This document shows positions 1 through 64,000 of a stretch of 64,000 nt of DNA, one piece after another; the first letter of the stretch is position 1; every line of letters begins with the position of its first letter. A program made the position numbers and the translations under genes. The notes under the pieces are model-generated. The model was not told where the DNA came from, ran no database searches, and worked only from the letters and a program-made list of their open reading frames with translations. Location of the stretch: NCBI GenBank assembly GCA_017509565.1, contig JAFWPM010000115.1, forward strand, positions 8,401-72,400. Reading direction: 5' to 3'. Origin of the DNA: Kiritimatiellia bacterium. GTDB taxonomy: Bacteria > Verrucomicrobiota > Kiritimatiellia > RFP12 > JAAYLN01.

Positions 1-711
1 GCTCATGTAGGCCGGCGTCCCGTACACGTATTCGGAGCGCGAGGCCGCGGCCGCGCCCGCCTGCATGACGCGGGCGATGCCGAAGTCGATGATCTTGACG
101 ATGCCGTCGTCCGTGATGAAAATGTTCGCGGGGGTGAGGTCGAGATGCAGCACCCCGTGGCGGTGCGCGTGCCCGATCGCGTCGGCGGCGACCTGGATCA
201 GCTGCACGCCGAAGTCCCAGTCGAGGCCGGCCGGCGCGCCGGCGAGCAGTTTGGAAAGCGTCTGCCCCTTCAGCAGCTCCATGATGATCATGTAGCTGCG
301 CCCGCTGCGCTCAAGGTTGTAGATGCGGAGGATGTGGCGGTGGACAAGCGCGAGGTTGACCCGCACCTCGGCCTTCAGCGCGGATAGGGCGGCCGGGTCG
401 AGCACAAGCCTCGGCGAGAGTATCTTTATCGCCACCTCCATCTCAAGGATGTTGTCGAATGCCCGGACTACGCGGCCGGTTCCGCCCTCGCCGAGGACCT
501 CAAGGACCTCATAGCGCGAGCCGACATCCTCAAGCCGGAAGATTTCGCCCCTCTTCGTCGGGCGGTTGATGGCTATCTTCGCGAAGCGCGCCCTCATGGC
601 GGGATCCGCCGCCTCCCGCTCCTGCGCATGGGGCGGGGAAGCCGCGGCGCCGCCCCTCGAGCGCTCGGCCATGATCGCGTCAATCTGCGATTTTCTGACG
701 ACTATCGCCAT
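1..711 (-). CDS. Ser/Thr protein kinase, N-terminal catalytic part; the gene continues past the window start
   Basis: The minus-strand translation from ATG 709-711 reads MAIVVRK...GEGGTGRVVRAF...VAIKIL...HRHGVLHLDLTPANIFIT...IIDFGIAR...GTPAYMS. These are the Hanks kinase motifs (Gly loop, VAIK, HxDLxPxN, DFG, APE-like). It is not in the ORF list because there is no stop in the window. Confidence 0.8.
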   Translation of the reverse strand, partial: MAIVVRKSQIDAIMAERSRGGAAASPPHAQEREAADPAMRARFAKIAINRPTKRGEIFRLEDVGSRYEVLEVLGEGGTGRVVRAFDNILEMEVAIKILSPRLVLDPAALSALKAEVRVNLALVHRHILRIYNLERSGRSYMIIMELLKGQTLSKLLAGAPAGLDWDFGVQLIQVAADAIGHAHRHGVLHLDLTPANIFITDDGIVKIIDFGIARVMQAGAAAASRSEYVYGTPAYMS

Positions 712-712
712 T

Positions 713-1180
713 TCACTCGCCGCCTTTGGCCGCCGGCTGCGGCGTCGGGGTGGTGGCTGGCGGCGTGAAGGCGCTCATGCAGATGGCCTCCGCCGCCAGG
801 TCGCCGTCGACGTAGCATCTCCCCTTTATCTTTACGACATTGCGCTTGAGCTTGAGGATTTCCGCCTCAAGGTCAAGGCGCTCTCCGGGACGCACGATGC
901 GGTGGAACTTCGCGCCGTCGAAGGTCATGAGAATGAAGTTCGATCCGCGCGGGACCATCTTGCCCCTCACGAGGCCGGCGCCGGCGCACTGCGCCATCGC
1001 CTCCAGGAGGATGACGCCCGGGACGATTGGGTTGCCGGGGAAATGGCCCGCGAAGAAGGGCTCGTCCGGACGGAACACGCGATGCCCGACAACGAGCCGC
1101 CCCTCCCTCAGGACGCTCACTTCGTCCACGAAGAGGAACGGCGCGCGGTGCGGCAGGAATTCTTCAATCAGGTTAGGCAT
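713..1180 (-). CDS. fabZ: 3-hydroxyacyl-ACP dehydratase
   Basis: 155 aa with the FabZ hot-dog motifs LPHRAPFLFVDEV, HFPGNPIVPGVILLEAMAQ. Its stop is 2 nt before the kinase start. Confidence 0.9.
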   Translation of the reverse strand: MPNLIEEFLPHRAPFLFVDEVSVLREGRLVVGHRVFRPDEPFFAGHFPGNPIVPGVILLEAMAQCAGAGLVRGKMVPRGSNFILMTFDGAKFHRIVRPGERLDLEAEILKLKRNVVKIKGRCYVDGDLAAEAICMSAFTPPATTPTPQPAAKGGE

Positions 1181-1192
1181 GGGTGCGGGAGG

Positions 1193-2443
1193 CTAGTCCC
1201 TGACTTTCCTTAGGACGAGGACGCCGTTGTGGCCGCCGAACCCCAGCGACCCGGAAAGCGCCACGTCGATGCTGCCCTGGACCCCGACGTTGGCGACGTA
1301 GTCGAGGTCGCAGCCGGCTTCGAGGTCGGGTTCGTCGAGGTTGATTGTCGGCGGGTAGAATCCATCCTTTATGGCCAGCGCGCAGATCAGGGCCTCAAGG
1401 GCGCCGGACGCGGCGATCAGGTGGCCGGTCATGCTCTTGGAGGAGGAGACCTTCATCTTGTAGGCATGGTCGCCGAACGCGCCCTTGAGCATCTTGGTCT
1501 CTATCGGGTCGTTCATCGGCGTCGAAGTGCCGTGGGCGTTGTAGTACTGGACCTCCTCGGGGCGGATGCCGGCATCCTGGAGCGCAAGACGTATGGCGCG
1601 GATGCCCTGCTCGGCGGAGGGGTCCGGCGCCGTCAGGTGGTAGGCGTCGCAGGAGAGCCCGTAGCCGGCGAGTTCGGCGTAGATTTTGGCCCCGCGGGCC
1701 TTTGCGTGTTCGTAGTCCTCCAGGACGAGCATTGCCGCGCCCTCGCCCATGACGAAGCCGTCGCGGGACTTGTCAAACGGGCGCGAGGCCTTTTCCGGGT
1801 TCTCCACGCGGGTGCTGAGGGCGTGGATTATGCTGAAGCCGGCGATGGAGAGCCCGGCTATGCACGCCTCGGTGCCTCCGGTTACGCAGATGTCGCAGCG
1901 GCCGAGGCGCATCATGTCCAGGGCCGAGCCGATGGCGTCGGAGCCTGAGGTGCACGCGGTCATCGTCGTAAGCGCGAAGCCCTTGAATCCAAGCTCCTTG
2001 GATATGTTGGCGGCCGCCTCGTTGGCTATGAGTTCCGGAACGGTCAGCGGCGGTATGCGGCGCGGCCCCTGGTCGAGGAGCTTGCGCAGGGAGGCGTCGA
2101 TGACGTCGAACCCGCCGACTCCGTTGCCGATCGACACGCCGACGCGCTCAGGATCGTAGTCCCTGCCAGCCTCAAGGCCGGAGTCGCGGAAGGCCTGGAC
2201 GGCCGCCGCAACGGCGAACTGCGAGAAGCGCCCCATCTTGCGGGCGCTTTTGGGATCCATCCAGGCATTGGGGTCGAAGTCCTTGACCTCCGCGGCAATC
2301 TTGACATCATAGTCTGTCGTGTCAAAGGAGGTAATGTAGCCGACGCCGCTCTTGCCCGCGCGCACGTTGCGCCAGGTGTCTTCAAGAGTGTTGCCGACAG
2401 GGTTGACCGTCCCCATGCCGGTTATTACGATTCTTCGGTTCAT
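1193..2443 (-). CDS. fabF: beta-ketoacyl-ACP synthase II
   Basis: 416 aa; active-site region TTMTACTSGSDAIG, later HGTSTPMNDPIE and GHLIAASGALE, and a C-terminal GFGGHN, all typical of KAS II. Confidence 0.9.
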   Translation of the reverse strand: MNRRIVITGMGTVNPVGNTLEDTWRNVRAGKSGVGYITSFDTTDYDVKIAAEVKDFDPNAWMDPKSARKMGRFSQFAVAAAVQAFRDSGLEAGRDYDPERVGVSIGNGVGGFDVIDASLRKLLDQGPRRIPPLTVPELIANEAAANISKELGFKGFALTTMTACTSGSDAIGSALDMMRLGRCDICVTGGTEACIAGLSIAGFSIIHALSTRVENPEKASRPFDKSRDGFVMGEGAAMLVLEDYEHAKARGAKIYAELAGYGLSCDAYHLTAPDPSAEQGIRAIRLALQDAGIRPEEVQYYNAHGTSTPMNDPIETKMLKGAFGDHAYKMKVSSSKSMTGHLIAASGALEALICALAIKDGFYPPTINLDEPDLEAGCDLDYVANVGVQGSIDVALSGSLGFGGHNGVLVLRKVRD

Positions 2444-2461
2444 GATGCCTTATATTCTACA

Positions 2462-3430
2462 CTATTGGCAATTTCTTGGCAAATCCCGGAGGCGGGCGAC
2501 AAGGTCGATAGCCTCCGCAAGAAGCTCCGGTTTCCGCTCCGGGGGAGCGTCGCGGTAGCCATCCACGCATATCAGGCGGCCCGAATATCCCATGCGCATC
2601 CCCGGGCACGCATTCCCGCATCCGGCCACATCCGGCCCGTCCAGGCATTCGCCCGCCCAGGCCGGCGCGCCGTCGGTCACCACCACGCGCTTCCCGCGCT
2701 CCAGCGCCTCGGCCACGACAAGCCCGAAGTTCTCGCTGAGCGACGGCAGGACAAGCGCGTCGCACCAGTCCCATGCGCGCTCCTTTCCGTCGCCGGCGGC
2801 ATTTGTGACGATCCGCAGTTCCGCGCCGCGCCGGCCGGGACGCCCCGGCCGCGCGGGGGAGTTGTGGATGCCCGCCGCCTTCTCAAGGTATTCGACGCCC
2901 TTAAGCGGATGCCGGCGGCCCAGGTACAGCAGATGGAGCGGGCGGGCATCTTCGCCGGCCATGGATTGCGCCCGGCCGCAATCGACCGGCGACGGGCCGC
3001 GGGGCAACCTGAAAAAGCGCTTCAAGTCCAGGATTTCAATCCGCCCCGCGCGCGGCTCGAAGGCGCGAATCCAGTCCGCCTCGGCCTCGCATGTCGCGAC
3101 CACTTTCCAGGCCCGCCTGAGAAAATAGCGCTCTATCGGCGCGACTAGGCGCTTTTTCAGCGGGCTTTGCCGCTTGAGATATATTGGCGAGAGGCTCCCG
3201 TGCGTCATGCGGATGAGGCGGCACCCCCGCCCGAGGGTCCTCCAACAGGCCAGCCAAAGGCACGGCAGCCACATTCCATGCACCCAGACCTCGCGGTCCC
3301 CCTCGAATGCCGCGGACTTCCAGTGGCAGGAGTCCGCGACCTCGGCGCCGCCCTGCTCCCCGGCCAGCAGGCGCGCGACCACCGCCATTCCGTTCGCGGC
3401 ATCCCCGGCGCCGGGGACTATGTGCAGCAC
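2462..3430 (-). CDS. glycosyltransferase, GT4-like (group 1)
   Basis: The C-terminal half has the GT-B motifs (NFGLVVAEALERGKRVVVTD). The N-terminal Rossmann begins VLHIVPGAGDAANGMAVVARLL. The likely start is GTG 3428-3430, 3 nt after the upstream stop with GAGG 5 nt upstream. The 396-aa ORF annotation includes an Arg-rich false N-terminal extension. Confidence 0.7.
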   Translation of the reverse strand: MLHIVPGAGDAANGMAVVARLLAGEQGGAEVADSCHWKSAAFEGDREVWVHGMWLPCLWLACWRTLGRGCRLIRMTHGSLSPIYLKRQSPLKKRLVAPIERYFLRRAWKVVATCEAEADWIRAFEPRAGRIEILDLKRFFRLPRGPSPVDCGRAQSMAGEDARPLHLLYLGRRHPLKGVEYLEKAAGIHNSPARPGRPGRRGAELRIVTNAAGDGKERAWDWCDALVLPSLSENFGLVVAEALERGKRVVVTDGAPAWAGECLDGPDVAGCGNACPGMRMGYSGRLICVDGYRDAPPERKPELLAEAIDLVARLRDLPRNCQ

Positions 3431-3435
3431 GCCTC

Positions 3436-4245
3436 TCAAAGCGTCTCCCCCACCCTTGGCCAGGCGCCGAGGACGCGCCCCAGGTTTTCCTGGAAGGTTA
3501 CGCCCTCCAGCGCCATGTTCCGGCATGGGCCGATTTCGTAGCCTTTTCTCGTGTAGAGCGTCTTCAGCCCGAACCCGGCGGCCACTGCGTCCAGCTCCGG
3601 CGTCCCGCGGCCGAATGGCCACGCCAGCCACTTGGGCCTGCGGCCGGTCCACTCCGCCAGAGTCTCCTGGGCCCGTTCGATTTCACCCGCGACTTCCCCG
3701 GCGGGCCTGTGCGGCGCCGAAAGGTGGCTCCAGGTATGGTTCTCAACGGACAGTAGCGGATGCCCGGACAATGAGGCGATGTCCTCCGCCGAGAGGAGGC
3801 TCCGGCCAGGACCGCGGCGCGTGGCGCGCGCGGCCGCCCCCGCCAGCCGCGCGTTGCGCTCGGCCTCGGGCAGCGGGTACCACGAGCGCCAGACTTCCGC
3901 CGGGACGCCAAGCCGCATGGCCTCCTCCGTCCAGACGTTGCCACGGAGCGTCTGGCCGGGGGCGATGAAAACTAGCGCATGGACATTGTATTTCTCCAGA
4001 ATCGGGACGCTCTCCGCCAGCGTGGCCCAGCCGTCGTCAAATGTCAGCCACAGGGAGTCCAGCACGCCGTTGCGCCCCAGCCAGGAGAGAATGCCCTCCA
4101 GCCGGGCGGGAGGGAGCGCATGTACTACCACCGGCAGGCGCCACCCGGCCTTCAGCCGCCCGACAACCCTGCGCCTTGCGCCCGCGAGGGCGTATGCCGC
4201 GGCGACAAGCCATCCTGTCATTCCACGTGCGAGCATTTCTGCCAC
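3436..4245 (-). CDS. polysaccharide deacetylase (CE4, NodB homology domain)
   Basis: LTFDDGWATL ... VENHTWSHLS is the NodB signature. Confidence 0.8.
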   Translation of the reverse strand: MAEMLARGMTGWLVAAAYALAGARRRVVGRLKAGWRLPVVVHALPPARLEGILSWLGRNGVLDSLWLTFDDGWATLAESVPILEKYNVHALVFIAPGQTLRGNVWTEEAMRLGVPAEVWRSWYPLPEAERNARLAGAAARATRRGPGRSLLSAEDIASLSGHPLLSVENHTWSHLSAPHRPAGEVAGEIERAQETLAEWTGRRPKWLAWPFGRGTPELDAVAAGFGLKTLYTRKGYEIGPCRNMALEGVTFQENLGRVLGAWPRVGETL

Positions 4246-5726
4246 TCCCCGACAATTTTGCGTATTGGCCCATTCCTGTCTGTGGCGACCATCTCCACCG
4301 ACAGCCCGCGCGGAAGCGTGTCGAGGACGCGCCGCTCGACGCCCTTCCCTGCTATCCGGCAGCTGAACACCAGCTCCTTCAGCGTATCGGGCGTCCAGGC
4401 CACAAAGCCCACAATCCCGAAATCACCGTATTTGTCATGCGCGGCCACGGCCCTGCACCGGGCGGAGCCGAGCAGCTCCGCGAAGGCGCCTTCGCCATAG
4501 CGGCGGGCGGTCAGCGTCAGCTGGTTCGTCCTCTGGACGAGCTCCCGGCACCTTGCGGCGACTTCTCCGCCGGGCCTGACCTCCACCAGCTCCACCTCCA
4601 GCCCGCTCGCCGCCAGGAACGCCTCGGCGTCCCCGCCGAAGTCGCGCTCAATCGCAAGGCCCCGCCCCATTTCCTCGCGGTACATCCTCCGCCTTGCCGA
4701 ACCCATAGGCGACGCCTCCCGGCAGACATCTTCGACAAACCGCCCCGCCTCCTCCGGGGGCATGACGGCGACCCCGCGGCACTCCTCCGCGACTTCCGCG
4801 CGCTCGTGCCCCGTGTCGTCCACGAAGGCTATTGCGTCCATGCCGATGTTCATCTGCCTGGCCAGGCGCGCAATGGCCACGCTTTTCGCCCCCCAGCCGA
4901 TTTGCGGGTACACGAAGTATTCCTCAATCCCTAGGCGCTTCAGGGCGTCGATTGCCGCGCCGGCGTCGTTCTTGCTTACAACCGAATTGACTATGCCGGA
5001 GGAATCAAGCCGCTTGACCAAATCCACGGCCCAGTCGCGCGGCCTTATCCCGGAGAACCCGTCCTCCGCCAGGGTGCCGTCCCAGAGGGTGCCGTCAAGG
5101 TCCCACGCCACGCACTTCACCATCGGCGGCTTTTCGTCTGTCAGGGCCAGTCCGCGGAAGGTGACGCCGCCGGCCGTCCCGTCGTAGCTAGATATCCTGA
5201 AGAGCGCCCCCTCCCCGACACCGGGGAGCCGCCATTTCACGCTTTCCGGCACCCCGGCGCGCAGGTGCAGGACACGGCGGAACAGCTCGGCCCCGCCGGC
5301 GTCAGCCACGCCCGCGACAAGCGTCTCGTCGCAGGAGGCCAGGCATTCCATCCGCCACACGGTGGGGCTCCTCCCTGTCCGTGCGCACATTCTCGCAATG
5401 CGCCAGCGGAGGCTGCGCCACAGCCTGTAGGCCCGCGGACCAAGGGCGAGCGCGACAGGTTCGGCCACTCCGTTCGCGAGCAGGAGCGCCCTCCGCACCC
5501 ACTCCGGCGCCATGCGCCCGTGCCAGAGAAGTTCAAGCTTCCCCCACGGGCGGAATGAGATTGTCCGCTCGCCGGTCAGGAGCTCGCGGATGCCCTGGCC
5601 GGAATCGGCGGAAAAGCGCCCGCACCGGCCCGTCCTCGACTGGACGTGCCTGGGGCAGCTGGCGTAGCACTCCGGCTCGCCGCACTCAATGCAATGCTCC
5701 TCCCAGAAATCTGCAACCGTTTTCAT
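4218..5726 (-). CDS. FkbH-like HAD-IIIC domain protein with an N-terminal Cys-cluster domain
   Basis: Central KCVAWDLDGTLWDGTLAEDG ... SKND matches the HAD-IIIC/FkbH signature. The N-terminal ~200 aa carry CIECGEPECYASCP (CxxCx4Cx3CP, ferredoxin-like). The C-terminal region resembles the FkbH/acyltransferase-like part. The ATG at 5724-5726 overlaps the upstream stop (ATGA). Confidence 0.7.
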   Translation of the reverse strand: MKTVADFWEEHCIECGEPECYASCPRHVQSRTGRCGRFSADSGQGIRELLTGERTISFRPWGKLELLWHGRMAPEWVRRALLLANGVAEPVALALGPRAYRLWRSLRWRIARMCARTGRSPTVWRMECLASCDETLVAGVADAGGAELFRRVLHLRAGVPESVKWRLPGVGEGALFRISSYDGTAGGVTFRGLALTDEKPPMVKCVAWDLDGTLWDGTLAEDGFSGIRPRDWAVDLVKRLDSSGIVNSVVSKNDAGAAIDALKRLGIEEYFVYPQIGWGAKSVAIARLARQMNIGMDAIAFVDDTGHERAEVAEECRGVAVMPPEEAGRFVEDVCREASPMGSARRRMYREEMGRGLAIERDFGGDAEAFLAASGLEVELVEVRPGGEVAARCRELVQRTNQLTLTARRYGEGAFAELLGSARCRAVAAHDKYGDFGIVGFVAWTPDTLKELVFSCRIAGKGVERRVLDTLPRGLSVEMVATDRNGPIRKIVGEWQKCSHVE

Positions 5727-6790
5727 CTTCCAAGCACCGCGTCAAGCCAGACGGCCGCCCTGGCCGCCGGAGTCCATGCCTCATGGGCCGCCATCGCGCC
5801 GGCCCTCGCGCCGGCCAGGCGGCCGGCGTCATCCGCGAAGCCCCCCAGCGCCGACGCCAACTCCCCGGCGTCCCCGGGGGCGAATGTGGCCCCGCATCCG
5901 AACTGCCCGACGAGCCATTCCGCGCCCATGCCCCTGCTTACGACAACCGGGAGCCCGGCGTGGATGGCGTCGTTCACCCTTATTCCCCACGGTTCGCATA
6001 TCCCGCACGCGACAAAAACGTCCGCCCAGCCATACAGCGCGGGCATTTCCCCGGCAGGAGCCTTCCCTCCCGTGCGCCGGAGTTCCACCCGGCGGCCCCC
6101 CGCGCGCAACGCCGCGACAGCCCTTTCGAGGGTGGCCACGCCCCTGTATGGCGCCTCCATCCCGGTGTGCAGGATTTTCAGCGGCCCGCCGGAGGCGGCC
6201 CGGGAGCCCGCCGCCGGATGGCATCCGCTGTCGTCGCTCGCATACCCGAATGGCACGATTTTTTCCGCAGGCCAGCCAAGCCGGCGCAGCTCCGCGACGC
6301 CGCTCCGCCCGCTTGCGTTCAGAAACAGGTCCGCCGAACCGACGACGCCCCGCACCTTCAGCGGCAGCATCCAGCGGTAGTACAGGCGCTTCAGCATGGC
6401 CTTCGCCCCGACGCACATCGGGCACGGGGCCTCCGCGCTGACGACGACCCTCGTGCCACCGCGCTTCGCCTCCACCGCCAGCCGCCGCCACACGGCCGAA
6501 TTCTGGTAGACGCAGAATACCTGGACCGTCCCGCGCCCACCATGCGCCGCAAGCAGTTCGCGCCCCCTTTCCAGGCTGTCGCCAACCGGGACGGCCGAGA
6601 GGTCTGAGTATTCCCCCTTCGCCTGGCCCTGCGCCTCGCGAAGCCTCCGTACCCCGTCGGTTTCGCCGTATTTCCAAAGGGCAACCGTCACCGGTACGCC
6701 GGCCTGGCGCCGCACCTCGCGGTACAGCGCCATGTTCGAACGGCACTCGCTGTGCGCCCAGATCACTATTTCCCGGACGGCGTCGCTCAT
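5723..6790 (-). CDS. glycosyltransferase (GT-B fold, group 1-like)
   Basis: C-terminal VFVACGICEPWGIRVNDAIHAGLPVVVSRG resembles the GT4 EX7E region. The true start is probably MSDAVREIV (ATG 6788-6790), which overlaps the upstream TGA (ATGA). Confidence 0.65.
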   Translation of the reverse strand: MSDAVREIVIWAHSECRSNMALYREVRRQAGVPVTVALWKYGETDGVRRLREAQGQAKGEYSDLSAVPVGDSLERGRELLAAHGGRGTVQVFCVYQNSAVWRRLAVEAKRGGTRVVVSAEAPCPMCVGAKAMLKRLYYRWMLPLKVRGVVGSADLFLNASGRSGVAELRRLGWPAEKIVPFGYASDDSGCHPAAGSRAASGGPLKILHTGMEAPYRGVATLERAVAALRAGGRRVELRRTGGKAPAGEMPALYGWADVFVACGICEPWGIRVNDAIHAGLPVVVSRGMGAEWLVGQFGCGATFAPGDAGELASALGGFADDAGRLAGARAGAMAAHEAWTPAARAAVWLDAVLGR

Positions 6791-7553
6791 CGTATGATCC
6801 TGTCGATTGCGACGCCAAGGCACCGCACGGCCTTGTGCAGGGCGCGCCGCGCCGGCGCCATGTCCGCGACAAACACCGTGCCGGGGTCGATGGTGTCCGA
6901 ATCAAAGCCGGCGCCGCGCGTGTTCTCGCCGTAGCGGTCCTGCGAGCAGACCAGCGGATTGGCGTCGTAGAGGCCGATGCCGCCAAGCCGCGCGAGCCGC
7001 CCCCAGTTGTCTATTGTCTCGTATGCAGCGGGGTGTTCACTTCAAGAAGGCGCCCCGCGGCTTCGGCGTTCAGGACGTATGCGCTCGCCGCCGACGCGTC
7101 CCGGACCTGGGAAAACGAAAATGGCGCGTCGGCCGGTCCCGGCTCCGCCCGTCCGCCGTATGGGGCGATCAGGAGGACTTTCGGCGCAGCGCCGGCATTC
7201 AGGAAATCCCGCGCCGCATCAAGCATTTCCGGGAACCGCCCCGAAAGTTCGATGTCGTCCTCAAGGATGCAGGCGAAGGGGATTTTCTCCGCGACCATGC
7301 GCCGGTAGACCGACTGGTGCGAAAGCGCGCAGCCTATTTCGCCATCGCGCGCCCGGTAGCCCCTGGCGCACCACCACCTGAACCGCGAGACGGCCTTCTC
7401 GCGCTCCGCCTCCGGCATGGCGCGGCCATCGCCGCCTTCGACGCGCTCGCACTCCAAGCCAAGCCTTTCGAATTGCCGCTCCATGAAGGCGCGGCGTTCA
7501 GGCCGACGGTCGAGGTTTATGTAAAATGCGCGCATTGCGGTGTCTGGCTGCAC
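6787..7553 (-). pseudogene. GT25-family LPS/LOS glycosyltransferase, frameshifted (or sequencing error) near a G4 run at 7030-7033
   Basis: The N-terminal 180 aa (MRAFYINLDRRPERR...GEIGCALSHQSVYRRMV...ACILEDDIEL) are the GT25 (Lic2A/LgtB-like) signature and end at TAG 7011-7013. The other frame continues open from 7041 to TGA 6787-6789 (…ETIDNWGRLARLGGIGLYDANPLVCSQDRYGE…VAIDRIIR). It has normal GC3 codon usage and is ATGA-coupled to the next gene. Confidence 0.6.
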
Positions 7554-7562
7554 GGGAGGGCG

Positions 7563-8312
7563 TCAGCGGCGCAGGAGCCTGTAGCCGAAATTGGCAATCC
7601 ACTCCTTAAACGCCATCGAGTTGCGGAGAAGCGCGTCCGCCGCCGGCCGGAAATCCTTGTAGTCAAGGGGCAGGCCCTGGTTGAGCGACATGTCGTAGTC
7701 GGCGGCGCACGGGACTACGTCGAGGCCGGCGCGGCGGAACAGCAGCAGGGCGCGGCGCATGTGCCACGCGCTCGTCACGAGGATGATTTTGGCGCCGGGC
7801 CCGAACTCCTCCTTTATGCGCCCCGCCTCCTCCTCCGTGTTGCGGGGCGTGTCGTAAATCGAAATGGCCGCCTGGGGGACGCCAAGGTCCACAAGAAGAG
7901 GCACCGTGCTGTCAAGCGTCCCGGCGCCGGTGAGAACCACCCTCCTGGCCTTCCCGGCACGGTACACCCTCGCCCCCTGCCATACGCGGTCGGCCGCGGA
8001 ATACATCTCCGCCACGCCATAGTGCGCGTTGACCGTCATTCCACCGCCGAGTATGAGCACGGCGTCCGCTTCCGGAAGATCGGCCACGGCCACCGTCTCG
8101 CAGGCGTCCAGCGGCTGCGCGAATATCCTCACGGCGCCATTCGTCCCCCAGAACCAGAGCCAAATGAAGGCAAGGGCCGACGCCGCCATGGCGCACTGGC
8201 GGCGCCGGAGCATCCCGGCGGCCAGCGACGCCGCGACAAGCATCAGGCAAACTCCCACGGGACTCGCCACCCCGTCCACGATTTTGTTGATCCAGTATGA
8301 CATCCTACGCAA
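7563..8312 (-). CDS. DUF218 / YdcF-ElyC-SanA family membrane-associated protein
   Basis: N-terminal TM segments, then ILGGG ... ILVTSAWHMRRA, which is the DUF218 core. Confidence 0.7.
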   Translation of the reverse strand: MRRMSYWINKIVDGVASPVGVCLMLVAASLAAGMLRRRQCAMAASALAFIWLWFWGTNGAVRIFAQPLDACETVAVADLPEADAVLILGGGMTVNAHYGVAEMYSAADRVWQGARVYRAGKARRVVLTGAGTLDSTVPLLVDLGVPQAAISIYDTPRNTEEEAGRIKEEFGPGAKIILVTSAWHMRRALLLFRRAGLDVVPCAADYDMSLNQGLPLDYKDFRPAADALLRNSMAFKEWIANFGYRLLRR

Positions 8313-9633
8313 GCGCCCCCACCAGGTTGTGCATGTAGCTGTCGGTCATGCCGACTACGAAGTCAAGCACCACGTGCGCCCACCACGACTTCGGGTAGGC
8401 GAGGTGCCTTTCGTAAAATTCCTCGGACCACGCCAGGTCGATGAGGCGGCGTGAAAGGAAGTCGAGCCCGGAATAGGGCGTCCCGACCTTTCCGAGAAGT
8501 CCGGCGTACTTGTCGAAGAGCGCCGAGAACTCCTGGTAGGCCCCGATTTCGGAGACCACCTTGTGCGGGGTCTTGAACACCACCTTGTACTGGGCGCGCC
8601 AGTCGTCCATGGCCGCCCTGGTGGATTCGTCCACGTTCCGGTCCAGCGGCCCGACCGGGACGCCGTCCATTATTTCGCCGTACTTCTCCCTGAACGCCGC
8701 GGCGAAGGCGTGGACAAGGCGCTCGATGGCCATGGCGCGCAGGAACTGCACCGGGCTCTTTTCCGAAAGCTTCATCTCCGCGGCCATGCCGTCGGGGAAG
8801 AGGCGAAGCACCAGGCGCTTAACGTCGCCCTCCCGCAGCACATGGAGCGCGATTGCGTCCTCCATGTCGGCCAGCAGGTAGCAGATGTCGTCCGCGGCCT
8901 CCACGAGATATGAAAGCGGGTGCCGGACATACCCACCGCCGCGCTTCAGCCCAAGCGCGGACATCGCGCAGTCGAACGCGACGGCCTCTGAGGAGAACGC
9001 CGCGCACTTGCCGGCCCCTTCGGCCTCCGGCGAACCAATCCGGAATGGGTACTTAACACCGGCGCCAAGCGCGGCGAGCGTCAGCCTGAAATAGGAGGAG
9101 TCGCGGAGGTCGGAACGGCTCAGCAGGCGAAACGTCTGCGCGTTGCCGTCGTATAGGCGGAAATCGGCGGCGGCGTCGGGCGGTAGGATGCTGGCGGCCC
9201 CCTCCCCGCCCGCCCACTGGCGGATGGCGAACTCCCCGGCATGGCCGTATGGCGGGTTGCCCAGGTCGTGGGCGAGTGCGGCCGTGCGGACAATCCAGGC
9301 GACGGCCTCGGTCTGCCCCGCGTCAAGTCCCACCTCTGAAACGAAGAACCGGTCCAGTTCGCGCACCAGCGAGTAGGCGACAGTCGAGACTTCAAGGGAA
9401 TGGGTCAGGCGATTGTGGACATAGTCGACGCTTGAAAAGGGGTGGACCTGCGTCTTGCCGGCGAGCCGGCGCGTCGCGGCCGAAAAAATCACGCGGCCGT
9501 AGTCGGCCTCGAACGGGGTGCGAGCAGACGCGGCCGCCGAGGGCCTGGCCTCCGCGACGGCTGCGCCGCCGGCGGCAAGGTCGATTCCTGTTTTCAATCT
9601 CTCTGAGGACAGCAGTTTTTTCCAATCCAGCAT
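8305..9633 (-). CDS. dgt: dGTP triphosphohydrolase-like HD-domain protein
   Basis: RLTHSLEVS ... HDLGNPPYGH ... C-terminal DFVVGMTDSY, characteristic of the dGTPase family. Confidence 0.85.
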   Translation of the reverse strand: MLDWKKLLSSERLKTGIDLAAGGAAVAEARPSAAASARTPFEADYGRVIFSAATRRLAGKTQVHPFSSVDYVHNRLTHSLEVSTVAYSLVRELDRFFVSEVGLDAGQTEAVAWIVRTAALAHDLGNPPYGHAGEFAIRQWAGGEGAASILPPDAAADFRLYDGNAQTFRLLSRSDLRDSSYFRLTLAALGAGVKYPFRIGSPEAEGAGKCAAFSSEAVAFDCAMSALGLKRGGGYVRHPLSYLVEAADDICYLLADMEDAIALHVLREGDVKRLVLRLFPDGMAAEMKLSEKSPVQFLRAMAIERLVHAFAAAFREKYGEIMDGVPVGPLDRNVDESTRAAMDDWRAQYKVVFKTPHKVVSEIGAYQEFSALFDKYAGLLGKVGTPYSGLDFLSRRLIDLAWSEEFYERHLAYPKSWWAHVVLDFVVGMTDSYMHNLVGALA

Positions 9634-9680
9634 GGCAAAGCGGCTCCAAGCACAAGTAAACTATAGCAAAAAAGGCATGG
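9634..9680 (-). promoter_or_regulatory. candidate sigma70 extended -10 promoter for dgt (TTTTTTGCTATAGT on the minus strand)
   Basis: Minus-strand sequence TTTTTTGCTATAGT, about 28 nt upstream of the dgt ATG. It is the same TTTGCTATAAT-like motif seen upstream of the FHA gene, argG and purD. Confidence 0.4.
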
Positions 9681-9800
9681 TGAACGCAAGAAGTCTGTAT
9701 GGTTGGGGTGTGGAAAATTTCAGCGGCATTCGCCGAAAACTCCAACATGCGACGGCATTTGCCTTGCCATGACGAAATCTATGCCATCCGAAACTCCTGC

Positions 9801-9830
9801 TGTCAATAAATTGTCTGTCCCTTTATGCTC
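9801..9830. repeat. 30-bp dispersed repeat, copy R1 (TGTCAATAAATTGTCTGTCCCTTTATGCTC)
   Basis: Near-identical to the copies at 36184, 36384 and 55430/55458. It sits between the GH42 stop and the dgt start. Confidence 0.6.
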
Positions 9831-9881
9831 CACCTCTGCGTCCATGCGTAAGACAAACCTTGGGGGTGTCCCCGTTGCGCC

Positions 9882-12017
9882 CTAGCGATTGACGAACAGC
9901 GCCGCCGTTTGGGGGCGGAGCGTTTTTGGTTCGCCGCCAAACAGCTCCTTCCAGCTCCCCGGAGGCAGGCGCACGGGGAGTTCACATTCTCCGTCGTTGA
10001 CGAGGACGGCGAATCGCATGGTCCCGGTTTCGTCGGTCAGGGTGTCGATGTGCATTCCCCCGGCATCGTCCGCCGCCGCTCCGGCGGACGCAAGAACCGC
10101 CGAAAGGGTATGGCGGAGAAACGTGTCGTCGCCCTTTCCGGTGGCGGCCGTCCCGAGCTGGGTGCCGAAGTAGAACACGGCCCCGCCGGAGGCCGTCCGC
10201 ACGCGCACGGCCACCGGCGCGCCGCCGAACCGTGCCAGCACCTCTCCGCTCGCCGTCGTCAGTTGGGCGAAGTCAAACGCGCCAAGCCCCTTCGCCCCGT
10301 CTGCGGCGTCGAAGGCGAAGAAATCGCTTCCGCAGACGCCGGAACTCCGGAGCGCCTTCGAGACGTCGTCCGCGCCATCCGACGCGACGGCGGCGGTGTC
10401 CGCGGACGGCAAATGGACGGCCGCCGTGGCCTCCTCCTCGCGCACGCCCCACTCCTCCGCAAGGCCATGCCCCGGCACCGCCGGCGAGAAGCGCCCGGTG
10501 TCGGCATCGTATGCGCCCAGGTTCATCTCGGAGAGGATGGTCTTGCCCGCGTCCGCGAAGGCCCTGATGGCCGCCGCGTCCTGTCCGCGGAGATACATGG
10601 CCTGGGGCAGGATCAGCACGTCGGCCGACTTCCCCGCCCCGGCTTCGAGCATCTCCGTGTCGCAGAGGGCGAACGGCACATTGAGCCGGTAGAGGGCATC
10701 GCACCAGGCGCCCAAGCCGTCGTGGTAGCGCTTCACGCCGTTGTAGCGGCAGTAGTGGAAGGTCTCGTTGTCCGCGCTTCGCCAGACGAGGACGCGCGGC
10801 GCGGGGCGCCGGCAGCGCAGGAAGGCCGCGGCGTGCGGCTGGAACGCCTTGGCGAACGCCTCGGCATGACGGACGACCGGGCGGTCGGAGCCGTCTGGCC
10901 GCACCAAGCCCCAAGCCGGGGCCTCGCACCCCAGGACTTCGGGACGGAACTGCCAGAAGAGGCAGCCCCTGATGCCCCAGCCAATCTGCGCGAGCTGGTC
11001 GTGCAGGAAGAGATCGCGCCCGACGATGCGCTGGAAGCTTCCGATGGAGCCGAAGTTGAGGTGCCATTCGGCGTTGTAGTAGAATCGGCCCTGCGCGGCG
11101 GAGAGGCCGGCGGCGCAGGCGTAGGGGCCGCCCGTCATGGTCGATCCGAAGATTTCGCATGACCGAGCGAGCGTGAAGTCGTCCACCGCGACGGCCGGGG
11201 AGAAGGCACCGGTGGCCGTCACCACGTGCAGGTGCGGATGCCTTCCGGGATCGACCTCGCGCAGCAGGTCCAGCCGCCACGCGGCGTCCCGGTGCAGCAC
11301 GTCGCGCTGGAAGGCGCGCCAGTCTATGAAGTCGGAGACGCAGCTGGCCTGGACGGGCGCCTCCACGGCGTCGAAGGACGTGTAGCAGCGCCCCCAGACG
11401 GCGTTTAGCCGCCCGATGGAGCCGTACCGCCTGGAGAGCCACTCGCGGAAGGCGCGCCTGCAGTTCCCGCAGAAGCAGAGCGCGGGCATGGCGTCGTTCG
11501 TGCGGTGCGCCGCCATGCGTTCCGGTTCGTTCCAGACGTCCCATGCGAGAAGCGCGGGCGCGTCCCTGAAATGCTCGAAGGCGGCCCGCGCGAAGCGCTG
11601 GCGCTTCTCCGTCACCACCCGGTGGGAGTAGCAGGGGCCGGGATAGCCGCCAAGCTGGCGGAAACAGGGGGCGGTCGCGCCGACGCGCCGCCCGTCGGCA
11701 TCGACCATCATCGCGTCGGGATGGTCGCGCTCCACCCACTCCGGCATCACGTCCAGAATCAGGTTGAGAATCACATGGAGGCCGTGCCTGGCCGCCAGGC
11801 GCATGAGTTCGTCGAGGTCGTCCCAGAAGTATTCGCCCTCCCGCCGTTCGCTCCAGCGCCACTGGACCCAGAACTTGACAGTGTTGAACCCCTTGTGCCT
11901 CATGTTCGCCAGATCGCCGTCCCAGTTTTCGCGGGCCGGCGTCGGCGCGCGGTAGTATTGCGCGCCGTAGAGGAAGGGAAGCTCGGCCATAGGGGGCCGC
12001 TCGGATGGTAGATTCAT
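9882..12017 (-). CDS. GH42-like beta-galactosidase (GH-A clan TIM barrel)
   Basis: 711 aa. N-terminal YGAQYYRAPTP...GFNTVKF is like the GH42 start, WDVWNEPE is the acid/base region, and the size fits GH42. The family is assigned by motif only. Confidence 0.65.
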   Translation of the reverse strand: MNLPSERPPMAELPFLYGAQYYRAPTPARENWDGDLANMRHKGFNTVKFWVQWRWSERREGEYFWDDLDELMRLAARHGLHVILNLILDVMPEWVERDHPDAMMVDADGRRVGATAPCFRQLGGYPGPCYSHRVVTEKRQRFARAAFEHFRDAPALLAWDVWNEPERMAAHRTNDAMPALCFCGNCRRAFREWLSRRYGSIGRLNAVWGRCYTSFDAVEAPVQASCVSDFIDWRAFQRDVLHRDAAWRLDLLREVDPGRHPHLHVVTATGAFSPAVAVDDFTLARSCEIFGSTMTGGPYACAAGLSAAQGRFYYNAEWHLNFGSIGSFQRIVGRDLFLHDQLAQIGWGIRGCLFWQFRPEVLGCEAPAWGLVRPDGSDRPVVRHAEAFAKAFQPHAAAFLRCRRPAPRVLVWRSADNETFHYCRYNGVKRYHDGLGAWCDALYRLNVPFALCDTEMLEAGAGKSADVLILPQAMYLRGQDAAAIRAFADAGKTILSEMNLGAYDADTGRFSPAVPGHGLAEEWGVREEEATAAVHLPSADTAAVASDGADDVSKALRSSGVCGSDFFAFDAADGAKGLGAFDFAQLTTASGEVLARFGGAPVAVRVRTASGGAVFYFGTQLGTAATGKGDDTFLRHTLSAVLASAGAAADDAGGMHIDTLTDETGTMRFAVLVNDGECELPVRLPPGSWKELFGGEPKTLRPQTAALFVNR

Positions 12018-12080
12018 GGGAACGATGATATCACTTGCCCATGCGTCCCGCTACACCGTTTTGCGCATCGTGGATTTATC
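12018..12080 (-). promoter_or_regulatory. conserved leader/promoter element upstream of the GH42 gene
   Basis: Minus-strand GGATAAATCC..TTTGCGCAAAACGGTGTAGCGGGACGCATGGG..AGTGATATCAT-7nt-ATG. The same pieces recur upstream of the hydrolase at 19551 and the regulator at 36057. Confidence 0.35.
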
Positions 12081-12216
12081 CATTCGAGCAACGAAGCGCG
12101 CCGCCGGACGGGAGGGACGCGCTTCCGCGCGACCACGGTGAGGACGGCGTCTTCCGTTCCCGGCCTTGTATTCGGCGGGTTCCTCGCAAGGGGCGCAAAG
12201 CGAGGCTTCGCTTCCG

Positions 12217-13284
12217 TCATGGAGTTGGCTGCGGAGCAGAGGTTACGAGGACGGCGGCGTTGACCGGATCCCCGGAATACCAGGCGACGAAATGGCGTCC
12301 GCCGGACGAGGTGGAGTTGGCGTTGCCAGAGTCGTGCGGACGCACCTTGCCGCCTTGCGCAAGGATTTCCGGCACTGGCCAGGCCATCGGGTTGGCGGCG
12401 ATGTCGGCGGCTTTCGCTACACGGCGCTTGAGCAGTCCGGGACCGCGCTCGTAGTAGTAGCAGGAGAGGAGTCCCGTCGCCGGATCGAAGACAAGGGAGG
12501 GCGTCGAGGCATTGACGTCCGTGATGTTGGTGCGATGCTTCGTCCAGCTCGCCCCTCCGTCGTTGGAGAGGAGTTGGAGTTGCCCCGCATGGCAAATTTC
12601 AGTGCGGGTGACGGCGAGGATGCGTCCGTCCGGGAGAACGACGGCCGAGGGTTCTGTCGGCCACTCGGACTTCGGCATGCCCAGTTCAACCGTGTGCTGT
12701 TCCCAAGTGGAGCCGTTGTCACGGCTCATGAGCGTTCCCCACGCATTGCGCGCGTCGTCGCAGTAGTTTCCCGCGAACCAAAGAGACATCAGGACTCCGC
12801 CCGGAAGACGGAGGACGTCGGTGATTTGTATGGGCTCGGGGTCGAGTGACGGCGAGGCGACCCTCTCCCAGACAAGGCCGGCGGAAGATCGGTAGAGGCC
12901 GTGGAAAGTGCCGGTGTCCCAGCCTCCGGCTCCCTGCCGGCGAACCCAGAGGAGCATTGCACCGGAAGCATCCAACCCCTTGCCGACGACGCACTCCCCC
13001 CATTCCGGGGAATCCGCCACGCAAACAGGTTCGCCCCACGACGCGCCACCGTCGTCGGAGACGCGGGCAAACGCCCCGCGGGATCCTTCGCCGGTTGAGT
13101 GCCCCTTGCCGCTGCTGTAGGCGCATACGACGCGCCCTCCGTCCAGAGCCTGGACCATGGGCCAGGAGTTGTAGCCGGGACGGTTCTCCACCATGCGGGT
13201 GGGGAACTCGGAGTTGGCGAAGAGGTCGGACGCCGCCAAAGATGCAACCAGGGACATGGAAAAACCGTTCAGGAGCGACGCTTT
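12217..13284 (-). CDS. BNR/Asp-box repeat glycosidase (sialidase-like, secreted)
   Basis: Signal peptide MKASLLNGFSMSLVASLAA. Three Asp-boxes: SDDGGASW, SRDNGSTW, SNDGGASW. No FRIP motif was seen, so sialidase specificity is tentative. Confidence 0.7.
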   Translation of the reverse strand, partial: KASLLNGFSMSLVASLAASDLFANSEFPTRMVENRPGYNSWPMVQALDGGRVVCAYSSGKGHSTGEGSRGAFARVSDDGGASWGEPVCVADSPEWGECVVGKGLDASGAMLLWVRRQGAGGWDTGTFHGLYRSSAGLVWERVASPSLDPEPIQITDVLRLPGGVLMSLWFAGNYCDDARNAWGTLMSRDNGSTWEQHTVELGMPKSEWPTEPSAVVLPDGRILAVTRTEICHAGQLQLLSNDGGASWTKHRTNITDVNASTPSLVFDPATGLLSCYYYERGPGLLKRRVAKAADIAANPMAWPVPEILAQGGKVRPHDSGNANSTSSGGRHFVAWYSGDPVNAAVLVTSAPQPTP

Positions 13285-13401
13285 CATGATTTCAACTCGT
13301 TGAGAACAATGCCTGAGACGCGGCGTACGCCGAAAAGAGGGTGATCCTTGAAAAGCTCTTGACTCGATACGCAAAAATACTAGCAAACCGCCTCGTAAAA
13401 C

Positions 13402-14694
13402 TCAAAATCCTGCAAGGCAGGTCTGTATGTCTGCGTGTTTACCACTAGGGATGCGGCCATTCGCGGAGAGAGCTGGCGGAGGCAATGCCCGCACCGACGC
13501 TTCCGCGCCGCGGATGAACAGGGTGGTTCCTGCCACCCACGGGGCGGCGCCGAGTGTGACGTTCGGGCGGAGATCCATTGTTTCGCGAAGGGCCGACGGG
13601 GCGGGGCCGGGTTCATGGCGCAAGGCGCAGCGCTCCAGCGCGACTCCGCGCACGTTGCCGCCCTCTCCCATGACAAGCCCGGGACTTTCGCAGACAAACG
13701 AGCAGTCGCGGAAGGTCACGCCGTCAATGGTCCCCGCCGCTCCGGCGCCGCTCACGACGAACGGTTCGCCGTTTCCCCACCAGTCGCCGGCGAAGATTCG
13801 CGTCTCGGCCCGCACCCGCTCGAACAGGATGTCCGAAATGGCACCACCGCTTTTTCGCGCGTAAACGCAGACGCCCCGGTTGGTGTCGGCAATCTCGATG
13901 TCCCGGAAAAGGACATGGCTTGCGTTATGGCCCACGCGGATCGCCGCCGAGCGCGAACGCATCCGGCACCGCTCGACGAGGATGTCGCGGCATTCGCCGT
14001 CGGGATGCGTGATGCACGTCGCCGCGAAACAGTCGTCACCGCACGAAAAGTCGCAGTCCCGGACGCGAATCCGGCGCGAGGCGGAGAAATGGACGCCGTC
14101 GCTGTTGGGAATGCGCAGGTTGTTGTCAATGGACACGCGCTCGACCTCAACGTCCTCGCAGTCCGAGAAGGTAAAGGTCCAGCACGGGGAATCGACCGCC
14201 TTGACGTCGTGGATTCGGACATGGCGGCATGAGTCGAAGAAGACGGGTTGCGACGGGCGTTTCCTCACGGGGCAAATCGTCTCGGCGACGAGTTCCGGCG
14301 ACGGATCGGCAAGGACCGCGCCGTTGCGGAAGCGCGGCGGCGCGTCCCAGTCCATGAAGGCCGAGCCGTTGAACCGGATCGTCCCGCCTCCACGGATTTC
14401 CACGTCCTCGGCGCCGAGGGCGAAAATGAGAGAAAGCGTCTCCCCCATCTCGCGGTGGTGAAAGCCGCAGTCGCGGTAGTCGGCGATGTCCGGCGACCCC
14501 TCCAGCACGGCGTCGGGCGCGATTTCGAGGATGGTGCCGGAATGCAGTTCGAGCGTCCCGGACCGGAACGTCCCGCCGCTTAGGCGCACCGCGACGCCGC
14601 GCGGGGCGGCGTCGATGGCGCGCTGAAGCGCCGCCGTGTCAAGCGTCGCCCCGTCGGCGAGCGCGCCGAACGCTCTGGAATCAATTGCGGTCAT
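13402..14694 (-). CDS. GH28-like right-handed beta-helix glycoside hydrolase (polygalacturonase-like)
   Basis: 430 aa with NSDGVHF ... RDCDFSCGDDC ... GHNASHVLFRDIEI, a GH28-type pattern. Confidence 0.65.
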   Translation of the reverse strand: MTAIDSRAFGALADGATLDTAALQRAIDAAPRGVAVRLSGGTFRSGTLELHSGTILEIAPDAVLEGSPDIADYRDCGFHHREMGETLSLIFALGAEDVEIRGGGTIRFNGSAFMDWDAPPRFRNGAVLADPSPELVAETICPVRKRPSQPVFFDSCRHVRIHDVKAVDSPCWTFTFSDCEDVEVERVSIDNNLRIPNSDGVHFSASRRIRVRDCDFSCGDDCFAATCITHPDGECRDILVERCRMRSRSAAIRVGHNASHVLFRDIEIADTNRGVCVYARKSGGAISDILFERVRAETRIFAGDWWGNGEPFVVSGAGAAGTIDGVTFRDCSFVCESPGLVMGEGGNVRGVALERCALRHEPGPAPSALRETMDLRPNVTLGAAPWVAGTTLFIRGAEASVRALPPPALSANGRIPSGKHADIQTCLAGF

Positions 14695-14731
14695 GACAAT
14701 CTCCCGGTCGGGGCTACTGCTTCCAATGCCC

Positions 14732-16264
14732 CTACCGCATCATGATGACAGTTGCGGTCTTGCCGATGCGGAGATTGCCGCCGGAGATTTTGGCGCCAAG
14801 GCTGTTGCCGCCTGCGCCGTTGACGCGCACGGTCCAGTTCTGGATGTTTTCGGGATTGGCGCAGTCGGCGAACGACACCGCGAGCGTGTCTTCGCCGAAT
14901 CCCTCCGCCGTCGGAGTCGCCGTGGAAAGGTCGATGACGCCCGAGGCGGCCAGCGTCGCGCCGCGGAAGGTGCCGCCGCCAGCGCCGTCCGTCACCGCGA
15001 TATGCGAAAGGACGTCGCTTCCGGCAGCCGCGCCGGAAAGGTCGAACGTCGCGCCGGACACGACGCCGACCGCGCCGCCGTCCTGCGTCAGGGAACCGCA
15101 GGAGAGGTTGCTGCCTGAGACCATGAACGAGCCGCCGGAGACGGTCACGGCGGGGAGGTTCGTCGCGACGACGGTCGCCGCACCTGCGCCCACCTTGCCA
15201 AACGACACGTCGCCGCCGACACGGCCGATCTTGAGGTCGCAGTCGCCGCCGTCCGCGCCGACGATGAGCGTCGCCGCCGTGACGGACGAATTTGTCACAG
15301 TTCCATTGAACCCGGGAGTAGCGTCGAACAGCCCATTCACGAGTTGTGTTGTCCCGCAAAGGTCGATGGTGGGGAGAGACCCCATTGATGTTCCTTTGAA
15401 CTCCATACGTCCGGTCTGGGATCCATTAGGAAGGGCGTAGTCCGCCGTCGTTTTGATCATGCAGGCGTTGGAAACGATGGTTTTTCCCGTGTGCGTCCAA
15501 AAAAACTGGTTCGTCGAAGCCGCCAGTTCAAATGCATATAATTTCCCGTTCTGGTGGTTGTAGAATACGACGTCGCAGCTGCCCTGCGTCTTGAATTTGT
15601 TGCTTCCGACAAGCAATTTCTTCGTTGTATTGTTGTTCATATACCATTGACCGACGCCGAAGTTGACCGATGCGCCGTTGATTCCCTCGAAGGCAAAGGT
15701 TGCATTTGCCATTGGATAGAACATCGAGGATGTCCCCGTCGCTACAATGGCGGCTTCCGAGCCGTCGAAAATGACGCGGGCTACGCCATTGGCATACGTT
15801 TGCCACTGATTCACCCATACACGTGAAAAGTCTCCATCGGTTCGCATTCTGCTTTGAATTCGCATGAAATCGTAATATCCAGAAGCATCCTTGACAGCGG
15901 ATCCCCCGATCACCAATTTGTTTGCGTTGAAGGCATCGTTTCCGGTGACAACGACATGTCCCTTGCCCTTGATTTCGCCAACATACAGCGTTGAACTGCT
16001 TCCAGACAAGACTATGTTTCCACCATTCGCTATGGTCAGCGTCGCTTCGGAGTCGGCCTCGCCCGGAAGATAAAGACCCTTGCCCGTTAGCGTGATCTTG
16101 CCGCCGGCCCCGATCGTGAGGTTCGCGTCATTCACGTGGACCTCGTCATACGAAACGTTCTCTGTCAGCGTCGTATCGGACGACACCGTCCAGTCGGCGG
16201 CCTTGGCCTGCCAGACGGACGAGACCGCGATGGCGGCAGCAATGGTTGCGATGCGAGGATTCAT
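14732..16264 (-). CDS. secreted PATR beta-helix protein with C-terminal ...KTATVIMMR tail
   Basis: Real start MNPRIATIAAAIAVSSVWQAKA (ATG 16262-16264, overlapping the upstream TGA). Gly/Thr/Ser/Asn-rich repeats (GGSFMVSGSN, TVSGGS). C-terminus GKTATVIMMR. Confidence 0.7.
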   Translation of the reverse strand: MNPRIATIAAAIAVSSVWQAKAADWTVSSDTTLTENVSYDEVHVNDANLTIGAGGKITLTGKGLYLPGEADSEATLTIANGGNIVLSGSSSTLYVGEIKGKGHVVVTGNDAFNANKLVIGGSAVKDASGYYDFMRIQSRMRTDGDFSRVWVNQWQTYANGVARVIFDGSEAAIVATGTSSMFYPMANATFAFEGINGASVNFGVGQWYMNNNTTKKLLVGSNKFKTQGSCDVVFYNHQNGKLYAFELAASTNQFFWTHTGKTIVSNACMIKTTADYALPNGSQTGRMEFKGTSMGSLPTIDLCGTTQLVNGLFDATPGFNGTVTNSSVTAATLIVGADGGDCDLKIGRVGGDVSFGKVGAGAATVVATNLPAVTVSGGSFMVSGSNLSCGSLTQDGGAVGVVSGATFDLSGAAAGSDVLSHIAVTDGAGGGTFRGATLAASGVIDLSTATPTAEGFGEDTLAVSFADCANPENIQNWTVRVNGAGGNSLGAKISGGNLRIGKTATVIMMR

Positions 16265-19200
16265 GGTGTTGCTCCTTGTGTTTGGATGGATTGCTGGTTT
16301 GGCGTTTGTCTCGCCGGTGTTTCTTCCCTGCCCAGATGGCCAAAGGGCGCGGCGGTCTTGGTGCCGCCGATGCCCTCCGTCCACTCCCGCCACTCGCGGG
16401 GGCCGCCATCCGAGTCGTTGACGAGGAAGTTGAAGCCGAAGGCGCGCGCGTCCGCCTTGAGCGGATAGAGCTCGCGAACCGGTATGGAAAGGTCGAAGGA
16501 GTAGCCAGACGGCGTGCGCCGGAACGCGATCTCCGCGTCCTGGACAACACCCCGGCGCGTGATGTCGTCGGGCAGTTCGGGGGTTGTGTAGTTGCGGTCC
16601 TTGTAGAGGATGTCGCGCCCGTCCGCCGTGCGCAGGAGGCGGAAGGAGGTGAAGTCCGCGCCGTCGTCGCGCGGGTCGATGGCGAACTGGATCGAATCGT
16701 TGAGCCAGCAGTTCTCCGGGCCATCTGGCGGGTCGAAGGCGTCGTCCTCGACCTCGAAGCGGAGGTGCAGGGAAGGCTGCGGACGCGCCGTGGGCGCGTC
16801 CCTACCACTTTGCGTGTGCTCTGGCAGGGACGTTTCCACGAAATGTCCGCCTAATGCCAATCTCGCCGTCGCGCCGGGAATGGCGATCGGCGGGCCGAAG
16901 GCGTCCGTTCCGAACGCGCCCCTGTGGAGCGCCTTGGATGCGGAATGGGTTTCCGAGATTTGCGCCACGGTGATGTCCCGGACTTCAATCGGCGCGCCGG
17001 CGGCCTGCTCCGAGAAGTCGGCGACGAGGACGAGGCGGAGCGTCGCGGCCTTTTCGTCCGCAATGGTGAAGGTGTCCGCGACGGTTTTCCACTCCGGCCC
17101 GGCGCGGCGGTCGCGGAGGCAGTTGAGTCCCTGCTTTCGCGGCCAGAGTTCTCCACCGTCTGCGTCATGGACGGTGACGATGCCGTCGAGGGTGCCGGCG
17201 CCTCGAATCGCGGCGGCGAAGAGATAGGTGTCGCCATAGCGGACGGGGACCGAATGGGCGACGGTCTCGAAGCGGCGTCCGCTCGCGGTGAAGGCGCGGC
17301 GTCCGGGCGGGACGAGGTTATCGCCGAGCGGATGCGTCGTGGCGGCCTCCGCCCGTGCGGCGGCGCTTTGCGCAAGGGCGGCGCGGATGGCGTCCCAGTC
17401 GCCGCCCTCGACATAGCGCGGGCGCGGCGTGGCGGGGAGGGCGAGAAGACCGTCCGCGCCGGGGGCGGCGGGCGACTCGTTGTCCATGAAGTCAACGGCC
17501 GTGAAGGACCCGCCGCCGAGCGTCGCGCGGAATGCGGCCGGGACGGAAAGCGCGTTCCAGAAGACCGTGACGGGCGTCCCGGCGCGGTCGAAGACGTATG
17601 CCTCGCATTCGCGGGTCGAGAGGTCGCCGACGTAGGCGGCGCCTTCGAGGCGGTGCGTCATGGCGCGGTAGGCGGCGAAGGCCGGGAGCGGCGCGCCGCG
17701 CACGTCGTGGAAGGAGTAGGGGCTGCCCTGGATGAAGGGCTGGAAGGCGAAGGTGCGGGAGACGCCGGCCGCCGCGTCGCGGACATGGAGCTTCACCATT
17801 GCGGAAGCGACGGCAAGCGGGCCGCTCCCGCGCTCCGAATGCCAGTCCATGTCCTCGGAATTCACGATGGCGAGGCCGGGGGCGATGGCGTCGCGCAGGG
17901 CGCGCCAGCCCGCCGCCTTGGAGGAGAAGCGCTTCGCGTTGCCGAGGTAGTGGACGCTCAGCGTGTCGAAGTCGGCGACGCCCCCGGCCGCCGCGACGGT
18001 TTCTTCTAGGAAATGCGCGTCAAGCGGGGCGCCGGGATAGACGCGGCACGCGGGGTCGGCGGCGTGGGCGGCGATGTAGGCGGTCTTGAGGTAGGCGGCG
18101 AAATCCTCCGGGCTTCCCGTGGTCCAGAATGCGCTTGTGTAGCCGGGTTCGTTTCCGATTTCCCAGTCGGAGACCCGCCCCCTGTAGCGGGAGACGAGGC
18201 GGCTCACGAAGTTCGACCAGGCGGCGAGGTCCGACGGGGCGGCCATTTTCCAGCGCGGCTCCCCGGTGACGGTGAGTTTTCCGTCCGCCGAAGGCGAGGT
18301 CCAGCGCGGGACGCCGACGACGTTCACGAGGACGCGGAGGCCGTTTTGGGCGGCCAGGTCGAGCCGTTCGTCGAGTCCGTCCCAGACGTCTCGGCCGCGC
18401 TCCGGTTCGCGGAGCGCCCAGCTCAGGTAGTGCAGGCGCGCCCATTTCGCGCCGGCGAGGCGGGCGCGGCGCAGGGCGCGCTCCGTCCTTTCGCGGCGGA
18501 GCGCGGTGTCGCGCAGGAAATAGCCGTCGCCGCCCACGGCGTGGCAGCCGAAGCGCGACGAGTCGATGAAGCCCTCCTCCGGCGGCTCCAGAACGCAGTA
18601 GGAGGTTGCGGCGGCGGCGCACTGGCGTGGCGACGACGCCTCGTCGTCGCGAAAGGCGGCGGAGACGCCGAACCAGCCGAGACGATCCGCGGGGAGCGCG
18701 GCTTCGCCATGCCCGCCCGCGATTTCCGCCTCGCCCCGGAAGACGACATTCGACGCGATGTCGCGCACCTCGTAGCGGACGAACCCCGCATCTGCGTTGG
18801 AGAGGTGCAGCGCAAGGCGGGCGTCGCCGCCGGGACGGAAAACGCCGTCGGGATCGGAGGACGCGATTTCCAGAAGCGGCTGGAACTCCGGCACGACATC
18901 GGATTCGACAAGCGCGATCGAGTCAAAGGTCACGGACTCGTGCTTGCCCGGGGAGACGACGCGGATCGTCGCGGCGTTGCGTCCGGGGGCGACGGGCATC
19001 GCGAAGTCGTAGGAAAAGCGCGGCGGCGAGCCGTCCGCGCCACGCGCGGGGATGTCGTAGAGGCGGCGGCGGCCGTCGGGGAGGGAGATTTCGACCCCGC
19101 CGGGGCCGTTTTCCGGCATGTGGCCGGCGTTGCAGCATTCGACGCGGAGGATGCGGAAACCGGGCGCGGATTCGTCCCAGAAAAGTTCGAGACCCGTCAC

Positions 19201-19551
19201 GACCTCCTCGTCGCGCATGAAGACGCTCTCGAAGACGGAGCAAATCGAGGATGGGATTCGCGACGACGGGAGCGTCGTCGCCACGGAGGGGACGGCAAAG
19301 CGCCATGTATGGGACAGGGCGTCCATCTCGGGGCTGTTCGCGACATCCGGAGCGCTCCCGTATTCCCAGGCCCGGTAAGGGAGGAACCCGGACGGCGAGC
19401 CGTCGGCCTTCCCCAGCCGCCAGATTTCGCCGCCGCGCGCGGACGAGGCGGACAAGGCGAGGAAAAGCGCGAAAGCCGCCGCCGTGAAATCGGCGGCCAA
19501 TTCGCGCCCCAACCTGCGTCTGCGTTGTCCTAGAGGTCCATTCATGCACAC
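16261..19551 (-). CDS. secreted glycoside hydrolase, GH5-like TIM barrel with C-terminal CBM9-like sugar-binding domain
   Basis: Signal-like FTAAAFALFLALSASSA. SDWEIGNEPGY (catalytic NEP). C-terminal DSIQFAIDPRDDGADFTSF...FGFNFLVNDSDGG resembles CBM9. Confidence 0.7.
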   Translation of the reverse strand: MCMNGPLGQRRRRLGRELAADFTAAAFALFLALSASSARGGEIWRLGKADGSPSGFLPYRAWEYGSAPDVANSPEMDALSHTWRFAVPSVATTLPSSRIPSSICSVFESVFMRDEEVVTGLELFWDESAPGFRILRVECCNAGHMPENGPGGVEISLPDGRRRLYDIPARGADGSPPRFSYDFAMPVAPGRNAATIRVVSPGKHESVTFDSIALVESDVVPEFQPLLEIASSDPDGVFRPGGDARLALHLSNADAGFVRYEVRDIASNVVFRGEAEIAGGHGEAALPADRLGWFGVSAAFRDDEASSPRQCAAAATSYCVLEPPEEGFIDSSRFGCHAVGGDGYFLRDTALRRERTERALRRARLAGAKWARLHYLSWALREPERGRDVWDGLDERLDLAAQNGLRVLVNVVGVPRWTSPSADGKLTVTGEPRWKMAAPSDLAAWSNFVSRLVSRYRGRVSDWEIGNEPGYTSAFWTTGSPEDFAAYLKTAYIAAHAADPACRVYPGAPLDAHFLEETVAAAGGVADFDTLSVHYLGNAKRFSSKAAGWRALRDAIAPGLAIVNSEDMDWHSERGSGPLAVASAMVKLHVRDAAAGVSRTFAFQPFIQGSPYSFHDVRGAPLPAFAAYRAMTHRLEGAAYVGDLSTRECEAYVFDRAGTPVTVFWNALSVPAAFRATLGGGSFTAVDFMDNESPAAPGADGLLALPATPRPRYVEGGDWDAIRAALAQSAAARAEAATTHPLGDNLVPPGRRAFTASGRRFETVAHSVPVRYGDTYLFAAAIRGAGTLDGIVTVHDADGGELWPRKQGLNCLRDRRAGPEWKTVADTFTIADEKAATLRLVLVADFSEQAAGAPIEVRDITVAQISETHSASKALHRGAFGTDAFGPPIAIPGATARLALGGHFVETSLPEHTQSGRDAPTARPQPSLHLRFEVEDDAFDPPDGPENCWLNDSIQFAIDPRDDGADFTSFRLLRTADGRDILYKDRNYTTPELPDDITRRGVVQDAEIAFRRTPSGYSFDLSIPVRELYPLKADARAFGFNFLVNDSDGGPREWREWTEGIGGTKTAAPFGHLGREETPARQTPNQQSIQTQGATP

Positions 19552-19640
19552 AATTCTACCATGTCCCCCATGCCCGCGCTACACCACTTTGAGCAAACGG
19601 GATTTATCCGTTTGCGCAGGCGGGGGCGGCGGGCAAGGGC
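19552..19640 (-). promoter_or_regulatory. conserved leader/promoter element (second copy) upstream of the GH5-like gene
   Basis: Minus-strand GGATAAATCCCGTTTGCTCAAAGTGGTGTAGCGCGGGCATGGGGGACATGGTAGAAT-7nt-ATG. The TGnTAGAAT box ends 7 nt before the start codon. Confidence 0.35.
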
Positions 19641-19807
19641 GTGGGGCGGGCTAGTGCCTCGTCCGAAAAATGCGTGGCAATATCCGCCGGACAGGTTTCG
19701 CCAAACGAGGCGTTGCCAAAAGGCGTAGTGTCCCTACGGCGATTGGCAACAATGAAGCATGGCGGAAGTTGGGCAAGGATTGTGTCATGGAGTTTGAGGA
19801 CAAGACA

Positions 19808-21016
19808 CTAGAGCGTGTCGCGGTTTTCGCGGCGCCATTCGGTCATGGTGACGCCCGTCACCTGCTTGAAGAGCTTGGCCAGATGGCTTTCGCGCACGAA
19901 GTTCGTCCGCTCCGTGATTTCGCCGATCGAGAGGCTGCCCGCCGCAAGCAGCGCCTTGACGCGCTCGATGCGTTCGCGGACGATCGCGTCTCGGACCGAA
20001 AAGCCCAGCTTGGCGCGGAACCGTCCTTCCAGCGTCCGCCGGGAACATCCGCTCGCGCGCACGACGGCGGCGACGTCGAGGTTCCCGTCCCCGGCGTTGC
20101 GCCGGACGAAGGCGACTGCCCGCGAAATGGCGGCATCGCTCGTGGCGGCGTAGCCTGTGCTGTCGCGCGTGACGATGCCGATGGGTGGCTGGGAAATGGC
20201 ACACTCGCGGGGCTGGCGACCGGACATGAGGTCGTCAAGCATCGCCGCAGCAATCTGGCCGCGGCGAAAGCCGCCGGTATGGATGCTTGAAAGGGACGGC
20301 ACGGTGGAGTCGCAAATCAGAGGGTCGTCGTCGACGCCCAGAACGGCGATTTCGTCCGGAACCCGAAGACCGGCGAAAAGACACGCCTCCAGCACGTTGC
20401 GGGCCCGATGGTCCGCCGGGGCGAAAACCGCCGTTTCCCGTGGAAGTTCCCTGAGGAAGCGGACCATGCGCTCCCGTTCCGTCGGCCAGTCTCGCTTTTC
20501 TCCGGCGGTGGAGGAATCGAACACCGCGAAGTCGAACCCCCGCTCCGCGAGCGCGTCGCCGAAACCGAGGCGCCGCTCGCGACTCCAGCATTCGACGCTG
20601 GGCAGATCGACGAACGCGAACGAACGGTATCCCCGCGAAACGAAATAGCGCGCCGCCATCGTGCCGATCGCGCGTCCGTCTCGCCGCACATAGGGAATGC
20701 CCCGGAGCGGATAGTCGGGATCCTCCAGTTCCGGCCCCGGTTCCACGAAAACCACCGGGACGCCCAGCGCCGCGATTTCGCGCGCGTCATCGAAGCCGGT
20801 CCTGGAGACGATGATGCCGTCGACCCCCGTTTTGGGAAAATCGGCCATCCTCTCGCCGCTCCAGCGCTCGTCAAAAAGGCAGAACCACTGACCGCTTTTC
20901 CCCACGTGGTCGAGAATGCCGAGAAACGTCGAGCGCTCCGCCTTCCTTTCCAGCGAAAACAGGATTGCGACCTTTTTCGTGCGGTTGTCTGCCATTGTCA
21001 TTGCCCTTTCAAGCAT
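19808..21016 (-). CDS. XylR-type transcriptional regulator (periplasmic-binding-protein-like sugar domain plus C-terminal AraC HTH)
   Basis: N-terminal KKVAILFS ... IIVSRTG ... AVLGVDDD (LacI/PBP-I-like). C-terminal RRTLEGRFRAKLGFSV...HLAKLFKQVTGVTMTEWRR (AraC HTH). The start is chosen at MLERAMTMADN. Confidence 0.75.
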   Translation of the reverse strand: MLERAMTMADNRTKKVAILFSLERKAERSTFLGILDHVGKSGQWFCLFDERWSGERMADFPKTGVDGIIVSRTGFDDAREIAALGVPVVFVEPGPELEDPDYPLRGIPYVRRDGRAIGTMAARYFVSRGYRSFAFVDLPSVECWSRERRLGFGDALAERGFDFAVFDSSTAGEKRDWPTERERMVRFLRELPRETAVFAPADHRARNVLEACLFAGLRVPDEIAVLGVDDDPLICDSTVPSLSSIHTGGFRRGQIAAAMLDDLMSGRQPRECAISQPPIGIVTRDSTGYAATSDAAISRAVAFVRRNAGDGNLDVAAVVRASGCSRRTLEGRFRAKLGFSVRDAIVRERIERVKALLAAGSLSIGEITERTNFVRESHLAKLFKQVTGVTMTEWRRENRDTL

Positions 21017-21047
21017 GGCTGGCCCTCCCTGGACCCGCGAACTGCAC

Positions 21048-22676
21048 CTATGCCTTCTCAATGATCGGGATGTCGATGTTGCGCTTCTTGGAGGAGAAGT
21101 TGATGCCAATCAGCGTCACGGGACGCTTGCCGCCCTTCCACTTGTCGGCGTAGCCGCGCTCGCGGATCTGCCGCATCGCGGCCTCCGGCGATTCGTCGTA
21201 TTTGAACTCGAAGACGTAAACGGCATCCGGACGCTGGACAATGGCGTCGGCGTAGCCGCGCGCAGAGGGGAACTCCGGCGCGGGGTCGGCCCCGAGCATG
21301 GCGAAGAAGAGCTGGAAGTAGCGCTTCGCCTCGGATTCGTTCGCAATCCGCCAGTCCGGAGGAATCTGCGCGTAAAGCGAGAAGAGCATCGTCTCCACCA
21401 CTTCGCGGATGTCGCCGGCGGCGATGAGGCGTCTGGCCCGGTCGATGAGAGTTTCCCAAGAATCGTCCGGGAATCCGAGAATCCGGGAAACGTAGCCATC
21501 GCGCAGCGAATGGCGGATTTCCTCGTTCGGCGGCGCGAGACGGTAGGTGTCGGTGGCGGCGACGCCCTTGTCCTCTGGCTTGTCGGAGTGGAAAACCTCC
21601 TTAATCGTCAAGTAGCCGCTCTGGTAAAGTAGCGCTTCAATGGGTAGCGTCTCGGCGTCGCACACATCGAGTTGAATCGGGCGGACACGGACATTCTCCA
21701 GATCGTCCGGCATCTTGCCGACGGCCTTGATGCGGTTGAAGATGAGGGTCGAGCCGCCGGTAGCCTCCCAGTAACTCTTGAACACACCACCGCCGGGTGA
21801 GAAGAGTTTGCCGAGCGAGACTGGATTCACGACACGCGCTTCTGTTTGCGGTGAAAAGCGATAGCCGTCGAACCATTTGAGAATCTTGTCTCTGGTTGAC
21901 TCAAAGTCCTGACCTAGTTTTTTCGCAAGAGCCTCGACATTCTCGCGAAGCGCACCGTCAATTTCGGAATGCGTGTAGCCAAGGAGTGTTGCGAAGCGAG
22001 CATCGTCCGACAAGTCCGTGAGGTGCGTAAGACCCGAGAAGACCGAGAGTTTCGTGAGCTTTGTCACGCCCGTCATCATCAAAAAGCGGATGACGTCGGA
22101 ATTGATCTTCAGTTTCTCGTAGAAGTCGTGTAGAAGTTTACGAACGCGCTTCAATTCCCCGATGTCATCCAGAAACCCTGCCACCGGCTCGTCATACTCA
22201 TCGACAAGAACAACGATTTTCTTCGTCGGCGAGAGTTCTGCGGCAGCCTTCAGGAATTTGGAGAACTTGCCGGGAATCGTGCCCTTGGAGGGAATGGCGA
22301 GTCCCGCCTGTTCATAAAGTCCATCGACGATTTCCCCAAGCTGCTCCTTGACCTCGGCGTAGGAGTCGCCGTTGGCGTTGGACATCGTGAAGGAATAAAC
22401 GGGTGTCGGCGCAGTCCATCCCTCCCAATCTTCCTTGTCGATCGCCAGCCCCTTGAAAAGGTCCCTCCGCCCCTCGAACATCGCCTGAATCGTGGAGAGC
22501 ATGAGCGACTTGCCGAAGCGGCGCGGGCGAGAGATGAAATACTGGGCATCCTCTTCCTTCCGGGCGAGTTCGTAAAGAATGCCGGTCTTGTCCACATACT
22601 TCGTTTCCTTGCCATTGATCAGGGTCGGGAAGTCGTGGACTCCGGTGGTCAGTTCCTGGATTCTGCGTTTCGCCAT
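21048..22676 (-). CDS. AAA-ATPase_like (PF09820-type) protein with C-terminal PD-(D/E)xK nuclease-like domain
   Basis: KYVDKTGILYEL...YFISRPRRFGKSLMLSTIQAMFEGRRDLFKGLAI is the family N-terminal signature. C-terminal DAVYVFEFKYDESPEAAMRQIRERGYADKW. GC is lower than the neighbours. Start at MAKRRIQELTTG. Confidence 0.8.
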   Translation of the reverse strand: MAKRRIQELTTGVHDFPTLINGKETKYVDKTGILYELARKEEDAQYFISRPRRFGKSLMLSTIQAMFEGRRDLFKGLAIDKEDWEGWTAPTPVYSFTMSNANGDSYAEVKEQLGEIVDGLYEQAGLAIPSKGTIPGKFSKFLKAAAELSPTKKIVVLVDEYDEPVAGFLDDIGELKRVRKLLHDFYEKLKINSDVIRFLMMTGVTKLTKLSVFSGLTHLTDLSDDARFATLLGYTHSEIDGALRENVEALAKKLGQDFESTRDKILKWFDGYRFSPQTEARVVNPVSLGKLFSPGGGVFKSYWEATGGSTLIFNRIKAVGKMPDDLENVRVRPIQLDVCDAETLPIEALLYQSGYLTIKEVFHSDKPEDKGVAATDTYRLAPPNEEIRHSLRDGYVSRILGFPDDSWETLIDRARRLIAAGDIREVVETMLFSLYAQIPPDWRIANESEAKRYFQLFFAMLGADPAPEFPSARGYADAIVQRPDAVYVFEFKYDESPEAAMRQIRERGYADKWKGGKRPVTLIGINFSSKKRNIDIPIIEKA

Positions 22677-22751
22677 ATTGCGCTCCTTGCCGTTTACGCC
22701 TTCAATTCTAGCAAAACGCGGGGCGAAATCCAAGTTGAAACTGTTGAAAAA

Positions 22752-22801
22752 TGTTGCCAATGTGAAAATGTTGCCAATTGCCAATGCCAGCTGCCAATTG
22801 C
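22752..22801. repeat. tandem TTGCCAAT-type repeats (about 5) in the upstream region of the ATPase gene
   Basis: ATGTTGCCAATGTGAAAATGTTGCCAATTGCCAATGCCAGCTGCCAATTGC. Confidence 0.4.
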
Positions 22802-22806
22802 TTTTA

Positions 22807-22859
22807 GCCACAAAGGACACAGAGTTCCCAAAGTCTGTGTGTTCCTTTGTGTTCTCTGG
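22807..22859. repeat. palindromic RPE-like element, intergenic copy E1
   Basis: GCCACAAAGGACACAGAGTTCCCAAAGTCTGTGTGTTCCTTTGTGTTCTCTGG. Its arms are imperfectly complementary (G:T wobble-compatible) and homologous to the in-ORF copies at 35246, 57470 and 59090. Confidence 0.6.
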
Positions 22860-22916
22860 GGCTGCAAAATGGATATTGGCAACATTCAGAAAGGTTGAAA
22901 GGTCAGAGACGGAAGG

Positions 22917-25339
22917 TCATCGTGTTCCGTCCACAAGGACGGAAAGGTTCTGCCCGCGCAGGTAGCGGATGGAGATGTCGTGGCCACGCCAACGGAGATT
23001 GTCAAGGACGAACCAGTCCCACGCCGGATCGGCGAGCGGATCGACGCGGTAGCCGCCCTCGCCGTCTGGGACGAAGCCGCAGAGGCCCGTGACAACGAGG
23101 TCGCAGAAGGAGGAGTGGTTGTAGTCCTTGCCGCGTTCGCGCGGGAAGCGCGCCCGCATCTCCGGGTCGGAACGCATGATGGTCCGCGAAATCCAGTCGG
23201 GCTTGTCGGGGTTGAGGTTTTCGTCGATCCACGGCACGACGGTCCAGCCGTCGTCGCGGTCGCGCGTCCGCTTCTGCTGCGCGGCATACTGCCACATCAG
23301 GAAATCGAAGGCCCGCCGCCCCTCTTCGGACGGATGCGCGTGGAGGTCGTTGGCAAAGGCCGTCAGGGCGATGGAGGTCGCAAAGGGCCAGCTGGGGCCG
23401 TTCCACTGGCATTCGTGCCCCTCGTATGCGATTTTGAAGCCGGGGGCGCGGCGCTCCGGGAAGGTGAGACCGTATTTCGCGGCGAAGCCCTGCGGGTCGG
23501 AGAGCTGCGACCAGTCCGGTGCCACACCGACGGGAACGCCGAAATACCACGGCGCGTAGCCGTGCAGTTCGCGAACGGGATTCAGCGTCCCGTCGCAGCC
23601 TCGCGTCGAGAAAAAGCTCGTTCCAGTGTTCCAGCACTTCTCCATCAGCGCCTTGCGGACGCCCTCCGCCTTGGCCTCGAACTCGTCGGCGAGCGCGTCG
23701 CGGCCCGCTCGGCGCGCGACGGCGGCGATGCACCGAGACTCGCTCCACATGGCGCTGTTCATGAGCGGCTTCCACCCGTTTCCGCCAAGGGAGTATTCGG
23801 TGCCTTCGCGGGAATCGACGGAAAGGAAGCCGCCCGCGCCGTCGCCACCCATGCGGCCGGTGTCTTGCGCAGGCCAAAGCGAAATGCCGTCAAAGCCCTC
23901 CTCCCAGCGGCGGTAGTAGCGGACGGCGTCGTCGAGAAGCCGGACGGGAAGCTCGTCGAGGCCATGCGCTTCGGCGAACTGGCAGCAACCCGTGAAGAGC
24001 CAGCTCGAATATCGCCAGCGATGCTCCGACTGGGGGCCGGCGAGCCAGAAGCGGGCATGGTCCGCAAGATATCTCGGGTCGCGCAGCCAGCGTCCTTCGC
24101 GGAAGTGGTGGCCCGCCGGGCAGACGATTGTGTTGTCCGCACCGCTCCACGAGACCTTGGGCAGGAACTCCGTGACGCGCCACCCGCCGTCCGCGCCCCG
24201 GCGCAGATGCTTGCGGTAGGTCCACCAGCGGAAATAATACGTCCGCTCGATGTCCTTGTCGGGGCAGGCGAAGCGCGGGACGTTCTCCAGCATCCACGCC
24301 TCCGCATCGGCGTTCGGGATCGCGTTCGCGTAGAGTTCCTCGTCCATCGCGTTGAAGCGCCGGACGTAGTCGCGCAGAATCTTTTCCGTGTCGGGCAGGC
24401 GCGCGGGCGACGCTTCTAGGTCGAGTCCGCCGTGGACGGCGCAGCCGACGTATTCGGGGAAGCCGCTGCGGCCGTTGTAGTAGAGGAGCCAGCGGTCGTT
24501 CGCCTCGTCGCGCACGGCGGAGGGCTTGTAGGTCGCGCTGCCGTCCCACGTGCCGAGGTCCGGGGCCACGATGGGGTTCTGGTGAATGCGCCGCCAGCCC
24601 GTCACGCCGTCCTCCGACACGGCCGCGCCGATGCGCGCCGTGTCGATGTCCGAGTAGCCGATGTAGAACATCGCGAAGCGCCCGTCGGGAAGGGGATGCA
24701 CCTCGCAGCCGCCCACGCGGTCGCGGTCCCACGAGTCGCGCGGGCCGTGCGCGAAGACGGGGTTGCCCTCGAACTTGCGCCATTCGAGGCCGTCGGCCGA
24801 CTCCGCGTAGCAGATGACGTTCGGCTCGTAGGTCTCGCCGGCGGCGTACCACATCCGCCAGACATTACGCTCCGCGTCCCAGCGGACGTAGGGATTCATC
24901 ACGGAGAGCTTTTCGCAGTCGGACTCTGGCACCAGAACGGGTTCGCGCCGGACGCGCGCGAAGCGTACGCCGTCTTGGCTTGTCGCGTAGCCGATGCTCG
25001 ACATGCCGCCCGCCTGGCCGGTGTACCACAGGTGCCACACGCCGTCGCGGAAGACGGTGCAGCTGCGGTTGATGTTGTCCTCCCAGCCGCTCGCGGGATC
25101 GGCCTCCAGGCAGACTTCGGGCTCCTGCGACCAGTGGAGGCCGTCGCCGCTGCGGACGAGGGCGATTGCCTTGCGCGGCCGCCAGGAGAAATACATCGTC
25201 CAAGGCGCAGGGCCGTCGCGCACCACGTTTACGTCGAAGCACGTGCCGAGGCGCTCGCCGCCCAAAATCGGGTTTCCTTCGAACTTCGTCCAGAGGCCGG
25301 CGATCGGGCCGGTCCCCTTTTCCATTTCATTGTTCATTC
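22917..25339 (-). CDS. two-domain glycoside hydrolase: N-terminal GH130/GH43-like five-bladed beta-propeller plus C-terminal (alpha/alpha)6 barrel (GH63/MGH1-like)
   Basis: N-terminal FEGNPILGG...WTMYF...WHLWY...FEGNPVF...FAMFYIGYS blades. C-terminal RWWTYRKH...GHECQWNGPSWPFATS six-hairpin-like. Start at MNNEMEKG (about 25339). Confidence 0.6.
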
Positions 25340-26100
25340 TTTGCTTGCCACTCTTGGAGGATGGTCCGCCAGCGGGCCTTGTCAGCGTCGCTTGCGAAGG
25401 GGGCGTGGAACCAGTCCGTTCGGCCAAGCCGGCGGTTCTTGTCCTCGCCCATCGGATGGTAGGGCTCGATGTCAATGCGGACGATGCCGGGCGTCGTCTC
25501 GGACAGACGCCGGATATGGCGTAGCGCCTCGTTCGAGTCGTTCACGCCCGGAACGAGCGGGCACCGCAGGACGACCGATGCTCCGCGCGAGGAGAGAAAG
25601 GCGAGATTGTCGAGGATCGGTTCGGCGGGACACCCCACGAGCTTTTCATGGAGGGATGGCGGCGCCTTGACGTCCCAGAGCCACAAGTTGACGAGAGGCA
25701 GCAGCGCCTCGATGCGTTCGCGCGGCGCATAACCCGATGTCTCGACCGCCGTATGGATGCTCTCCGTCTTCGCGGCGGCGAGAAGCGCGCGTGTGAACTC
25801 GAAGTGCGCCAGCGGTTCGCCGCCGCTGATGGTGAGCCCGCCGCCTGAATTGTCGTAGAAGGCCTTGTCCTTGCGGACGCTTGCCATGACCTCCTCGACG
25901 GTCATGGCTTTGCCGACGATTTCCGGTGGCCCTCCGTTCTCGCCTGCCATCGTCTCCTGCTCGAAGGACTGCGATTCCGGGTTGTGGCACCAGAGGCAAC
26001 GCAACGGGCAGCCTTTCAGAAAAACGACCGTCCGGATTCCCGGCCCGTCGTGGACCGCGAACTTCTCGATGTCGAAGACGATGGCAATTTCGTCGCTCAC
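25327..26100 (-). CDS. glycyl-radical enzyme activating protein (radical SAM, PflA-type)
   Basis: VFLKGCPLRCLWCHNPES (CxxxCxxC), a glycine-rich SAM motif, and a second Cys-rich stretch. GTG start 26098-26100 overlaps the glycyl-radical enzyme stop (GTGA). Confidence 0.85.
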   Translation of the reverse strand: MSDEIAIVFDIEKFAVHDGPGIRTVVFLKGCPLRCLWCHNPESQSFEQETMAGENGGPPEIVGKAMTVEEVMASVRKDKAFYDNSGGGLTISGGEPLAHFEFTRALLAAAKTESIHTAVETSGYAPRERIEALLPLVNLWLWDVKAPPSLHEKLVGCPAEPILDNLAFLSSRGASVVLRCPLVPGVNDSNEALRHIRRLSETTPGIVRIDIEPYHPMGEDKNRRLGRTDWFHAPFASDADKARWRTILQEWQAKNEQ

Positions 26101-28226
26101 GCCTTATGCTCCGTTCGGGCGATGACGTCGTCCCGGATTGATTCCGCAAGCCCGACGAAGTAGGCGGAGAAGCCGGAGACGCGGACGCGGAGGCTCTTGT
26201 AGGCGTCGGGGTTAGCCTTCGCGGCGCGGAGCTCCTCGGCGGAGACGTGGTTGAGCTGGATGTGCAGCCCGCCTTCCCGGAAGTAGGTCTCGACAAGGGC
26301 TACGAGCTTCTCGAAGCTTTCGTCGTCCGTGACGATGCGCTCGTCCACGGAGAGGTTGAGAATGGAGTCGCCGGTCATGATTCCGGTGGGGTCCATGTGG
26401 GCGACAGAGCGCATGAGCGATGTCGGCCCGTCGCGGTCCTTGCCATTCGACTGTCCGCCGCCAAAGAGGAGGGCGCTTCCGAAAACGCGCCCGTCGGGCG
26501 TGGCCTTCGTTTGCGCCCCGAACCAGGCGAAGTGCGCATTGTAGCCGGTAAGGTTGCCGAAGGTGAGCGGATGGCCGAAGAAGTCGGTGCGTCCCTCGGC
26601 AAAAGCCGCGACCGAGCGGTAGAAGCGGTGCGCGACAGAGTCCGCGAGGTCGTCGCCGTTGCCGTAGAAGCGCCCGTCCCGGAGAATCTCCTCGCGCAGC
26701 GCCTCATGGCCCTTCCAGTCCGCATCGAGCGCCGCAAGGAGCGCCTCCATCGTGCAGCGCTTTTCCTCGAAGACGAACTGGCGGATCACGCAGAGCGAGT
26801 CGATGAGGTTGGTGGAGCCCATGAAATGCGCGCACCAAAGGGCGCGGGTGGCGCCGCCCTGCGTCACGCTCGCCGCGCGTTCGATGCAGCCTGACATGAG
26901 GAGGGAGGTCAGCACGTTGCAGTCGCGCGAGCGGAGCATGTTGAAGCGGTTGGAGTAGTCGAGGATCGTCTCCAGGTCGTGGCGCAGCTCCTGCTCGTAG
27001 AGAGAGTAGAAGGAATCGAAGTCGCGGCAGGCGAGGGCTTCTGCGCGGCGTCCGTCGAGGGTACGCACGAGGGAGCGGACGATGTTCACCGTGTTGCCAC
27101 CGAGCGAGATGCCGCCCTGGAAGGCAGGCTCGTTGCAGCCGACCATGATGTAGTCGAAGGCCTCCTTCCATGGCATGCCGCGGCGGCCAGTCATGTCGGC
27201 GATGCGCGGCTCGTCGTTCACGAAGGCGATGCGCTTGTTCCTGTCCTTGCGTTCGGCGTCGAGCATCCGGCGCAGCACGGAGCGCGGCGTGAGTTGGTTC
27301 CAGCGCAGCGAAATCTGCGGGCGGACGAGGTCGGTCTCCATCAGGGATTCGACAATCAGCTCCGAGAGGTCGTTCCAGGCGCATCGGTGGTCGATCGTGT
27401 AGCCGCCGACGACGAAGTGCGACTCCGCGCCCTTGTCGGCGTTTCCCGAACTCGGCGGCGTGTAGCCGTGGATCATTACGAAGAGTTCCTGGAGCAGCTC
27501 CTTTGCGTGGTCGCGGGTGAGTGTGCCGTCCGCCAGTCCGCGCTCGTAGAGCGGCAGCAGATACTGGTCTGGGCGGCCGATGCTGTCTGGCTGGAACTGG
27601 AAGCAGAAGTAGAGGCACTGGACCGCCTCCTCGAAGGTCTGCGCCGGATGCTCGGGGACGCGCTCGCAGTTCGCGGCCATGCGTAGGAGCGCAGCGCGGC
27701 GTTTGGGCGGCGTCGCAGGATCGACGGCGCGGCGGCGGCACTCGGCGGCGTATTGGTGCGAGCGGTTGACGATGCCGCGGATCATCGACTCCAGTCCCGC
27801 GAGAAACTCCAGGCGCTTCATGTCGGACTCGTACTGGCGGCGCGCCCCGACAATCTCCGCGCGAAGTCCGACAAGGCCGATGCGGATCACCTTGCCGAAG
27901 TCGGCGTTGGAGTGCTGCCACTCGAATGTGCAGAGGTTCTCCTGCGGATGCCGATAGTATTTGCCGGCGGCCTCGTAGAAGAAGCGGTGGCCGATGCGCG
28001 GAAAGAGAGGACCCTCGACCGAGCCGTCGAAACGGATCATGCCGACGAGCTCGTTGTCGTCGGAGAAGGCGCATGGCTGTGCCGACATGTACTCAGTCAG
28101 TCTCTTGGCGATGCGCTGAGGATCGGAAAGCTTCTCGTCGAAGGCGTCATAGTCGACCTTGACTTGCTTGGGATAGATGTCGCCCGCGTGTGCGGCGACG
28201 ATGAGGCGTTGGATGCGGTCGTTCAT
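26097..28226 (-). CDS. glycyl radical enzyme, eliminase/dehydratase-type (compact, 709 aa)
   Basis: Cys loop IMVGCNEPAFQGG (GCxEP as in GDH/CutC/HypD-type enzymes). C-terminal glycyl motif LRVRVSGFSAYFVGL. Substrate unknown. Confidence 0.8.
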   Translation of the reverse strand: MNDRIQRLIVAAHAGDIYPKQVKVDYDAFDEKLSDPQRIAKRLTEYMSAQPCAFSDDNELVGMIRFDGSVEGPLFPRIGHRFFYEAAGKYYRHPQENLCTFEWQHSNADFGKVIRIGLVGLRAEIVGARRQYESDMKRLEFLAGLESMIRGIVNRSHQYAAECRRRAVDPATPPKRRAALLRMAANCERVPEHPAQTFEEAVQCLYFCFQFQPDSIGRPDQYLLPLYERGLADGTLTRDHAKELLQELFVMIHGYTPPSSGNADKGAESHFVVGGYTIDHRCAWNDLSELIVESLMETDLVRPQISLRWNQLTPRSVLRRMLDAERKDRNKRIAFVNDEPRIADMTGRRGMPWKEAFDYIMVGCNEPAFQGGISLGGNTVNIVRSLVRTLDGRRAEALACRDFDSFYSLYEQELRHDLETILDYSNRFNMLRSRDCNVLTSLLMSGCIERAASVTQGGATRALWCAHFMGSTNLIDSLCVIRQFVFEEKRCTMEALLAALDADWKGHEALREEILRDGRFYGNGDDLADSVAHRFYRSVAAFAEGRTDFFGHPLTFGNLTGYNAHFAWFGAQTKATPDGRVFGSALLFGGGQSNGKDRDGPTSLMRSVAHMDPTGIMTGDSILNLSVDERIVTDDESFEKLVALVETYFREGGLHIQLNHVSAEELRAAKANPDAYKSLRVRVSGFSAYFVGLAESIRDDVIARTEHKA

Positions 28227-28293
28227 GGTTCGTTGGCTGGTTGGGCAGTTGGTTGGCTGACTAGTGGTTGGTCGTCATCCGCCCTACGTCACC

Positions 28294-29124
28294 TTAGCAC
28301 GGCGAAAGCTGTTCGCCGCCATCGACGCGGAAGACCTGGCCGGAGATGTAGGCGCCGCCAGGGCCACAGAGGAAGACGGCGAGGCGCGCGATGTCGTCGG
28401 GCGTCCCGACATGTTCGAGGCGGCTCAGCCCTGGCGTCGGCTCGACGCGGTCGCCCCCGAAGCGGATGCGCGTCGAGGGCGTGTTGATGTTGCCGGGAAC
28501 GATGCAGTTCACCGGGATGCCGTCGTGGCGGAGGTTCGCCGCAAGGAGCCGCGTGTATTGGTGGACGGCCGACTTGGCGACGGAGTAGGCGGCGAAATCG
28601 CCGCCGCCGGTTTTGTTGCCACCACATCCCGCGATGGAGCCGATGGTGACGATGCGTCCGTCGCCGCGCCCGCGCATGTCCGGGACGACGGCGCGGCAGC
28701 AGAGCATGGTCGTTAGAAGGTTGTGGTCGATGACGGCGTGGACAAAGCTGGTGTCGAATGTGGCAGCGTTGCCTTTCGGCGATTCGGTCCGCAGTGCTAC
28801 ACCGACATTGCCGCCGCCTGCCGCGCAGACGAGGATGTCGATCTTGCCGAGGCTTGCGCGGATTTTCTCCGCGCAGCGCGACACTTCCTCCTCGCGCGAA
28901 AGCTCGCCACAGACGGCGATGCAGCGGACACCGTATTCGCGGGCAATCTCGGTCGCTACATCGTCAACCGAAGTCCCCTCGCCAGAAGAGCGCAGGTTCG
29001 TCTGGTTGCGGCCGGAGATGGCCATGTCGCAGCCAGCTTCGGCTAGCCGTTCGGCAATGCGCCTCCCTATGCCGCGTGACGACCCTGTGACCCACGCGAT
29101 TCTTCCTTGAAGCTCCTTGTCCAT
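28294..29124 (-). CDS. short-chain dehydrogenase/reductase (SDR)
   Basis: TGSSRGIGRRIAERL (TGxxxGxG), NAG-like CAAGGG, and a Y-x3-K region (YSVAKSAVHQYTR). Start at MDKELQGR. Confidence 0.8.
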   Translation of the reverse strand: MDKELQGRIAWVTGSSRGIGRRIAERLAEAGCDMAISGRNQTNLRSSGEGTSVDDVATEIAREYGVRCIAVCGELSREEEVSRCAEKIRASLGKIDILVCAAGGGNVGVALRTESPKGNAATFDTSFVHAVIDHNLLTTMLCCRAVVPDMRGRGDGRIVTIGSIAGCGGNKTGGGDFAAYSVAKSAVHQYTRLLAANLRHDGIPVNCIVPGNINTPSTRIRFGGDRVEPTPGLSRLEHVGTPDDIARLAVFLCGPGGAYISGQVFRVDGGEQLSPC

Positions 29125-29172
29125 GTCACGTTCTTGCTCGTTCTTGTTCGGCTCTTCCGGCGTTTGCACTCG

Positions 29173-31335
29173 CTAGTGCTTTTCAAGTTCATAAAACAGC
29201 GTCGCCGCATCCGGGTCGTAGTCCGTGCGGGCCGTGAAGACGAGCCGCCCGGTCGCAGGATCGCGTTCGACCGGAATTTCGCCAAGGCGGAGTCCGGCGG
29301 TGTTGAGGCGCCACGCCCTCCAGTCGCCGTCCGCAGTAGCAAGAGCGATTTCCGCCGCGCCGTTGCGTGCGAGGTGGGGAAGTCCGCCCCAGTCTTCGAG
29401 AATCGTCAGTTCCGGGTCGCGGTAGCGGACGCCGCTGTTCTGCACGTCGGTAAGGTGCGTGACAAGGATGCGCGAAGATTCGGGAAGGGGCTGGCCGTCG
29501 AGCGACGAGGCCCAGACCGTGGCGGGGGTGGCGGCGAGCGCGAACCGCAGCGCCCCGGCGTCATGCGCGCCGGATTCCGCAAAGCCGCCCGCCGTGCGGG
29601 GGGTGTCGATGAGGAAGGTGCCCGCGTTCTGGTCGATGCGGATCGCGCCGTGGGCTTTCTCCTTGGCGCCAAGCGCGGCCAGGTCGGCCCCGGCCTGCCT
29701 TGAAGTGGTGGAGAGCGTGGCGTGGGGAACACGGACGACGGGGGACGCCCACGAACCCCCGGCGGACACCACCGTCCCCACCTTCGCGTGCCAGCCCGTC
29801 CACAAGAGGGCGGGAAGTTCGCACTTGGGCGCGCCCGTGCGCGGGTCGCGCAGCGCAGACACGTCGAGGACAAGCGGATATTCGGCATCAAGCTCTGGAA
29901 GGTCGCGACGGAGGAAGAGGCAGAGGGCGGCGCGTTCGGAGGCGAGGCCGAGCGGGTCGGCGTTCAGGTTGAAGTAGTCCATCCGCCCGCCTGGCTCCTC
30001 CACGCCTTGGCGGTCGTGGCTCCATGCGAAGCGCCACATGCCGTCCCAGCCCTGAAGCGCGCCGAGCGCGCCCGTCACGATCCCCCCGCAGCCCCGGAAG
30101 CGACCGGGGCCGCTGAAGTTCCACTCCGTAAGGCAGAAGGGCTTGTCCATGAGCCGCCGCCACTCGACATCCCGGCCTCCGGCGCCATAGCCCGCGATCG
30201 GGTTCCTGTTCGGGCAGCTGCTCGGAAGCGACCACTGTTTTTCCAGAAACATAGGGTGATCGACGTAGAAATGGTCGTCCACGAAGTCGAAGTGCGTCCG
30301 CGACAGCTGATACTGCACCGGGTTGTACCACGACGAGAGGTTCGACACCGGGGCGCGGCAGCCGCACTTCTCGCGAACGAACGCCTTGAGGCGCTCGAAA
30401 AGCATCGTCTCGCGCTCGGCGAGGAACATCGCCACCGCACCCGCGCGCCGCCCCTCCGGTGTGTCTCCGGTCGCCTTGAGATCGTCGGGAATTTCGTGGG
30501 GGATTTCGGCGAAGGCGGCATTGCCCGCCTTCGCCGAAATCCACTCTTCCCACGCCTCCCGCACGCATGGGTGGGCGCGAAGCGCGGCGCCGCCCCAGTT
30601 GCCGAGGTTGCCCTCGTTGACGAACGAGAGCGTCGCGAGGGCCGGTTCCCCGGCGAGGCTGCGCCCCGTGCGCGGGTTCACGTGGCACAGGAAATTCTCC
30701 GTCCAGGCGCAGAGGTTCGAGAAGGCCGGTTCCCAGAACGCGCAGAGGATCTTGTAGGTGGCCGCGTTCCCGACGACGCCGTCGCGGTCGATGCCGATGG
30801 CGCGCCACGGCGTGGAATACGAGCGCGAGACGAAGAGATCGGTCGTGAGATAGACGCCCCGCTCGACGCACGCGGCGACGAGGTTGTCTAACTTCTCCCA
30901 CTGCTCCGGCGTCGGCGTGACGTCGTCCTGCCCCGGATAATGCCAGCCGTTGTCCACGATGAGGAAACGCTCGTGGTGGTGGATGCGGAGCGCGTTGTAG
31001 CCCATGCGGACGAGGTTGGCGACGAAGCGGTCAGCCGCCTCGCGCGACGAGGGGAGGTTCGCCTCGTTGCAGAGGTTGACGCCGTAGAAGCGTTGCGGGA
31101 CGCCCGGAATCCCCTCGAACTCAAAGTGGTCGCCGACGGCGATGACCCGTCCGAACTTGCCTGCCGGAGCATGGCGAGGCAGTGCCTCCGTGAAGTCAAG
31201 CGCCGAACCCGGCTCGATCCACGGGTCGAAACGGAGCGGAATCCAGTCCGCCCCGGCCTCGATGGTTATGGGTTCGGCAACGACATTGACGCAAAGGCCG
31301 CAGAGAACAGCGCAAAGGGATGCGGCAAGTTTCAT
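29173..31335 (-). CDS. secreted glycoside hydrolase, TIM-barrel (GH5/GH-A-like), family uncertain
   Basis: Signal peptide MKLAASLCAVLCGLCVNVVA. RFYGVNLCNEANLP and CLTEWNFSGP fit the GH-A-type NEx/TE pattern. Confidence 0.55.
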   Translation of the reverse strand: MKLAASLCAVLCGLCVNVVAEPITIEAGADWIPLRFDPWIEPGSALDFTEALPRHAPAGKFGRVIAVGDHFEFEGIPGVPQRFYGVNLCNEANLPSSREAADRFVANLVRMGYNALRIHHHERFLIVDNGWHYPGQDDVTPTPEQWEKLDNLVAACVERGVYLTTDLFVSRSYSTPWRAIGIDRDGVVGNAATYKILCAFWEPAFSNLCAWTENFLCHVNPRTGRSLAGEPALATLSFVNEGNLGNWGGAALRAHPCVREAWEEWISAKAGNAAFAEIPHEIPDDLKATGDTPEGRRAGAVAMFLAERETMLFERLKAFVREKCGCRAPVSNLSSWYNPVQYQLSRTHFDFVDDHFYVDHPMFLEKQWSLPSSCPNRNPIAGYGAGGRDVEWRRLMDKPFCLTEWNFSGPGRFRGCGGIVTGALGALQGWDGMWRFAWSHDRQGVEEPGGRMDYFNLNADPLGLASERAALCLFLRRDLPELDAEYPLVLDVSALRDPRTGAPKCELPALLWTGWHAKVGTVVSAGGSWASPVVRVPHATLSTTSRQAGADLAALGAKEKAHGAIRIDQNAGTFLIDTPRTAGGFAESGAHDAGALRFALAATPATVWASSLDGQPLPESSRILVTHLTDVQNSGVRYRDPELTILEDWGGLPHLARNGAAEIALATADGDWRAWRLNTAGLRLGEIPVERDPATGRLVFTARTDYDPDAATLFYELEKH

Positions 31336-32948
31336 CGCATGATGACGGTTGTCGCCTTGGGCTTCGTCAGCACTGTCGCGCCGGGTTGCTTCACGAGGCT
31401 GGCGCACGCGAACTCGACCGCGCTGGCGTCAAGCGTCGCGCCAGATGCCACCGTCACGATGCCGTAGGTCGCCGTGTCGCCGGCCAACGTGACCGTGCCC
31501 CCGGCGACCATGAGGTCGCAGGCGTTGGACAGCGCGGCCCCGGACACCGTAAGCGTGCCCGTTCCGGTCTTGACGATATTGACGTGCTCGCCGATCGCGA
31601 CGGTAAACGCAGCGTCGGCGTCGCCATAGCCGAGCGTCAGCGTCGAAACGGTGGCCGCGCTGTTCGAGACAATGCCTGCGCCGGTTGCGCCGGAGAACTC
31701 GGCATCGAATCCGTTCAGATCGAGAAAAGCCCCCTCCGCCACCGTCAGGAGTCCGCGTCCCGGCTTGAACTCGGAATCTGTCACGAGTACGTCTCCGCCG
31801 AGGATGGCGGTCGGCCCCGTGTAGTCGCAGGCGGAGTGTTGCGTAAGTCGATTGAAACGAAGGGTTCCGGCGCCACGCTTCGTAAAGCCGCCGTCGCCGG
31901 TGATGTTGATCTCGCGGTTGCCGGTGCTGCCGCCGCAGAGGGCGCGGTCGACGGCGTTCGACACGTCGATGGGATTTCCGTTGATTCCGACGACCGTCAT
32001 CTTCGGTTCAAAGATGGCGTTGCTCGTACGGCCTCGTCCGCGGACGTAGAAAAGCGGCAGCGACGCGGATTCGCCCGAAGTGTAGGGAACATACGAGCCG
32101 CCATCGAAGCAGATCCGGGAAGAGCCGGCTCCGAAATGCTGGATGCAGTTTGCGCGTAGCCATCCGTTCGACCCCAGGACAACTTCGGCAGTGTCGCTGG
32201 CATTCTCGGCTTGGAAAAGCATCGTGAACGCCCTGCCGTTGTCGAGGTTTGTCCCGCCCGCCGACACGGTGGCGTTCGTGACGCCCAGAAACATCGAAAG
32301 AGGAAAATCGAGCTGCTCGGACTGATAACCAAGGCGCAGCCCCTGAACGCCTGTCAACGAAGCTCTGTCGATCACGGAACCCGAAAACGGCGACACATTC
32401 GCGCCTAGGGCCATGTACACGCTGTCCTCCGTTGTCAACTGCCCGCCGTCATGGAGAGACAGCGTTTTGATTGCCGTGGCACCGTTGCCTACTCCCCAAC
32501 CGGCATTGTAGGCGATTCGGATTGCCGCGCCCCTGCCGATGTCCAAGCTGTCGCAGGAGATGGCTCCTCTGTTTGCGTACAGCCAGCTTGTCGCATTGAC
32601 GCCTTCGGCATTGAAGAACTTCAGCGGAACTCGCATGAAAGATGCCGGATTGGCATTGTTCTTGGCTTCAGACGGGAGATTGTTGATTGAGATGGAATAG
32701 CCGCGTCCAATCAGTTGGAATGGGTTGCTGACCGAAACGGAAGAATCGTATTTGAACATTCCCCCGAAGGTGATGCCGGCGCTGGAGGGGCCATACATCC
32801 TGTCGGCGTAGTAGCCATTCATGGACGTGAGGTCGATCGTGGTTGAATTGCCGACACTCGAGTTGAGTTCGTAGACGGACTGCGCCGATGCGGATATTGC
32901 CAGGGAGAGCGCCGCAAGCGGAGCGGCGACGAGTTTTATCGTCTTCAT
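31332..32948 (-). CDS. secreted PATR beta-helix protein with C-terminal ...KPKATTVIMR tail
   Basis: Signal peptide MKTIKLVAAPLAALSLAISASAQ. GTGTLTVSGAALSN...GGTVTLAG repeats. It ends KPKATTVIMR. Confidence 0.7.
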   Translation of the reverse strand: MKTIKLVAAPLAALSLAISASAQSVYELNSSVGNSTTIDLTSMNGYYADRMYGPSSAGITFGGMFKYDSSVSVSNPFQLIGRGYSISINNLPSEAKNNANPASFMRVPLKFFNAEGVNATSWLYANRGAISCDSLDIGRGAAIRIAYNAGWGVGNGATAIKTLSLHDGGQLTTEDSVYMALGANVSPFSGSVIDRASLTGVQGLRLGYQSEQLDFPLSMFLGVTNATVSAGGTNLDNGRAFTMLFQAENASDTAEVVLGSNGWLRANCIQHFGAGSSRICFDGGSYVPYTSGESASLPLFYVRGRGRTSNAIFEPKMTVVGINGNPIDVSNAVDRALCGGSTGNREINITGDGGFTKRGAGTLRFNRLTQHSACDYTGPTAILGGDVLVTDSEFKPGRGLLTVAEGAFLDLNGFDAEFSGATGAGIVSNSAATVSTLTLGYGDADAAFTVAIGEHVNIVKTGTGTLTVSGAALSNACDLMVAGGTVTLAGDTATYGIVTVASGATLDASAVEFACASLVKQPGATVLTKPKATTVIMR

Positions 32949-33134
32949 TGTTTTCCCTTCGGGATTGTGCTGTTTGCGTTGCGGCGGCCCGCGCGGGCCG
33001 TCCGGCGCCGGGAAGCGCTCCGGGCTATTTCAGGAGACTCCATACGGCACAACACAAGTATAGCACTCCCCCGATGGTTGATTTATACATTCCAATAATA
33101 TTTTTTTCACGGATGCCAGTTGAGTTTGCGCCAC

Positions 33135-34568
33135 TCACTCCCTGCCCAGCAGCTTCGCGGCGGGCAGGATAAAATCAAAATATCCGTCGGCCGGGACTGT
33201 CTTGGCAAGATGCCCGTCATAGACAAGTGCCGTCCGTATCGAGGTGTCGGTCATTCTGCGAAGCACCTTGACCTTTTCGGCGACCTCATCAACGATGCCG
33301 CCATCGATCACCCGCCGCCGCTTGATCTCCACGACCATCATCGAGCGCCTCGTCTGAATGAGCAAATCGATCTGGAGGCCCCGGACGGAGGAGCCGGCCT
33401 TTCGCGCGTATGGCGCGGCCGACAGGACTAGCGACGATTCAAGGCCAAGGTGCGGGAACAGGTCGGGGATATGGGACAGGATTAGGTTTTCAAACTGGAA
33501 ACCGAGCAGCGATTCCCATCCTGGCAGCTGCTCTAGTGACGAAAAGCGGAACAACCCCTCCTCTATGGCAGTCCTCCTCGGCTCGATGGCGTGAAGGTAG
33601 AACCTGGCGTAATTGTCGCTTATGCGGTAGCGTTCAAGCCGGAGCGGCTTGCCCGTCATCGGATTCAATCCGCTTTCCCTTGCGGCGAAGCCCGCCAGCC
33701 GGAGGTCTTTCAACGCCTGCGTGATTGCCCCGTTGGGGACTGTTTTCATGATGGCGGCCAGCTGGGAGGCGGATTTCGGGCCGTCGGCCAAAAGCCGCAA
33801 AACGCGGCCGCGGCTTTCCGTCCGGCGTCCAAGCACGGCGGAGAAAACGTCGTCGAACTCCCTGAAAAGAAGCGCACGGGGCAGGAAACACATTCGGCGT
33901 ATGTTCTCGTCGGCGGAAAGCTGCGGCTTGATTTCCTCGAGATACTTCGGGACGCCGCCGGTAACCGAAAACAAATCGAACAGCTCCCCGGATGACAGCC
34001 TTTCCGCATTCGGACCCAGCATCTTTACGGAATCGGCCAGTGACAGTTCCTTTATCGCCAGGTCAAGGGAATCGCGCCCGACGAACCCCGTATTGTCGAG
34101 TATGTTCTCCGCAATCCACGAGGAAACGCTGCCACACAGGACGAAAATCAGATTGGGGTGCTTCCTGAGACGCTTGTCCCACGCCTCCTTGAAATACCCG
34201 GGGAAATCGGGGCAGTGGCCGCCAAGCCAGGAAATCTCGTCAAGAAGCACAACCGTCCTTGCGTCATTGGGGATGATGCCGTCCAGCTGGGCGAAGGCCA
34301 ATGACCAATTCGAGGCCGACTGGCTATCTCTTTTCGCGTATTCGGCTATTCGTTCGCAGAAATGGCGCCGCTGGTCGGCGTCGGTCACCCCTTTTCTTGG
34401 GGGCAGGCCTTCGATGGCGATGAAAAACTCGGCCGTCCTTGCCGCGAACTCCTCGATCAGCGTGCTCTTGCCTATGCGTCGCCGTCCCCGGCATGTGACC
34501 AGGACGCCGGAATCGCGTCCCCACAAGGCTTCCAGCGCACTCAATTCATCGTCTCTTCCGACAAACAT
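33135..34568 (-). CDS. archaeal-type ATPase (Arch_ATPase/PF01637-like) with C-terminal DUF234 domain
   Basis: MFVGRDDELSALEALW...GRRRIGKSTLIEEF (Walker A) ... VLLDEISW (Walker B) ... C-terminal MMVVEIKRRR...DEV. Somewhat lower GC, and an AT-rich upstream region. Confidence 0.8.
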   Translation of the reverse strand: MFVGRDDELSALEALWGRDSGVLVTCRGRRRIGKSTLIEEFAARTAEFFIAIEGLPPRKGVTDADQRRHFCERIAEYAKRDSQSASNWSLAFAQLDGIIPNDARTVVLLDEISWLGGHCPDFPGYFKEAWDKRLRKHPNLIFVLCGSVSSWIAENILDNTGFVGRDSLDLAIKELSLADSVKMLGPNAERLSSGELFDLFSVTGGVPKYLEEIKPQLSADENIRRMCFLPRALLFREFDDVFSAVLGRRTESRGRVLRLLADGPKSASQLAAIMKTVPNGAITQALKDLRLAGFAARESGLNPMTGKPLRLERYRISDNYARFYLHAIEPRRTAIEEGLFRFSSLEQLPGWESLLGFQFENLILSHIPDLFPHLGLESSLVLSAAPYARKAGSSVRGLQIDLLIQTRRSMMVVEIKRRRVIDGGIVDEVAEKVKVLRRMTDTSIRTALVYDGHLAKTVPADGYFDFILPAAKLLGRE

Positions 34569-34637
34569 CCGTATCTCCTTATTCGCAAATAACGCCAGAG
34601 ATTATACCATGCGGGCGCATTTCTTGCAAATAAAATC

Positions 34638-34736
34638 ATATCTGCTAATTTCGATTTTTACAATTAGCAGATATGAAAAAGGCAAAATATACGCTGAAAT
34701 ATTTCTGCTAAAAAACTTTTTGCATTTAGCAGATAC
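34638..34736. promoter_or_regulatory. two palindromic operator-like sites with half-site TCTGCTAA, in the AT-rich region upstream of the DUF234 ATPase gene
   Basis: 34638-34674 is ATATCTGCTAATT-11nt-AATTAGCAGATAT (perfect 13-bp arms). 34701-34736 is ATTTCTGCTAAA-12nt-TTTAGCAGATAC. Confidence 0.4.
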
Positions 34737-34794
34737 TTTCATCGCTTGAAACCCGCAAAATGCCGCCCTGCTGTCGGCGCTTGGCCTGCCCAAT

Positions 34795-36057
34795 TCACGG
34801 ATGCCAGTTGCGCTTGCGCCACTCGCCCATGGACATCCCGGTGCGTTTTTTGAAGAGCCAGTGCAGCGCGATGTGGGAGCGGAACCCGCAGAAGTCGGCA
34901 ATGGCGCCAATGGGTGTGTCCGTGCGGGAGAGGAGCGTGAAGACCTTTTCGAGTCTGACGTGCAGGATCTCCTTCAGCGCCGAATGCCCCACGGCCTCGC
35001 GGAAGCGAAGGTCGAAGAGCGGACGCGAGCAGCGGAAGCGCTGCGCGAGTTTAGCGACCGTGAGTCCCTCGCAGGCCTCGCGTCGTATGGTCTCCATGGC
35101 TTCCAGGACGAACGGTTCACGCCGCCCGAAACCGCCTGTCGATTCCCGCCGCACGGCAAGCAAAGGCTTGACGAGAATTTCCGCGCCCCGAGTCTCGATG
35201 GAGGTTTTTTTGACAGGATTTAAAAGATTGACAGAATTTTTGTCAGCCACAGAGGACACAGAGTTCACATAGCCTTTGTGCTTCTTTGTGTTCTTTGTGG
35301 CTAAAACATCCCCAATGGCCTTTGCCGCCAGATACCCGGCCAGTTCGTGGTCGATCTGAATGCTGGAAAGCGTCGGGTGTGATGCCTCGCAGAGCACCGG
35401 GTTGCTGTCCACGCCGAGCAGCGTCAGGTCGCGCGGGATGGAGCGGTGGCAGCTCCTGGCCGCGGCGGCGGTTTCCACCGCTGCAAGATCCCCCACCGCA
35501 AAAATGGCGGTGTGGTGCGGAAGGGCGGCGAGCCACCGCGCAAGTCGCGCCTCGCGGAGCTCCTTCGCCTCGTTGCGCCATGGAAGGCGGGAAAACGGCT
35601 TGCCGGACGCGGCGGCAAGCGCGGCGAAGGCCCGCTCGCGCCGGAGCGACCAGCCCCTCCTTCCCGTCGGCCAGGCGAACGGCACTACCGCAAACGCCTC
35701 GGGCAAACCGGCGGAGAGCTCCCGGAAGGCCGCTTCGGCGATGGCCGCGTCGTCGTAGCCCACCCGTACGCCGCGCCCGCCGTAAAGGGTGGGTTCCGCA
35801 TGCATGTAGACAACCGGCACCTCGCCAAAGAGCCTCGGCGGAAGGTCGCGGCGGCCGCAGGAGCAGTCCACGACGCATCCGGCCACGGGCTTGTGCGCGG
35901 CCAGCAGATCGTGGATGGCGTCCGGACGCGACTTTTCTGGCGGCACGACAACAACGTTCCATCGCAGGCTGTCTGCGCATCGCCGCATTCCGGCAAGACT
36001 CGCCGCCTGCATGCGTCCACCCATGCTGGCATCAAGATAGAGTATTGTCGCGCTCAC
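34795..36057 (-). CDS. XylR-type regulator (PBP-I sugar-binding domain plus AraC HTH) carrying an in-frame RPE-like insertion
   Basis: PBP-like N-terminal (ILYLDASMGG...AIFAVGDLAAV...LLGVDSN). C-terminal AraC HTH (LAQRFRCSRPLFDLRFREAVGHSALK). A low-complexity insert ATKNTKKHKGYVNSVSSVADKNSVNLLNPVKKTSI is encoded by repeat E2. Probable GTG start at 36055-36057. Confidence 0.75.
   Translation of the reverse strand: MSATILYLDASMGGRMQAASLAGMRRCADSLRWNVVVVPPEKSRPDAIHDLLAAHKPVAGCVVDCSCGRRDLPPRLFGEVPVVYMHAEPTLYGGRGVRVGYDDAAIAEAAFRELSAGLPEAFAVVPFAWPTGRRGWSLRRERAFAALAAASGKPFSRLPWRNEAKELREARLARWLAALPHHTAIFAVGDLAAVETAAAARSCHRSIPRDLTLLGVDSNPVLCEASHPTLSSIQIDHELAGYLAAKAIGDVLATKNTKKHKGYVNSVSSVADKNSVNLLNPVKKTSIETRGAEILVKPLLAVRRESTGGFGRREPFVLEAMETIRREACEGLTVAKLAQRFRCSRPLFDLRFREAVGHSALKEILHVRLEKVFTLLSRTDTPIGAIADFCGFRSHIALHWLFKKRTGMSMGEWRKRNWHP
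35199..35303. repeat. palindromic RPE-like element, copy E2, in-frame inside the regulator gene (105 nt, 35 codons)
   Basis: Hairpin core GCCACAGAGGACACAGAG-TTCACATAGC-CTTTGTGCTTCTTTGTGTTCTTTGTGGC (35246-35301). It is preceded by TTTTTTTGACAGGATTTAAAAGATTGACAGAATTTTTGTCA, which shares motifs with the island-flank arrays. Confidence 0.7.
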
Positions 36058-36150
36058 TTCAAATCGGGTTCTAGTCCAAGTTGTGTGATTCCGTTTTCAT
36101 GGCGCGAAGGATAACTCGCCATGGTGATGGACAAATGCTACCATTGCGCA
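36058..36150 (-). promoter_or_regulatory. partial copy of the conserved leader/promoter element upstream of the regulator
   Basis: Minus-strand ...GCCATGCGCAATGGTAGCATTTGTCC... It shares the TTTGCGCA / GGTAGNAT / GCTAC pieces with the copies at 12018 and 19552. Confidence 0.3.
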
Positions 36151-36183
36151 TGGCAAAAGTCAAGCGATTCCCTTCAATGGCAG

Positions 36184-36213
36184 TGTCAATAGATTGTGTG
36201 TCCCTTTATGCAC
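36184..36213. repeat. 30-bp dispersed repeat, copy R2 (TGTCAATAGATTGTGTGTCCCTTTATGCAC)
   Basis: Identical to R3, in direct orientation 200 bp away. Confidence 0.7.
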
Positions 36214-36269
36214 TGCCTGACTTATTTCTCATTTGGAATCTCTGGGCGCAGGAGTTTTGGACAGGATTT

Positions 36270-36330
36270 TGACAGAATTGGCAGGATTTTTTGGAACAGC
36301 AATCCTGTGAATCCTGTCAAACCCCCACAC
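36270..36330. repeat. array of GACAGGATT / TGACAGAATT / AATCCTGTC motifs (left flank of the AT-rich island)
   Basis: GGACAGGATTTTGACAGAATTGGCAGGATTTTTTGGAACAGCAATCCTGTGAATCCTGTCAAAC, with nested inverted symmetry. It is related to 38826-38895 and to the left part of E2. Confidence 0.55.
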
Positions 36331-36383
36331 GTCTCGATAGAATGCCTGTGCCCCAACTCTCTATGCCACACGGAAGTTCTCGT

Positions 36384-36413
36384 TGTCAATAGATTGTGTG
36401 TCCCTTTATGCAC
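36384..36413. repeat. 30-bp dispersed repeat, copy R3
   Basis: TGTCAATAGATTGTGTGTCCCTTTATGCAC. Its reverse complement supplies the codons ..KGHTIY-stop of the truncated transposase ORF. Confidence 0.7.
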
Positions 36414-36562
36414 ACTTCACAGCACTCAGGGCATACCGCCGCCTTCTTCGCGTATTCGACGAAGATGTCAACACGCCTCCCCTCCACGTCGAGTTCAACT
36501 TTTGAAACCTCACATTCCTCGCCAACACCAAGCAGAACCGAATAATGCTCGTTCACATCCAT
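36386..36562 (-). mobile_element. ISL3-family transposase, N-terminal zinc-finger fragment (58 aa, truncated at repeat R3)
   Basis: MDVNEHYSVLLGVGEECEVSKVELDVEGRRVDIFVEYAKKAAVCPECCEVCIKGHTIY matches the ISL3 zf N-terminus pattern (LLGL..V..VE......I.V......CP.CG......G). The remaining ~350 aa are absent. Confidence 0.5.
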
Positions 36563-36867
36563 GACTTCATTACCTCTTCCTCTCTATCATAGCATTTCCA
36601 AGCCTCTTTTGCCGTCACCTCTGGCACTAACTTTGGCCTCCCTTCCACAAAAAAATTGGAAGAACCATGAATATAGGCATTAGTTGGCCAATTTGCTCCA
36701 GGACAATATGTTGTTGGGGTAGATGTAAGCATGGAATCTATCTGCCTGGCAATGCCATCAACATCAATTTCACCATTGAAGCACCTTATTCTAAAACCTG
36801 CGTTACCGCGCGAGAAATACAATGATGCCCCAACATGCTTTGCTGCTTCTGCAGAAATGTTTTGCAC
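36553..36867 (-). CDS. hypothetical protein (AT-rich island)
   Basis: 104-aa ORF in AT-rich DNA with no recognisable motif. Its stop overlaps the start of the transposase fragment. Confidence 0.35.
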   Translation of the reverse strand: MQNISAEAAKHVGASLYFSRGNAGFRIRCFNGEIDVDGIARQIDSMLTSTPTTYCPGANWPTNAYIHGSSNFFVEGRPKLVPEVTAKEAWKCYDREEEVMKSWM

Positions 36868-37002
36868 AAGGCAGAAATCCCCTATTCCAACGTATGCCTT
36901 ATATAATGGATAGCAGAGCGTCTATTGGCGCTGAACACATTACTAAATCTTTCAGTAGAGCATATCTTGCTTTTTCCGCATCTTTTGCGAATAAGATGCT
37001 AA

Positions 37003-37308
37003 TTACAGCGTTTTTTCAGTGCCTTTAATGTGTAAATCCTCAACAATGCAAATATCTTTGCCGTCTTCAAGAGGTGAAAAATCGGCATCAGGGAAAAGAG
37101 TCAAAAGCTTTTGGATAATATCTTCCTTTGTGAAATAATCGCACGGATCGTCAAACCTAAAGCTTGCTCTTACGCAATAGTAATCAACCCTCCGCATCAA
37201 CACTTCGTCCATATTACTAGTCCTAAAACCCACCGCTTCAGAAGAAATGCTTGTGGTGGGGCTAAACATAAGTAAAAGAATTGAGGAAATGCTTGGTATA
37301 TATTTCAT
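37003..37308 (-). CDS. hypothetical small secreted protein (AT-rich island)
   Basis: Start MKYIPSISSILLLMFSPTTSISSEA (signal-peptide-like). About 100 aa, AT-rich codons. Confidence 0.4.
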   Translation of the reverse strand: MKYIPSISSILLLMFSPTTSISSEAVGFRTSNMDEVLMRRVDYYCVRASFRFDDPCDYFTKEDIIQKLLTLFPDADFSPLEDGKDICIVEDLHIKGTEKTL

Positions 37309-37325
37309 GGATCGCTCCTCCAAAA

Positions 37326-38645
37326 TCACCTTAAATAGACAAGCGGCACTATACAAATGTCTTCAACGTCGCCAGCATGCGCGGCTTCGGGGCTTGTTGA
37401 TACATCTATGGCTTCTGCAAGGTATAATTCGAGGCTTTCCCCCAAGCATGGACCAGCACAAGCATCGAAAATTATTCCGTTGCATAAGGCAAAAGCATGA
37501 TTGCCAAAGGGAACGCGTAATGGCAAGATTAAGTCTGGATCTACATTTGGGCTGGTGCCATTGCTCATGTAGAATGGATTATTACACAACCCTACGCCCA
37601 CTAAGTTTAACGAGTTTATATACCCAAATGGCGTCATATACAAAAAATACGCTTCAAGCCCTAATGCTGTCGCAAGTGAAACAACTCCGCTTGCTTGATC
37701 ATAACAATTGACGACACTTCCACTTGTTTTTCCAATGTATTCCGATAAGGAAAAGACAGCAGCAGCTGTTGCCGTATAATATAATGGACTGCCGCTTGTG
37801 GTATCATATGTTAACCCATGCCCACTATGCAAATATTGGGTGATTTCCTTCATGGAATTGAAGTCGTTTTTACCAGAGCACCCAGCTGTTTCTATAGCGA
37901 ATGACAAAGCACTGACCCAAGGGTTCTGTGAACTGTTTGCCGTCTGAGTCCATGGCGCTTTGGGATAATCCCAGAGCGTATAAATCACATGGCCGGAAGT
38001 ATGGTCACTAACAAGCCCAAGGGACGACACGTTTAGGCCATCAACTTCACTAAAGCCCCACGTCCATGAATCAACGGATTTGAAAACCGTTGAAGGCGTT
38101 TGCCCCGCTAGTTCAAATTCAACAAATTCGCTGTTTCCTCCTGTAGGCGATGTGCTTTGCGAAACACCGCTAGCAAATGCGACAGACCTTTCCAGAGCAT
38201 CACCCAACGAGCCATTGTCATCATCAGACAGTCCATATATTTTCGCCGAAGATATGGATGACGGGGCTATCGAGAATGAGACCTTGATTTTGGCTACAGT
38301 ATTTCTGATATAGGCAACCGGGTAATTCGACATATCCCTGACATATTCCGGAAGTGGCAAATTTTCGTCATATGCCATCCTTATGTTCAGGGCATCATCA
38401 ATTGCGGAGTCTTGTTTGTAGTTGAACCATATTTTTCTGACTTCAATTTTTACCGCAGTCAACTTCACCTTATCGGAACATTTGAAAATGTCTTTGTTTT
38501 CGCCATCAACATTCTCGTCATATTCAAGGTTCAGCTCGATATCGCGCATTGCGGCGCTTGGAGCGACGCCCTCGACGTAGAGAGTCCCTGGCATCGCCGA
38601 CACCGTGTCCCACGTCTTCGGCAACGTTACTTCATGCGTCCTGCC
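37326..38645 (-). CDS. hypothetical protein, about 440 aa, Cys/His-rich C-terminal region (AT-rich island)
   Basis: Long ORF with AT-rich codon usage. The first ~40 codons lie in GC-rich DNA. Motifs include AGCSGKNDF...YLHSGHG...CNGIIFDACAGPC (possibly peptidase-like, unassigned). The start is uncertain (MGRTHEVT or downstream). Confidence 0.45.
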   Translation of the reverse strand, partial: GRTHEVTLPKTWDTVSAMPGTLYVEGVAPSAAMRDIELNLEYDENVDGENKDIFKCSDKVKLTAVKIEVRKIWFNYKQDSAIDDALNIRMAYDENLPLPEYVRDMSNYPVAYIRNTVAKIKVSFSIAPSSISSAKIYGLSDDDNGSLGDALERSVAFASGVSQSTSPTGGNSEFVEFELAGQTPSTVFKSVDSWTWGFSEVDGLNVSSLGLVSDHTSGHVIYTLWDYPKAPWTQTANSSQNPWVSALSFAIETAGCSGKNDFNSMKEITQYLHSGHGLTYDTTSGSPLYYTATAAAVFSLSEYIGKTSGSVVNCYDQASGVVSLATALGLEAYFLYMTPFGYINSLNLVGVGLCNNPFYMSNGTSPNVDPDLILPLRVPFGNHAFALCNGIIFDACAGPCLGESLELYLAEAIDVSTSPEAAHAGDVEDICIVPLVYLR

Positions 38646-38825
38646 CATGTCCGCCCAGACCTTTATCCGCGAGCCGCCGATTAAGGGGCCGCGGCGTCTG
38701 CCATGCCGGCAGGCGCCGCAAGAGCGACAAACCAATGTTTGAAAGCAGTCATGCGCGAGACTCCCTCCGCAGGGTTTTCAGTCGCCGCCTATTCTACCAG
38801 AACAAAGCCCGCCATGCAAGGGGAC

Positions 38826-38895
38826 GGAGGTTGTCAGGACAGGATTAACAGGATGGACAGGATTCTAGAGACCACAATCTTGTTAATCCTGTCAA
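38826..38895. repeat. array of GACAGGATT-type motifs (right flank of the AT-rich island)
   Basis: TGTCAGGACAGGATTAACAGGATGGACAGGATTCTAGAGACCACAATCTTGTTAATCCTGTCAAAAAAA. A 12-bp perfect inverted repeat GACAGGATTAAC / GTTAATCCTGTC. It ends AATCCTGTCAAA like the left flank. Confidence 0.55.
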
Positions 38896-39056
38896 AAAAA
38901 GGCGACATTTGACATTCGACAGCCGACAACCCAGCCGACATTCGACCTTCCGGCCTTTAAACCTTTGACGGGTCGTTCTTAACGAAACCCTGCACGTTCC
39001 ACGCGGTTGGGATTTGCGGCATCGCCATGCCCGCTACGCACCGGTGGCTTGGACCG

Positions 39057-39674
39057 CTAATATCCCAAATCCTCGTCCACCAGCACAACAAGCATCGGCG
39101 TCGGCCTGGGCCGCCTGTCAAGGACAACAGTCACATTGCAAATCCTGTCCGGCGACGAGCAGTCAGCGCATTCGCCCGTCGCGGCGCAGGGGGTCTTCCT
39201 GCCAAGCCTGCGGCAGTTCGGGGGGCAGGCCTCACGCTTTATGCGCGCGATGGCCTCTTCAACGCCCCCTTCGACAATCTTGTTGCGCCCGACGACGAAC
39301 ACCACTCGCCTCGGCCCGAATATCGAAGCGGCCACGCGGTTCCCGTTGCCGTCGATGTTCACAATCACCCCGTCCGCCGTGAGCGCGTTCGCGCTCAGCA
39401 AAAACAGGTCGCAGCCAAGTTCGCCTCGCATCGTCTCGAGCTTGCGCTCCGCCGGGAGCTCGGGGTCGCCGTGCCAGAACAACGTCTTGCCGGCCGCGCG
39501 GGCCATGGCCTGTATGCCCAGCCCGCCTATAGTCATGGAGCCTCCGAAGCCCACGCTTCCGGCCTTGGCGAGCTCCTGCCTCACGGCGTCGGCCGCTTCG
39601 GCCGATGTCCGGCACACCCGCGTTTCGAAACCGCGCCTGGCCAGCGCCGCCGCCACATCATTCAGCCGCGCCAT
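39057..39674 (-). CDS. LUD-domain protein (LutC/YkgG-like)
   Basis: GFGGSMTIGGLGI ... LLSANALTADGVIVNIDGNGNRV fits the LUD (DUF162) fold signature. The start is chosen at MARLNDV. Confidence 0.55.
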   Translation of the reverse strand: MARLNDVAAALARRGFETRVCRTSAEAADAVRQELAKAGSVGFGGSMTIGGLGIQAMARAAGKTLFWHGDPELPAERKLETMRGELGCDLFLLSANALTADGVIVNIDGNGNRVAASIFGPRRVVFVVGRNKIVEGGVEEAIARIKREACPPNCRRLGRKTPCAATGECADCSSPDRICNVTVVLDRRPRPTPMLVVLVDEDLGY

Positions 39675-40059
39675 CGCCCGCCTCCATGTCGCCGTCGCCG
39701 GGGATTTCGCCCGCATCCTCCATCTTCGAGAGTATGTCGAGGACATGGTCGCCCCTTTCAAGCGACTCGTCAAGCGTAAAATTCAAAACCGGCGTGTATT
39801 TCATGCGGATGTCGCGATTCACCAGCCGCTGGAACTCCTGCCTGCGGGCCTTGACCTGCGAGAGAATGTGCGCCCGGTCCTTCGCCGGGCTGAATACCGA
39901 TATCGCCACATTGGCGTTCCTCAGGTTGCTGGCCACGCTCACGCGCGTCACCGTTATCGCCGCGACATTGACCCCCGAGCCGGCCATTACCACCGGCACG
40001 GCCTCCGCGATTTCCCTGCGTATCAGGCTGTTGAGCCTCTCGATTCTGTCCACTGCCAT
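39658..40059 (-). CDS. rbfA: ribosome-binding factor A
   Basis: MAVDRIERLNSLIRREIAEAV....ITVTRVSVASNLRNANVAISVF is the RbfA KH-domain signature. About 133 aa from MAVDR. Confidence 0.75.
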   Translation of the reverse strand: MAVDRIERLNSLIRREIAEAVPVVMAGSGVNVAAITVTRVSVASNLRNANVAISVFSPAKDRAHILSQVKARRQEFQRLVNRDIRMKYTPVLNFTLDESLERGDHVLDILSKMEDAGEIPGDGDMEAGDGAAE

Positions 40060-40157
40060 TGTTTTCCTCCTAATCTTGCTTTCCTTGCATAGTAGTATAC
40101 CAAAAGAGCAAGTGGCGGGCGACGGCGCAGTTGTAATTTCGCCCCATTTCCCCCTCC

Positions 40158-40170
40158 TTTTGCTATAATA
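40158..40170 (+). promoter_or_regulatory. extended -10 promoter TTTGCTATAAT upstream of the FHA gene
   Basis: TTTTGCTATAATATTGG lies 24 nt before ATG 40194. An AAAGGA ribosome-binding site follows. Confidence 0.45.
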
Positions 40171-40193
40171 TTGGCGAAAGGACGCATGAAGTA

Positions 40194-41492
40194 ATGGAAG
40201 AGACAAGGATGCCGTATCTTGAGGTGACCGCCGGGCCGGACACGGGCAGGCGCTTCGCCCTGCCGGAAGGCGTCACCACAATAGGGCGGTCGAGCGAGTG
40301 CGGGATCGTCCTGAAGGACCCGCTTCTTTCCCGCCGCCACTGCAACGTCACGCGCCACGGCGACGAGATTTCCATTTCAGACCTCGACAGCGCAAACGGC
40401 ACCTTCGTCAACGGCAAGGAGACGAAGACCGCGACACTGGGGGATGGCGCGGAAATATCGATTGGCGACAGCGCCATCAGGCTGGCGGCCATGGCGGAGG
40501 CGCCGTCGGCGGCCGCCGACGGGGCGCCCATTGTAGACCTGGGGCTTGGGACCGGCGGCGGCGACGCCCCCGAAGCGGCGCGTCCGAACTGGCGGCCACT
40601 GCTCTGGGCCGTGGCGGCCGTGGCGGTCGTGGCCACTGCGGCATCGTTCATCCTCCGCGGCGGAACCGGGCCCGAAGAACCCGTAATCACCCAGCCGGCG
40701 GCACCCGACCTCCTCCCGCTCCAGATTGCCTATGAAAAGGTCGAGGCCGACGCCGAAAACATTTTCCGCTACAACATGGAGCTGTCCCCCGACGGGCTTC
40801 TCTCCATCGAAATCGACGACCTTGCCGAAGGCAGGCACGTCAGGAAGGAGGCGCAGATCGCCGAGGAGGGGATCCGGCGCCTCGCCCGCCAGCTGGAGAG
40901 GGCCGGGATGTTCTCGATTGAGACGCCGGCGGCCGGCATTTCCCCAAATGGCGGCCTGACGCGCATGTGCGTCTCCATAGTCGCCGGCCGGCGCGTGGCC
41001 TGCGCCACCGCCGAGAACCGCGCCCCGCAGCCGGCCTTCTCCGCAGTATGCGACACCCTTGAGACATTTGGCAGGAACGAGCTGGGCATCTGGGCCATGC
41101 AGTATCCCACTGAAAAGCTCGTCGAACTCGCGCAGGAGGCCTTTACGCGGGCGCGCAACCTCTTCGACCAGCGGGGGATCGCGCACGGCAACCTCTATCT
41201 GGCCACCAAGTCATGCCAGGAGGCGATGTTCTACCTTGAGACCGTTGAGCCAAAGCCTGCCTTCTTCGCGGAGATGCTGGAGACGATGCAGGAGGCCGGG
41301 GAGGAGCTCTCGCGCCGCTACGGCGAGCAGCGTTTCAGGGCCGACCGCGCAATCAACCTGCGCGAATGGCAGGCCGCCGCGGAGGAACTCAGGATTCTCA
41401 GGGAGCTGATTCCTGACGAGGACGACCAGCGCAATGCCGACGCGACACGCAAGCTCCTCGATGTCGAGAACCGCCTGAAGAGGAAAAAGTAG
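40194..41492 (+). CDS. FHA-domain membrane protein (FHA, then TM, then extracytoplasmic domain of unknown function)
   Basis: The N-terminal ~100 aa (GRSSECGIVLKDPLLSRRHCNV...ISDLDSANGTFVNG) match the FHA pattern. TM segment LLWAVAAVAVVATAASFIL. Confidence 0.75.
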   Translation: MEETRMPYLEVTAGPDTGRRFALPEGVTTIGRSSECGIVLKDPLLSRRHCNVTRHGDEISISDLDSANGTFVNGKETKTATLGDGAEISIGDSAIRLAAMAEAPSAAADGAPIVDLGLGTGGGDAPEAARPNWRPLLWAVAAVAVVATAASFILRGGTGPEEPVITQPAAPDLLPLQIAYEKVEADAENIFRYNMELSPDGLLSIEIDDLAEGRHVRKEAQIAEEGIRRLARQLERAGMFSIETPAAGISPNGGLTRMCVSIVAGRRVACATAENRAPQPAFSAVCDTLETFGRNELGIWAMQYPTEKLVELAQEAFTRARNLFDQRGIAHGNLYLATKSCQEAMFYLETVEPKPAFFAEMLETMQEAGEELSRRYGEQRFRADRAINLREWQAAAEELRILRELIPDEDDQRNADATRKLLDVENRLKRKK

Positions 41493-41512
41493 CGCCACAT
41501 GGCGCATGGAGG

Positions 41513-42907
41513 ATGGATACGATGCCTATTCGAAACGTTTCACCGGCGATGGCCGCGGCCGCGCGGACGATGGCGGTTGCGGCACTTGCCCTGGCCGCCG
41601 GCCCGTCATGGGCCACAAGGCAGGCGGAACCGGCGCTGCCGCCATGCAGGGTTTCCGTCGAGGTTGAGCCGCGGGAGGCGCAGGTCGCGATTGACCGCCG
41701 GCCGTTGGCCGAATTTCCGGGATACGCCTCCGACGGGCAGGGGCGGTTTGAAGTCAGGCTCCCGCCCGGGGACCACTTCGCCGAGATTTCCGCGCCTGGC
41801 TTTGACACGGCGGTTGTCCCGCTGCCGATCCGCGAAGGTGACGGGAACGCCATACTGGCCAGGTCCCTCGAAAAGACCACAGGCCTGGCGCTTCTCCGCA
41901 GCGACCCGCCTGGCGCGACGATCCAGATTGGCGGCGTTTCGTATGGCACTGCGCCGAAACTCATCCGCGACCTCCCGCTCGGCACCTGGCAGGCGACTTT
42001 CGCCCTGCCGGGCTACAAGGAGACGACGATCCAGTTCACGCTCAAGGACAGGACGCCCGTCGCGGCCGACGCCAGCCTGACATCGGACACCGCGACGCTT
42101 GTGATTTCCGCAAGCGTCCCCGGCGCGGAAATCCGCGTGAACGGGGTGGCGCGCGGCAAGGCGCCATGCCGTGTCGAGCGCATCCCCGCCGGCGACATCA
42201 TAGTCGAGGCCTCCGCCCCCGGATACAAGGACTTCCTCCAGCTCGGGAAGGTCGGCGAGGGCGAAACCGCCACGATAGAGGCGCGCATGGAGGAACTCCC
42301 CGCGACTCTGTCGGTGTACTCCCTGCCCGATGGCGCGCGCGTCTACGTGGACGACAACTTCAGGGGCGAGACGCCGCTTGACATCGATGGCCTGGCCCCG
42401 GGCGACCACCGCGTCCGCGTCGAGCGCCCCGGATTCGACCCAATGGCAAGGACGGTTTCGCTCACGCGCGGGAACTCGGCGGCCGAGGAGTTCCGGCTCA
42501 AGGCCAACACGGGGAGGCTTTCCATCACTTCGGTCCCTGCCGGAGTCGCGGTCTATGTCGATGGCGTGAAGCTCGGCGAGACCCCGCCATCGGAGGTCAA
42601 GGACCTTTCGGGCGCACTTGAACTCGACGGCATCGCGGCTGGGACGCGCAGCCTGAAATTCGACAAGCCCGGCTACTATGGCAAAAGCGTGGAGTGCGCA
42701 GTAAGACGAGGCGAAACCACGCTCCAGCGCATTGAGCTCCAGAGGCGCTTCATCCCCGACTACGAAGTCGTGACAGAAACGGGGCCGCACAGGGGCGTCC
42801 TGGTGTCCGTCACAGCGGAAGCGGTGCGCATCGAGACGCGGCCCGGAATAGTGAACGCATACCAGATGGACAAGGTGGTGTCGCACGGCCCCCTGAAGGA
42901 GGAGTGA
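41513..42907 (+). CDS. secreted PEGA-domain repeat protein
   Basis: Signal peptide. About five repeats of the PEGA pattern (PGATIQIGGVSYGTAP; PGAEIRVNGVARGKAP; DGARVYVDDNFRGETP; AGVAVYVDGVKLGETP). Confidence 0.75.
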   Translation: MDTMPIRNVSPAMAAAARTMAVAALALAAGPSWATRQAEPALPPCRVSVEVEPREAQVAIDRRPLAEFPGYASDGQGRFEVRLPPGDHFAEISAPGFDTAVVPLPIREGDGNAILARSLEKTTGLALLRSDPPGATIQIGGVSYGTAPKLIRDLPLGTWQATFALPGYKETTIQFTLKDRTPVAADASLTSDTATLVISASVPGAEIRVNGVARGKAPCRVERIPAGDIIVEASAPGYKDFLQLGKVGEGETATIEARMEELPATLSVYSLPDGARVYVDDNFRGETPLDIDGLAPGDHRVRVERPGFDPMARTVSLTRGNSAAEEFRLKANTGRLSITSVPAGVAVYVDGVKLGETPPSEVKDLSGALELDGIAAGTRSLKFDKPGYYGKSVECAVRRGETTLQRIELQRRFIPDYEVVTETGPHRGVLVSVTAEAVRIETRPGIVNAYQMDKVVSHGPLKEE

Positions 42908-42916
42908 GCCCGCCGG

Positions 42917-43815
42917 CTATATGGCGAGCATCCGGTCGATCGGGGCGCGCGCGAGGCGGATGGTTTCGGCGTCGAGCTCTATGCGCGGCGCCATGTCCCG
43001 CAGGGAGTCGCGGAGATTCTCAAGGGTGAGCTTTTTCATGTTCGGGCAGCGCAGCGGCGGCTCCACCGGGAAGAACTCCTTGCCGGGATTCTCCCTGCGG
43101 AGGCGGTGGAGTATTCCCTCCTCGGTCGCGACGATGAAGGACTTGGCGTCCGACTCCCGCGCGTATTTGAGCATTCCGCCCGTGGACAGCGCGACGTCGG
43201 CGGCCTCGACTGTGGCGACGGGGCACTCCGGGTGAATCATGACGACCGCGCCGGGGTGGGCGGCGCGGGCCTTTTCTATCCGCGCCGGGTCAAGGGCGTT
43301 GTGCGTCGGGCAGCACCCCTGCCAGAGGAGCATCCTGCGCCCGAGCTTCCTTGAAAGGTTGGCGCCGAGGTTGGCGTCCGGGAGGAACATGATCTCCCTG
43401 TCCGCCGGTATCGAGGCGATGACGCGCTCGGCGTTGCCGGAAGTGCAGCAGATGTCAACCGCGGTCTTCGTTGCCGCCGTGGTGTTGACGTAGGCGACCA
43501 TGACCACGCCCGGATGGCCGGCGCGCCAGGCCCTGACAGCCCCGGCGTCGGCCATGTCCGCCATTGGGCAGCCGGCATTCGGCGCCGGGTGGAGCACGAT
43601 GGCGCCGGGCGAAAGGATCTTCGCGGTCTCCGCCATGAAGCGGACTCCGCAGAAGGCGATCACCGGGGCGCGGCATTCCGCGGCCTTGCGCGACAGTTCT
43701 AGCGAGTCGCCGGTGAAGTCGGCGATGTCCTGGACTTCGCCGCGGGTGTAGTTGTGGGCGAGGATTACCGCTTTGCGCTCGGCTTTGAGCGCGAGGATTT
43801 CTTCTTCAAGTGTCA
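42917..43815 (-). CDS. nadA: quinolinate synthase
   Basis: From MTLEEEILALKAERKAVILAHNY...MAET...IHPECP..., which are the NadA motifs. The annotated 491-aa ORF has a false Arg/Pro-rich N-terminal extension. Confidence 0.85.
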
Positions 43816-43941
43816 TGGCGTCGTGTTGTTGGCTGGAGGCGGCAGGCCCGCGCCCGCGCCAACGCGGGCGGTGGATTTCCGCGGGCTTCCGCGCGTTACG
43901 TGGTTGAAGCTGCTGACGTGGGTGGGCATGGGGGCCGGCGG

Positions 43942-44469
43942 CTAGGCGAGGAAGGCGGCGAGGCCGGCGGCGAGCATCAGCGCGCCGATGGCGCGCGCGG
44001 CGTTGTTCCCCGCCCCGCCGAAGCGGAAAAGGGCGTCGCGCATGTAGTAGGGTGAAAAGGTCGAGACCATCCCGGCCACGGCCACGGCGTACATCAGGGA
44101 TACGGTGACGAGGCGCCCGGCCCCCGGCGCGAAGCGCACCGCGGCCAGAACCGGGGCCGGGGCCAGGCACATCAGGGCGCCCAGCGACCGCGCCGCGAGA
44201 AGCGTCCGCATCCACATCCACGAAAGCGGTATCGACACCAGCAGGAACGCAGTCAGGTGGATTCGGAATTTCGAGATGAAATCGAGAGGGGTGTAGTAGA
44301 TAAGCGCGGCGGCCCAGAGGAGGGCCAGCGTGGAAAGCAGCATTCCGGCGGGCCGGCAATCGGGGAAGCCCCTTGCCGCCCGGCGCGCGCACCCGGGAAG
44401 GGCGAGCGCGAAGAGGCCCGGAATGGCGAAGATGCAGGCCGTCGCGAGTTTTGCAGTGTGTTCAGTCAT
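43942..44469 (-). CDS. hypothetical polytopic membrane protein
   Basis: 175 aa, about 5-6 hydrophobic segments, no recognisable motif. It overlaps the miaB stop by 4 nt. Confidence 0.45.
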   Translation of the reverse strand: MTEHTAKLATACIFAIPGLFALALPGCARRAARGFPDCRPAGMLLSTLALLWAAALIYYTPLDFISKFRIHLTAFLLVSIPLSWMWMRTLLAARSLGALMCLAPAPVLAAVRFAPGAGRLVTVSLMYAVAVAGMVSTFSPYYMRDALFRFGGAGNNAARAIGALMLAAGLAAFLA

Positions 44470-45848
44470 TTTTGCTCCTTGCCAATTGCCGCAGCGCGGC
44501 CGGTGATTGCAGCGTCCTCCCCGAAGAGGGTCTGCGGGTTCGCGCGGACGATCCTAACCCGCACCAGGTCGCCAGGCCTGACGCCTTCGGGCGGGTCGAA
44601 AACGGCGATCTTGTTCTGGCTCGTCCGGCCAGACCAGCGTGACTTGTTGCGGAGCGACGGCCCCTCGGCCATCACCTCCGTTTCCCGTCCGACCCACTCC
44701 CCGCCGTTGCCGAGGCCCAGTTCGTCCTGGTCGGCGAGCAGGACCTTGTTGCGCCGGTCCTTCTCTTCCGGCGTGACATCGTCCACTAGGGCCGCGGACG
44801 GTGTTCCCGGCCTCGGCGAGTACTTGAAGATGAAGGAGTTGTCGAAGCGCGCCGCGCGCATCAGCCGGCGCGTTGCCTCGAAATCGTCCTCGGTCTCGCC
44901 GGGGTAGCCGACAATTATGTCGGTTGTAATCGAAATGTCCGGGACGGCGCCGCGGAGGCGCTCCAGCGCGGCGAGGTATTCGCCTGACGTGTAGCCGCGG
45001 CGCATTTCGCGGAGAATCCGGTCGGAGCCGGACTGCACGGGCAGGTGCAGGTGCCGGCAGGCCTGCGGGAGGTCCCTGAAGGCGCGCGCCAGTTCGGCGG
45101 TGCATCCAGACGGGTGCCCGGAGGTGAATCGTATGCGCCGCAGCCCCGGGATTGCGGCAAGCGCCTCAAGCAGCCGCGGGAAAGGCTCGGTGAAGCCCAT
45201 CGGCGATGGCGCCGCGCCGGCCCACACGTCTTCCCCCTGCCGCCCGTAGCGCAGGACGCTCTGCCCGAGCAGGGTGATTTCCCTGACGCCGGAGGCGACC
45301 AGGGCCTTCGCCTCGGCAATCACCTCGGCCGCCGGGCGGCTGTGTTCCGGCCCCCTTACATCCGGGACTATGCAGTACGAGCAGCGGCGGTTGCAGCCCA
45401 GCAGGACGGTGACGAACGCGGCTATGCCCGAAGGCAGGTGGCCGTGCGGGACGTCGAAGTCGGAAAGCTCCCCCGGGAACCAGACCTGCGTCGCGCCGGC
45501 GGCGATTTCGCCGACAATTGACGGGATGTGGCGCGCCGCGCGCGAACCGACGGCGAAGTCGAGCTGCGGGATCCGGCGGAAGAGCGACTCCGCCATCCTC
45601 TGGGCCATGCACCCCATGACGCCGACGACGCGCGACGGCCTCTCGCGCTTCGACTTGCAGAGGAGCCCAAGCTTGCCAAGGGCCTTGTCCTCGGCCTTTT
45701 CGCGCACCGAGCACGTGTTGACGACCACCAGGTCGGCGGAGTCCTCGTCGGGCGCGCGGGCGTATCCCGCGCGGACAAGTTCGGCCGCGACGGCCTCTGA
45801 GTCGCGGACATTCATCTGGCATCCGTATGTGTGGATGAAAAAAGTCAT
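44466..45848 (-). CDS. miaB: tRNA (N6-isopentenyladenosine) methylthiotransferase
   Basis: FFIHTYGCQMNVRDSE...VNTCSVRE. Radical-SAM CxxxCxxC (CNRRCSYC). C-terminal TRAM domain (GDLVRVRIVRANPQTLFGE). Confidence 0.85.
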   Translation of the reverse strand: MTFFIHTYGCQMNVRDSEAVAAELVRAGYARAPDEDSADLVVVNTCSVREKAEDKALGKLGLLCKSKRERPSRVVGVMGCMAQRMAESLFRRIPQLDFAVGSRAARHIPSIVGEIAAGATQVWFPGELSDFDVPHGHLPSGIAAFVTVLLGCNRRCSYCIVPDVRGPEHSRPAAEVIAEAKALVASGVREITLLGQSVLRYGRQGEDVWAGAAPSPMGFTEPFPRLLEALAAIPGLRRIRFTSGHPSGCTAELARAFRDLPQACRHLHLPVQSGSDRILREMRRGYTSGEYLAALERLRGAVPDISITTDIIVGYPGETEDDFEATRRLMRAARFDNSFIFKYSPRPGTPSAALVDDVTPEEKDRRNKVLLADQDELGLGNGGEWVGRETEVMAEGPSLRNKSRWSGRTSQNKIAVFDPPEGVRPGDLVRVRIVRANPQTLFGEDAAITGRAAAIGKEQK

Positions 45849-45857
45849 GACACTAGC

Positions 45858-45902
45858 ATTATACCAAAGTTGCGGACGAAAGCGCGCCCGACTTTGCTAT
45901 AA
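45858..45902. promoter_or_regulatory. divergent extended -10 promoters: TTTGGTATAAT on the minus strand (miaB) and TTTGCTATAAT on the plus strand (argG)
   Basis: Minus-strand box TTTGGTATAAT is at 45858-45868, 9 nt before the miaB ATG. Plus-strand box TTTGCTATAAT is at 45892-45902, about 46 nt before the argG ATG. Confidence 0.45.
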
Positions 45903-45948
45903 TAATTGCCATCATTTTAACCATAAGGATGGTCATATCATGGCACTG

Positions 45949-47175
45949 ACACTGGAATCCCTCAGGGGCTTGAAGGTTGGAGTATGCGTTTCCGGCGGGC
46001 TTGACAGCAAGACGATCGCCAAGAGGTTCACCGAGGCCAGAATTGAAACGGTCGCTTTCACGGCGGACGTCGGGCAGCCCGACGAAAAGGACATCAACGA
46101 CGTCGCCAAGCGCATGGCCCCGTGCGGCGTTGACACCGTCATCGTTGACTTGAAGAACGAGATGGCCGACGCCTGCTTCGACGTGATAGAGGCGCAGGCG
46201 ATGTACGACGGCGGCTACTGGAACTCCACCGGGATTGCGCGCGCCGTGACGGTCAGGGGCCTCATCCCCGAACTCCGCAAGCGCGGGTGCAACGTGCTTT
46301 CGCACGGCGCGACCGGGCGCGGCAACGACCAGATGCGCTTCGAGCGCTACACGAACGTCCTGGCTCCGGACATGAAGGTGTTCGCCCCATGGCGCGACCC
46401 CGAGCTGCTCAAGCAGTTCCCCGGCCGCACCCAGATGGTCGACTATCTCGCGAAGTTCGGCATCGTCGCCTTCGCCGGCGGGAAGAAGAAGTATTCGACG
46501 GACTGCAACCTCGCCGGGCTCTCGCACGAGGCCGAGGACCTTGAGAGCATGGAGACGCCGATGAGCATTGTCGAGCCGACGATGGGCGTGTGGCCCTTCC
46601 AGGCGCCCGACAAGCCGGAACTCTTCACGGTGCGCTTCGAAAAGGGGCGCTGCGTCGCCATCAACGGCAAGGACGTGACGCCGCTTGAGGCGATGCTGCT
46701 GGCCAACAGGATCGGCGGCCGCAACGGCGTCGGCATGAAGCACGCGCTTGAAAACCGCATCATCGGGACGAAATCGCGCGGCGTCTACGAGGCGCCGGGC
46801 ATGGAGGTCCTCGCCTGGGCCCTCCGCTACCTCTACCAGGCGACGATGGACCGCCGCGCCACGCTTCTCTTCCAGCAGCTCTCGAAACTGGTCGCCGACC
46901 AGATTTACGACGGCCGCTGGTTCGACCCCGCCACGCAGGCCGCCCGCGCCGCAATCGGCGTGTTCTCCGCGAAGGCCACGGGCACAGTCACGGTGTCGCT
47001 CTACAAGGGCAACATCTTCTTCGAGTCCCTCAAGGGCTGCGCCGCCTCCATCTACAACGAGGCCGACTCCTCGATGGAGGCCAGCGCCGGCCTGAATCCG
47101 GTCAGCTCCCAGGGATTCGCGGAAATACAGTCCGTCGAGGCCTTCTCGCTCGCGAAGGCCGGACAGATCGGGTAA
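45949..47175 (+). CDS. argG: argininosuccinate synthase
   Basis: MALTLESLRGLKVGVCVSGGLDS (PP-loop) ... GATGRGNDQMRFE ... full-length homology pattern. The annotated 633-aa ORF has a false N-terminal extension. Confidence 0.9.
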   Translation, partial: TLESLRGLKVGVCVSGGLDSKTIAKRFTEARIETVAFTADVGQPDEKDINDVAKRMAPCGVDTVIVDLKNEMADACFDVIEAQAMYDGGYWNSTGIARAVTVRGLIPELRKRGCNVLSHGATGRGNDQMRFERYTNVLAPDMKVFAPWRDPELLKQFPGRTQMVDYLAKFGIVAFAGGKKKYSTDCNLAGLSHEAEDLESMETPMSIVEPTMGVWPFQAPDKPELFTVRFEKGRCVAINGKDVTPLEAMLLANRIGGRNGVGMKHALENRIIGTKSRGVYEAPGMEVLAWALRYLYQATMDRRATLLFQQLSKLVADQIYDGRWFDPATQAARAAIGVFSAKATGTVTVSLYKGNIFFESLKGCAASIYNEADSSMEASAGLNPVSSQGFAEIQSVEAFSLAKAGQIG

Positions 47176-47198
47176 CATGGCTCACGGAGGAAACTTCA

Positions 47199-47660
47199 AT
47201 GATGGAACTTAACTGGACACTGGAGGCGGGCGGCATTCGCTTCGCCATTGTCGTCAGCCGCTTCAACACCTTCATCACGGAACAGCTTGTCAAGGGCGCC
47301 GTGGACTGCATAGAGCGCCATGGGGGCTCCTCCGACCAGATAACGCTGGCGCGGGTGCCAGGCGCCAACGAGCTCCCGCTCGTCGCCGACCGCCTCGCCG
47401 CCTCCGGCAAGTTCGACGCTGTCATCGCCCTTGGCGCGGTAATCCGCGGGGCGACGCCGCACGCCGACCTCATCAACAGCCAGGTTTCGAAGTCGCTCGC
47501 GCAGGTGTCGGTGGCGCGCGGCGTCCCGGTGATCAACTCGGTGATCTGCGCCGACAACATCGAGCAGGCGATCGAGCGAGCCGGGACAAAGGCCGGCAAC
47601 AAGGGCTGGGACGGCGCCCAGGCCGCGATGGAGATGGCGACGCTGTGCAGGAAGCTCTAG
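47199..47660 (+). CDS. ribH: 6,7-dimethyl-8-ribityllumazine synthase
   Basis: FAIVVSRFNTFITEQLVKGA...DAVIALGAVIRGATPH..., the lumazine synthase signature. Confidence 0.9.
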   Translation: MMELNWTLEAGGIRFAIVVSRFNTFITEQLVKGAVDCIERHGGSSDQITLARVPGANELPLVADRLAASGKFDAVIALGAVIRGATPHADLINSQVSKSLAQVSVARGVPVINSVICADNIEQAIERAGTKAGNKGWDGAQAAMEMATLCRKL

Positions 47661-47704
47661 GCGGCGAAGGCCATCATGTGAGGGACTCCAGGCGGTTTGG
47701 CAAA

Positions 47705-48268
47705 ATGTCGGAGGGTGAAAATACCGCGGCCAGGCGCACTGTGCCGCACAGCCTTGACGGCACGATTCGGCGCCGCAACTCGCGCGAATGGGCCCTGCAA
47801 ATGCTGGTGGCGCTCGAAATGGCCCCGCCCGAGGATTCGCTGGAGGAATTCTTCCCTACTTTCTGGGAGTTCGAGCGCGACATCATCCAGGATCTGAACA
47901 CCGACCCGACTAACGCGCTCAGGAGTTTCGACGGCGAGGCGGCCAAGCCGCACCGCGCCTTTGCGGAAAAGCTTGTCGAGGGCATCAGGGCGCATCTCGA
48001 CGAAATCGACGCCCGCATCGAGGGCTACCTTGAGAACTGGACGCTCCAGCGCATCGGCAGCGTGGACAGGAACGTCCTCCGCGGCGCCTTCTACGAGCTT
48101 TTCTTCATCAACGAGACCCCCCCGGCAATCATAATCAACGAGGCCGTGGACATCGCGAAGTATTTCAGCACCCGCGAATCCGGGAGATTCGTCAACGGCA
48201 TTCTCGACAGGGCCGCGAAAAGCCTTGGCAAACCACTTCACTTCCAGGCGGACGCCCCGAAGTTCTAG
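47705..48268 (+). CDS. nusB: transcription antitermination factor NusB
   Basis: RRNSREWALQMLVALEM...VDRNVLRGAFYELFF...FVNGILDR. The conserved ribH-nusB gene pair. Confidence 0.8.
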   Translation: MSEGENTAARRTVPHSLDGTIRRRNSREWALQMLVALEMAPPEDSLEEFFPTFWEFERDIIQDLNTDPTNALRSFDGEAAKPHRAFAEKLVEGIRAHLDEIDARIEGYLENWTLQRIGSVDRNVLRGAFYELFFINETPPAIIINEAVDIAKYFSTRESGRFVNGILDRAAKSLGKPLHFQADAPKF

Positions 48269-48436
48269 CGGTCGGCGGACTTGCGGCCAGTTGAAGGGCC
48301 GGCGCCGTCGGCCGGCATCCGGGACATCCACCCGCAGCGGCTCCGGAGGCCGCAGCAAAGGCGCCCTCCCCCGAAGGCGGCAGGCGCCGCCAAGGGGCGC
48401 AAGGCGACATTCTATCATGCACGTTTCCACAAATAT

Positions 48437-48445
48437 GCTATACTG
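48437..48445 (+). promoter_or_regulatory. extended -10 box TGCTATACT 6 nt upstream of the purD ATG (leaderless geometry)
   Basis: AAATATGCTATACTGGAAGC then ATG. The spacing puts the transcription start at or next to the start codon. Confidence 0.4.
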
Positions 48446-48450
48446 GAAGC

Positions 48451-49728
48451 ATGAAAATACTGGTTGTAGGCGGAGGCGGACGCGAACACGCCATTCTGTG
48501 GAGACTGTCCAGGGACGGCGAGGCGCATGAACTCTTCGCGGCCCCCGGGAACGGCGGGACCGCCGGCATTGCCACCAACGTCCCGATAGGGGCCGAGGAC
48601 ATTGGCGGCATCGTGGCATGGGCCAAGGCCGAGCGGCCCGGCCTCGTCGTCGCCGGGCCGGAGGCGCCGCTTTGCGCGGGCCTGGCCGACAGGCTTGCCG
48701 AAATCGGGATCCCGGTATTCGGCCCGAAGCAGGCGGCCGCCCGCATGGAGGGGAGCAAGCAGTTCGCCAAGGACGTGATGAACGCCGCCGGCGTCCCGAC
48801 GGCCAAGGCCATGACCTTCACCGACAGCGCCGCGGCAATCAAGGCGCTTCCATCGTTCGGGCTTCCAGTGGTGATCAAGGCCGACGGCCTGGCCGCAGGC
48901 AAGGGGGTTGTAATCGCCCAAACGGCGGCCGAAGCCGAGGAAACCGTCCGGTCGATGCTTGACGGCCACCAGTTCGGCGACTCCTCGGCCTCGATTCTAG
49001 TGGAGGAGTTCCTCGACGGCGAGGAGGCCTCGATCCTGGCGCTGGTCGACGGGGCCGACATCGCCATCCTCCCCGGGGCGCAGGACCACAAGCGCGCGCT
49101 CGACAACGACCAGGGGCCGAACACTGGGGGCATGGGCGCCTACTCGCCCGCGCCGGTCGTCACCCCCGAAATTGAAAAGTTCGCCCTTGAGAACATCTTC
49201 CGCCCGACTGTCGCCGAACTCAAGCGGCGCGGCATAGAGTACCGCGGCGTCCTCTACGCCGGCCTCATGATCGGCCCGAAGGGCGTCAACGTCCTTGAAT
49301 TCAACTGCCGCTTCGGCGATCCCGAAACCGAAGTCATACTTCCGCGCATAGGCGGCGACTTCGCCCAAATCCTGCTTGACTGCGCAAAGGGGCGCCTCAC
49401 GTCGCCGATATCCGTCCGGACGGAGGCGTGCGCGACCATCGTAATGGCAGCGCCGGGCTACCCCGGCAAATACCCGAAGGGCCTGCCAATCGCCGGCCTC
49501 GACGCCGCCGGGGCGGTCCCGGGCGTAACGGTCTTCCACGCGGGAACGGCGCTGAAGGACGGCGCGACGGTCACAAGCGGCGGCCGCGTCCTCGCCGTCA
49601 CGGCGCTCGGAAACACCCTGCGCCAGGCCGTCGACGCCGCATACGCCGGTGTCCGCGCCATAGGCTTCGACGGCGCCCACTACCGCACGGACATCGCGCA
49701 CCGCGCCTTCGCAAGGGGGGCGAAATGA
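48451..49728 (+). CDS. purD: phosphoribosylamine-glycine ligase
   Basis: MKILVVGGGGREHAI ... ATP-grasp motifs ... 425 aa. Confidence 0.9.
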   Translation: MKILVVGGGGREHAILWRLSRDGEAHELFAAPGNGGTAGIATNVPIGAEDIGGIVAWAKAERPGLVVAGPEAPLCAGLADRLAEIGIPVFGPKQAAARMEGSKQFAKDVMNAAGVPTAKAMTFTDSAAAIKALPSFGLPVVIKADGLAAGKGVVIAQTAAEAEETVRSMLDGHQFGDSSASILVEEFLDGEEASILALVDGADIAILPGAQDHKRALDNDQGPNTGGMGAYSPAPVVTPEIEKFALENIFRPTVAELKRRGIEYRGVLYAGLMIGPKGVNVLEFNCRFGDPETEVILPRIGGDFAQILLDCAKGRLTSPISVRTEACATIVMAAPGYPGKYPKGLPIAGLDAAGAVPGVTVFHAGTALKDGATVTSGGRVLAVTALGNTLRQAVDAAYAGVRAIGFDGAHYRTDIAHRAFARGAK

Positions 49729-50180
49729 TCTACGACACGATTGAAAGCATAGGCATCTACCGGTCTTCGATACCGAACTTAGACGCAGTGCGCGAATTTC
49801 TGGCCTCGGACTTGGCGGCGCTGCCAGACGGCAAGGTGGCAATCGACGGCGACCGGGTCTTCGCCACCATCTCCACCTACGGGACGAAACGCCTTGAGGA
49901 CGGCGTGTTCGAGGCCCACAGCCGCTATGCCGACATCCAGCTGCTCCTCGACGGCGAGGAACTCTGCGGAGTAGTGCCCGGCGCGGACTGGCTGAAGGAA
50001 ACCATAGCCTACGACCCCGCCAGGGACATCAGGTTCTTCGCCAGCCCGCCGTCATTCGCGCGGATCACGCTCTCGTCCGGACTATTCGCATTCTTCGGCG
50101 CGCGCGACGCCCACATGCCCGGCATCGCGGTCGGCGCGATGGGCCGTGTCCGCAAATGCGTAATCAAAACCCTCATCTAA
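49725..50180 (+). CDS. YhcH/YjgK/YiaL (DUF386) family protein, NanQ-like sugar anomerase/epimerase family
   Basis: MIYDTIES...FEAHSRYADIQLL is the family signature. The ATG overlaps the purD TGA (ATGA). Confidence 0.65.
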   Translation: MIYDTIESIGIYRSSIPNLDAVREFLASDLAALPDGKVAIDGDRVFATISTYGTKRLEDGVFEAHSRYADIQLLLDGEELCGVVPGADWLKETIAYDPARDIRFFASPPSFARITLSSGLFAFFGARDAHMPGIAVGAMGRVRKCVIKTLI

Positions 50181-50197
50181 GCGCACTACCAGCCATG

Positions 50198-51304
50198 GAA
50201 CTATCCGTCTTGATCCACAACTTCGACATCCCCGGCCAGCTCGTGACGGTCATCCCCATCGGCGGTGGCAACATCAACGACACGTTCCTGGCCATATTCC
50301 GGAACGCCTTCTCCGAGACCCAGGTTATCCTGCAGAGAATCAACGACAAGGTGTTCCCGAAGCCAGAGGTGATCATGGCGAACATGCACCTCATCACCCG
50401 CCACGCGCACCAGAAGCTGGCGAAGGAGATTGAGACGTCGGACCGCGTCTGGCAGCTGCCTAAAATCATCCCGACGCGCGACGGCAAGGATTTCTACCGC
50501 TGCGAAGACGACGGCTCCTACTGGCGCGTCATCACCAAGATCGCCTCCGCCACGGCCTTCCCCACGACGCAGGGGCCGGAGCACGCGGCCGAGTGCGGCG
50601 CCGTTCTTGCGCACTTCCACTGGCTTGTCTCGGACATCGACCCGACGCTGCTCGCAAACCCGCTGCCCGGCTTCCACATCACGCCCGGCTACATGGAGCT
50701 CTACGACAAGACCCTGGGCGACAAGTCCGCCCAGGCCCGGCTGACGACCTCCGTGGAGGCCCGCCGTCTCGCGAAGATGATCGACGAGCGCCGCGATTTC
50801 GCCTCCACCCTGGCGAGGGCCATCGCGAACGGCGAAATCCAAAACCGCGTCATGCACGGCGATCCGAAGATCACGAACATAATGATCGACGACTACACGG
50901 GCAAGGGAACAGCCATAATCGACCTCGACACCGTTGGCCCCGGACTTGTCCACTACGACTTCGGCGACGCCATACGCTCGATTTGCAACCCCGCCGGCGA
51001 GGAGGAGATGAACCTGAACAAGGTCGTCTTCGACATGGATCTGTTCGAGGCATTCGTCCGGGGCTACCTGCACTACGGGAAGGCGTTCCTGACCGAAGCC
51101 GACCGCGAATACCTCTTTGACTCCGTAAGGCTCATCACTTTCGAACTTGGGCTCCGCTTCTTCCAGGACTACCTCGCGGGAAGCGTCTACTTCAAGACGA
51201 AGTCGCCGACGCAGAACCTCAACCGCGCAAGGGTGCAGTTCCGGCTCTGCGAATCGATAGAATCGCGCGAGCGGATGATCCGCGCCGCGCTGGGGAAATG
51301 GTAG
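50198..51304 (+). CDS. N-acetylhexosamine 1-kinase-like aminoglycoside-phosphotransferase-fold kinase (NahK-like)
   Basis: GGGNINDTF..., HGDPKITNIMID, AIIDLDTVGPGLVHYDFGD, FFQDYLAGSVYFKTKSP track Bifidobacterium NahK motif for motif (HNDTKLNNILMD / IIDLDTIMPG / FLADYLEGDIYF). Confidence 0.7.
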   Translation, partial: ELSVLIHNFDIPGQLVTVIPIGGGNINDTFLAIFRNAFSETQVILQRINDKVFPKPEVIMANMHLITRHAHQKLAKEIETSDRVWQLPKIIPTRDGKDFYRCEDDGSYWRVITKIASATAFPTTQGPEHAAECGAVLAHFHWLVSDIDPTLLANPLPGFHITPGYMELYDKTLGDKSAQARLTTSVEARRLAKMIDERRDFASTLARAIANGEIQNRVMHGDPKITNIMIDDYTGKGTAIIDLDTVGPGLVHYDFGDAIRSICNPAGEEEMNLNKVVFDMDLFEAFVRGYLHYGKAFLTEADREYLFDSVRLITFELGLRFFQDYLAGSVYFKTKSPTQNLNRARVQFRLCESIESRERMIRAALGKW

Positions 51305-51309
51305 GCGCG

Positions 51310-52485
51310 ATGCAAGGTGCCAGAGAGGAGAGCGGCGGCGACGCCGCATGGTACTTCACGCCTTCGGGCGCCAATGCGATTGGCCCGGTGGGCATTGACG
51401 AAGTCCGCGCCGCGGTCCTTGACGGGCGCATCGCCCCAGACACGGCAGTATGGAACCCCAGCTACGGGCAGGAGTGGCGGGCAGCGGGCCTTGTCGCCGA
51501 ACTCGCCGGGACATGGCGTGAAATGGAAAGGCGCCGCGTGGCCGGAATAGCGGCCACGGCCGCCATCGGGACCAATCCGCCGCGGCAGGCGTTCGCAGAA
51601 TCCGCCCGCCTTGTCGCCGCATACCTCCTGCACCCCTTCTCGATAGGCGCGTGGCTGTCCCTTGCGCTCTGCAACCTCATGGCGGCGTCGCGCATGGTGG
51701 TGGGAAGCGGCGACGGCCCCGTGGCGTGGCTGGCCACGACGTCCGACGGCATGTCCTCCCCCGGGGCCTTCGCGGCGGCAATCTTCCGCTACCTCCGGAG
51801 CTGCGCCAATGAAATGTTCGACCCGCAAATGCGGGTTTCCTGGCTGGCCCCCGCCCTCGTCTACGGAATCTTCACGGCCTACATCTGCGCCCGCGGCCAC
51901 ATGCTCCTAGCCGGCAAGGCGATATTCCCCGAAGAGGGTCTCGGCGACCTGTGGCGCCGCGGCGCCGGGCGCATCTCAACCCTGGTCCGCCTGTATTTCT
52001 CCCTTGACCTGATTTTGAACTTCGGCTTCTTCCTCCTTGTCCGGCAGTTCCTCGACGCTGGCGGCATGCTGCGCGGCGACCTTGCCCCCGCCGACCTCAA
52101 GGCGGCGCTCGGCAACGGCGCGGCCCTGCGATGGCTCGTCGGCGCAGCGCTCCTCGTCGGCGCCAGCGAGTTCGCGAGGGCATTCGCTTTCCACTTCGCC
52201 GAACCGCTAGTGTTCCTCTGGGGAATACCCGTCTCCACGGCCCTGCGCCTTTCCGCCGGAGCCGCCCTGCGCCAGCCGGTGCGCTTCGCCGCCTTTTTCA
52301 CAATCGTCATTGCGAGCCGCGCCGCATACCTCGCCATCGCGGTTTTCGCCGCGCTGATGCTCCCCCCGGCCGCAATGCTCCCGGCGGCAGTGATAATCCT
52401 CCTGCCTTTCGACTTCCTCATACGGGTGTTCGGGACGCGGTTCATCGCGCCCCGCCTCCCAGATGATGCGGACTCCGGCAATTGA
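51310..52485 (+). CDS. membrane protein with N-terminal DUF4339 (GYF-like) domain
   Basis: WYFTPSGANAIGPVGIDEVRAAVLDGRIAPDTAVWNPSYGQEWRAAGLV, then several hydrophobic segments. Confidence 0.5.
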   Translation: MQGAREESGGDAAWYFTPSGANAIGPVGIDEVRAAVLDGRIAPDTAVWNPSYGQEWRAAGLVAELAGTWREMERRRVAGIAATAAIGTNPPRQAFAESARLVAAYLLHPFSIGAWLSLALCNLMAASRMVVGSGDGPVAWLATTSDGMSSPGAFAAAIFRYLRSCANEMFDPQMRVSWLAPALVYGIFTAYICARGHMLLAGKAIFPEEGLGDLWRRGAGRISTLVRLYFSLDLILNFGFFLLVRQFLDAGGMLRGDLAPADLKAALGNGAALRWLVGAALLVGASEFARAFAFHFAEPLVFLWGIPVSTALRLSAGAALRQPVRFAAFFTIVIASRAAYLAIAVFAALMLPPAAMLPAAVIILLPFDFLIRVFGTRFIAPRLPDDADSGN

Positions 52486-52531
52486 CGCCCCCGCATGGCA
52501 TTCGCCACCATGGCAAGCAAATTCACCGCAA

Positions 52532-53597
52532 AATGAAGAAAATCGGTATCGGTATCATAGGATGCGGCGTCATAGCGCCGACGCACGCCGAATCATACGC
52601 GCTCGACAAGAACGTAAGGCTCGTTACCGCCTGCGACGTTATCCCTGAACGCGCCAAGGCCCTGGCGGAGCGCTTTGGATTCAAAGGGACGGCCACGGAC
52701 GCCGCCGACGTGTTCGCGGACCCTGGGATTGACGCCGTCAGCATCTGCACCCCGCACTTCAACCACGCTAAGCTGTGCGAGGCCGCCCTCGCCGCCGGCA
52801 AGGACGTGCTATGCGAAAAGCCAATCGCCAACACCCGCGCGGGCCTCGCGCTCGTCAGGAAGGCCGAGGCCAAATATCCGGACCGGATATTCTCCGGCGT
52901 TTTCCAGCACCGCTACAACCCCGTCTTCAGGGAACTCCGGCTCCTTGTCGGCGAAGGCGCCTTCGGGACAATCGCGACGGCCGCCTTCCACAACCGATGC
53001 CTGCGCACGGATTCCTACTACAGCGCAGATTCCTGGCGCGGGACAAAACGCTATGAAAACGGCGGCGTCCTGATCAACCAGGCAATCCACTACCTCGACA
53101 TCTTCCAGTGGACAATGGGCGGCATCGACTCCATAGCCGGCGCCTCAATGGCAAACCGGACCCACCAGAACTCCATCGAGACCGAGGACACCATAGCCGC
53201 CACAGTCCTTTTCAAAAACGGGGCGATCGGCACAGTCGAAACGACAAACTCCGCCATCATCCACTGGGACACGATGCTTGAAATCACGGGCAGCGACGGC
53301 TTCGTGTCAATCACCGACGGCAACATCGTCAGGATGGAGTTCTCCAACCCCGCCGCCGCAAGGCGCATGAAGGCCGCGCAGAAGGCCCACGACGCCCGCA
53401 ACAGGAAGGTTGACGGCGTCGGGCGCTCATACTACGGCCTTGGGCACCCGTCGCAAATCGCCGACTTCCTCTCCTGCGTCCGCAGGCGCGGCCGGCCATT
53501 CGTGACCGCATCCGACGCCAGCGTCGCCGCCGAACTCGTCCTTGACATCTACCAGGCGGCCGCAAGGCGCGCGAAGAAGGCCCCGGCAAGGGCCTGA
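52532..53597 (+). CDS. Gfo/Idh/MocA family NAD(P)-dependent oxidoreductase
   Basis: MKKIGIGIIGCGVIAPTHAE ... CEKPIA ... the characteristic N-terminal Rossmann and EKP motifs. Confidence 0.85.
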
Positions 53598-53643
53598 CAC
53601 CGGGGGCAGGGCCGGCGCCTTCCACCCGCAAACACCTTCGACC

Positions 53644-54615
53644 ATGGTCTCGAACGCAACGGTTACCGCTAATTCCGCGGAAGACGGAATGCGCCTTGAC
53701 CTCTTCATCATGGCGCATTTCCCAGGCGCCTCGCGTTCCCAGGTCCGCGACGCGCTTTTGCGCGGCGACGTCCTTCTCGGTGGCCGCAAGGCCGGCAAGG
53801 GCGCGAAAATACGCGCCGGGGACATTGTCACGGTCGCAGCGCTGCCGGAGGCGCCCGACAACCACGTCAGGCCGGACCCGTCGGTAGCCCCGCGCATTGT
53901 CTACGCCGACGCCGATCTGGTTGCGGCCGACAAGCCGGCCGGCATGCCTGTCCAGCCCCTGTCCGCCGACGAGGGCGGCACCCTCGCGGGCGGCATGGTT
54001 GCGCTATATCCGGCCCTTGCCGACGTCGGAGACGAGCCGCTGATCGCCGGCGCGGTCCATCGCATCGACGCAGGCACATCCGGCCTCGTCATCTTCGCGC
54101 TCACCGCCCAATCGTTCTCCGGCATGCGCAGGCAGTTCGCCAACCGCGAAGTCGCAAAGAAATACCTTGCGCTCGTCGAGGGCCATGTCGCCCGCGGCGG
54201 CGCGATAGCATGCGAACTTGCGCACACCCCGCGGCTGGGCTTCTGCCGCATGGCCGAATACGCCGCCCTGCCGGCTCCGGACAGGGCCAGGGCCAGGCCG
54301 CTATTCGCAGAAACCAGGTTCAGGCCTCTCCGCCAAATAGGCGGAAGGGCGCTTCTGGAAGTTTCGATCGAAACCGGGGTCACCCACCAGATTCGCGCGC
54401 AGCTCGCGCTTTCCGGCCATCCAATTGTCGGCGACCGCACCTACGGCGGCGGCGACGCCTCCGGGCTTGCCCCGGAAAACTGCTTCTGCCTGCACTCCCT
54501 CTCCGCAAGATTCCGGCACCCGGTCTCCGGAGAATGGATGGACATCGCGACCCGGCCGCCCGCGTGGGCGCGGCAAATCCAACCCCATGCCCAAGGACAA
54601 CGGAATGGCAATTGA
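53644..54615 (+). CDS. RluA-family pseudouridine synthase (RluD/RluC-like, with S4 domain)
   Basis: S4-like N-terminus (RLDLFIMAHFPGASRSQVRDALLRGDVLLGG). Catalytic HRIDAGTSGLVIFA (HRLD..TSG motif). Confidence 0.8.
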   Translation: MVSNATVTANSAEDGMRLDLFIMAHFPGASRSQVRDALLRGDVLLGGRKAGKGAKIRAGDIVTVAALPEAPDNHVRPDPSVAPRIVYADADLVAADKPAGMPVQPLSADEGGTLAGGMVALYPALADVGDEPLIAGAVHRIDAGTSGLVIFALTAQSFSGMRRQFANREVAKKYLALVEGHVARGGAIACELAHTPRLGFCRMAEYAALPAPDRARARPLFAETRFRPLRQIGGRALLEVSIETGVTHQIRAQLALSGHPIVGDRTYGGGDASGLAPENCFCLHSLSARFRHPVSGEWMDIATRPPAWARQIQPHAQGQRNGN

Positions 54616-55375
54616 ATTCATCCAATCGAAATGCGTGAAATGCGGGCGCTGCGCCCAGGTGTGCCCTTGCGGCGTAATCGGGATGAAGGACGGCCAAATG
54701 GCCGCAATACGGGAAAAGAACTGCATGGGCTGCCGACACTGCTTCGGAGTCTGCCCTGCCGGGGCCATTGTTTTCGATGGCGAAATCCCGGTCCCGGCAT
54801 CGGCGGCGAAACTTCCGGATCCTGAGGAGGTGCTCGCGCTCATGGAGCGCCGCTACTCCTGCCGCGAATACAAAAACGAGCCGATTTCACCGGACAAACT
54901 CGCGATGCTGCGCCGCGTGCTTGACTGCTCGCCGACAGGCTGCAACAGCCGTGGCTGCAAATATGCGATACTTGCGACGCCAGAGGAAACTGGCAAGTTC
55001 CGCGATGAGCTATACGAGCGGCTTGCGGCGCTGCCGCCCGACGTGGTGAAGGCCGACGCCACATTGCGGACCCTGGCAATCATGCGCCGCCGCGGTGGCG
55101 ACCCGATTCTGCGCGGCGCGCCCGGCGTAGTTGTCGCGTGCTACGAGGCGACGGCGGCTACCGGATACGTTGACGCCGTGATAGGCCTGTCGAAATTCGA
55201 GACGATGGCCCAGGCCCTTGGCCTCGGGACTTGCTGGTGCGGGTTCCTCGCGAACTCAAGCGGGACGCTATGGCCAGGGCTCCCGGCTGAACTGGGGCTG
55301 GGCGCCAACCTGACAACCGCGTACGCCATGCTATTCGGGGAGAAGGCCTTCGGGTACGCGCGGCCGTGCCGCTAG
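54605..55375 (+). CDS. ferredoxin (2x[4Fe-4S]) fused to a nitroreductase-family domain
   Basis: CVKCGRCAQVCPC and CMGCRHCFGVCPAGA clusters, then a nitroreductase-like region (RRYSCREYKNEPI...). Ribosome-binding site AAGGA 7 nt before ATG 54605. Confidence 0.7.
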   Translation: MAIEFIQSKCVKCGRCAQVCPCGVIGMKDGQMAAIREKNCMGCRHCFGVCPAGAIVFDGEIPVPASAAKLPDPEEVLALMERRYSCREYKNEPISPDKLAMLRRVLDCSPTGCNSRGCKYAILATPEETGKFRDELYERLAALPPDVVKADATLRTLAIMRRRGGDPILRGAPGVVVACYEATAATGYVDAVIGLSKFETMAQALGLGTCWCGFLANSSGTLWPGLPAELGLGANLTTAYAMLFGEKAFGYARPCR

Positions 55376-55429
55376 CGGCCGCGCATAAGGGGACAGACAA
55401 TATGTCGGGAGGCAGGTAAAACAAAGAAT

Positions 55430-55486
55430 GAGATAAGATGTCTGTCCCTTTATGCACACTGTCAATAAGATGTCTGTCCCTTTGTG
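55430..55486. repeat. two tandem copies (R4 partial, R5) of the 30-bp dispersed repeat
   Basis: GATAAGATGTCTGTCCCTTTATGCACAC then TGTCAATAAGATGTCTGTCCCTTTGTGGAT. R5 overlaps and provides the GH78 stop codon. The upstream GGGACAGACA (55390-55400) is complementary to TGTCTGTCCC. Confidence 0.65.
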
Positions 55487-58080
55487 GATATGGCATGAAT
55501 GCCGGGACCGAATTCGCGGGGCGGGAGGCCGGGGGCGATCACGGTTGCTGATGTGCCGCGCGGGATTGTGAAGCGCCATGTCCAGGTTGCGCCGCCATCG
55601 CCATAGCGCCAGGCGCTTTCGATTTCGCCACATGGCGAGCGGTGGCGCGCCGTTACGTGGCCGACGCGCCGGTCCGGCAGCGGCGCAAGGATGAAGTGGC
55701 GGAATCCCGGGTTCCCCGGATCCTCGCGTATCCCAGCCATGTGCGACATCATCCACGCGAAGACCGCGCCGTATGCGTAGTGGTTCAGCGAATTGCCGCC
55801 CGCCCCGGGATGGAGTCCGCGTTCGCGGCTGTAGGCGTCCCAGCGCTCCCAGACCGTGGTCGCGCCCTGCACGACTGGGGACAGCCAGGACGGGCATTCG
55901 CGCTGCAACAGCAGCGAGTAGGCGAGGTCGGGCGCGGCGGCTTCATCTGAGAGGACGTCAAGAATCATCGATGTGCCAAGAAAGCCGGTCTGGAGTCGGC
56001 ATCCGTGGGCGCGGATGTTTTCAAGCAGGGCGTCGCGCGTGGCGTGGGCCGGAGCCGGGTCGAGAAGGCGGAGGCGGAGCGCGAAGAGCGCCGGAGTCTG
56101 CATGCCGCGGAATGGACGGAGGAGGAGACCGTCTGCGGGATCCACGAAGTTTTCGCGGATGTACGCGAGCGCGCGGGTGGCCATGTCGGAGTATTTGCGG
56201 GGCGCAGTGGCCCCGCGCCACGAGACTGGGGGCGCGGGGGCCACGCATGGAGATGCTTGGGGCGCAGAGGCCCGTGCCATCTCCGCCATCATGCGCGCGT
56301 CCATGAGCCAGTGGCAACACCCGAGATAGCGCCACAGGAGCAGGGCGTCCGGTTTAACCGGCGGGACGTTTTTCACCCCGCCGACATAGGCGCGTCCGCT
56401 GCATGTCTCCAGCGCTTCGAACGAAAGCCAGTCGGCCCACTGGTGTTCCAGGGCCTGCGGCGAGGCGAACTTCATGTTGTCCACAAGCGCGACATACCGC
56501 TCCATGGCGTCCCAGTTCTCCTCGACAATGCGACGGTCGCCGAAGTGGCGCCATACGGTGTATGGGACGATTACGCCGGCGTCGGCCCATCCGAACTGGT
56601 GCTCGTTCGCGCCGACGCGGCCCGGCGGCGCGACGCCCGGGAATCCGCCGTCGGGGTTCTGGCTGTCGCGCATGTCGCGCATCCACTTGCGCAGGAAGTC
56701 CCGGACATCGGCGTTGTAGCAGGCGGCCTTGGCGAACACCTGCGTGTCGGCCGTCCAGCCAAGGCGCTCCGCGCGCTGGGGGCAGTCAGTCGGGATCGAG
56801 AGGTAGTTCGAGCGCTGGCTCCATAGGATGTTCGAGACAAGGCGGTTCAGCTCCGGGACGCCGGTTTCGAGATGCGCGGTCTCGGCGTCGGCGTGGATGG
56901 ACGACACGGGGATCCAGCGGACACGGCGTATTTCCACCGGGCCGTCGGCGGCGACGGAGAGGTAGCGGCCCCCGAAGTACGTGAACGACGGGCGGTGGCG
57001 CTCCTCTCCGGCGCCGGCGAAGGTGTAGCGCAGCAGCGAGCGGGCGCCGAGGTAGTTGGAGGTGTAGGCGGAGCCTTCCGGGCCGTCGCAGCCGCGCGAC
57101 TTCGCGCCGTTGCCGTCGTTGAGCAGTTCGGCGGGCCGCGCGGAGAGGGTGGTGCCACGCTGCGCCGAGAAGACGAACTCCGGCACCGCCGCGCAGTTCT
57201 GCCCGAAGTCGAGGACGAGCGTTTCGCCGGGGATTATTGCAATCGGCTGCAATCGGCTGCAATCGAACACAGTCGTTTTTACTACCGTGCCGAAGTGGCC
57301 GGCGTCGGCGCCCGTGACGCCGCGCCAGGCGTAGGCCGCGACGGGGGCCATCGCGAGGTCGTGGCGCAGCGCGACGCAGGGCCCCTCCATCGGGACGATG
57401 GCGCCGGAGAACTCGGTGTTTTCGACGGCTGGCGAAAATGATTTTCCAACGCGGAGACGCAGAGACGCGGAGTCCGCAAGAACCTTGTGCCTCTTTGTGT
57501 TCTTTGTGGCCAAAGATTCCCTCCATGACGGGGCAAGCCGCGCGTCGTAGTCCTCGCCGTCGTAGATGCCGGCGCGCAGCACGGGGCCGGCGGCGCCGGA
57601 GGCGAGCCAGGTGGCGTCGGTGCCGACGCGCGTCTCGGTGCCGTCGGGGTGGCGCAGTACGAGGACGGCGCGGAATGCCGAGCGCTTGCCGCGGAAGAGG
57701 ACGACGCGGTCGCGCCACCACCCTGAGGAGACGTATGCGCCGAAGCGGTTTTCCTCGCCTGCGCCGGTGCGGATGAGGCGCGTGATGTCGTAGCGGAAGG
57801 CGTGGCGGGTCTTGGCGAAGTGCGTGTAGCCGGGCTTGAGGAAGTCGTCCGCGCCGACTTCGGCGCCGTTCGCGAAGGCGCGGAAGACGCCGAGGCCGGT
57901 CATGTTCCAAAAGGCCCCGGCGACGGGCTTCCCGTTGCGCACCGTCTTTTCGAACCAGGCGGTGCCGTCCTCGGGCTCGCGCTTGCCGGCGTAGGGGTCT
58001 TCGTCAGGACTGCGCACGGGCGAATCCGCCGCGCTTATCCAGATGGAGCCGTCGAAGTCGGAGTGGCGTGGGCTTTTCAT
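55462..58080 (-). CDS. alpha-L-rhamnosidase (GH78) with an in-frame RPE-like insertion and repeat-derived C-terminus
   Basis: IPTDCPQRAERLGWTADTQVFAKAA is the GH78 signature, and the protein is 872 aa. The insert LATKNTKRHKVLADSASLRLRVGKSFSP is encoded by E3. The last six codons plus stop (KGQTSY) come from repeat R5. The ATG overlaps the upstream TGA (ATGA). Confidence 0.85.
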   Translation of the reverse strand: MKSPRHSDFDGSIWISAADSPVRSPDEDPYAGKREPEDGTAWFEKTVRNGKPVAGAFWNMTGLGVFRAFANGAEVGADDFLKPGYTHFAKTRHAFRYDITRLIRTGAGEENRFGAYVSSGWWRDRVVLFRGKRSAFRAVLVLRHPDGTETRVGTDATWLASGAAGPVLRAGIYDGEDYDARLAPSWRESLATKNTKRHKVLADSASLRLRVGKSFSPAVENTEFSGAIVPMEGPCVALRHDLAMAPVAAYAWRGVTGADAGHFGTVVKTTVFDCSRLQPIAIIPGETLVLDFGQNCAAVPEFVFSAQRGTTLSARPAELLNDGNGAKSRGCDGPEGSAYTSNYLGARSLLRYTFAGAGEERHRPSFTYFGGRYLSVAADGPVEIRRVRWIPVSSIHADAETAHLETGVPELNRLVSNILWSQRSNYLSIPTDCPQRAERLGWTADTQVFAKAACYNADVRDFLRKWMRDMRDSQNPDGGFPGVAPPGRVGANEHQFGWADAGVIVPYTVWRHFGDRRIVEENWDAMERYVALVDNMKFASPQALEHQWADWLSFEALETCSGRAYVGGVKNVPPVKPDALLLWRYLGCCHWLMDARMMAEMARASAPQASPCVAPAPPVSWRGATAPRKYSDMATRALAYIRENFVDPADGLLLRPFRGMQTPALFALRLRLLDPAPAHATRDALLENIRAHGCRLQTGFLGTSMILDVLSDEAAAPDLAYSLLLQRECPSWLSPVVQGATTVWERWDAYSRERGLHPGAGGNSLNHYAYGAVFAWMMSHMAGIREDPGNPGFRHFILAPLPDRRVGHVTARHRSPCGEIESAWRYGDGGATWTWRFTIPRGTSATVIAPGLPPREFGPGIHAISTKGQTSY
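57431..57511. repeat. palindromic RPE-like element, copy E3, in-frame inside the GH78 gene (81 nt, 27 codons)
   Basis: CCAACGCGGAGACGCAGAGACGCGGAGTCCGCAAGAACCTTGTGCCTCTTTGTGTTCTTTGTGGCC. The right arm is identical to E2 (CTTTGTGTTCTTTGTGGC). Confidence 0.7.
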
Positions 58081-60659
58081 TTGAGGATGGCAAGGTCCTT
58101 CACAAAGAGCGAGCAGCGCGTCCCGCGCGGGTTCGCGCCGATGCGGATCGCCCTGACGGCAGCGGTGTCAAGTCCGGGCGGGAGGAAGACGCGGCGCCGC
58201 TCCCACGCCCCGGTCGGGGCGTCGTATGGGATGAAGACATCGGGGCGGCCGTCGCCATAAACGAGCATCACGTACTGCGACTTGAAGTCGTTCTCCACCT
58301 TGTCCTGCTCGCTGCGGATGTCGAACTCGATGCGCCGTGCGCCGGCCAGGCTTTCGCCGGGCGCGAGATCGCGGACAGGGTACATCCAGCGGTCGGATGC
58401 GGCGCTCTCCCAGGACGCGTCGAAGCGGATGGCGTCGCCGGAGACGGAGATTCCCTGCGCGTCGCCGGAGGAGTTGCGGCGCCAGAGCGCCGGGTCGCCC
58501 CACGGCAGCCCCACCCGCTCGCATGTGGCGACGAAGTCCTTCTCGAAGAGGAGGTTCATCGCGAGGCGGGAGACCGGGCGGCCGCCGAAGGCGCCGGAGA
58601 GGACGAGGGCGGAATCCGGCGGCGTTTCCGCCGCCGCGCCGGACTCCCGGCTGACTTCGCAGTCGAAGACCGCGGGGCCCTCGGTGTATGGCGGCACCGC
58701 GAAAGGCGCGGCGGGGAGGCCGGAGACGGCCGCGCCGGAGGCTTCGACGACGCCCGTCTTCACGGAGTCGGAGAAGTTCCAGACCTCGATTGCGGCGCGG
58801 CCGGCGTCGCCCTTCACAACGGCGATGGTCTTGCGGCCTGAAATCTCGAAGTCCTCGCGGCTTGGCCGGATGCGCAGGACGATGGAGAGATCCTGAACGG
58901 ACGGCGCCGCCTCGGCAAAACCGGCATTGGAACGGGGGACGATTGCCGGCTCAAGCCCGCCGAGGCCCGAGAGGAAGGAGGGGAAGCGCGTGGCCGGGAG
59001 GGCGAGCGCGCCGTTGGCGTCAGGCGCCACCGTTGAGACGCCGCCGCACATGTCCACGAGGCGGAACGTTTCCTCACGCGGAGTCGCAGAGGCGCAGGGA
59101 TTTTTTGCCTCGCCCTGTGCCTCTGTGCCTCTGTGTGACATTCCTGGAACGGCAAACCGCCACTCACGCGCGTAGTCGGGTTCGGCGGGGACGACGCCGT
59201 CGCGGGCCGTGTCCACGGGCGATTCGCTCCAGAAGGCGACGGTCTGCGAGCCGTCGGGCTGCGCGTAGAGGAACGCGCGGATGCCGGTCGGCGCGTCGAG
59301 CGCGCCGAGAAGGCGCGCGGAGCCGAGCTCGCGGTTCATCGTGGCGAGCGCGGAGAATACCGGCTTCACGGTGCCGTCGCGGCGGATGACGCCCCAGTCC
59401 TTGCGGCCGCCGCGCTCGTCGTAGGCGCCGAAGACGAAGAAGAAGGACCGCTCCACGCCCTCCATCTGGAAGGATATCTGCGCCTTGGCGCAGCATTCGG
59501 CCTGGATCAGCTCCTGATCCGGCGAGTGGGCCTTGCGCCCCTCCATGACGCCGTCCTTTTCCGGCAGGCCCTCAAGCTCCGTGCCGAATTCCGTGACCCA
59601 GACGGGCTTGTTGGCCGCGCCGGCGGCGGCGAGCTTTTCGCGCACCAGGCGGAACGTCCCGGCATGCTTCGAGACGGGGACGTAGGTGTGGTAGTTGAAG
59701 ACGTCAAAGTAGTCGGCCGCGCCGTTCGCGAGGAGGGCGTCATGGTATGGCGAACTCTGCGGCGGCAGGCTCAGCGCGCCGTTCAGCACGGTGACGCCGG
59801 GATTGCCGGCCCTGAAGCCAAGCGCGGCGACCTTAAACGCGGCGGCATAGTCCCAGACCGGCTCCGGCGCGAAGGCGAGATCCGGCTCGTTCCAGAACTC
59901 CCAGTCGTCCATGCAGTCGCCAAAAGCCGCGGCGGCGCTCCGGCAGAATTCGTAGAGGGCGGGGATGTCGGTGGGGAGGCGTCCGGCAGGGAGCGCCCAG
60001 GCGGGGGAGTCGTGGAACATCCCGGAGACGCCGATGCCGAGGGCTCGGAGCATTTGCGCGTTGGCGAGGTAGCGGCCGAAGTCGGGCGGCGCGTCGCCGG
60101 AGGGCTGGACATGGCGCCAATGGAGGCGGTCGCGCACATGGCGGAAGCCGGCCAGGCTCAGCAGGCCGGCGACGGTGCGCTCCGTGTCGCCGCCGTTCCA
60201 CGGGCAGAGGAAGGCGCCGCGCCGGGAGATAGAGGAAAGGGCCGTGTCGGCGGCGAAAGGCCCCCCCTCCGCCCCCCTGCCGGGGGGGACGTGCGCGCTC
60301 GCAGAGCGCGCACCTTCACTGAGGCTTGCAAGAGTGGCGAGGATTTCATTGCCGTTGTCCGCTTGCTGCTTTCCGATCATCCGCCAGTAGCCGGCGGGGA
60401 GGGGCGGGAGGGTGGCGCGGCCGTCGGCGTCAAAGGCGCCGGAGAGGCCGGTGTCGCGGCCGCGCCAGTCAACGATGCGCCATGCGGCGCCAGGCTCGCC
60501 GCCACTTGCCGAGACCGCCGCGCCCTCGGAGGCGGCGTGGCCGGGGGCGTCAAGGACGACACCAATGGGAGGGCCGGCCTCTGTGCCGGCCGCAGAGGCC
60601 GCTACGGAGCGCAGCCCTCCCGCCGCCACAAGCGCCAGGCACAATGCAAGCCGCTTCAT
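58077..60659 (-). CDS. secreted glycoside hydrolase (GH-A clan TIM barrel, GH5/GH39-like) with in-frame RPE-like insertion
   Basis: Signal peptide MKRLALCLALVAAGGLRSVAASAA. DDWEFWNEPD and KPVWVTEFG (acid/base and nucleophile-type motifs). The insert SHRGTEAQGEAKNPCASATP is encoded by E4. Confidence 0.65.
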   Translation of the reverse strand: MKRLALCLALVAAGGLRSVAASAAGTEAGPPIGVVLDAPGHAASEGAAVSASGGEPGAAWRIVDWRGRDTGLSGAFDADGRATLPPLPAGYWRMIGKQQADNGNEILATLASLSEGARSASAHVPPGRGAEGGPFAADTALSSISRRGAFLCPWNGGDTERTVAGLLSLAGFRHVRDRLHWRHVQPSGDAPPDFGRYLANAQMLRALGIGVSGMFHDSPAWALPAGRLPTDIPALYEFCRSAAAAFGDCMDDWEFWNEPDLAFAPEPVWDYAAAFKVAALGFRAGNPGVTVLNGALSLPPQSSPYHDALLANGAADYFDVFNYHTYVPVSKHAGTFRLVREKLAAAGAANKPVWVTEFGTELEGLPEKDGVMEGRKAHSPDQELIQAECCAKAQISFQMEGVERSFFFVFGAYDERGGRKDWGVIRRDGTVKPVFSALATMNRELGSARLLGALDAPTGIRAFLYAQPDGSQTVAFWSESPVDTARDGVVPAEPDYAREWRFAVPGMSHRGTEAQGEAKNPCASATPREETFRLVDMCGGVSTVAPDANGALALPATRFPSFLSGLGGLEPAIVPRSNAGFAEAAPSVQDLSIVLRIRPSREDFEISGRKTIAVVKGDAGRAAIEVWNFSDSVKTGVVEASGAAVSGLPAAPFAVPPYTEGPAVFDCEVSRESGAAAETPPDSALVLSGAFGGRPVSRLAMNLLFEKDFVATCERVGLPWGDPALWRRNSSGDAQGISVSGDAIRFDASWESAASDRWMYPVRDLAPGESLAGARRIEFDIRSEQDKVENDFKSQYVMLVYGDGRPDVFIPYDAPTGAWERRRVFLPPGLDTAAVRAIRIGANPRGTRCSLFVKDLAILK
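59079..59138. repeat. palindromic RPE-like element, copy E4, in-frame inside the hydrolase gene (60 nt, 20 codons)
   Basis: CGCGGAGTCGCAGAGGCGCAGGGATTTTTTGCCTCGCCCTGTGCCTCTGTGCCTCTGTGTGAC. The left arm is homologous to E3, and the arms are complementary. Confidence 0.65.
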
Positions 60660-60673
60660 GAAAACCGGCGCCG

Positions 60674-63256
60674 CTACCGCAACACCATCACGAAGGCGTT
60701 GATGTGGCGGAGATATACGCCGTTGCTTTCGTATTTGACCGCCCAGTCGTCCGGCCAGTCTGCGGCAAGCTGGAACTGCCCGGTGTACTTGCTCGTCGTG
60801 ATGCGGTAGAAATTATTTGCGGCGTTCTTGTCAAACGTCGAGGGGTCGGCCATCGAGAGCGTGATGCCGGAGATGTCCTGGTTGTCGGAGTATGGGCCGG
60901 AGGTACCGCTGAAGGCCACCTTGCCGCAGCCCGTCGCGTCGCCGGCGATTTCAAGCGTCGCGTTGGACAGGTCGCAGGTTTCGTAGAAGGTTATCGTGCC
61001 GCCGATGCTCGGCGCGATCCTGCCGTTTACGACTACCTTGCCGCAGTAGTTGAGAGTGCCGCTGCCTTCGATTCCGCCGAGCGTCGCCGCCGTGCGGGTG
61101 TGATTGGCTTGCTTCTCGGCGTCAGTGTTGCCCGTTCCGTCGTACTTGCAGAAGCCGACTTGGCCGCCGTTCCTCAGAACGAGCGTCGTCCCGGCGGGGA
61201 GCAGGTTGTCGCCTCCGCGCTGCTGGAGGGCGGCACCATCGACAGTCGTCGGGCCGTTGTACGAGCAGGGAACCATCAGGATCGCGGCGCCGGACGAACC
61301 TGTCCTCCGCACGATCATGCCGCCGTCAGGAACGCCCTCCGTGGCTGTGACGAGCGGCTTGCGCCACCAGATGTTCTTCCCGTTGGAGTTGTCCAGCACC
61401 GCACCGCCCGGACCGACCGCGAACTTGACGCCTTCCCACTTGGCGTAAGTTGGCGACGTGAACAGTGCGTCGTTCCCGTCTGCGCTTTGGATCGCGCCGC
61501 CGTCGAAGAGGAACGTCACGTCGATGTTGTTGGAATCGTTCGCCCACAAATACAGCTGCTTGACGCGGAGAAGCCCGCCGGTCGCCAGACGGGCGACCGT
61601 AGGCCCGCCAGTCACATTCTGGCCCATGCGGAAATTGCCGACTTCCAGGACGCCGCCGTCCCGTATCGTGGTGAGACTGGCGCTACCGTGCGCGTTGCAC
61701 CAGTGGGAGTTCGGCATCGAAACGGTGCCGCCGCAGATGTCCGCGTGGCCACCGCTTTGGATGGTCGCATAGCTCGTGCCGGTCTGCGGGGCGAGAATCA
61801 GCGCGCCGTCCTGGACGGCGAGGTTGCCCGTGACGTGGATCAGGGCCGTGTCGGAACCCGTGCCGCTGACACCGGAAGTCACGCGCGTGACGCCGCTCGT
61901 CACTTCGAGATTGCCGGCGACGACCAGCCTCCCGACGTCGTTCGTGCGGTTTTCGCCAGGGCCGATGACCGTGGTTCCGGCGTAGTCGCCGGGCACTTGG
62001 ACGTATGTGTTCGTCGGATAGTCCAGTCCGCCGACCGCTTCGCCCTTGATTTCGCCGCCGATCACGAGCTTCGCATTCTCGGCCGCCGCGACGATGAAGG
62101 GCTTCCCGTTGGCAATCGAGACATTGCGGTTGGGGTTGACTGCAAGCGTCGGGGTTGTGGAATTGTATTGGGCGTAGAGAGTGTGGTTGGCACCTGTCAC
62201 GAAGATGTTTGCCTCCGGCGTCTCCGGGACGGCCCCGAAGACCGAGTCGCCGTATGCCGGGTTGACCTTGAGCATTGCACCGCTGCTGGACTCAAGCCAT
62301 ACGCCGCCGTTGAACGCAGAACCTTGTGCATACCACTGCGGCGAGCCTTTGCCGAGGAAATGGACGCCGCCGTCCTTTTCGCCAGCACCGGCGCCGCTCC
62401 AGAAGGCGGGCTGGACAATCGTGTTCGCAACGTCGGTGCTGATGTAGCATCCCCCGGCACAAACAGTGGGGGAGACCGTGTTTTCGCCCCATGTCGTAGT
62501 CAGGCCATTGCCGAAAAGGTTTCCACCGGCGTTGGATGCGTAAAGGATGCCTCCGTCAAACCAAATCCGTCCGTAATAAGCGGAGTTGGCATCCAGGAAG
62601 AACTGCTTTGCCAAATGGACGGCGCCACCCCTGTTCAGGCGGAGGCCCGTCGTTTCCTTTACGGCCTGGATGCCCCGCGTACCGCTCGACGCCGGACGGA
62701 TGTAGTTCGCCTTGAGGATGCCGCCCTCGCCAACCACGACCTCGCTGCCGCCGGAGCCGACGCCGCCGTGTGCGATCATGAAGTTGGCGCCAAGGCCGGT
62801 GGCGTCGAAAGTCGCGTTCGTGATAGTGAATGTTCCTCCGCGGAAATTCGCATAGCTACCGCCGCCGAACGAGACTTGCGCCCCGCCGTCGATGAGGATG
62901 GACTGCGCGCCTGTCTCGCTCTCCATGACGCACGAGCCGACGCCAGTGCCCGTCGCGGTCGAGTCGGAGATCGTGGTGGAGCCGCCGGAGATGTGGAGCG
63001 AACCGGCGGAGACGCGCAGACGCTTGAGCGAATTGGCGCCATTCAGTTCGAGCGTGCCGTCGCCGGTCTTGACGGTGGCGGAGGTCTCCGTGACGCCGGT
63101 GTGCGTGTCGGTGGCGCCGGCGGCGACGTCGTGCGTGTCCGCGAGCGCCGCCGGTGCGGCGGCGAGCATTATCGCGGTCGTGGCGATCAAGTAGCGTGAA
63201 GTCTTCATTGCGGTTCCTCGTTTTGGGTGCTTGACAATGAGTGTGGCCGACGGCAT
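60674..63256 (-). CDS. secreted PATR beta-helix protein (860 aa) with C-terminal hydrophobic-Arg tail ...INAFVMVLR
   Basis: Signal peptide MKTSRYLIATTAIMLAAAPAALA. G/T/S/N-rich beta-strand repeats (GGTITFYETCDLSNATLEIAG etc.). Confidence 0.7.
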   Translation of the reverse strand: MPSATLIVKHPKRGTAMKTSRYLIATTAIMLAAAPAALADTHDVAAGATDTHTGVTETSATVKTGDGTLELNGANSLKRLRVSAGSLHISGGSTTISDSTATGTGVGSCVMESETGAQSILIDGGAQVSFGGGSYANFRGGTFTITNATFDATGLGANFMIAHGGVGSGGSEVVVGEGGILKANYIRPASSGTRGIQAVKETTGLRLNRGGAVHLAKQFFLDANSAYYGRIWFDGGILYASNAGGNLFGNGLTTTWGENTVSPTVCAGGCYISTDVANTIVQPAFWSGAGAGEKDGGVHFLGKGSPQWYAQGSAFNGGVWLESSSGAMLKVNPAYGDSVFGAVPETPEANIFVTGANHTLYAQYNSTTPTLAVNPNRNVSIANGKPFIVAAAENAKLVIGGEIKGEAVGGLDYPTNTYVQVPGDYAGTTVIGPGENRTNDVGRLVVAGNLEVTSGVTRVTSGVSGTGSDTALIHVTGNLAVQDGALILAPQTGTSYATIQSGGHADICGGTVSMPNSHWCNAHGSASLTTIRDGGVLEVGNFRMGQNVTGGPTVARLATGGLLRVKQLYLWANDSNNIDVTFLFDGGAIQSADGNDALFTSPTYAKWEGVKFAVGPGGAVLDNSNGKNIWWRKPLVTATEGVPDGGMIVRRTGSSGAAILMVPCSYNGPTTVDGAALQQRGGDNLLPAGTTLVLRNGGQVGFCKYDGTGNTDAEKQANHTRTAATLGGIEGSGTLNYCGKVVVNGRIAPSIGGTITFYETCDLSNATLEIAGDATGCGKVAFSGTSGPYSDNQDISGITLSMADPSTFDKNAANNFYRITTSKYTGQFQLAADWPDDWAVKYESNGVYLRHINAFVMVLR

Positions 63257-63348
63257 CGTGGATGCGCGTTACGGATGCCATTATTCTACAAAAAAGCGAG
63301 CGCCAAATGCGAACTTTTTATGAAAGTTTTTTGAAGCCCGCCTTCGAG

Positions 63349-64000
63349 CTACAGGAGATTGGCCTTGCGCCAGTCGCGCAACGAAAGCCCCGTCCTCTCC
63401 TTGAAGAGCTTCTGCAGGGCCCGGTCGGAGCGGAAGCCGCAGAAGGCGGCAACCGCGCCGATGGGGAAGTCGCGGCGGGAGAGCAGCGAGCGGGCTGTCT
63501 CCATCCTGACGTTGATGATTTCGTCGAGGACGGAGCGTCCCATTGCCTCGCGGAAGCGGCGTTCGAAGAGGTTTCGCGAACAGTCGAAGCGCGCGGCCAG
63601 TTCGCGCGCGGTGAGGCCGGAGGCGGCCTCGCGCCGGATCATGGAGACTGCGTCGATGACGCGCTGGTCGCGGCGGCCGGAGCCGCGCGTGGATTCCCGG
63701 CGCTGGACAAGCAGCGGGCCGAAGAGTTCGGTGCGTGCGGCGCATGGTGGGGGAAGGCCGGCGGCGCGCGCGGAAATCTGCTCGGCCAGCATCCTTGCGG
63801 CGATGAAGCCGGTGCGCTCGAAGTCGAGCTTGACGGATGAAATCCAGGAGTCGGAACCGTCGAACAGCCGGTCGAAGCCGTCCACGCCGATCAGGGTCGC
63901 CGAGCGCGGGATGTTCCGGCCGCAGGCGTGGAGGGCCGATGCTGTCAGCCATGCGGTATAGTCGTTGACGGCGAAAATGGCGCAGTGGGGCGGCAGGGTG
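63349..64000 (-). CDS. XylR-type regulator, C-terminal part (AraC HTH); the N-terminus lies beyond the window end
   Basis: LTARELAARFDCSRNLFERRFREAMGRSVLDEIINVRMETARSLL...FCGFRSDRALQKLFKERTGLSLRDWRK. It is paralogous to the C-termini of the 19808 and 34795 genes. The upstream part resembles the PBP-like domain. Confidence 0.7.
   Translation of the reverse strand, partial: TLPPHCAIFAVNDYTAWLTASALHACGRNIPRSATLIGVDGFDRLFDGSDSWISSVKLDFERTGFIAARMLAEQISARAAGLPPPCAARTELFGPLLVQRRESTRGSGRRDQRVIDAVSMIRREAASGLTARELAARFDCSRNLFERRFREAMGRSVLDEIINVRMETARSLLSRRDFPIGAVAAFCGFRSDRALQKLFKERTGLSLRDWRKANLL

Follow-up and report, generated by a model that had tools for sequence, protein, structure and literature searches.

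A NahK-family anomeric sugar kinase among housekeeping genes of a Kiritimatiellia bacterium, and its DUF386 neighbor

The bacterium studied, a member of Kiritimatiellia from gut or rumen, encodes a true relative of NahK, the N-acetylhexosamine 1-kinase of bifidobacteria. The gene is a widely conserved core gene that sits among housekeeping genes and not in a milk- or mucin-sugar operon. We consider it probable that the enzyme salvages N-acetylhexosamine (HexNAc) by phosphorylation at the anomeric position, and that it recently acquired a partner that may be an anomerase, the DUF386 protein encoded immediately upstream. The 64-kb stretch of DNA analyzed as a whole is referred to below as the window, and all features discussed first are on its forward (+) strand.

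Gene order around the kinase

The first gene of the segment, purD (phosphoribosylamine-glycine ligase, 48451-49728, 425 aa), is a housekeeping gene whose product exceeds the PurD equivalog HMM cut-off (TIGR00877, 502 bits against 288) and contains all three GARS domains (GARS_N, GARS_A and GARS_C). Its TGA (49726-49728) shares an ATGA (49725-49728) with the start codon of the gene that follows (ATG, 49725-49727), an overlap that had been noted before and that can be read directly from the sequence. This second gene (49725-50180) encodes a 151-aa member of the DUF386 (YhcH/YjgK/YiaL) family, a candidate sugar anomerase (Pfam PF04074, 9e-35), and is followed by the kinase gene (50195-51304, 369 aa). 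The order purD, DUF386, kinase is therefore as originally described, but the gap between the last two is one nucleotide shorter than the 15 nt claimed: 14 nt (50181-50194) separate the DUF386 TAA (50178-50180) from the kinase ATG (50195). A second in-frame kinase ATG exists at 50156, the MELSV start at 50195 being the one conserved among homologues.

Downstream, a gene for a membrane protein of 395 aa with an N-terminal GYF_2 domain (51298-52485; Pfam, 5.5e-8) begins inside the kinase gene, with 7 nt shared at the kinase stop and an alternative ATG at 51310; no PDB relative was found for its product. Two genes 3' of the kinase, Pfam identifies a Gfo/Idh/MocA NAD(P) sugar oxidoreductase (52533-53597), with 3q2i as its best PDB match (3e-33) and all NCBIfam scores far below the cut-offs. 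No uridylyltransferase, epimerase or transporter gene lies beside the kinase in the window. Throughout the region, unrelated genes (argG, ribH, nusB, purD ... rluA) follow one another in the same direction with short gaps, and the promoter and terminator scan gave no signal above shuffled expectation there, a result to be read knowing that the sigma-70 consensus may not suit this phylum. Bacterial genes are very commonly joined by 4-nt ATGA overlaps, so the one between purD and the DUF386 gene is no statistical anomaly in itself.

The kinase belongs to the NahK family

Comparison with PDB sequences (phmmer) recovered NahK (4wh1/4ocj) with E=1e-49 over residues 8-365, the next match having only 3.5e-3. 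The kinase is a full-length homologue of NahK from Bifidobacterium longum (LnpB, BL1642; PDB 4WH1-3 and 4OCJ), aligning with it from end to end with 33% identity over 356 columns and having the same HxDxxxxN and DxD motifs. The AlphaFold2 model (pLDDT 88.9, pTM 0.87) adopts the fold of NahK, C-terminal helical lobe included: in Foldseek, six NahK entries (4wh1-3 and 4ocj/u/v) rank first with TM 0.82-0.85 and E of about 1e-25, and the best non-NahK structure is the homoserine kinase 2ppq with TM 0.60, choline kinases and aminoglycoside phosphotransferases (APHs) being at about 0.5.

The same picture is given by individual residues. Over 49 diverse family members we defined the invariant columns, which include the HxDxxxxN and DxD motifs, and found that the window kinase and NahK have in common 19/19 invariant and 23/24 near-invariant residues. 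The catalytic residues (H221-x-D223-x4-N228 and D243-x-D245) do not vary among the 49 members, and NahK has the same ones. Outside the nucleotide site, R261, E269, R321, D325, Y332, N341 and Q348 are also invariant family-wide and present in NahK. NCBIfam returned no model at E<=0.01 for the kinase besides a Bud32 trace. The prediction of a NahK-like kinase is thus borne out, and the grouping with aminoglycoside, homoserine or choline kinases that was named in advance as the contrary outcome did not occur, because PDB match, model fold and invariant residues all point to NahK.

The neighbor-joining tree fits this identity, as NahK is placed inside the set of the 150 best representatives of the family. 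The window kinase is in a separate clade together with a cluster from Opitutales (Verrucomicrobia). It also differs from NahK in lying outside any lnpABCD-type cluster, and the lnp cluster, as a review describes it, does not contain the DUF386 and GYF_2 neighbors seen here.

Distribution and neighborhood in related genomes

At least 186 species genomes of Kiritimatiellia have the gene, and it is ubiquitous in the public genomes of Kiritimatiellia and Opitutales. Its homologues are publicly annotated as "aminoglycoside phosphotransferase" or "RdoA, MazF antagonist", names that mislead resistome and metabolic-model work. The original suggestion that NahK-type kinases are undescribed in PVC bacteria holds for the literature searched, where we found no paper on the subject, but not as a statement of novelty, given that ubiquity and the prior characterization of such a kinase outside bifidobacteria: BT4240, which is 39% identical to NahK, was shown to act as the central GalNAc 1-kinase in Bacteroides thetaiotaomicron (PMC11992087).

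Homologues extend much further, the family comprising 1809 clusters at 50% identity (E<1e-30) with members in Prochlorococcus, Caldilineaceae and Methylococcales, which do not feed on mucin or human milk oligosaccharides (HMO). Rare fusions occur within it, to a nucleotidyltransferase (P0279) and to a ROK sugar kinase (P0272), and both fit a route from sugar-1-phosphate to NDP-sugar.

In about 150 related loci the kinase is surrounded by housekeeping genes. Among the 80 Kiritimatiellia loci examined (kinase identity of 63 to 87%), RNase R is a neighbor in 29 and purE/purD in 15, with Der, RsmE and QueE also found. Small downstream partners are clade-specific across the family: a 180-aa protein, a CvpA-like protein or the GYF_2 protein. 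A CvpA-like gene follows one Opitutales homologue of the kinase, and in Escherichia coli cvpA precedes purF. We considered a purine link from this and from the purD/purE genes near the kinase in many Kiritimatiellia, and rejected it as a sign of function: the pur adjacency is gone in two close relatives (L087 and L004, see below) and in the loci of RNase R type; it is one ancestral neighborhood in rearranged forms.

The DUF386 protein

The gene upstream of the kinase had been called YhcH(NanQ-like). Its membership of the DUF386 family stands, and the metal site is complete (E63, H65, D70, Q72, H130 and K148) and invariant in 15 relatives. This is the same Glu-His-Asp-His (plus Gln and Lys) site as in YhcH/NanQ and YjgK/TabA, which are in the same Pfam family; E63, H65, D70 and H130 align with the YjgK metal ligands E62, H64, D69 and H128 (PMC12517248). 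The NanQ likeness was not supported. The protein reaches 90 bits with TIGR00022 but only 72.2 bits with the NanQ equivalog model NF040884, whose cut-off is 160, and its best PDB match is YjgK (9JRR, 4e-13), and by sequence it is nearer to YjgK than to NanQ. The genomic context differs from that of NanQ as well: no association with nanA, nanK or nanE was found in the scanned ORFs of the window or in related loci, and the partner is a C1 kinase, not an aldolase.

YhcH has been shown experimentally to be a metal-dependent sugar anomerase, a precedent for ring opening and anomerization by this family, and according to the same paper anomerases usually serve C1 kinases (PMC8141875). YjgK, the closest solved relative of the window protein, has no known sugar activity (PMC12517248).

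A young DUF386-kinase-GYF_2 unit

The order DUF386, kinase, GYF_2 is kept in the related loci L004, L005, L084/L085 and L087 despite their different flanks. In L084/L085 the ATGA overlap between purD and DUF386 is the same as in the window, and in L005 the unit starts 17 nt after purD. In L087, a P-type ATPase gene lies 5' of the unit and a NAD kinase gene follows GYF_2, while in L004 the unit stands behind its own intergenic region and GYF_2 is followed by a pseudouridine synthase (rluA-like) gene. The spacer between DUF386 and kinase is 53 to 86 nt and rich in repeats in relatives, compared with 14 nt in the window. In L006, another close relative, purD is directly followed by the kinase, without DUF386. 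The GYF_2 gene is present after the kinase in every relative of this sub-clade, L006 included. The Gfo/Idh/MocA gene comes after GYF_2 in L005, L006 and L084/L085, a linkage that is frequent but not constant.

These rearrangements do not support a functional meaning for the coupling to purD, which the original prediction had emphasized: the upstream context is different in L087 and L004, purD is 17 nt away in L005, and L006 has no DUF386 gene between purD and the kinase. The overlap looks incidental, and would reflect the place of the unit in a long co-directional gene run instead of a metabolic tie to purine synthesis.

In the sampled loci, the adjacency of DUF386 and kinase is confined to one narrow sub-clade, with kinases at least 80% identical to that of the window. 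Of the 80 Kiritimatiellia loci, about 72 have no DUF386 gene next to the kinase, and a metagenome scan with the family alignment found it in 0 of 80 more distant kinase loci (42 to 67% identity). One apparent DUF386 HMM match (L133) was discarded because it fell on the purD ORF, an artefact of N-terminally over-extended seed ORFs. Being absent from the other sampled loci and missing in L006, the pairing is young and dispensable, and it could be a neutral insertion.

A rival reading, to which we give rather less than even odds, makes the DUF386 gene a passenger with no functional relation to the kinase; its product could be a metal or biofilm-related protein like YjgK. It would have been inserted by chance between its two present neighbors in a single lineage, and the tight spacing would come from genome compaction and not from functional coupling. 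The restriction to a single sub-clade, the closeness to YjgK and the run of unrelated, closely spaced genes, in which promoter and terminator signals do not exceed chance, are all consistent with it, as is the position of the nearest outgroup DUF386 proteins (37% identity), which adjoin an EamA transporter gene and not a kinase. Against it, the unit survives at least 3 flanking contexts in the sub-clade, with DUF386 down to 50% identity, and every characterized or context-annotated member of the family relates to sugar metabolism, YhcH by experiment and YiaL and EbgC as members known to be tied to it.

Proposed function

We favor a HexNAc salvage kinase with a possible anomerase partner. The kinase would be an ATP-dependent anomeric (C1) enzyme of the NahK family, most likely converting free GlcNAc and/or GalNAc to the alpha-1-phosphate, a substrate assignment based on the 33% identity to NahK. 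A uridylyltransferase could then turn the HexNAc-1-phosphate into UDP-HexNAc, to be used in building the cell envelope or in catabolism. In Kiritimatiellia, the kinase would act as a conserved and probably constitutive salvage enzyme with no dedicated glycan-utilization locus; growth on GlcNAc is documented for the type strain, Kiritimatiella glycovorans (PMC5148204). In the narrow sub-clade that includes the window genome, the kinase appears to have gained its tightly packed partners, DUF386 on the 5' side and GYF_2 on the 3' side. The DUF386 metalloprotein may speed the beta-to-alpha mutarotation of HexNAc freed by retaining hexosaminidases and thus supply the kinase with the usable anomer, by analogy with the YhcH anomerase and the galM-galK and fucU-fucK pairs. 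The logic proposed is the same as in these pairs, in which an anomerase provides the anomer for a C1 kinase, but GalM and RbsD/FucU have folds unrelated to DUF386, and the anomerase activity here is putative.

A bolder version of this proposal is that DUF386 is a dedicated HexNAc anomerase (mutarotase) giving the NahK-type kinase the alpha-anomer, that DUF386, kinase and GYF_2 form a compact HexNAc capture module, and that the very large, little-studied NahK-like family marks a widespread HexNAc-1-phosphate salvage bypassing GlmS/GlmM. We regard this full version as speculative, with roughly one chance in four by our judgement. If true, the DUF386 family would have a second biochemical function, and HexNAc mutarotation its first described enzyme. 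No HexNAc-specific mutarotase was found in the literature searched. For a family with one member of known activity, the pairing provides a hypothesis that can be tested cheaply.

Within the favored reading, BT4240 is a functional parallel among NahK-type kinases outside bifidobacteria. By description, it is the one hub through which its organism handles GalNAc released from many different glycans, which matches the core-gene behavior seen in Kiritimatiellia, although its gene belongs to a PUL that mucin induces, together with GH2, GH109 and an MFS transporter, while the window kinase is among housekeeping genes. It prefers GalNAc about 275-fold (PMC11992087). Such a shift of specificity within the family is also an argument for a kinase with a different substrate, MurNAc (the AmgK/MurU shortcut) or another sugar or small molecule, whose likeness to NahK would then reflect just a common anomeric-kinase scaffold. 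The modest identity to NahK, the many clusters in organisms that do not feed on mucin or HMO, and the core-gene behavior and housekeeping context, which would suit cell-wall recycling, are compatible with this.

AmgK/MurU of Pseudomonas, Legionella and Tannerella is, again by description, likewise a housekeeping salvage system, whose kinase is an APH-superfamily enzyme that phosphorylates amino sugars at the anomeric position. Nevertheless, we find another substrate unlikely. The seven invariant residues outside the nucleotide site are common to NahK and argue for a common substrate class, NCBIfam returned nothing for the protein besides the Bud32 trace, and the kinase has no adjacent MurU-type uridylyltransferase. 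No NTP_transferase gene flanks it in the window or the sampled loci, the rare P0279 fusion being the one case elsewhere in the family. The amgK and murU genes are adjacent in Pseudomonas. The same adjacency is found in Legionella (lpg0296/lpg0295). No paper naming both AmgK and NahK was found in the literature searched.

If the kinase is indeed a HexNAc 1-kinase, Kiritimatiellia would send free GlcNAc and GalNAc through an anomeric-phosphate path, instead of or besides the usual 6-phosphate path. These bacteria, abundant in guts and sediments but poorly represented in culture, degrade sulfated glycans and glycans of host or plant origin, and to our knowledge the NahK-type kinases characterized so far come only from Bifidobacterium and Bacteroides. 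Current understanding is not overturned by this; known enzyme families are extended to a new phylum.

Distant glycosidase genes

The original prediction had joined purD, the DUF386 gene and the kinase to nearby sialidase-like, GH42-like and Gfo/Idh/MocA genes as a GNB/LNB-like or sialoglycan salvage route, with DUF386 as a NanQ-type sialic acid anomerase. All three additional genes are real, but only the Gfo/Idh/MocA gene is near. The "sialidase-like" gene (12217-13386, - strand; BNR_2, 7e-11) and the "GH42-like" gene (9882-12017, - strand; GH42, 4e-36) lie 36-40 kb upstream of the kinase, on the opposite strand and with unrelated genes between. They adjoin a GH28 gene, and the CAZyme nearest to the kinase is a GH78 rhamnosidase.

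This reading is very improbable and is already largely refuted by context: in favor of it are the NahK family membership of the kinase, the presence of GH42 and BNR_2 genes in the window, the nearby oxidoreductase and the mucin-type glycosidases and sulfatases known in Kiritimatiellia (PMC5148204), while against it stand the distance and strand of the two glycosidase genes, the DUF386 score well under the NanQ cut-off and the housekeeping surroundings in the related loci. In addition, GH112, GalT, GalE, NanA, NanK and NanE had no Pfam match among the large ORFs scanned in the window, and an lnpABCD-type cluster (GH112 phosphorylase, GalT, GalE and GNB/LNB transporter) is absent from these ORFs and from the gene tables of the related contigs. 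Two 860-aa ORFs beside the rhamnosidase were considered as paralogues and rejected, having no mutual similarity. Taken together, the GH28, GH42, BNR_2 and GH78 genes look like a plant pectin-type set.

Identity of the kinase

A search of the whole PDB with the 369-aa kinase encoded at 50195-51304 (+) gave strong matches solely to Bifidobacterium longum N-acetylhexosamine 1-kinase (NahK) (E=1e-49 over residues 8-365). The best of the remaining matches reached 3.5e-3; it is an aminopropanol kinase that was deposited under the name 'aminoglycoside phosphotransferase'. Identity with NahK residues 13-350, as reconstructed from the PDB-search alignment, is 33% over 356 columns. With an AlphaFold2 model of the kinase (pLDDT 88.9, pTM 0.87), Foldseek placed six NahK entries on top (TM 0.82-0.85, E about 1e-25), followed after a wide gap by homoserine kinase 2ppq (TM 0.60) and by choline/ethanolamine kinases and APHs (TM about 0.5). 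Among 49 diverse family members, 19 alignment columns are invariant, including H221/D223/N228 and D243/D245, and NahK is identical at all 19 as well as at 23 of 24 near-invariant columns. On all sequence and structure tests applied, the kinase is NahK-like, as the original prediction held. The PDB, Foldseek and invariant-residue results therefore argue against a place among antibiotic, homoserine or choline kinases, the outcome that it had named as its possible undoing.

Distribution and annotation of the family

Searched exhaustively with HMMER, a set of 1.84 billion representatives yielded 1809 clusters of NahK-like proteins (50% identity level, E<1e-30), and the family is much larger than NahK alone. 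In a neighbor-joining tree of the best 150 of these 1809 representatives plus B. longum NahK, the latter is nested inside the set, its nearest representative being 51% identical, and the Kiritimatiellia kinases form their own clade, including one cluster with Opitutales/Verrucomicrobia members. The identical kinase protein is also present on metagenome contigs with unchanged gene order. Scanning one genome per species for a sequence pattern turned up 186 stretches that encode relatives. The 80 best of them show 63-87% identity along their entire length, and the gene is strongly conserved across the class Kiritimatiellia. The great majority of the relatives are MAGs of rumen, gut and digester origin that carry the labels Kiritimatiellia, Lentisphaerae or Verrucomicrobia.

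Further named members from Caldilineaceae, Prochlorococcus and Methylococcales carry only the labels 'aminoglycoside phosphotransferase family' or 'RdoA (MazF antagonist)'. Four representative clusters (P0018, P0037, P0140 and P0148) likewise regularly go under the name 'aminoglycoside phosphotransferase family protein' or 'Ser/Thr protein kinase RdoA (MazF antagonist)'. Such labels are probably a systematic mis-annotation, which matters for resistome surveys. Rare fusions occur in metagenome proteins, joining the kinase to an N-terminal nucleotidyltransferase (P0279, 668 aa) or to a ROK-family sugar kinase (P0272, 689 aa); both are compatible with a conversion of sugar-1-phosphate into NDP-sugar.

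In the literature searched, one characterized member other than NahK is described, BT4240 of B. thetaiotaomicron, and no description of a NahK-type kinase from PVC bacteria was found there. Sharing 39% identity with NahK, BT4240 phosphorylates sugars at O1 with an about 275-fold preference for GalNAc. Its host has no other GalNAc kinase and depends on it for growth on GalNAc and for half of its yield on chondroitin sulfate (PMC11992087). Kinases of the NahK type had thus been described outside bifidobacteria before. We consider the finding real and largely ordinary; it adds an unannotated protein to a known kinase family that is ubiquitous in this phylum.

The DUF386 protein

The 151-aa product of 49725-50180 (+) had been described as YhcH (NanQ-like). 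Its DUF386 family membership is clear (PF04074 at 9e-35; TIGR00022, 90 bits), but the NanQ equivalog model gives it just 72 bits against a cut-off of 160, and it is not a NanQ orthologue. The best solved relative is Salmonella YjgK (9JRR, 4e-13), with H. influenzae YhcH at 1e-5. The zinc ligands of YjgK are Glu62, His64, Asp69 and His128, with Gln71 and Lys146 (PMC12517248), and these residues align with E63, H65, D70, H130, Q72 and K148. All six are unchanged across 15 relatives, the most distant at 37% identity, so the protein is probably a functional metalloprotein. Among DUF386 members, activity has been demonstrated only for E. coli YhcH, a metal-dependent Neu5Ac anomerase or 'openase' (PMC8141875).

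Gene order around the kinase

The kinase gene lies in a co-directional plus-strand run from about 45.9 to 55.4 kb, composed of argG (45925-47175), ribH (47199-47660), nusB (47705-48268), purD (48451-49728), the DUF386 gene, the kinase gene, a GYF_2-domain membrane protein gene (51298-52485), a Gfo/Idh/MocA oxidoreductase gene (52533-53597), a pseudouridine synthase gene and then a ferredoxin-nitroreductase gene. Read directly from the sequence, one ATGA at 49725-49728 contains both the stop codon TGA of purD and the ATG of the DUF386 gene, and 14 nt separate the DUF386 TAA (50178-50180) from the kinase ATG. The kinase TAG (51302-51304) is within the overlap with the first ATG of the GYF_2 gene, giving junction spacings of -4, +14 and -7 nt. 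The predicted purD-DUF386-kinase arrangement with its ATGA overlap is confirmed, as is the short gap before the kinase, although this was given as 15 nt. In a consensus scan, no promoter-like or terminator-like signals above shuffled expectation were found in the run.

The close family of the DUF386 protein is small, comprising 16 clusters at >=50% identity. Wherever context was available, its members sit directly upstream of the kinase, which is followed by a GYF_2 gene. This order is found in the window and in relatives' loci (L004, L005, L084/85 and L087), with identities to the window of 80-88% for the kinase, 50-74% for DUF386 and 30-45% for GYF_2, the last having no PDB relative. The upstream flank is purD with the same ATGA overlap in L084/85, purD with a 17-nt gap in L005 and a non-coding region in L004, while in L087 the trio stands 50 nt behind a P-type ATPase and has a NAD kinase downstream. 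The preservation of the trio amid varied flanks favors DUF386-kinase-GYF_2 as the unit and marks the overlap with purD as incidental; the coupling to purD in the original prediction finds no support.

The spacer between DUF386 and kinase is 53-86 nt long in close relatives (L084:5460-5542; L087:5469-5521; L004:939-1024) versus 14 nt in the window (50181-50194). In these relatives it is built from short tandem repeats whose units are unlike between genomes: ATCGTC-type units in L084, CAACTTT six times in L087 and a unit of ~30 nt twice in L004.

DUF386 is missing from the purD-kinase-GYF_2 locus L006 (kinase 79% identical), and an adjacent copy is absent from all other Kiritimatiellia loci examined. 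In two of these (L013 and L018) a DUF386 gene lies 3-4 kb from the kinase, beyond tsf and rpsB. None of 80 distant metagenome loci has DUF386 beside the kinase, and the nearest outgroup DUF386 proteins adjoin an EamA transporter. The association is therefore recent and dispensable.

In the same 80 distant loci, the kinase stop is adjoined by a conserved protein of ~180 aa in 24-27 cases and by a CvpA-family membrane protein in 13-17. The former follows kinases with 42-47% identity (L134-L177, e.g., L139:5080-5616 and L146:5077-5610), matches no Pfam family beyond a weak CBM9_2 trace (E=0.0098) and is absent from the window and from Kiritimatiellia loci. In another clade (52-54% identity), a CvpA/Colicin_V-family gene directly follows the kinase with overlapping stop and start (L119-L131 and L158, e.g., L128:5110-5925; also the Opitutales contig of P0148). 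A small partner directly after the kinase is thus common, and it differs by clade: the 180-aa protein, a CvpA-like protein or GYF_2. On Prochlorococcus-labelled and Caldilineaceae contigs, unannotated genes for 187-188 aa without Pfam match come after the kinase (L095:6157-6723; L093:6284-6847).

A possible role for the DUF386-kinase pair

The pair combines a NahK-fold kinase with intact catalytic apparatus and a DUF386 protein with intact metal site, tightly packed in an order conserved within the sub-clade. From family knowledge, the kinase would phosphorylate the anomeric OH of GlcNAc and/or GalNAc. The alpha-anomer is the expected substrate, because phosphoryl transfer retains the anomeric configuration and the NahK product is the alpha-1-phosphate, while retaining beta-hexosaminidases would give the beta-anomer. 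An anomerase ahead of the kinase would relieve this kinetic bottleneck, by analogy with GalM for GalK. C1 kinases are typical beneficiaries of anomerases (PMC8141875), and we found no mention of a GlcNAc or GalNAc mutarotase/anomerase in the literature searched. The lineage-specific DUF386 partner suggests a testable anomerase hypothesis.

Genomic context and pathway

The GNB/LNB-like or sialoglycan salvage route of the original prediction is unsupported. The GH42 (9882-12017, -) and BNR_2 'sialidase-like' (12217-13386, -) genes identified by Pfam lie on the opposite strand, separated from the kinase by 36-40 kb, and Pfam scans of the large ORFs of the window gave no match to GH112, GalT, GalE, NanA, NanK or NanE. 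The locus fails as an lnp-type cluster, whereas the sequence and structure tests for the NahK family were all positive, and no murU, the expected neighbor in the AmgK/MurU peptidoglycan-recycling shortcut, adjoins the kinase in the window or in the loci sampled.

Across 80 Kiritimatiellia loci, RNase R is immediately upstream of the kinase in 29 and convergent purE and purD are downstream in 15; other neighbors include Der, RsmE, QueE, EF-Ts and S2. Spot checks of Opitutales, Caldilineaceae and Prochlorococcus-labelled contigs revealed no glycan locus at the kinase. The kinase has the behavior of a core salvage enzyme, comparable to the 'central hub' role of BT4240. For the type species Kiritimatiella glycovorans, GlcNAc is among only four substrates giving stable growth (PMC5148204).

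The Gfo/Idh/MocA gene accompanies the kinase module in several relatives, not all. Its product has 3q2i as best PDB match (3e-33), and its best solved relatives are 3q2i/3q2k, which we take to be the UDP-sugar 3-dehydrogenase WlbA, and glucuronide 3-dehydrogenase.

GH42 and BNR_2 belong to a minus-strand cluster (9882-19551) with an adjoining GH28 gene (13402-14694), an unannotated 553-aa ORF and a 1096-aa protein with weak GH42/GH39 matches; a GH63-like hydrolase is also beside them. By its content the cluster resembles a set for breaking down pectin or galactan, not sialoglycans. Among the CAZyme genes, the one closest to the kinase encodes a GH78 alpha-L-rhamnosidase (55462-58080, -; Pfam) and stands beside two adjoining 860-aa ORFs without Pfam match (58077-60659 and 60674-63256, -). 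These were considered as paralogues, yet despite their equal length they share no similarity.

Between the glycosidase genes and the kinase are a glycyl-radical enzyme, regulators, FHA and PEGA proteins, NadA and a radical-SAM methylthiotransferase-type protein. The first, pyruvate-formate-lyase-like (26097-28226, -), adjoins a short-chain dehydrogenase (28294-29169, -) and two large ORFs without Pfam match (29173-32948); this may be a glycyl-radical sugar or diol dehydratase locus. A low-GC island at 36001-38000 (GC 0.445 versus about 0.65 elsewhere), with an ORF lacking a Pfam match (37326-38735, -), may be recently acquired DNA.
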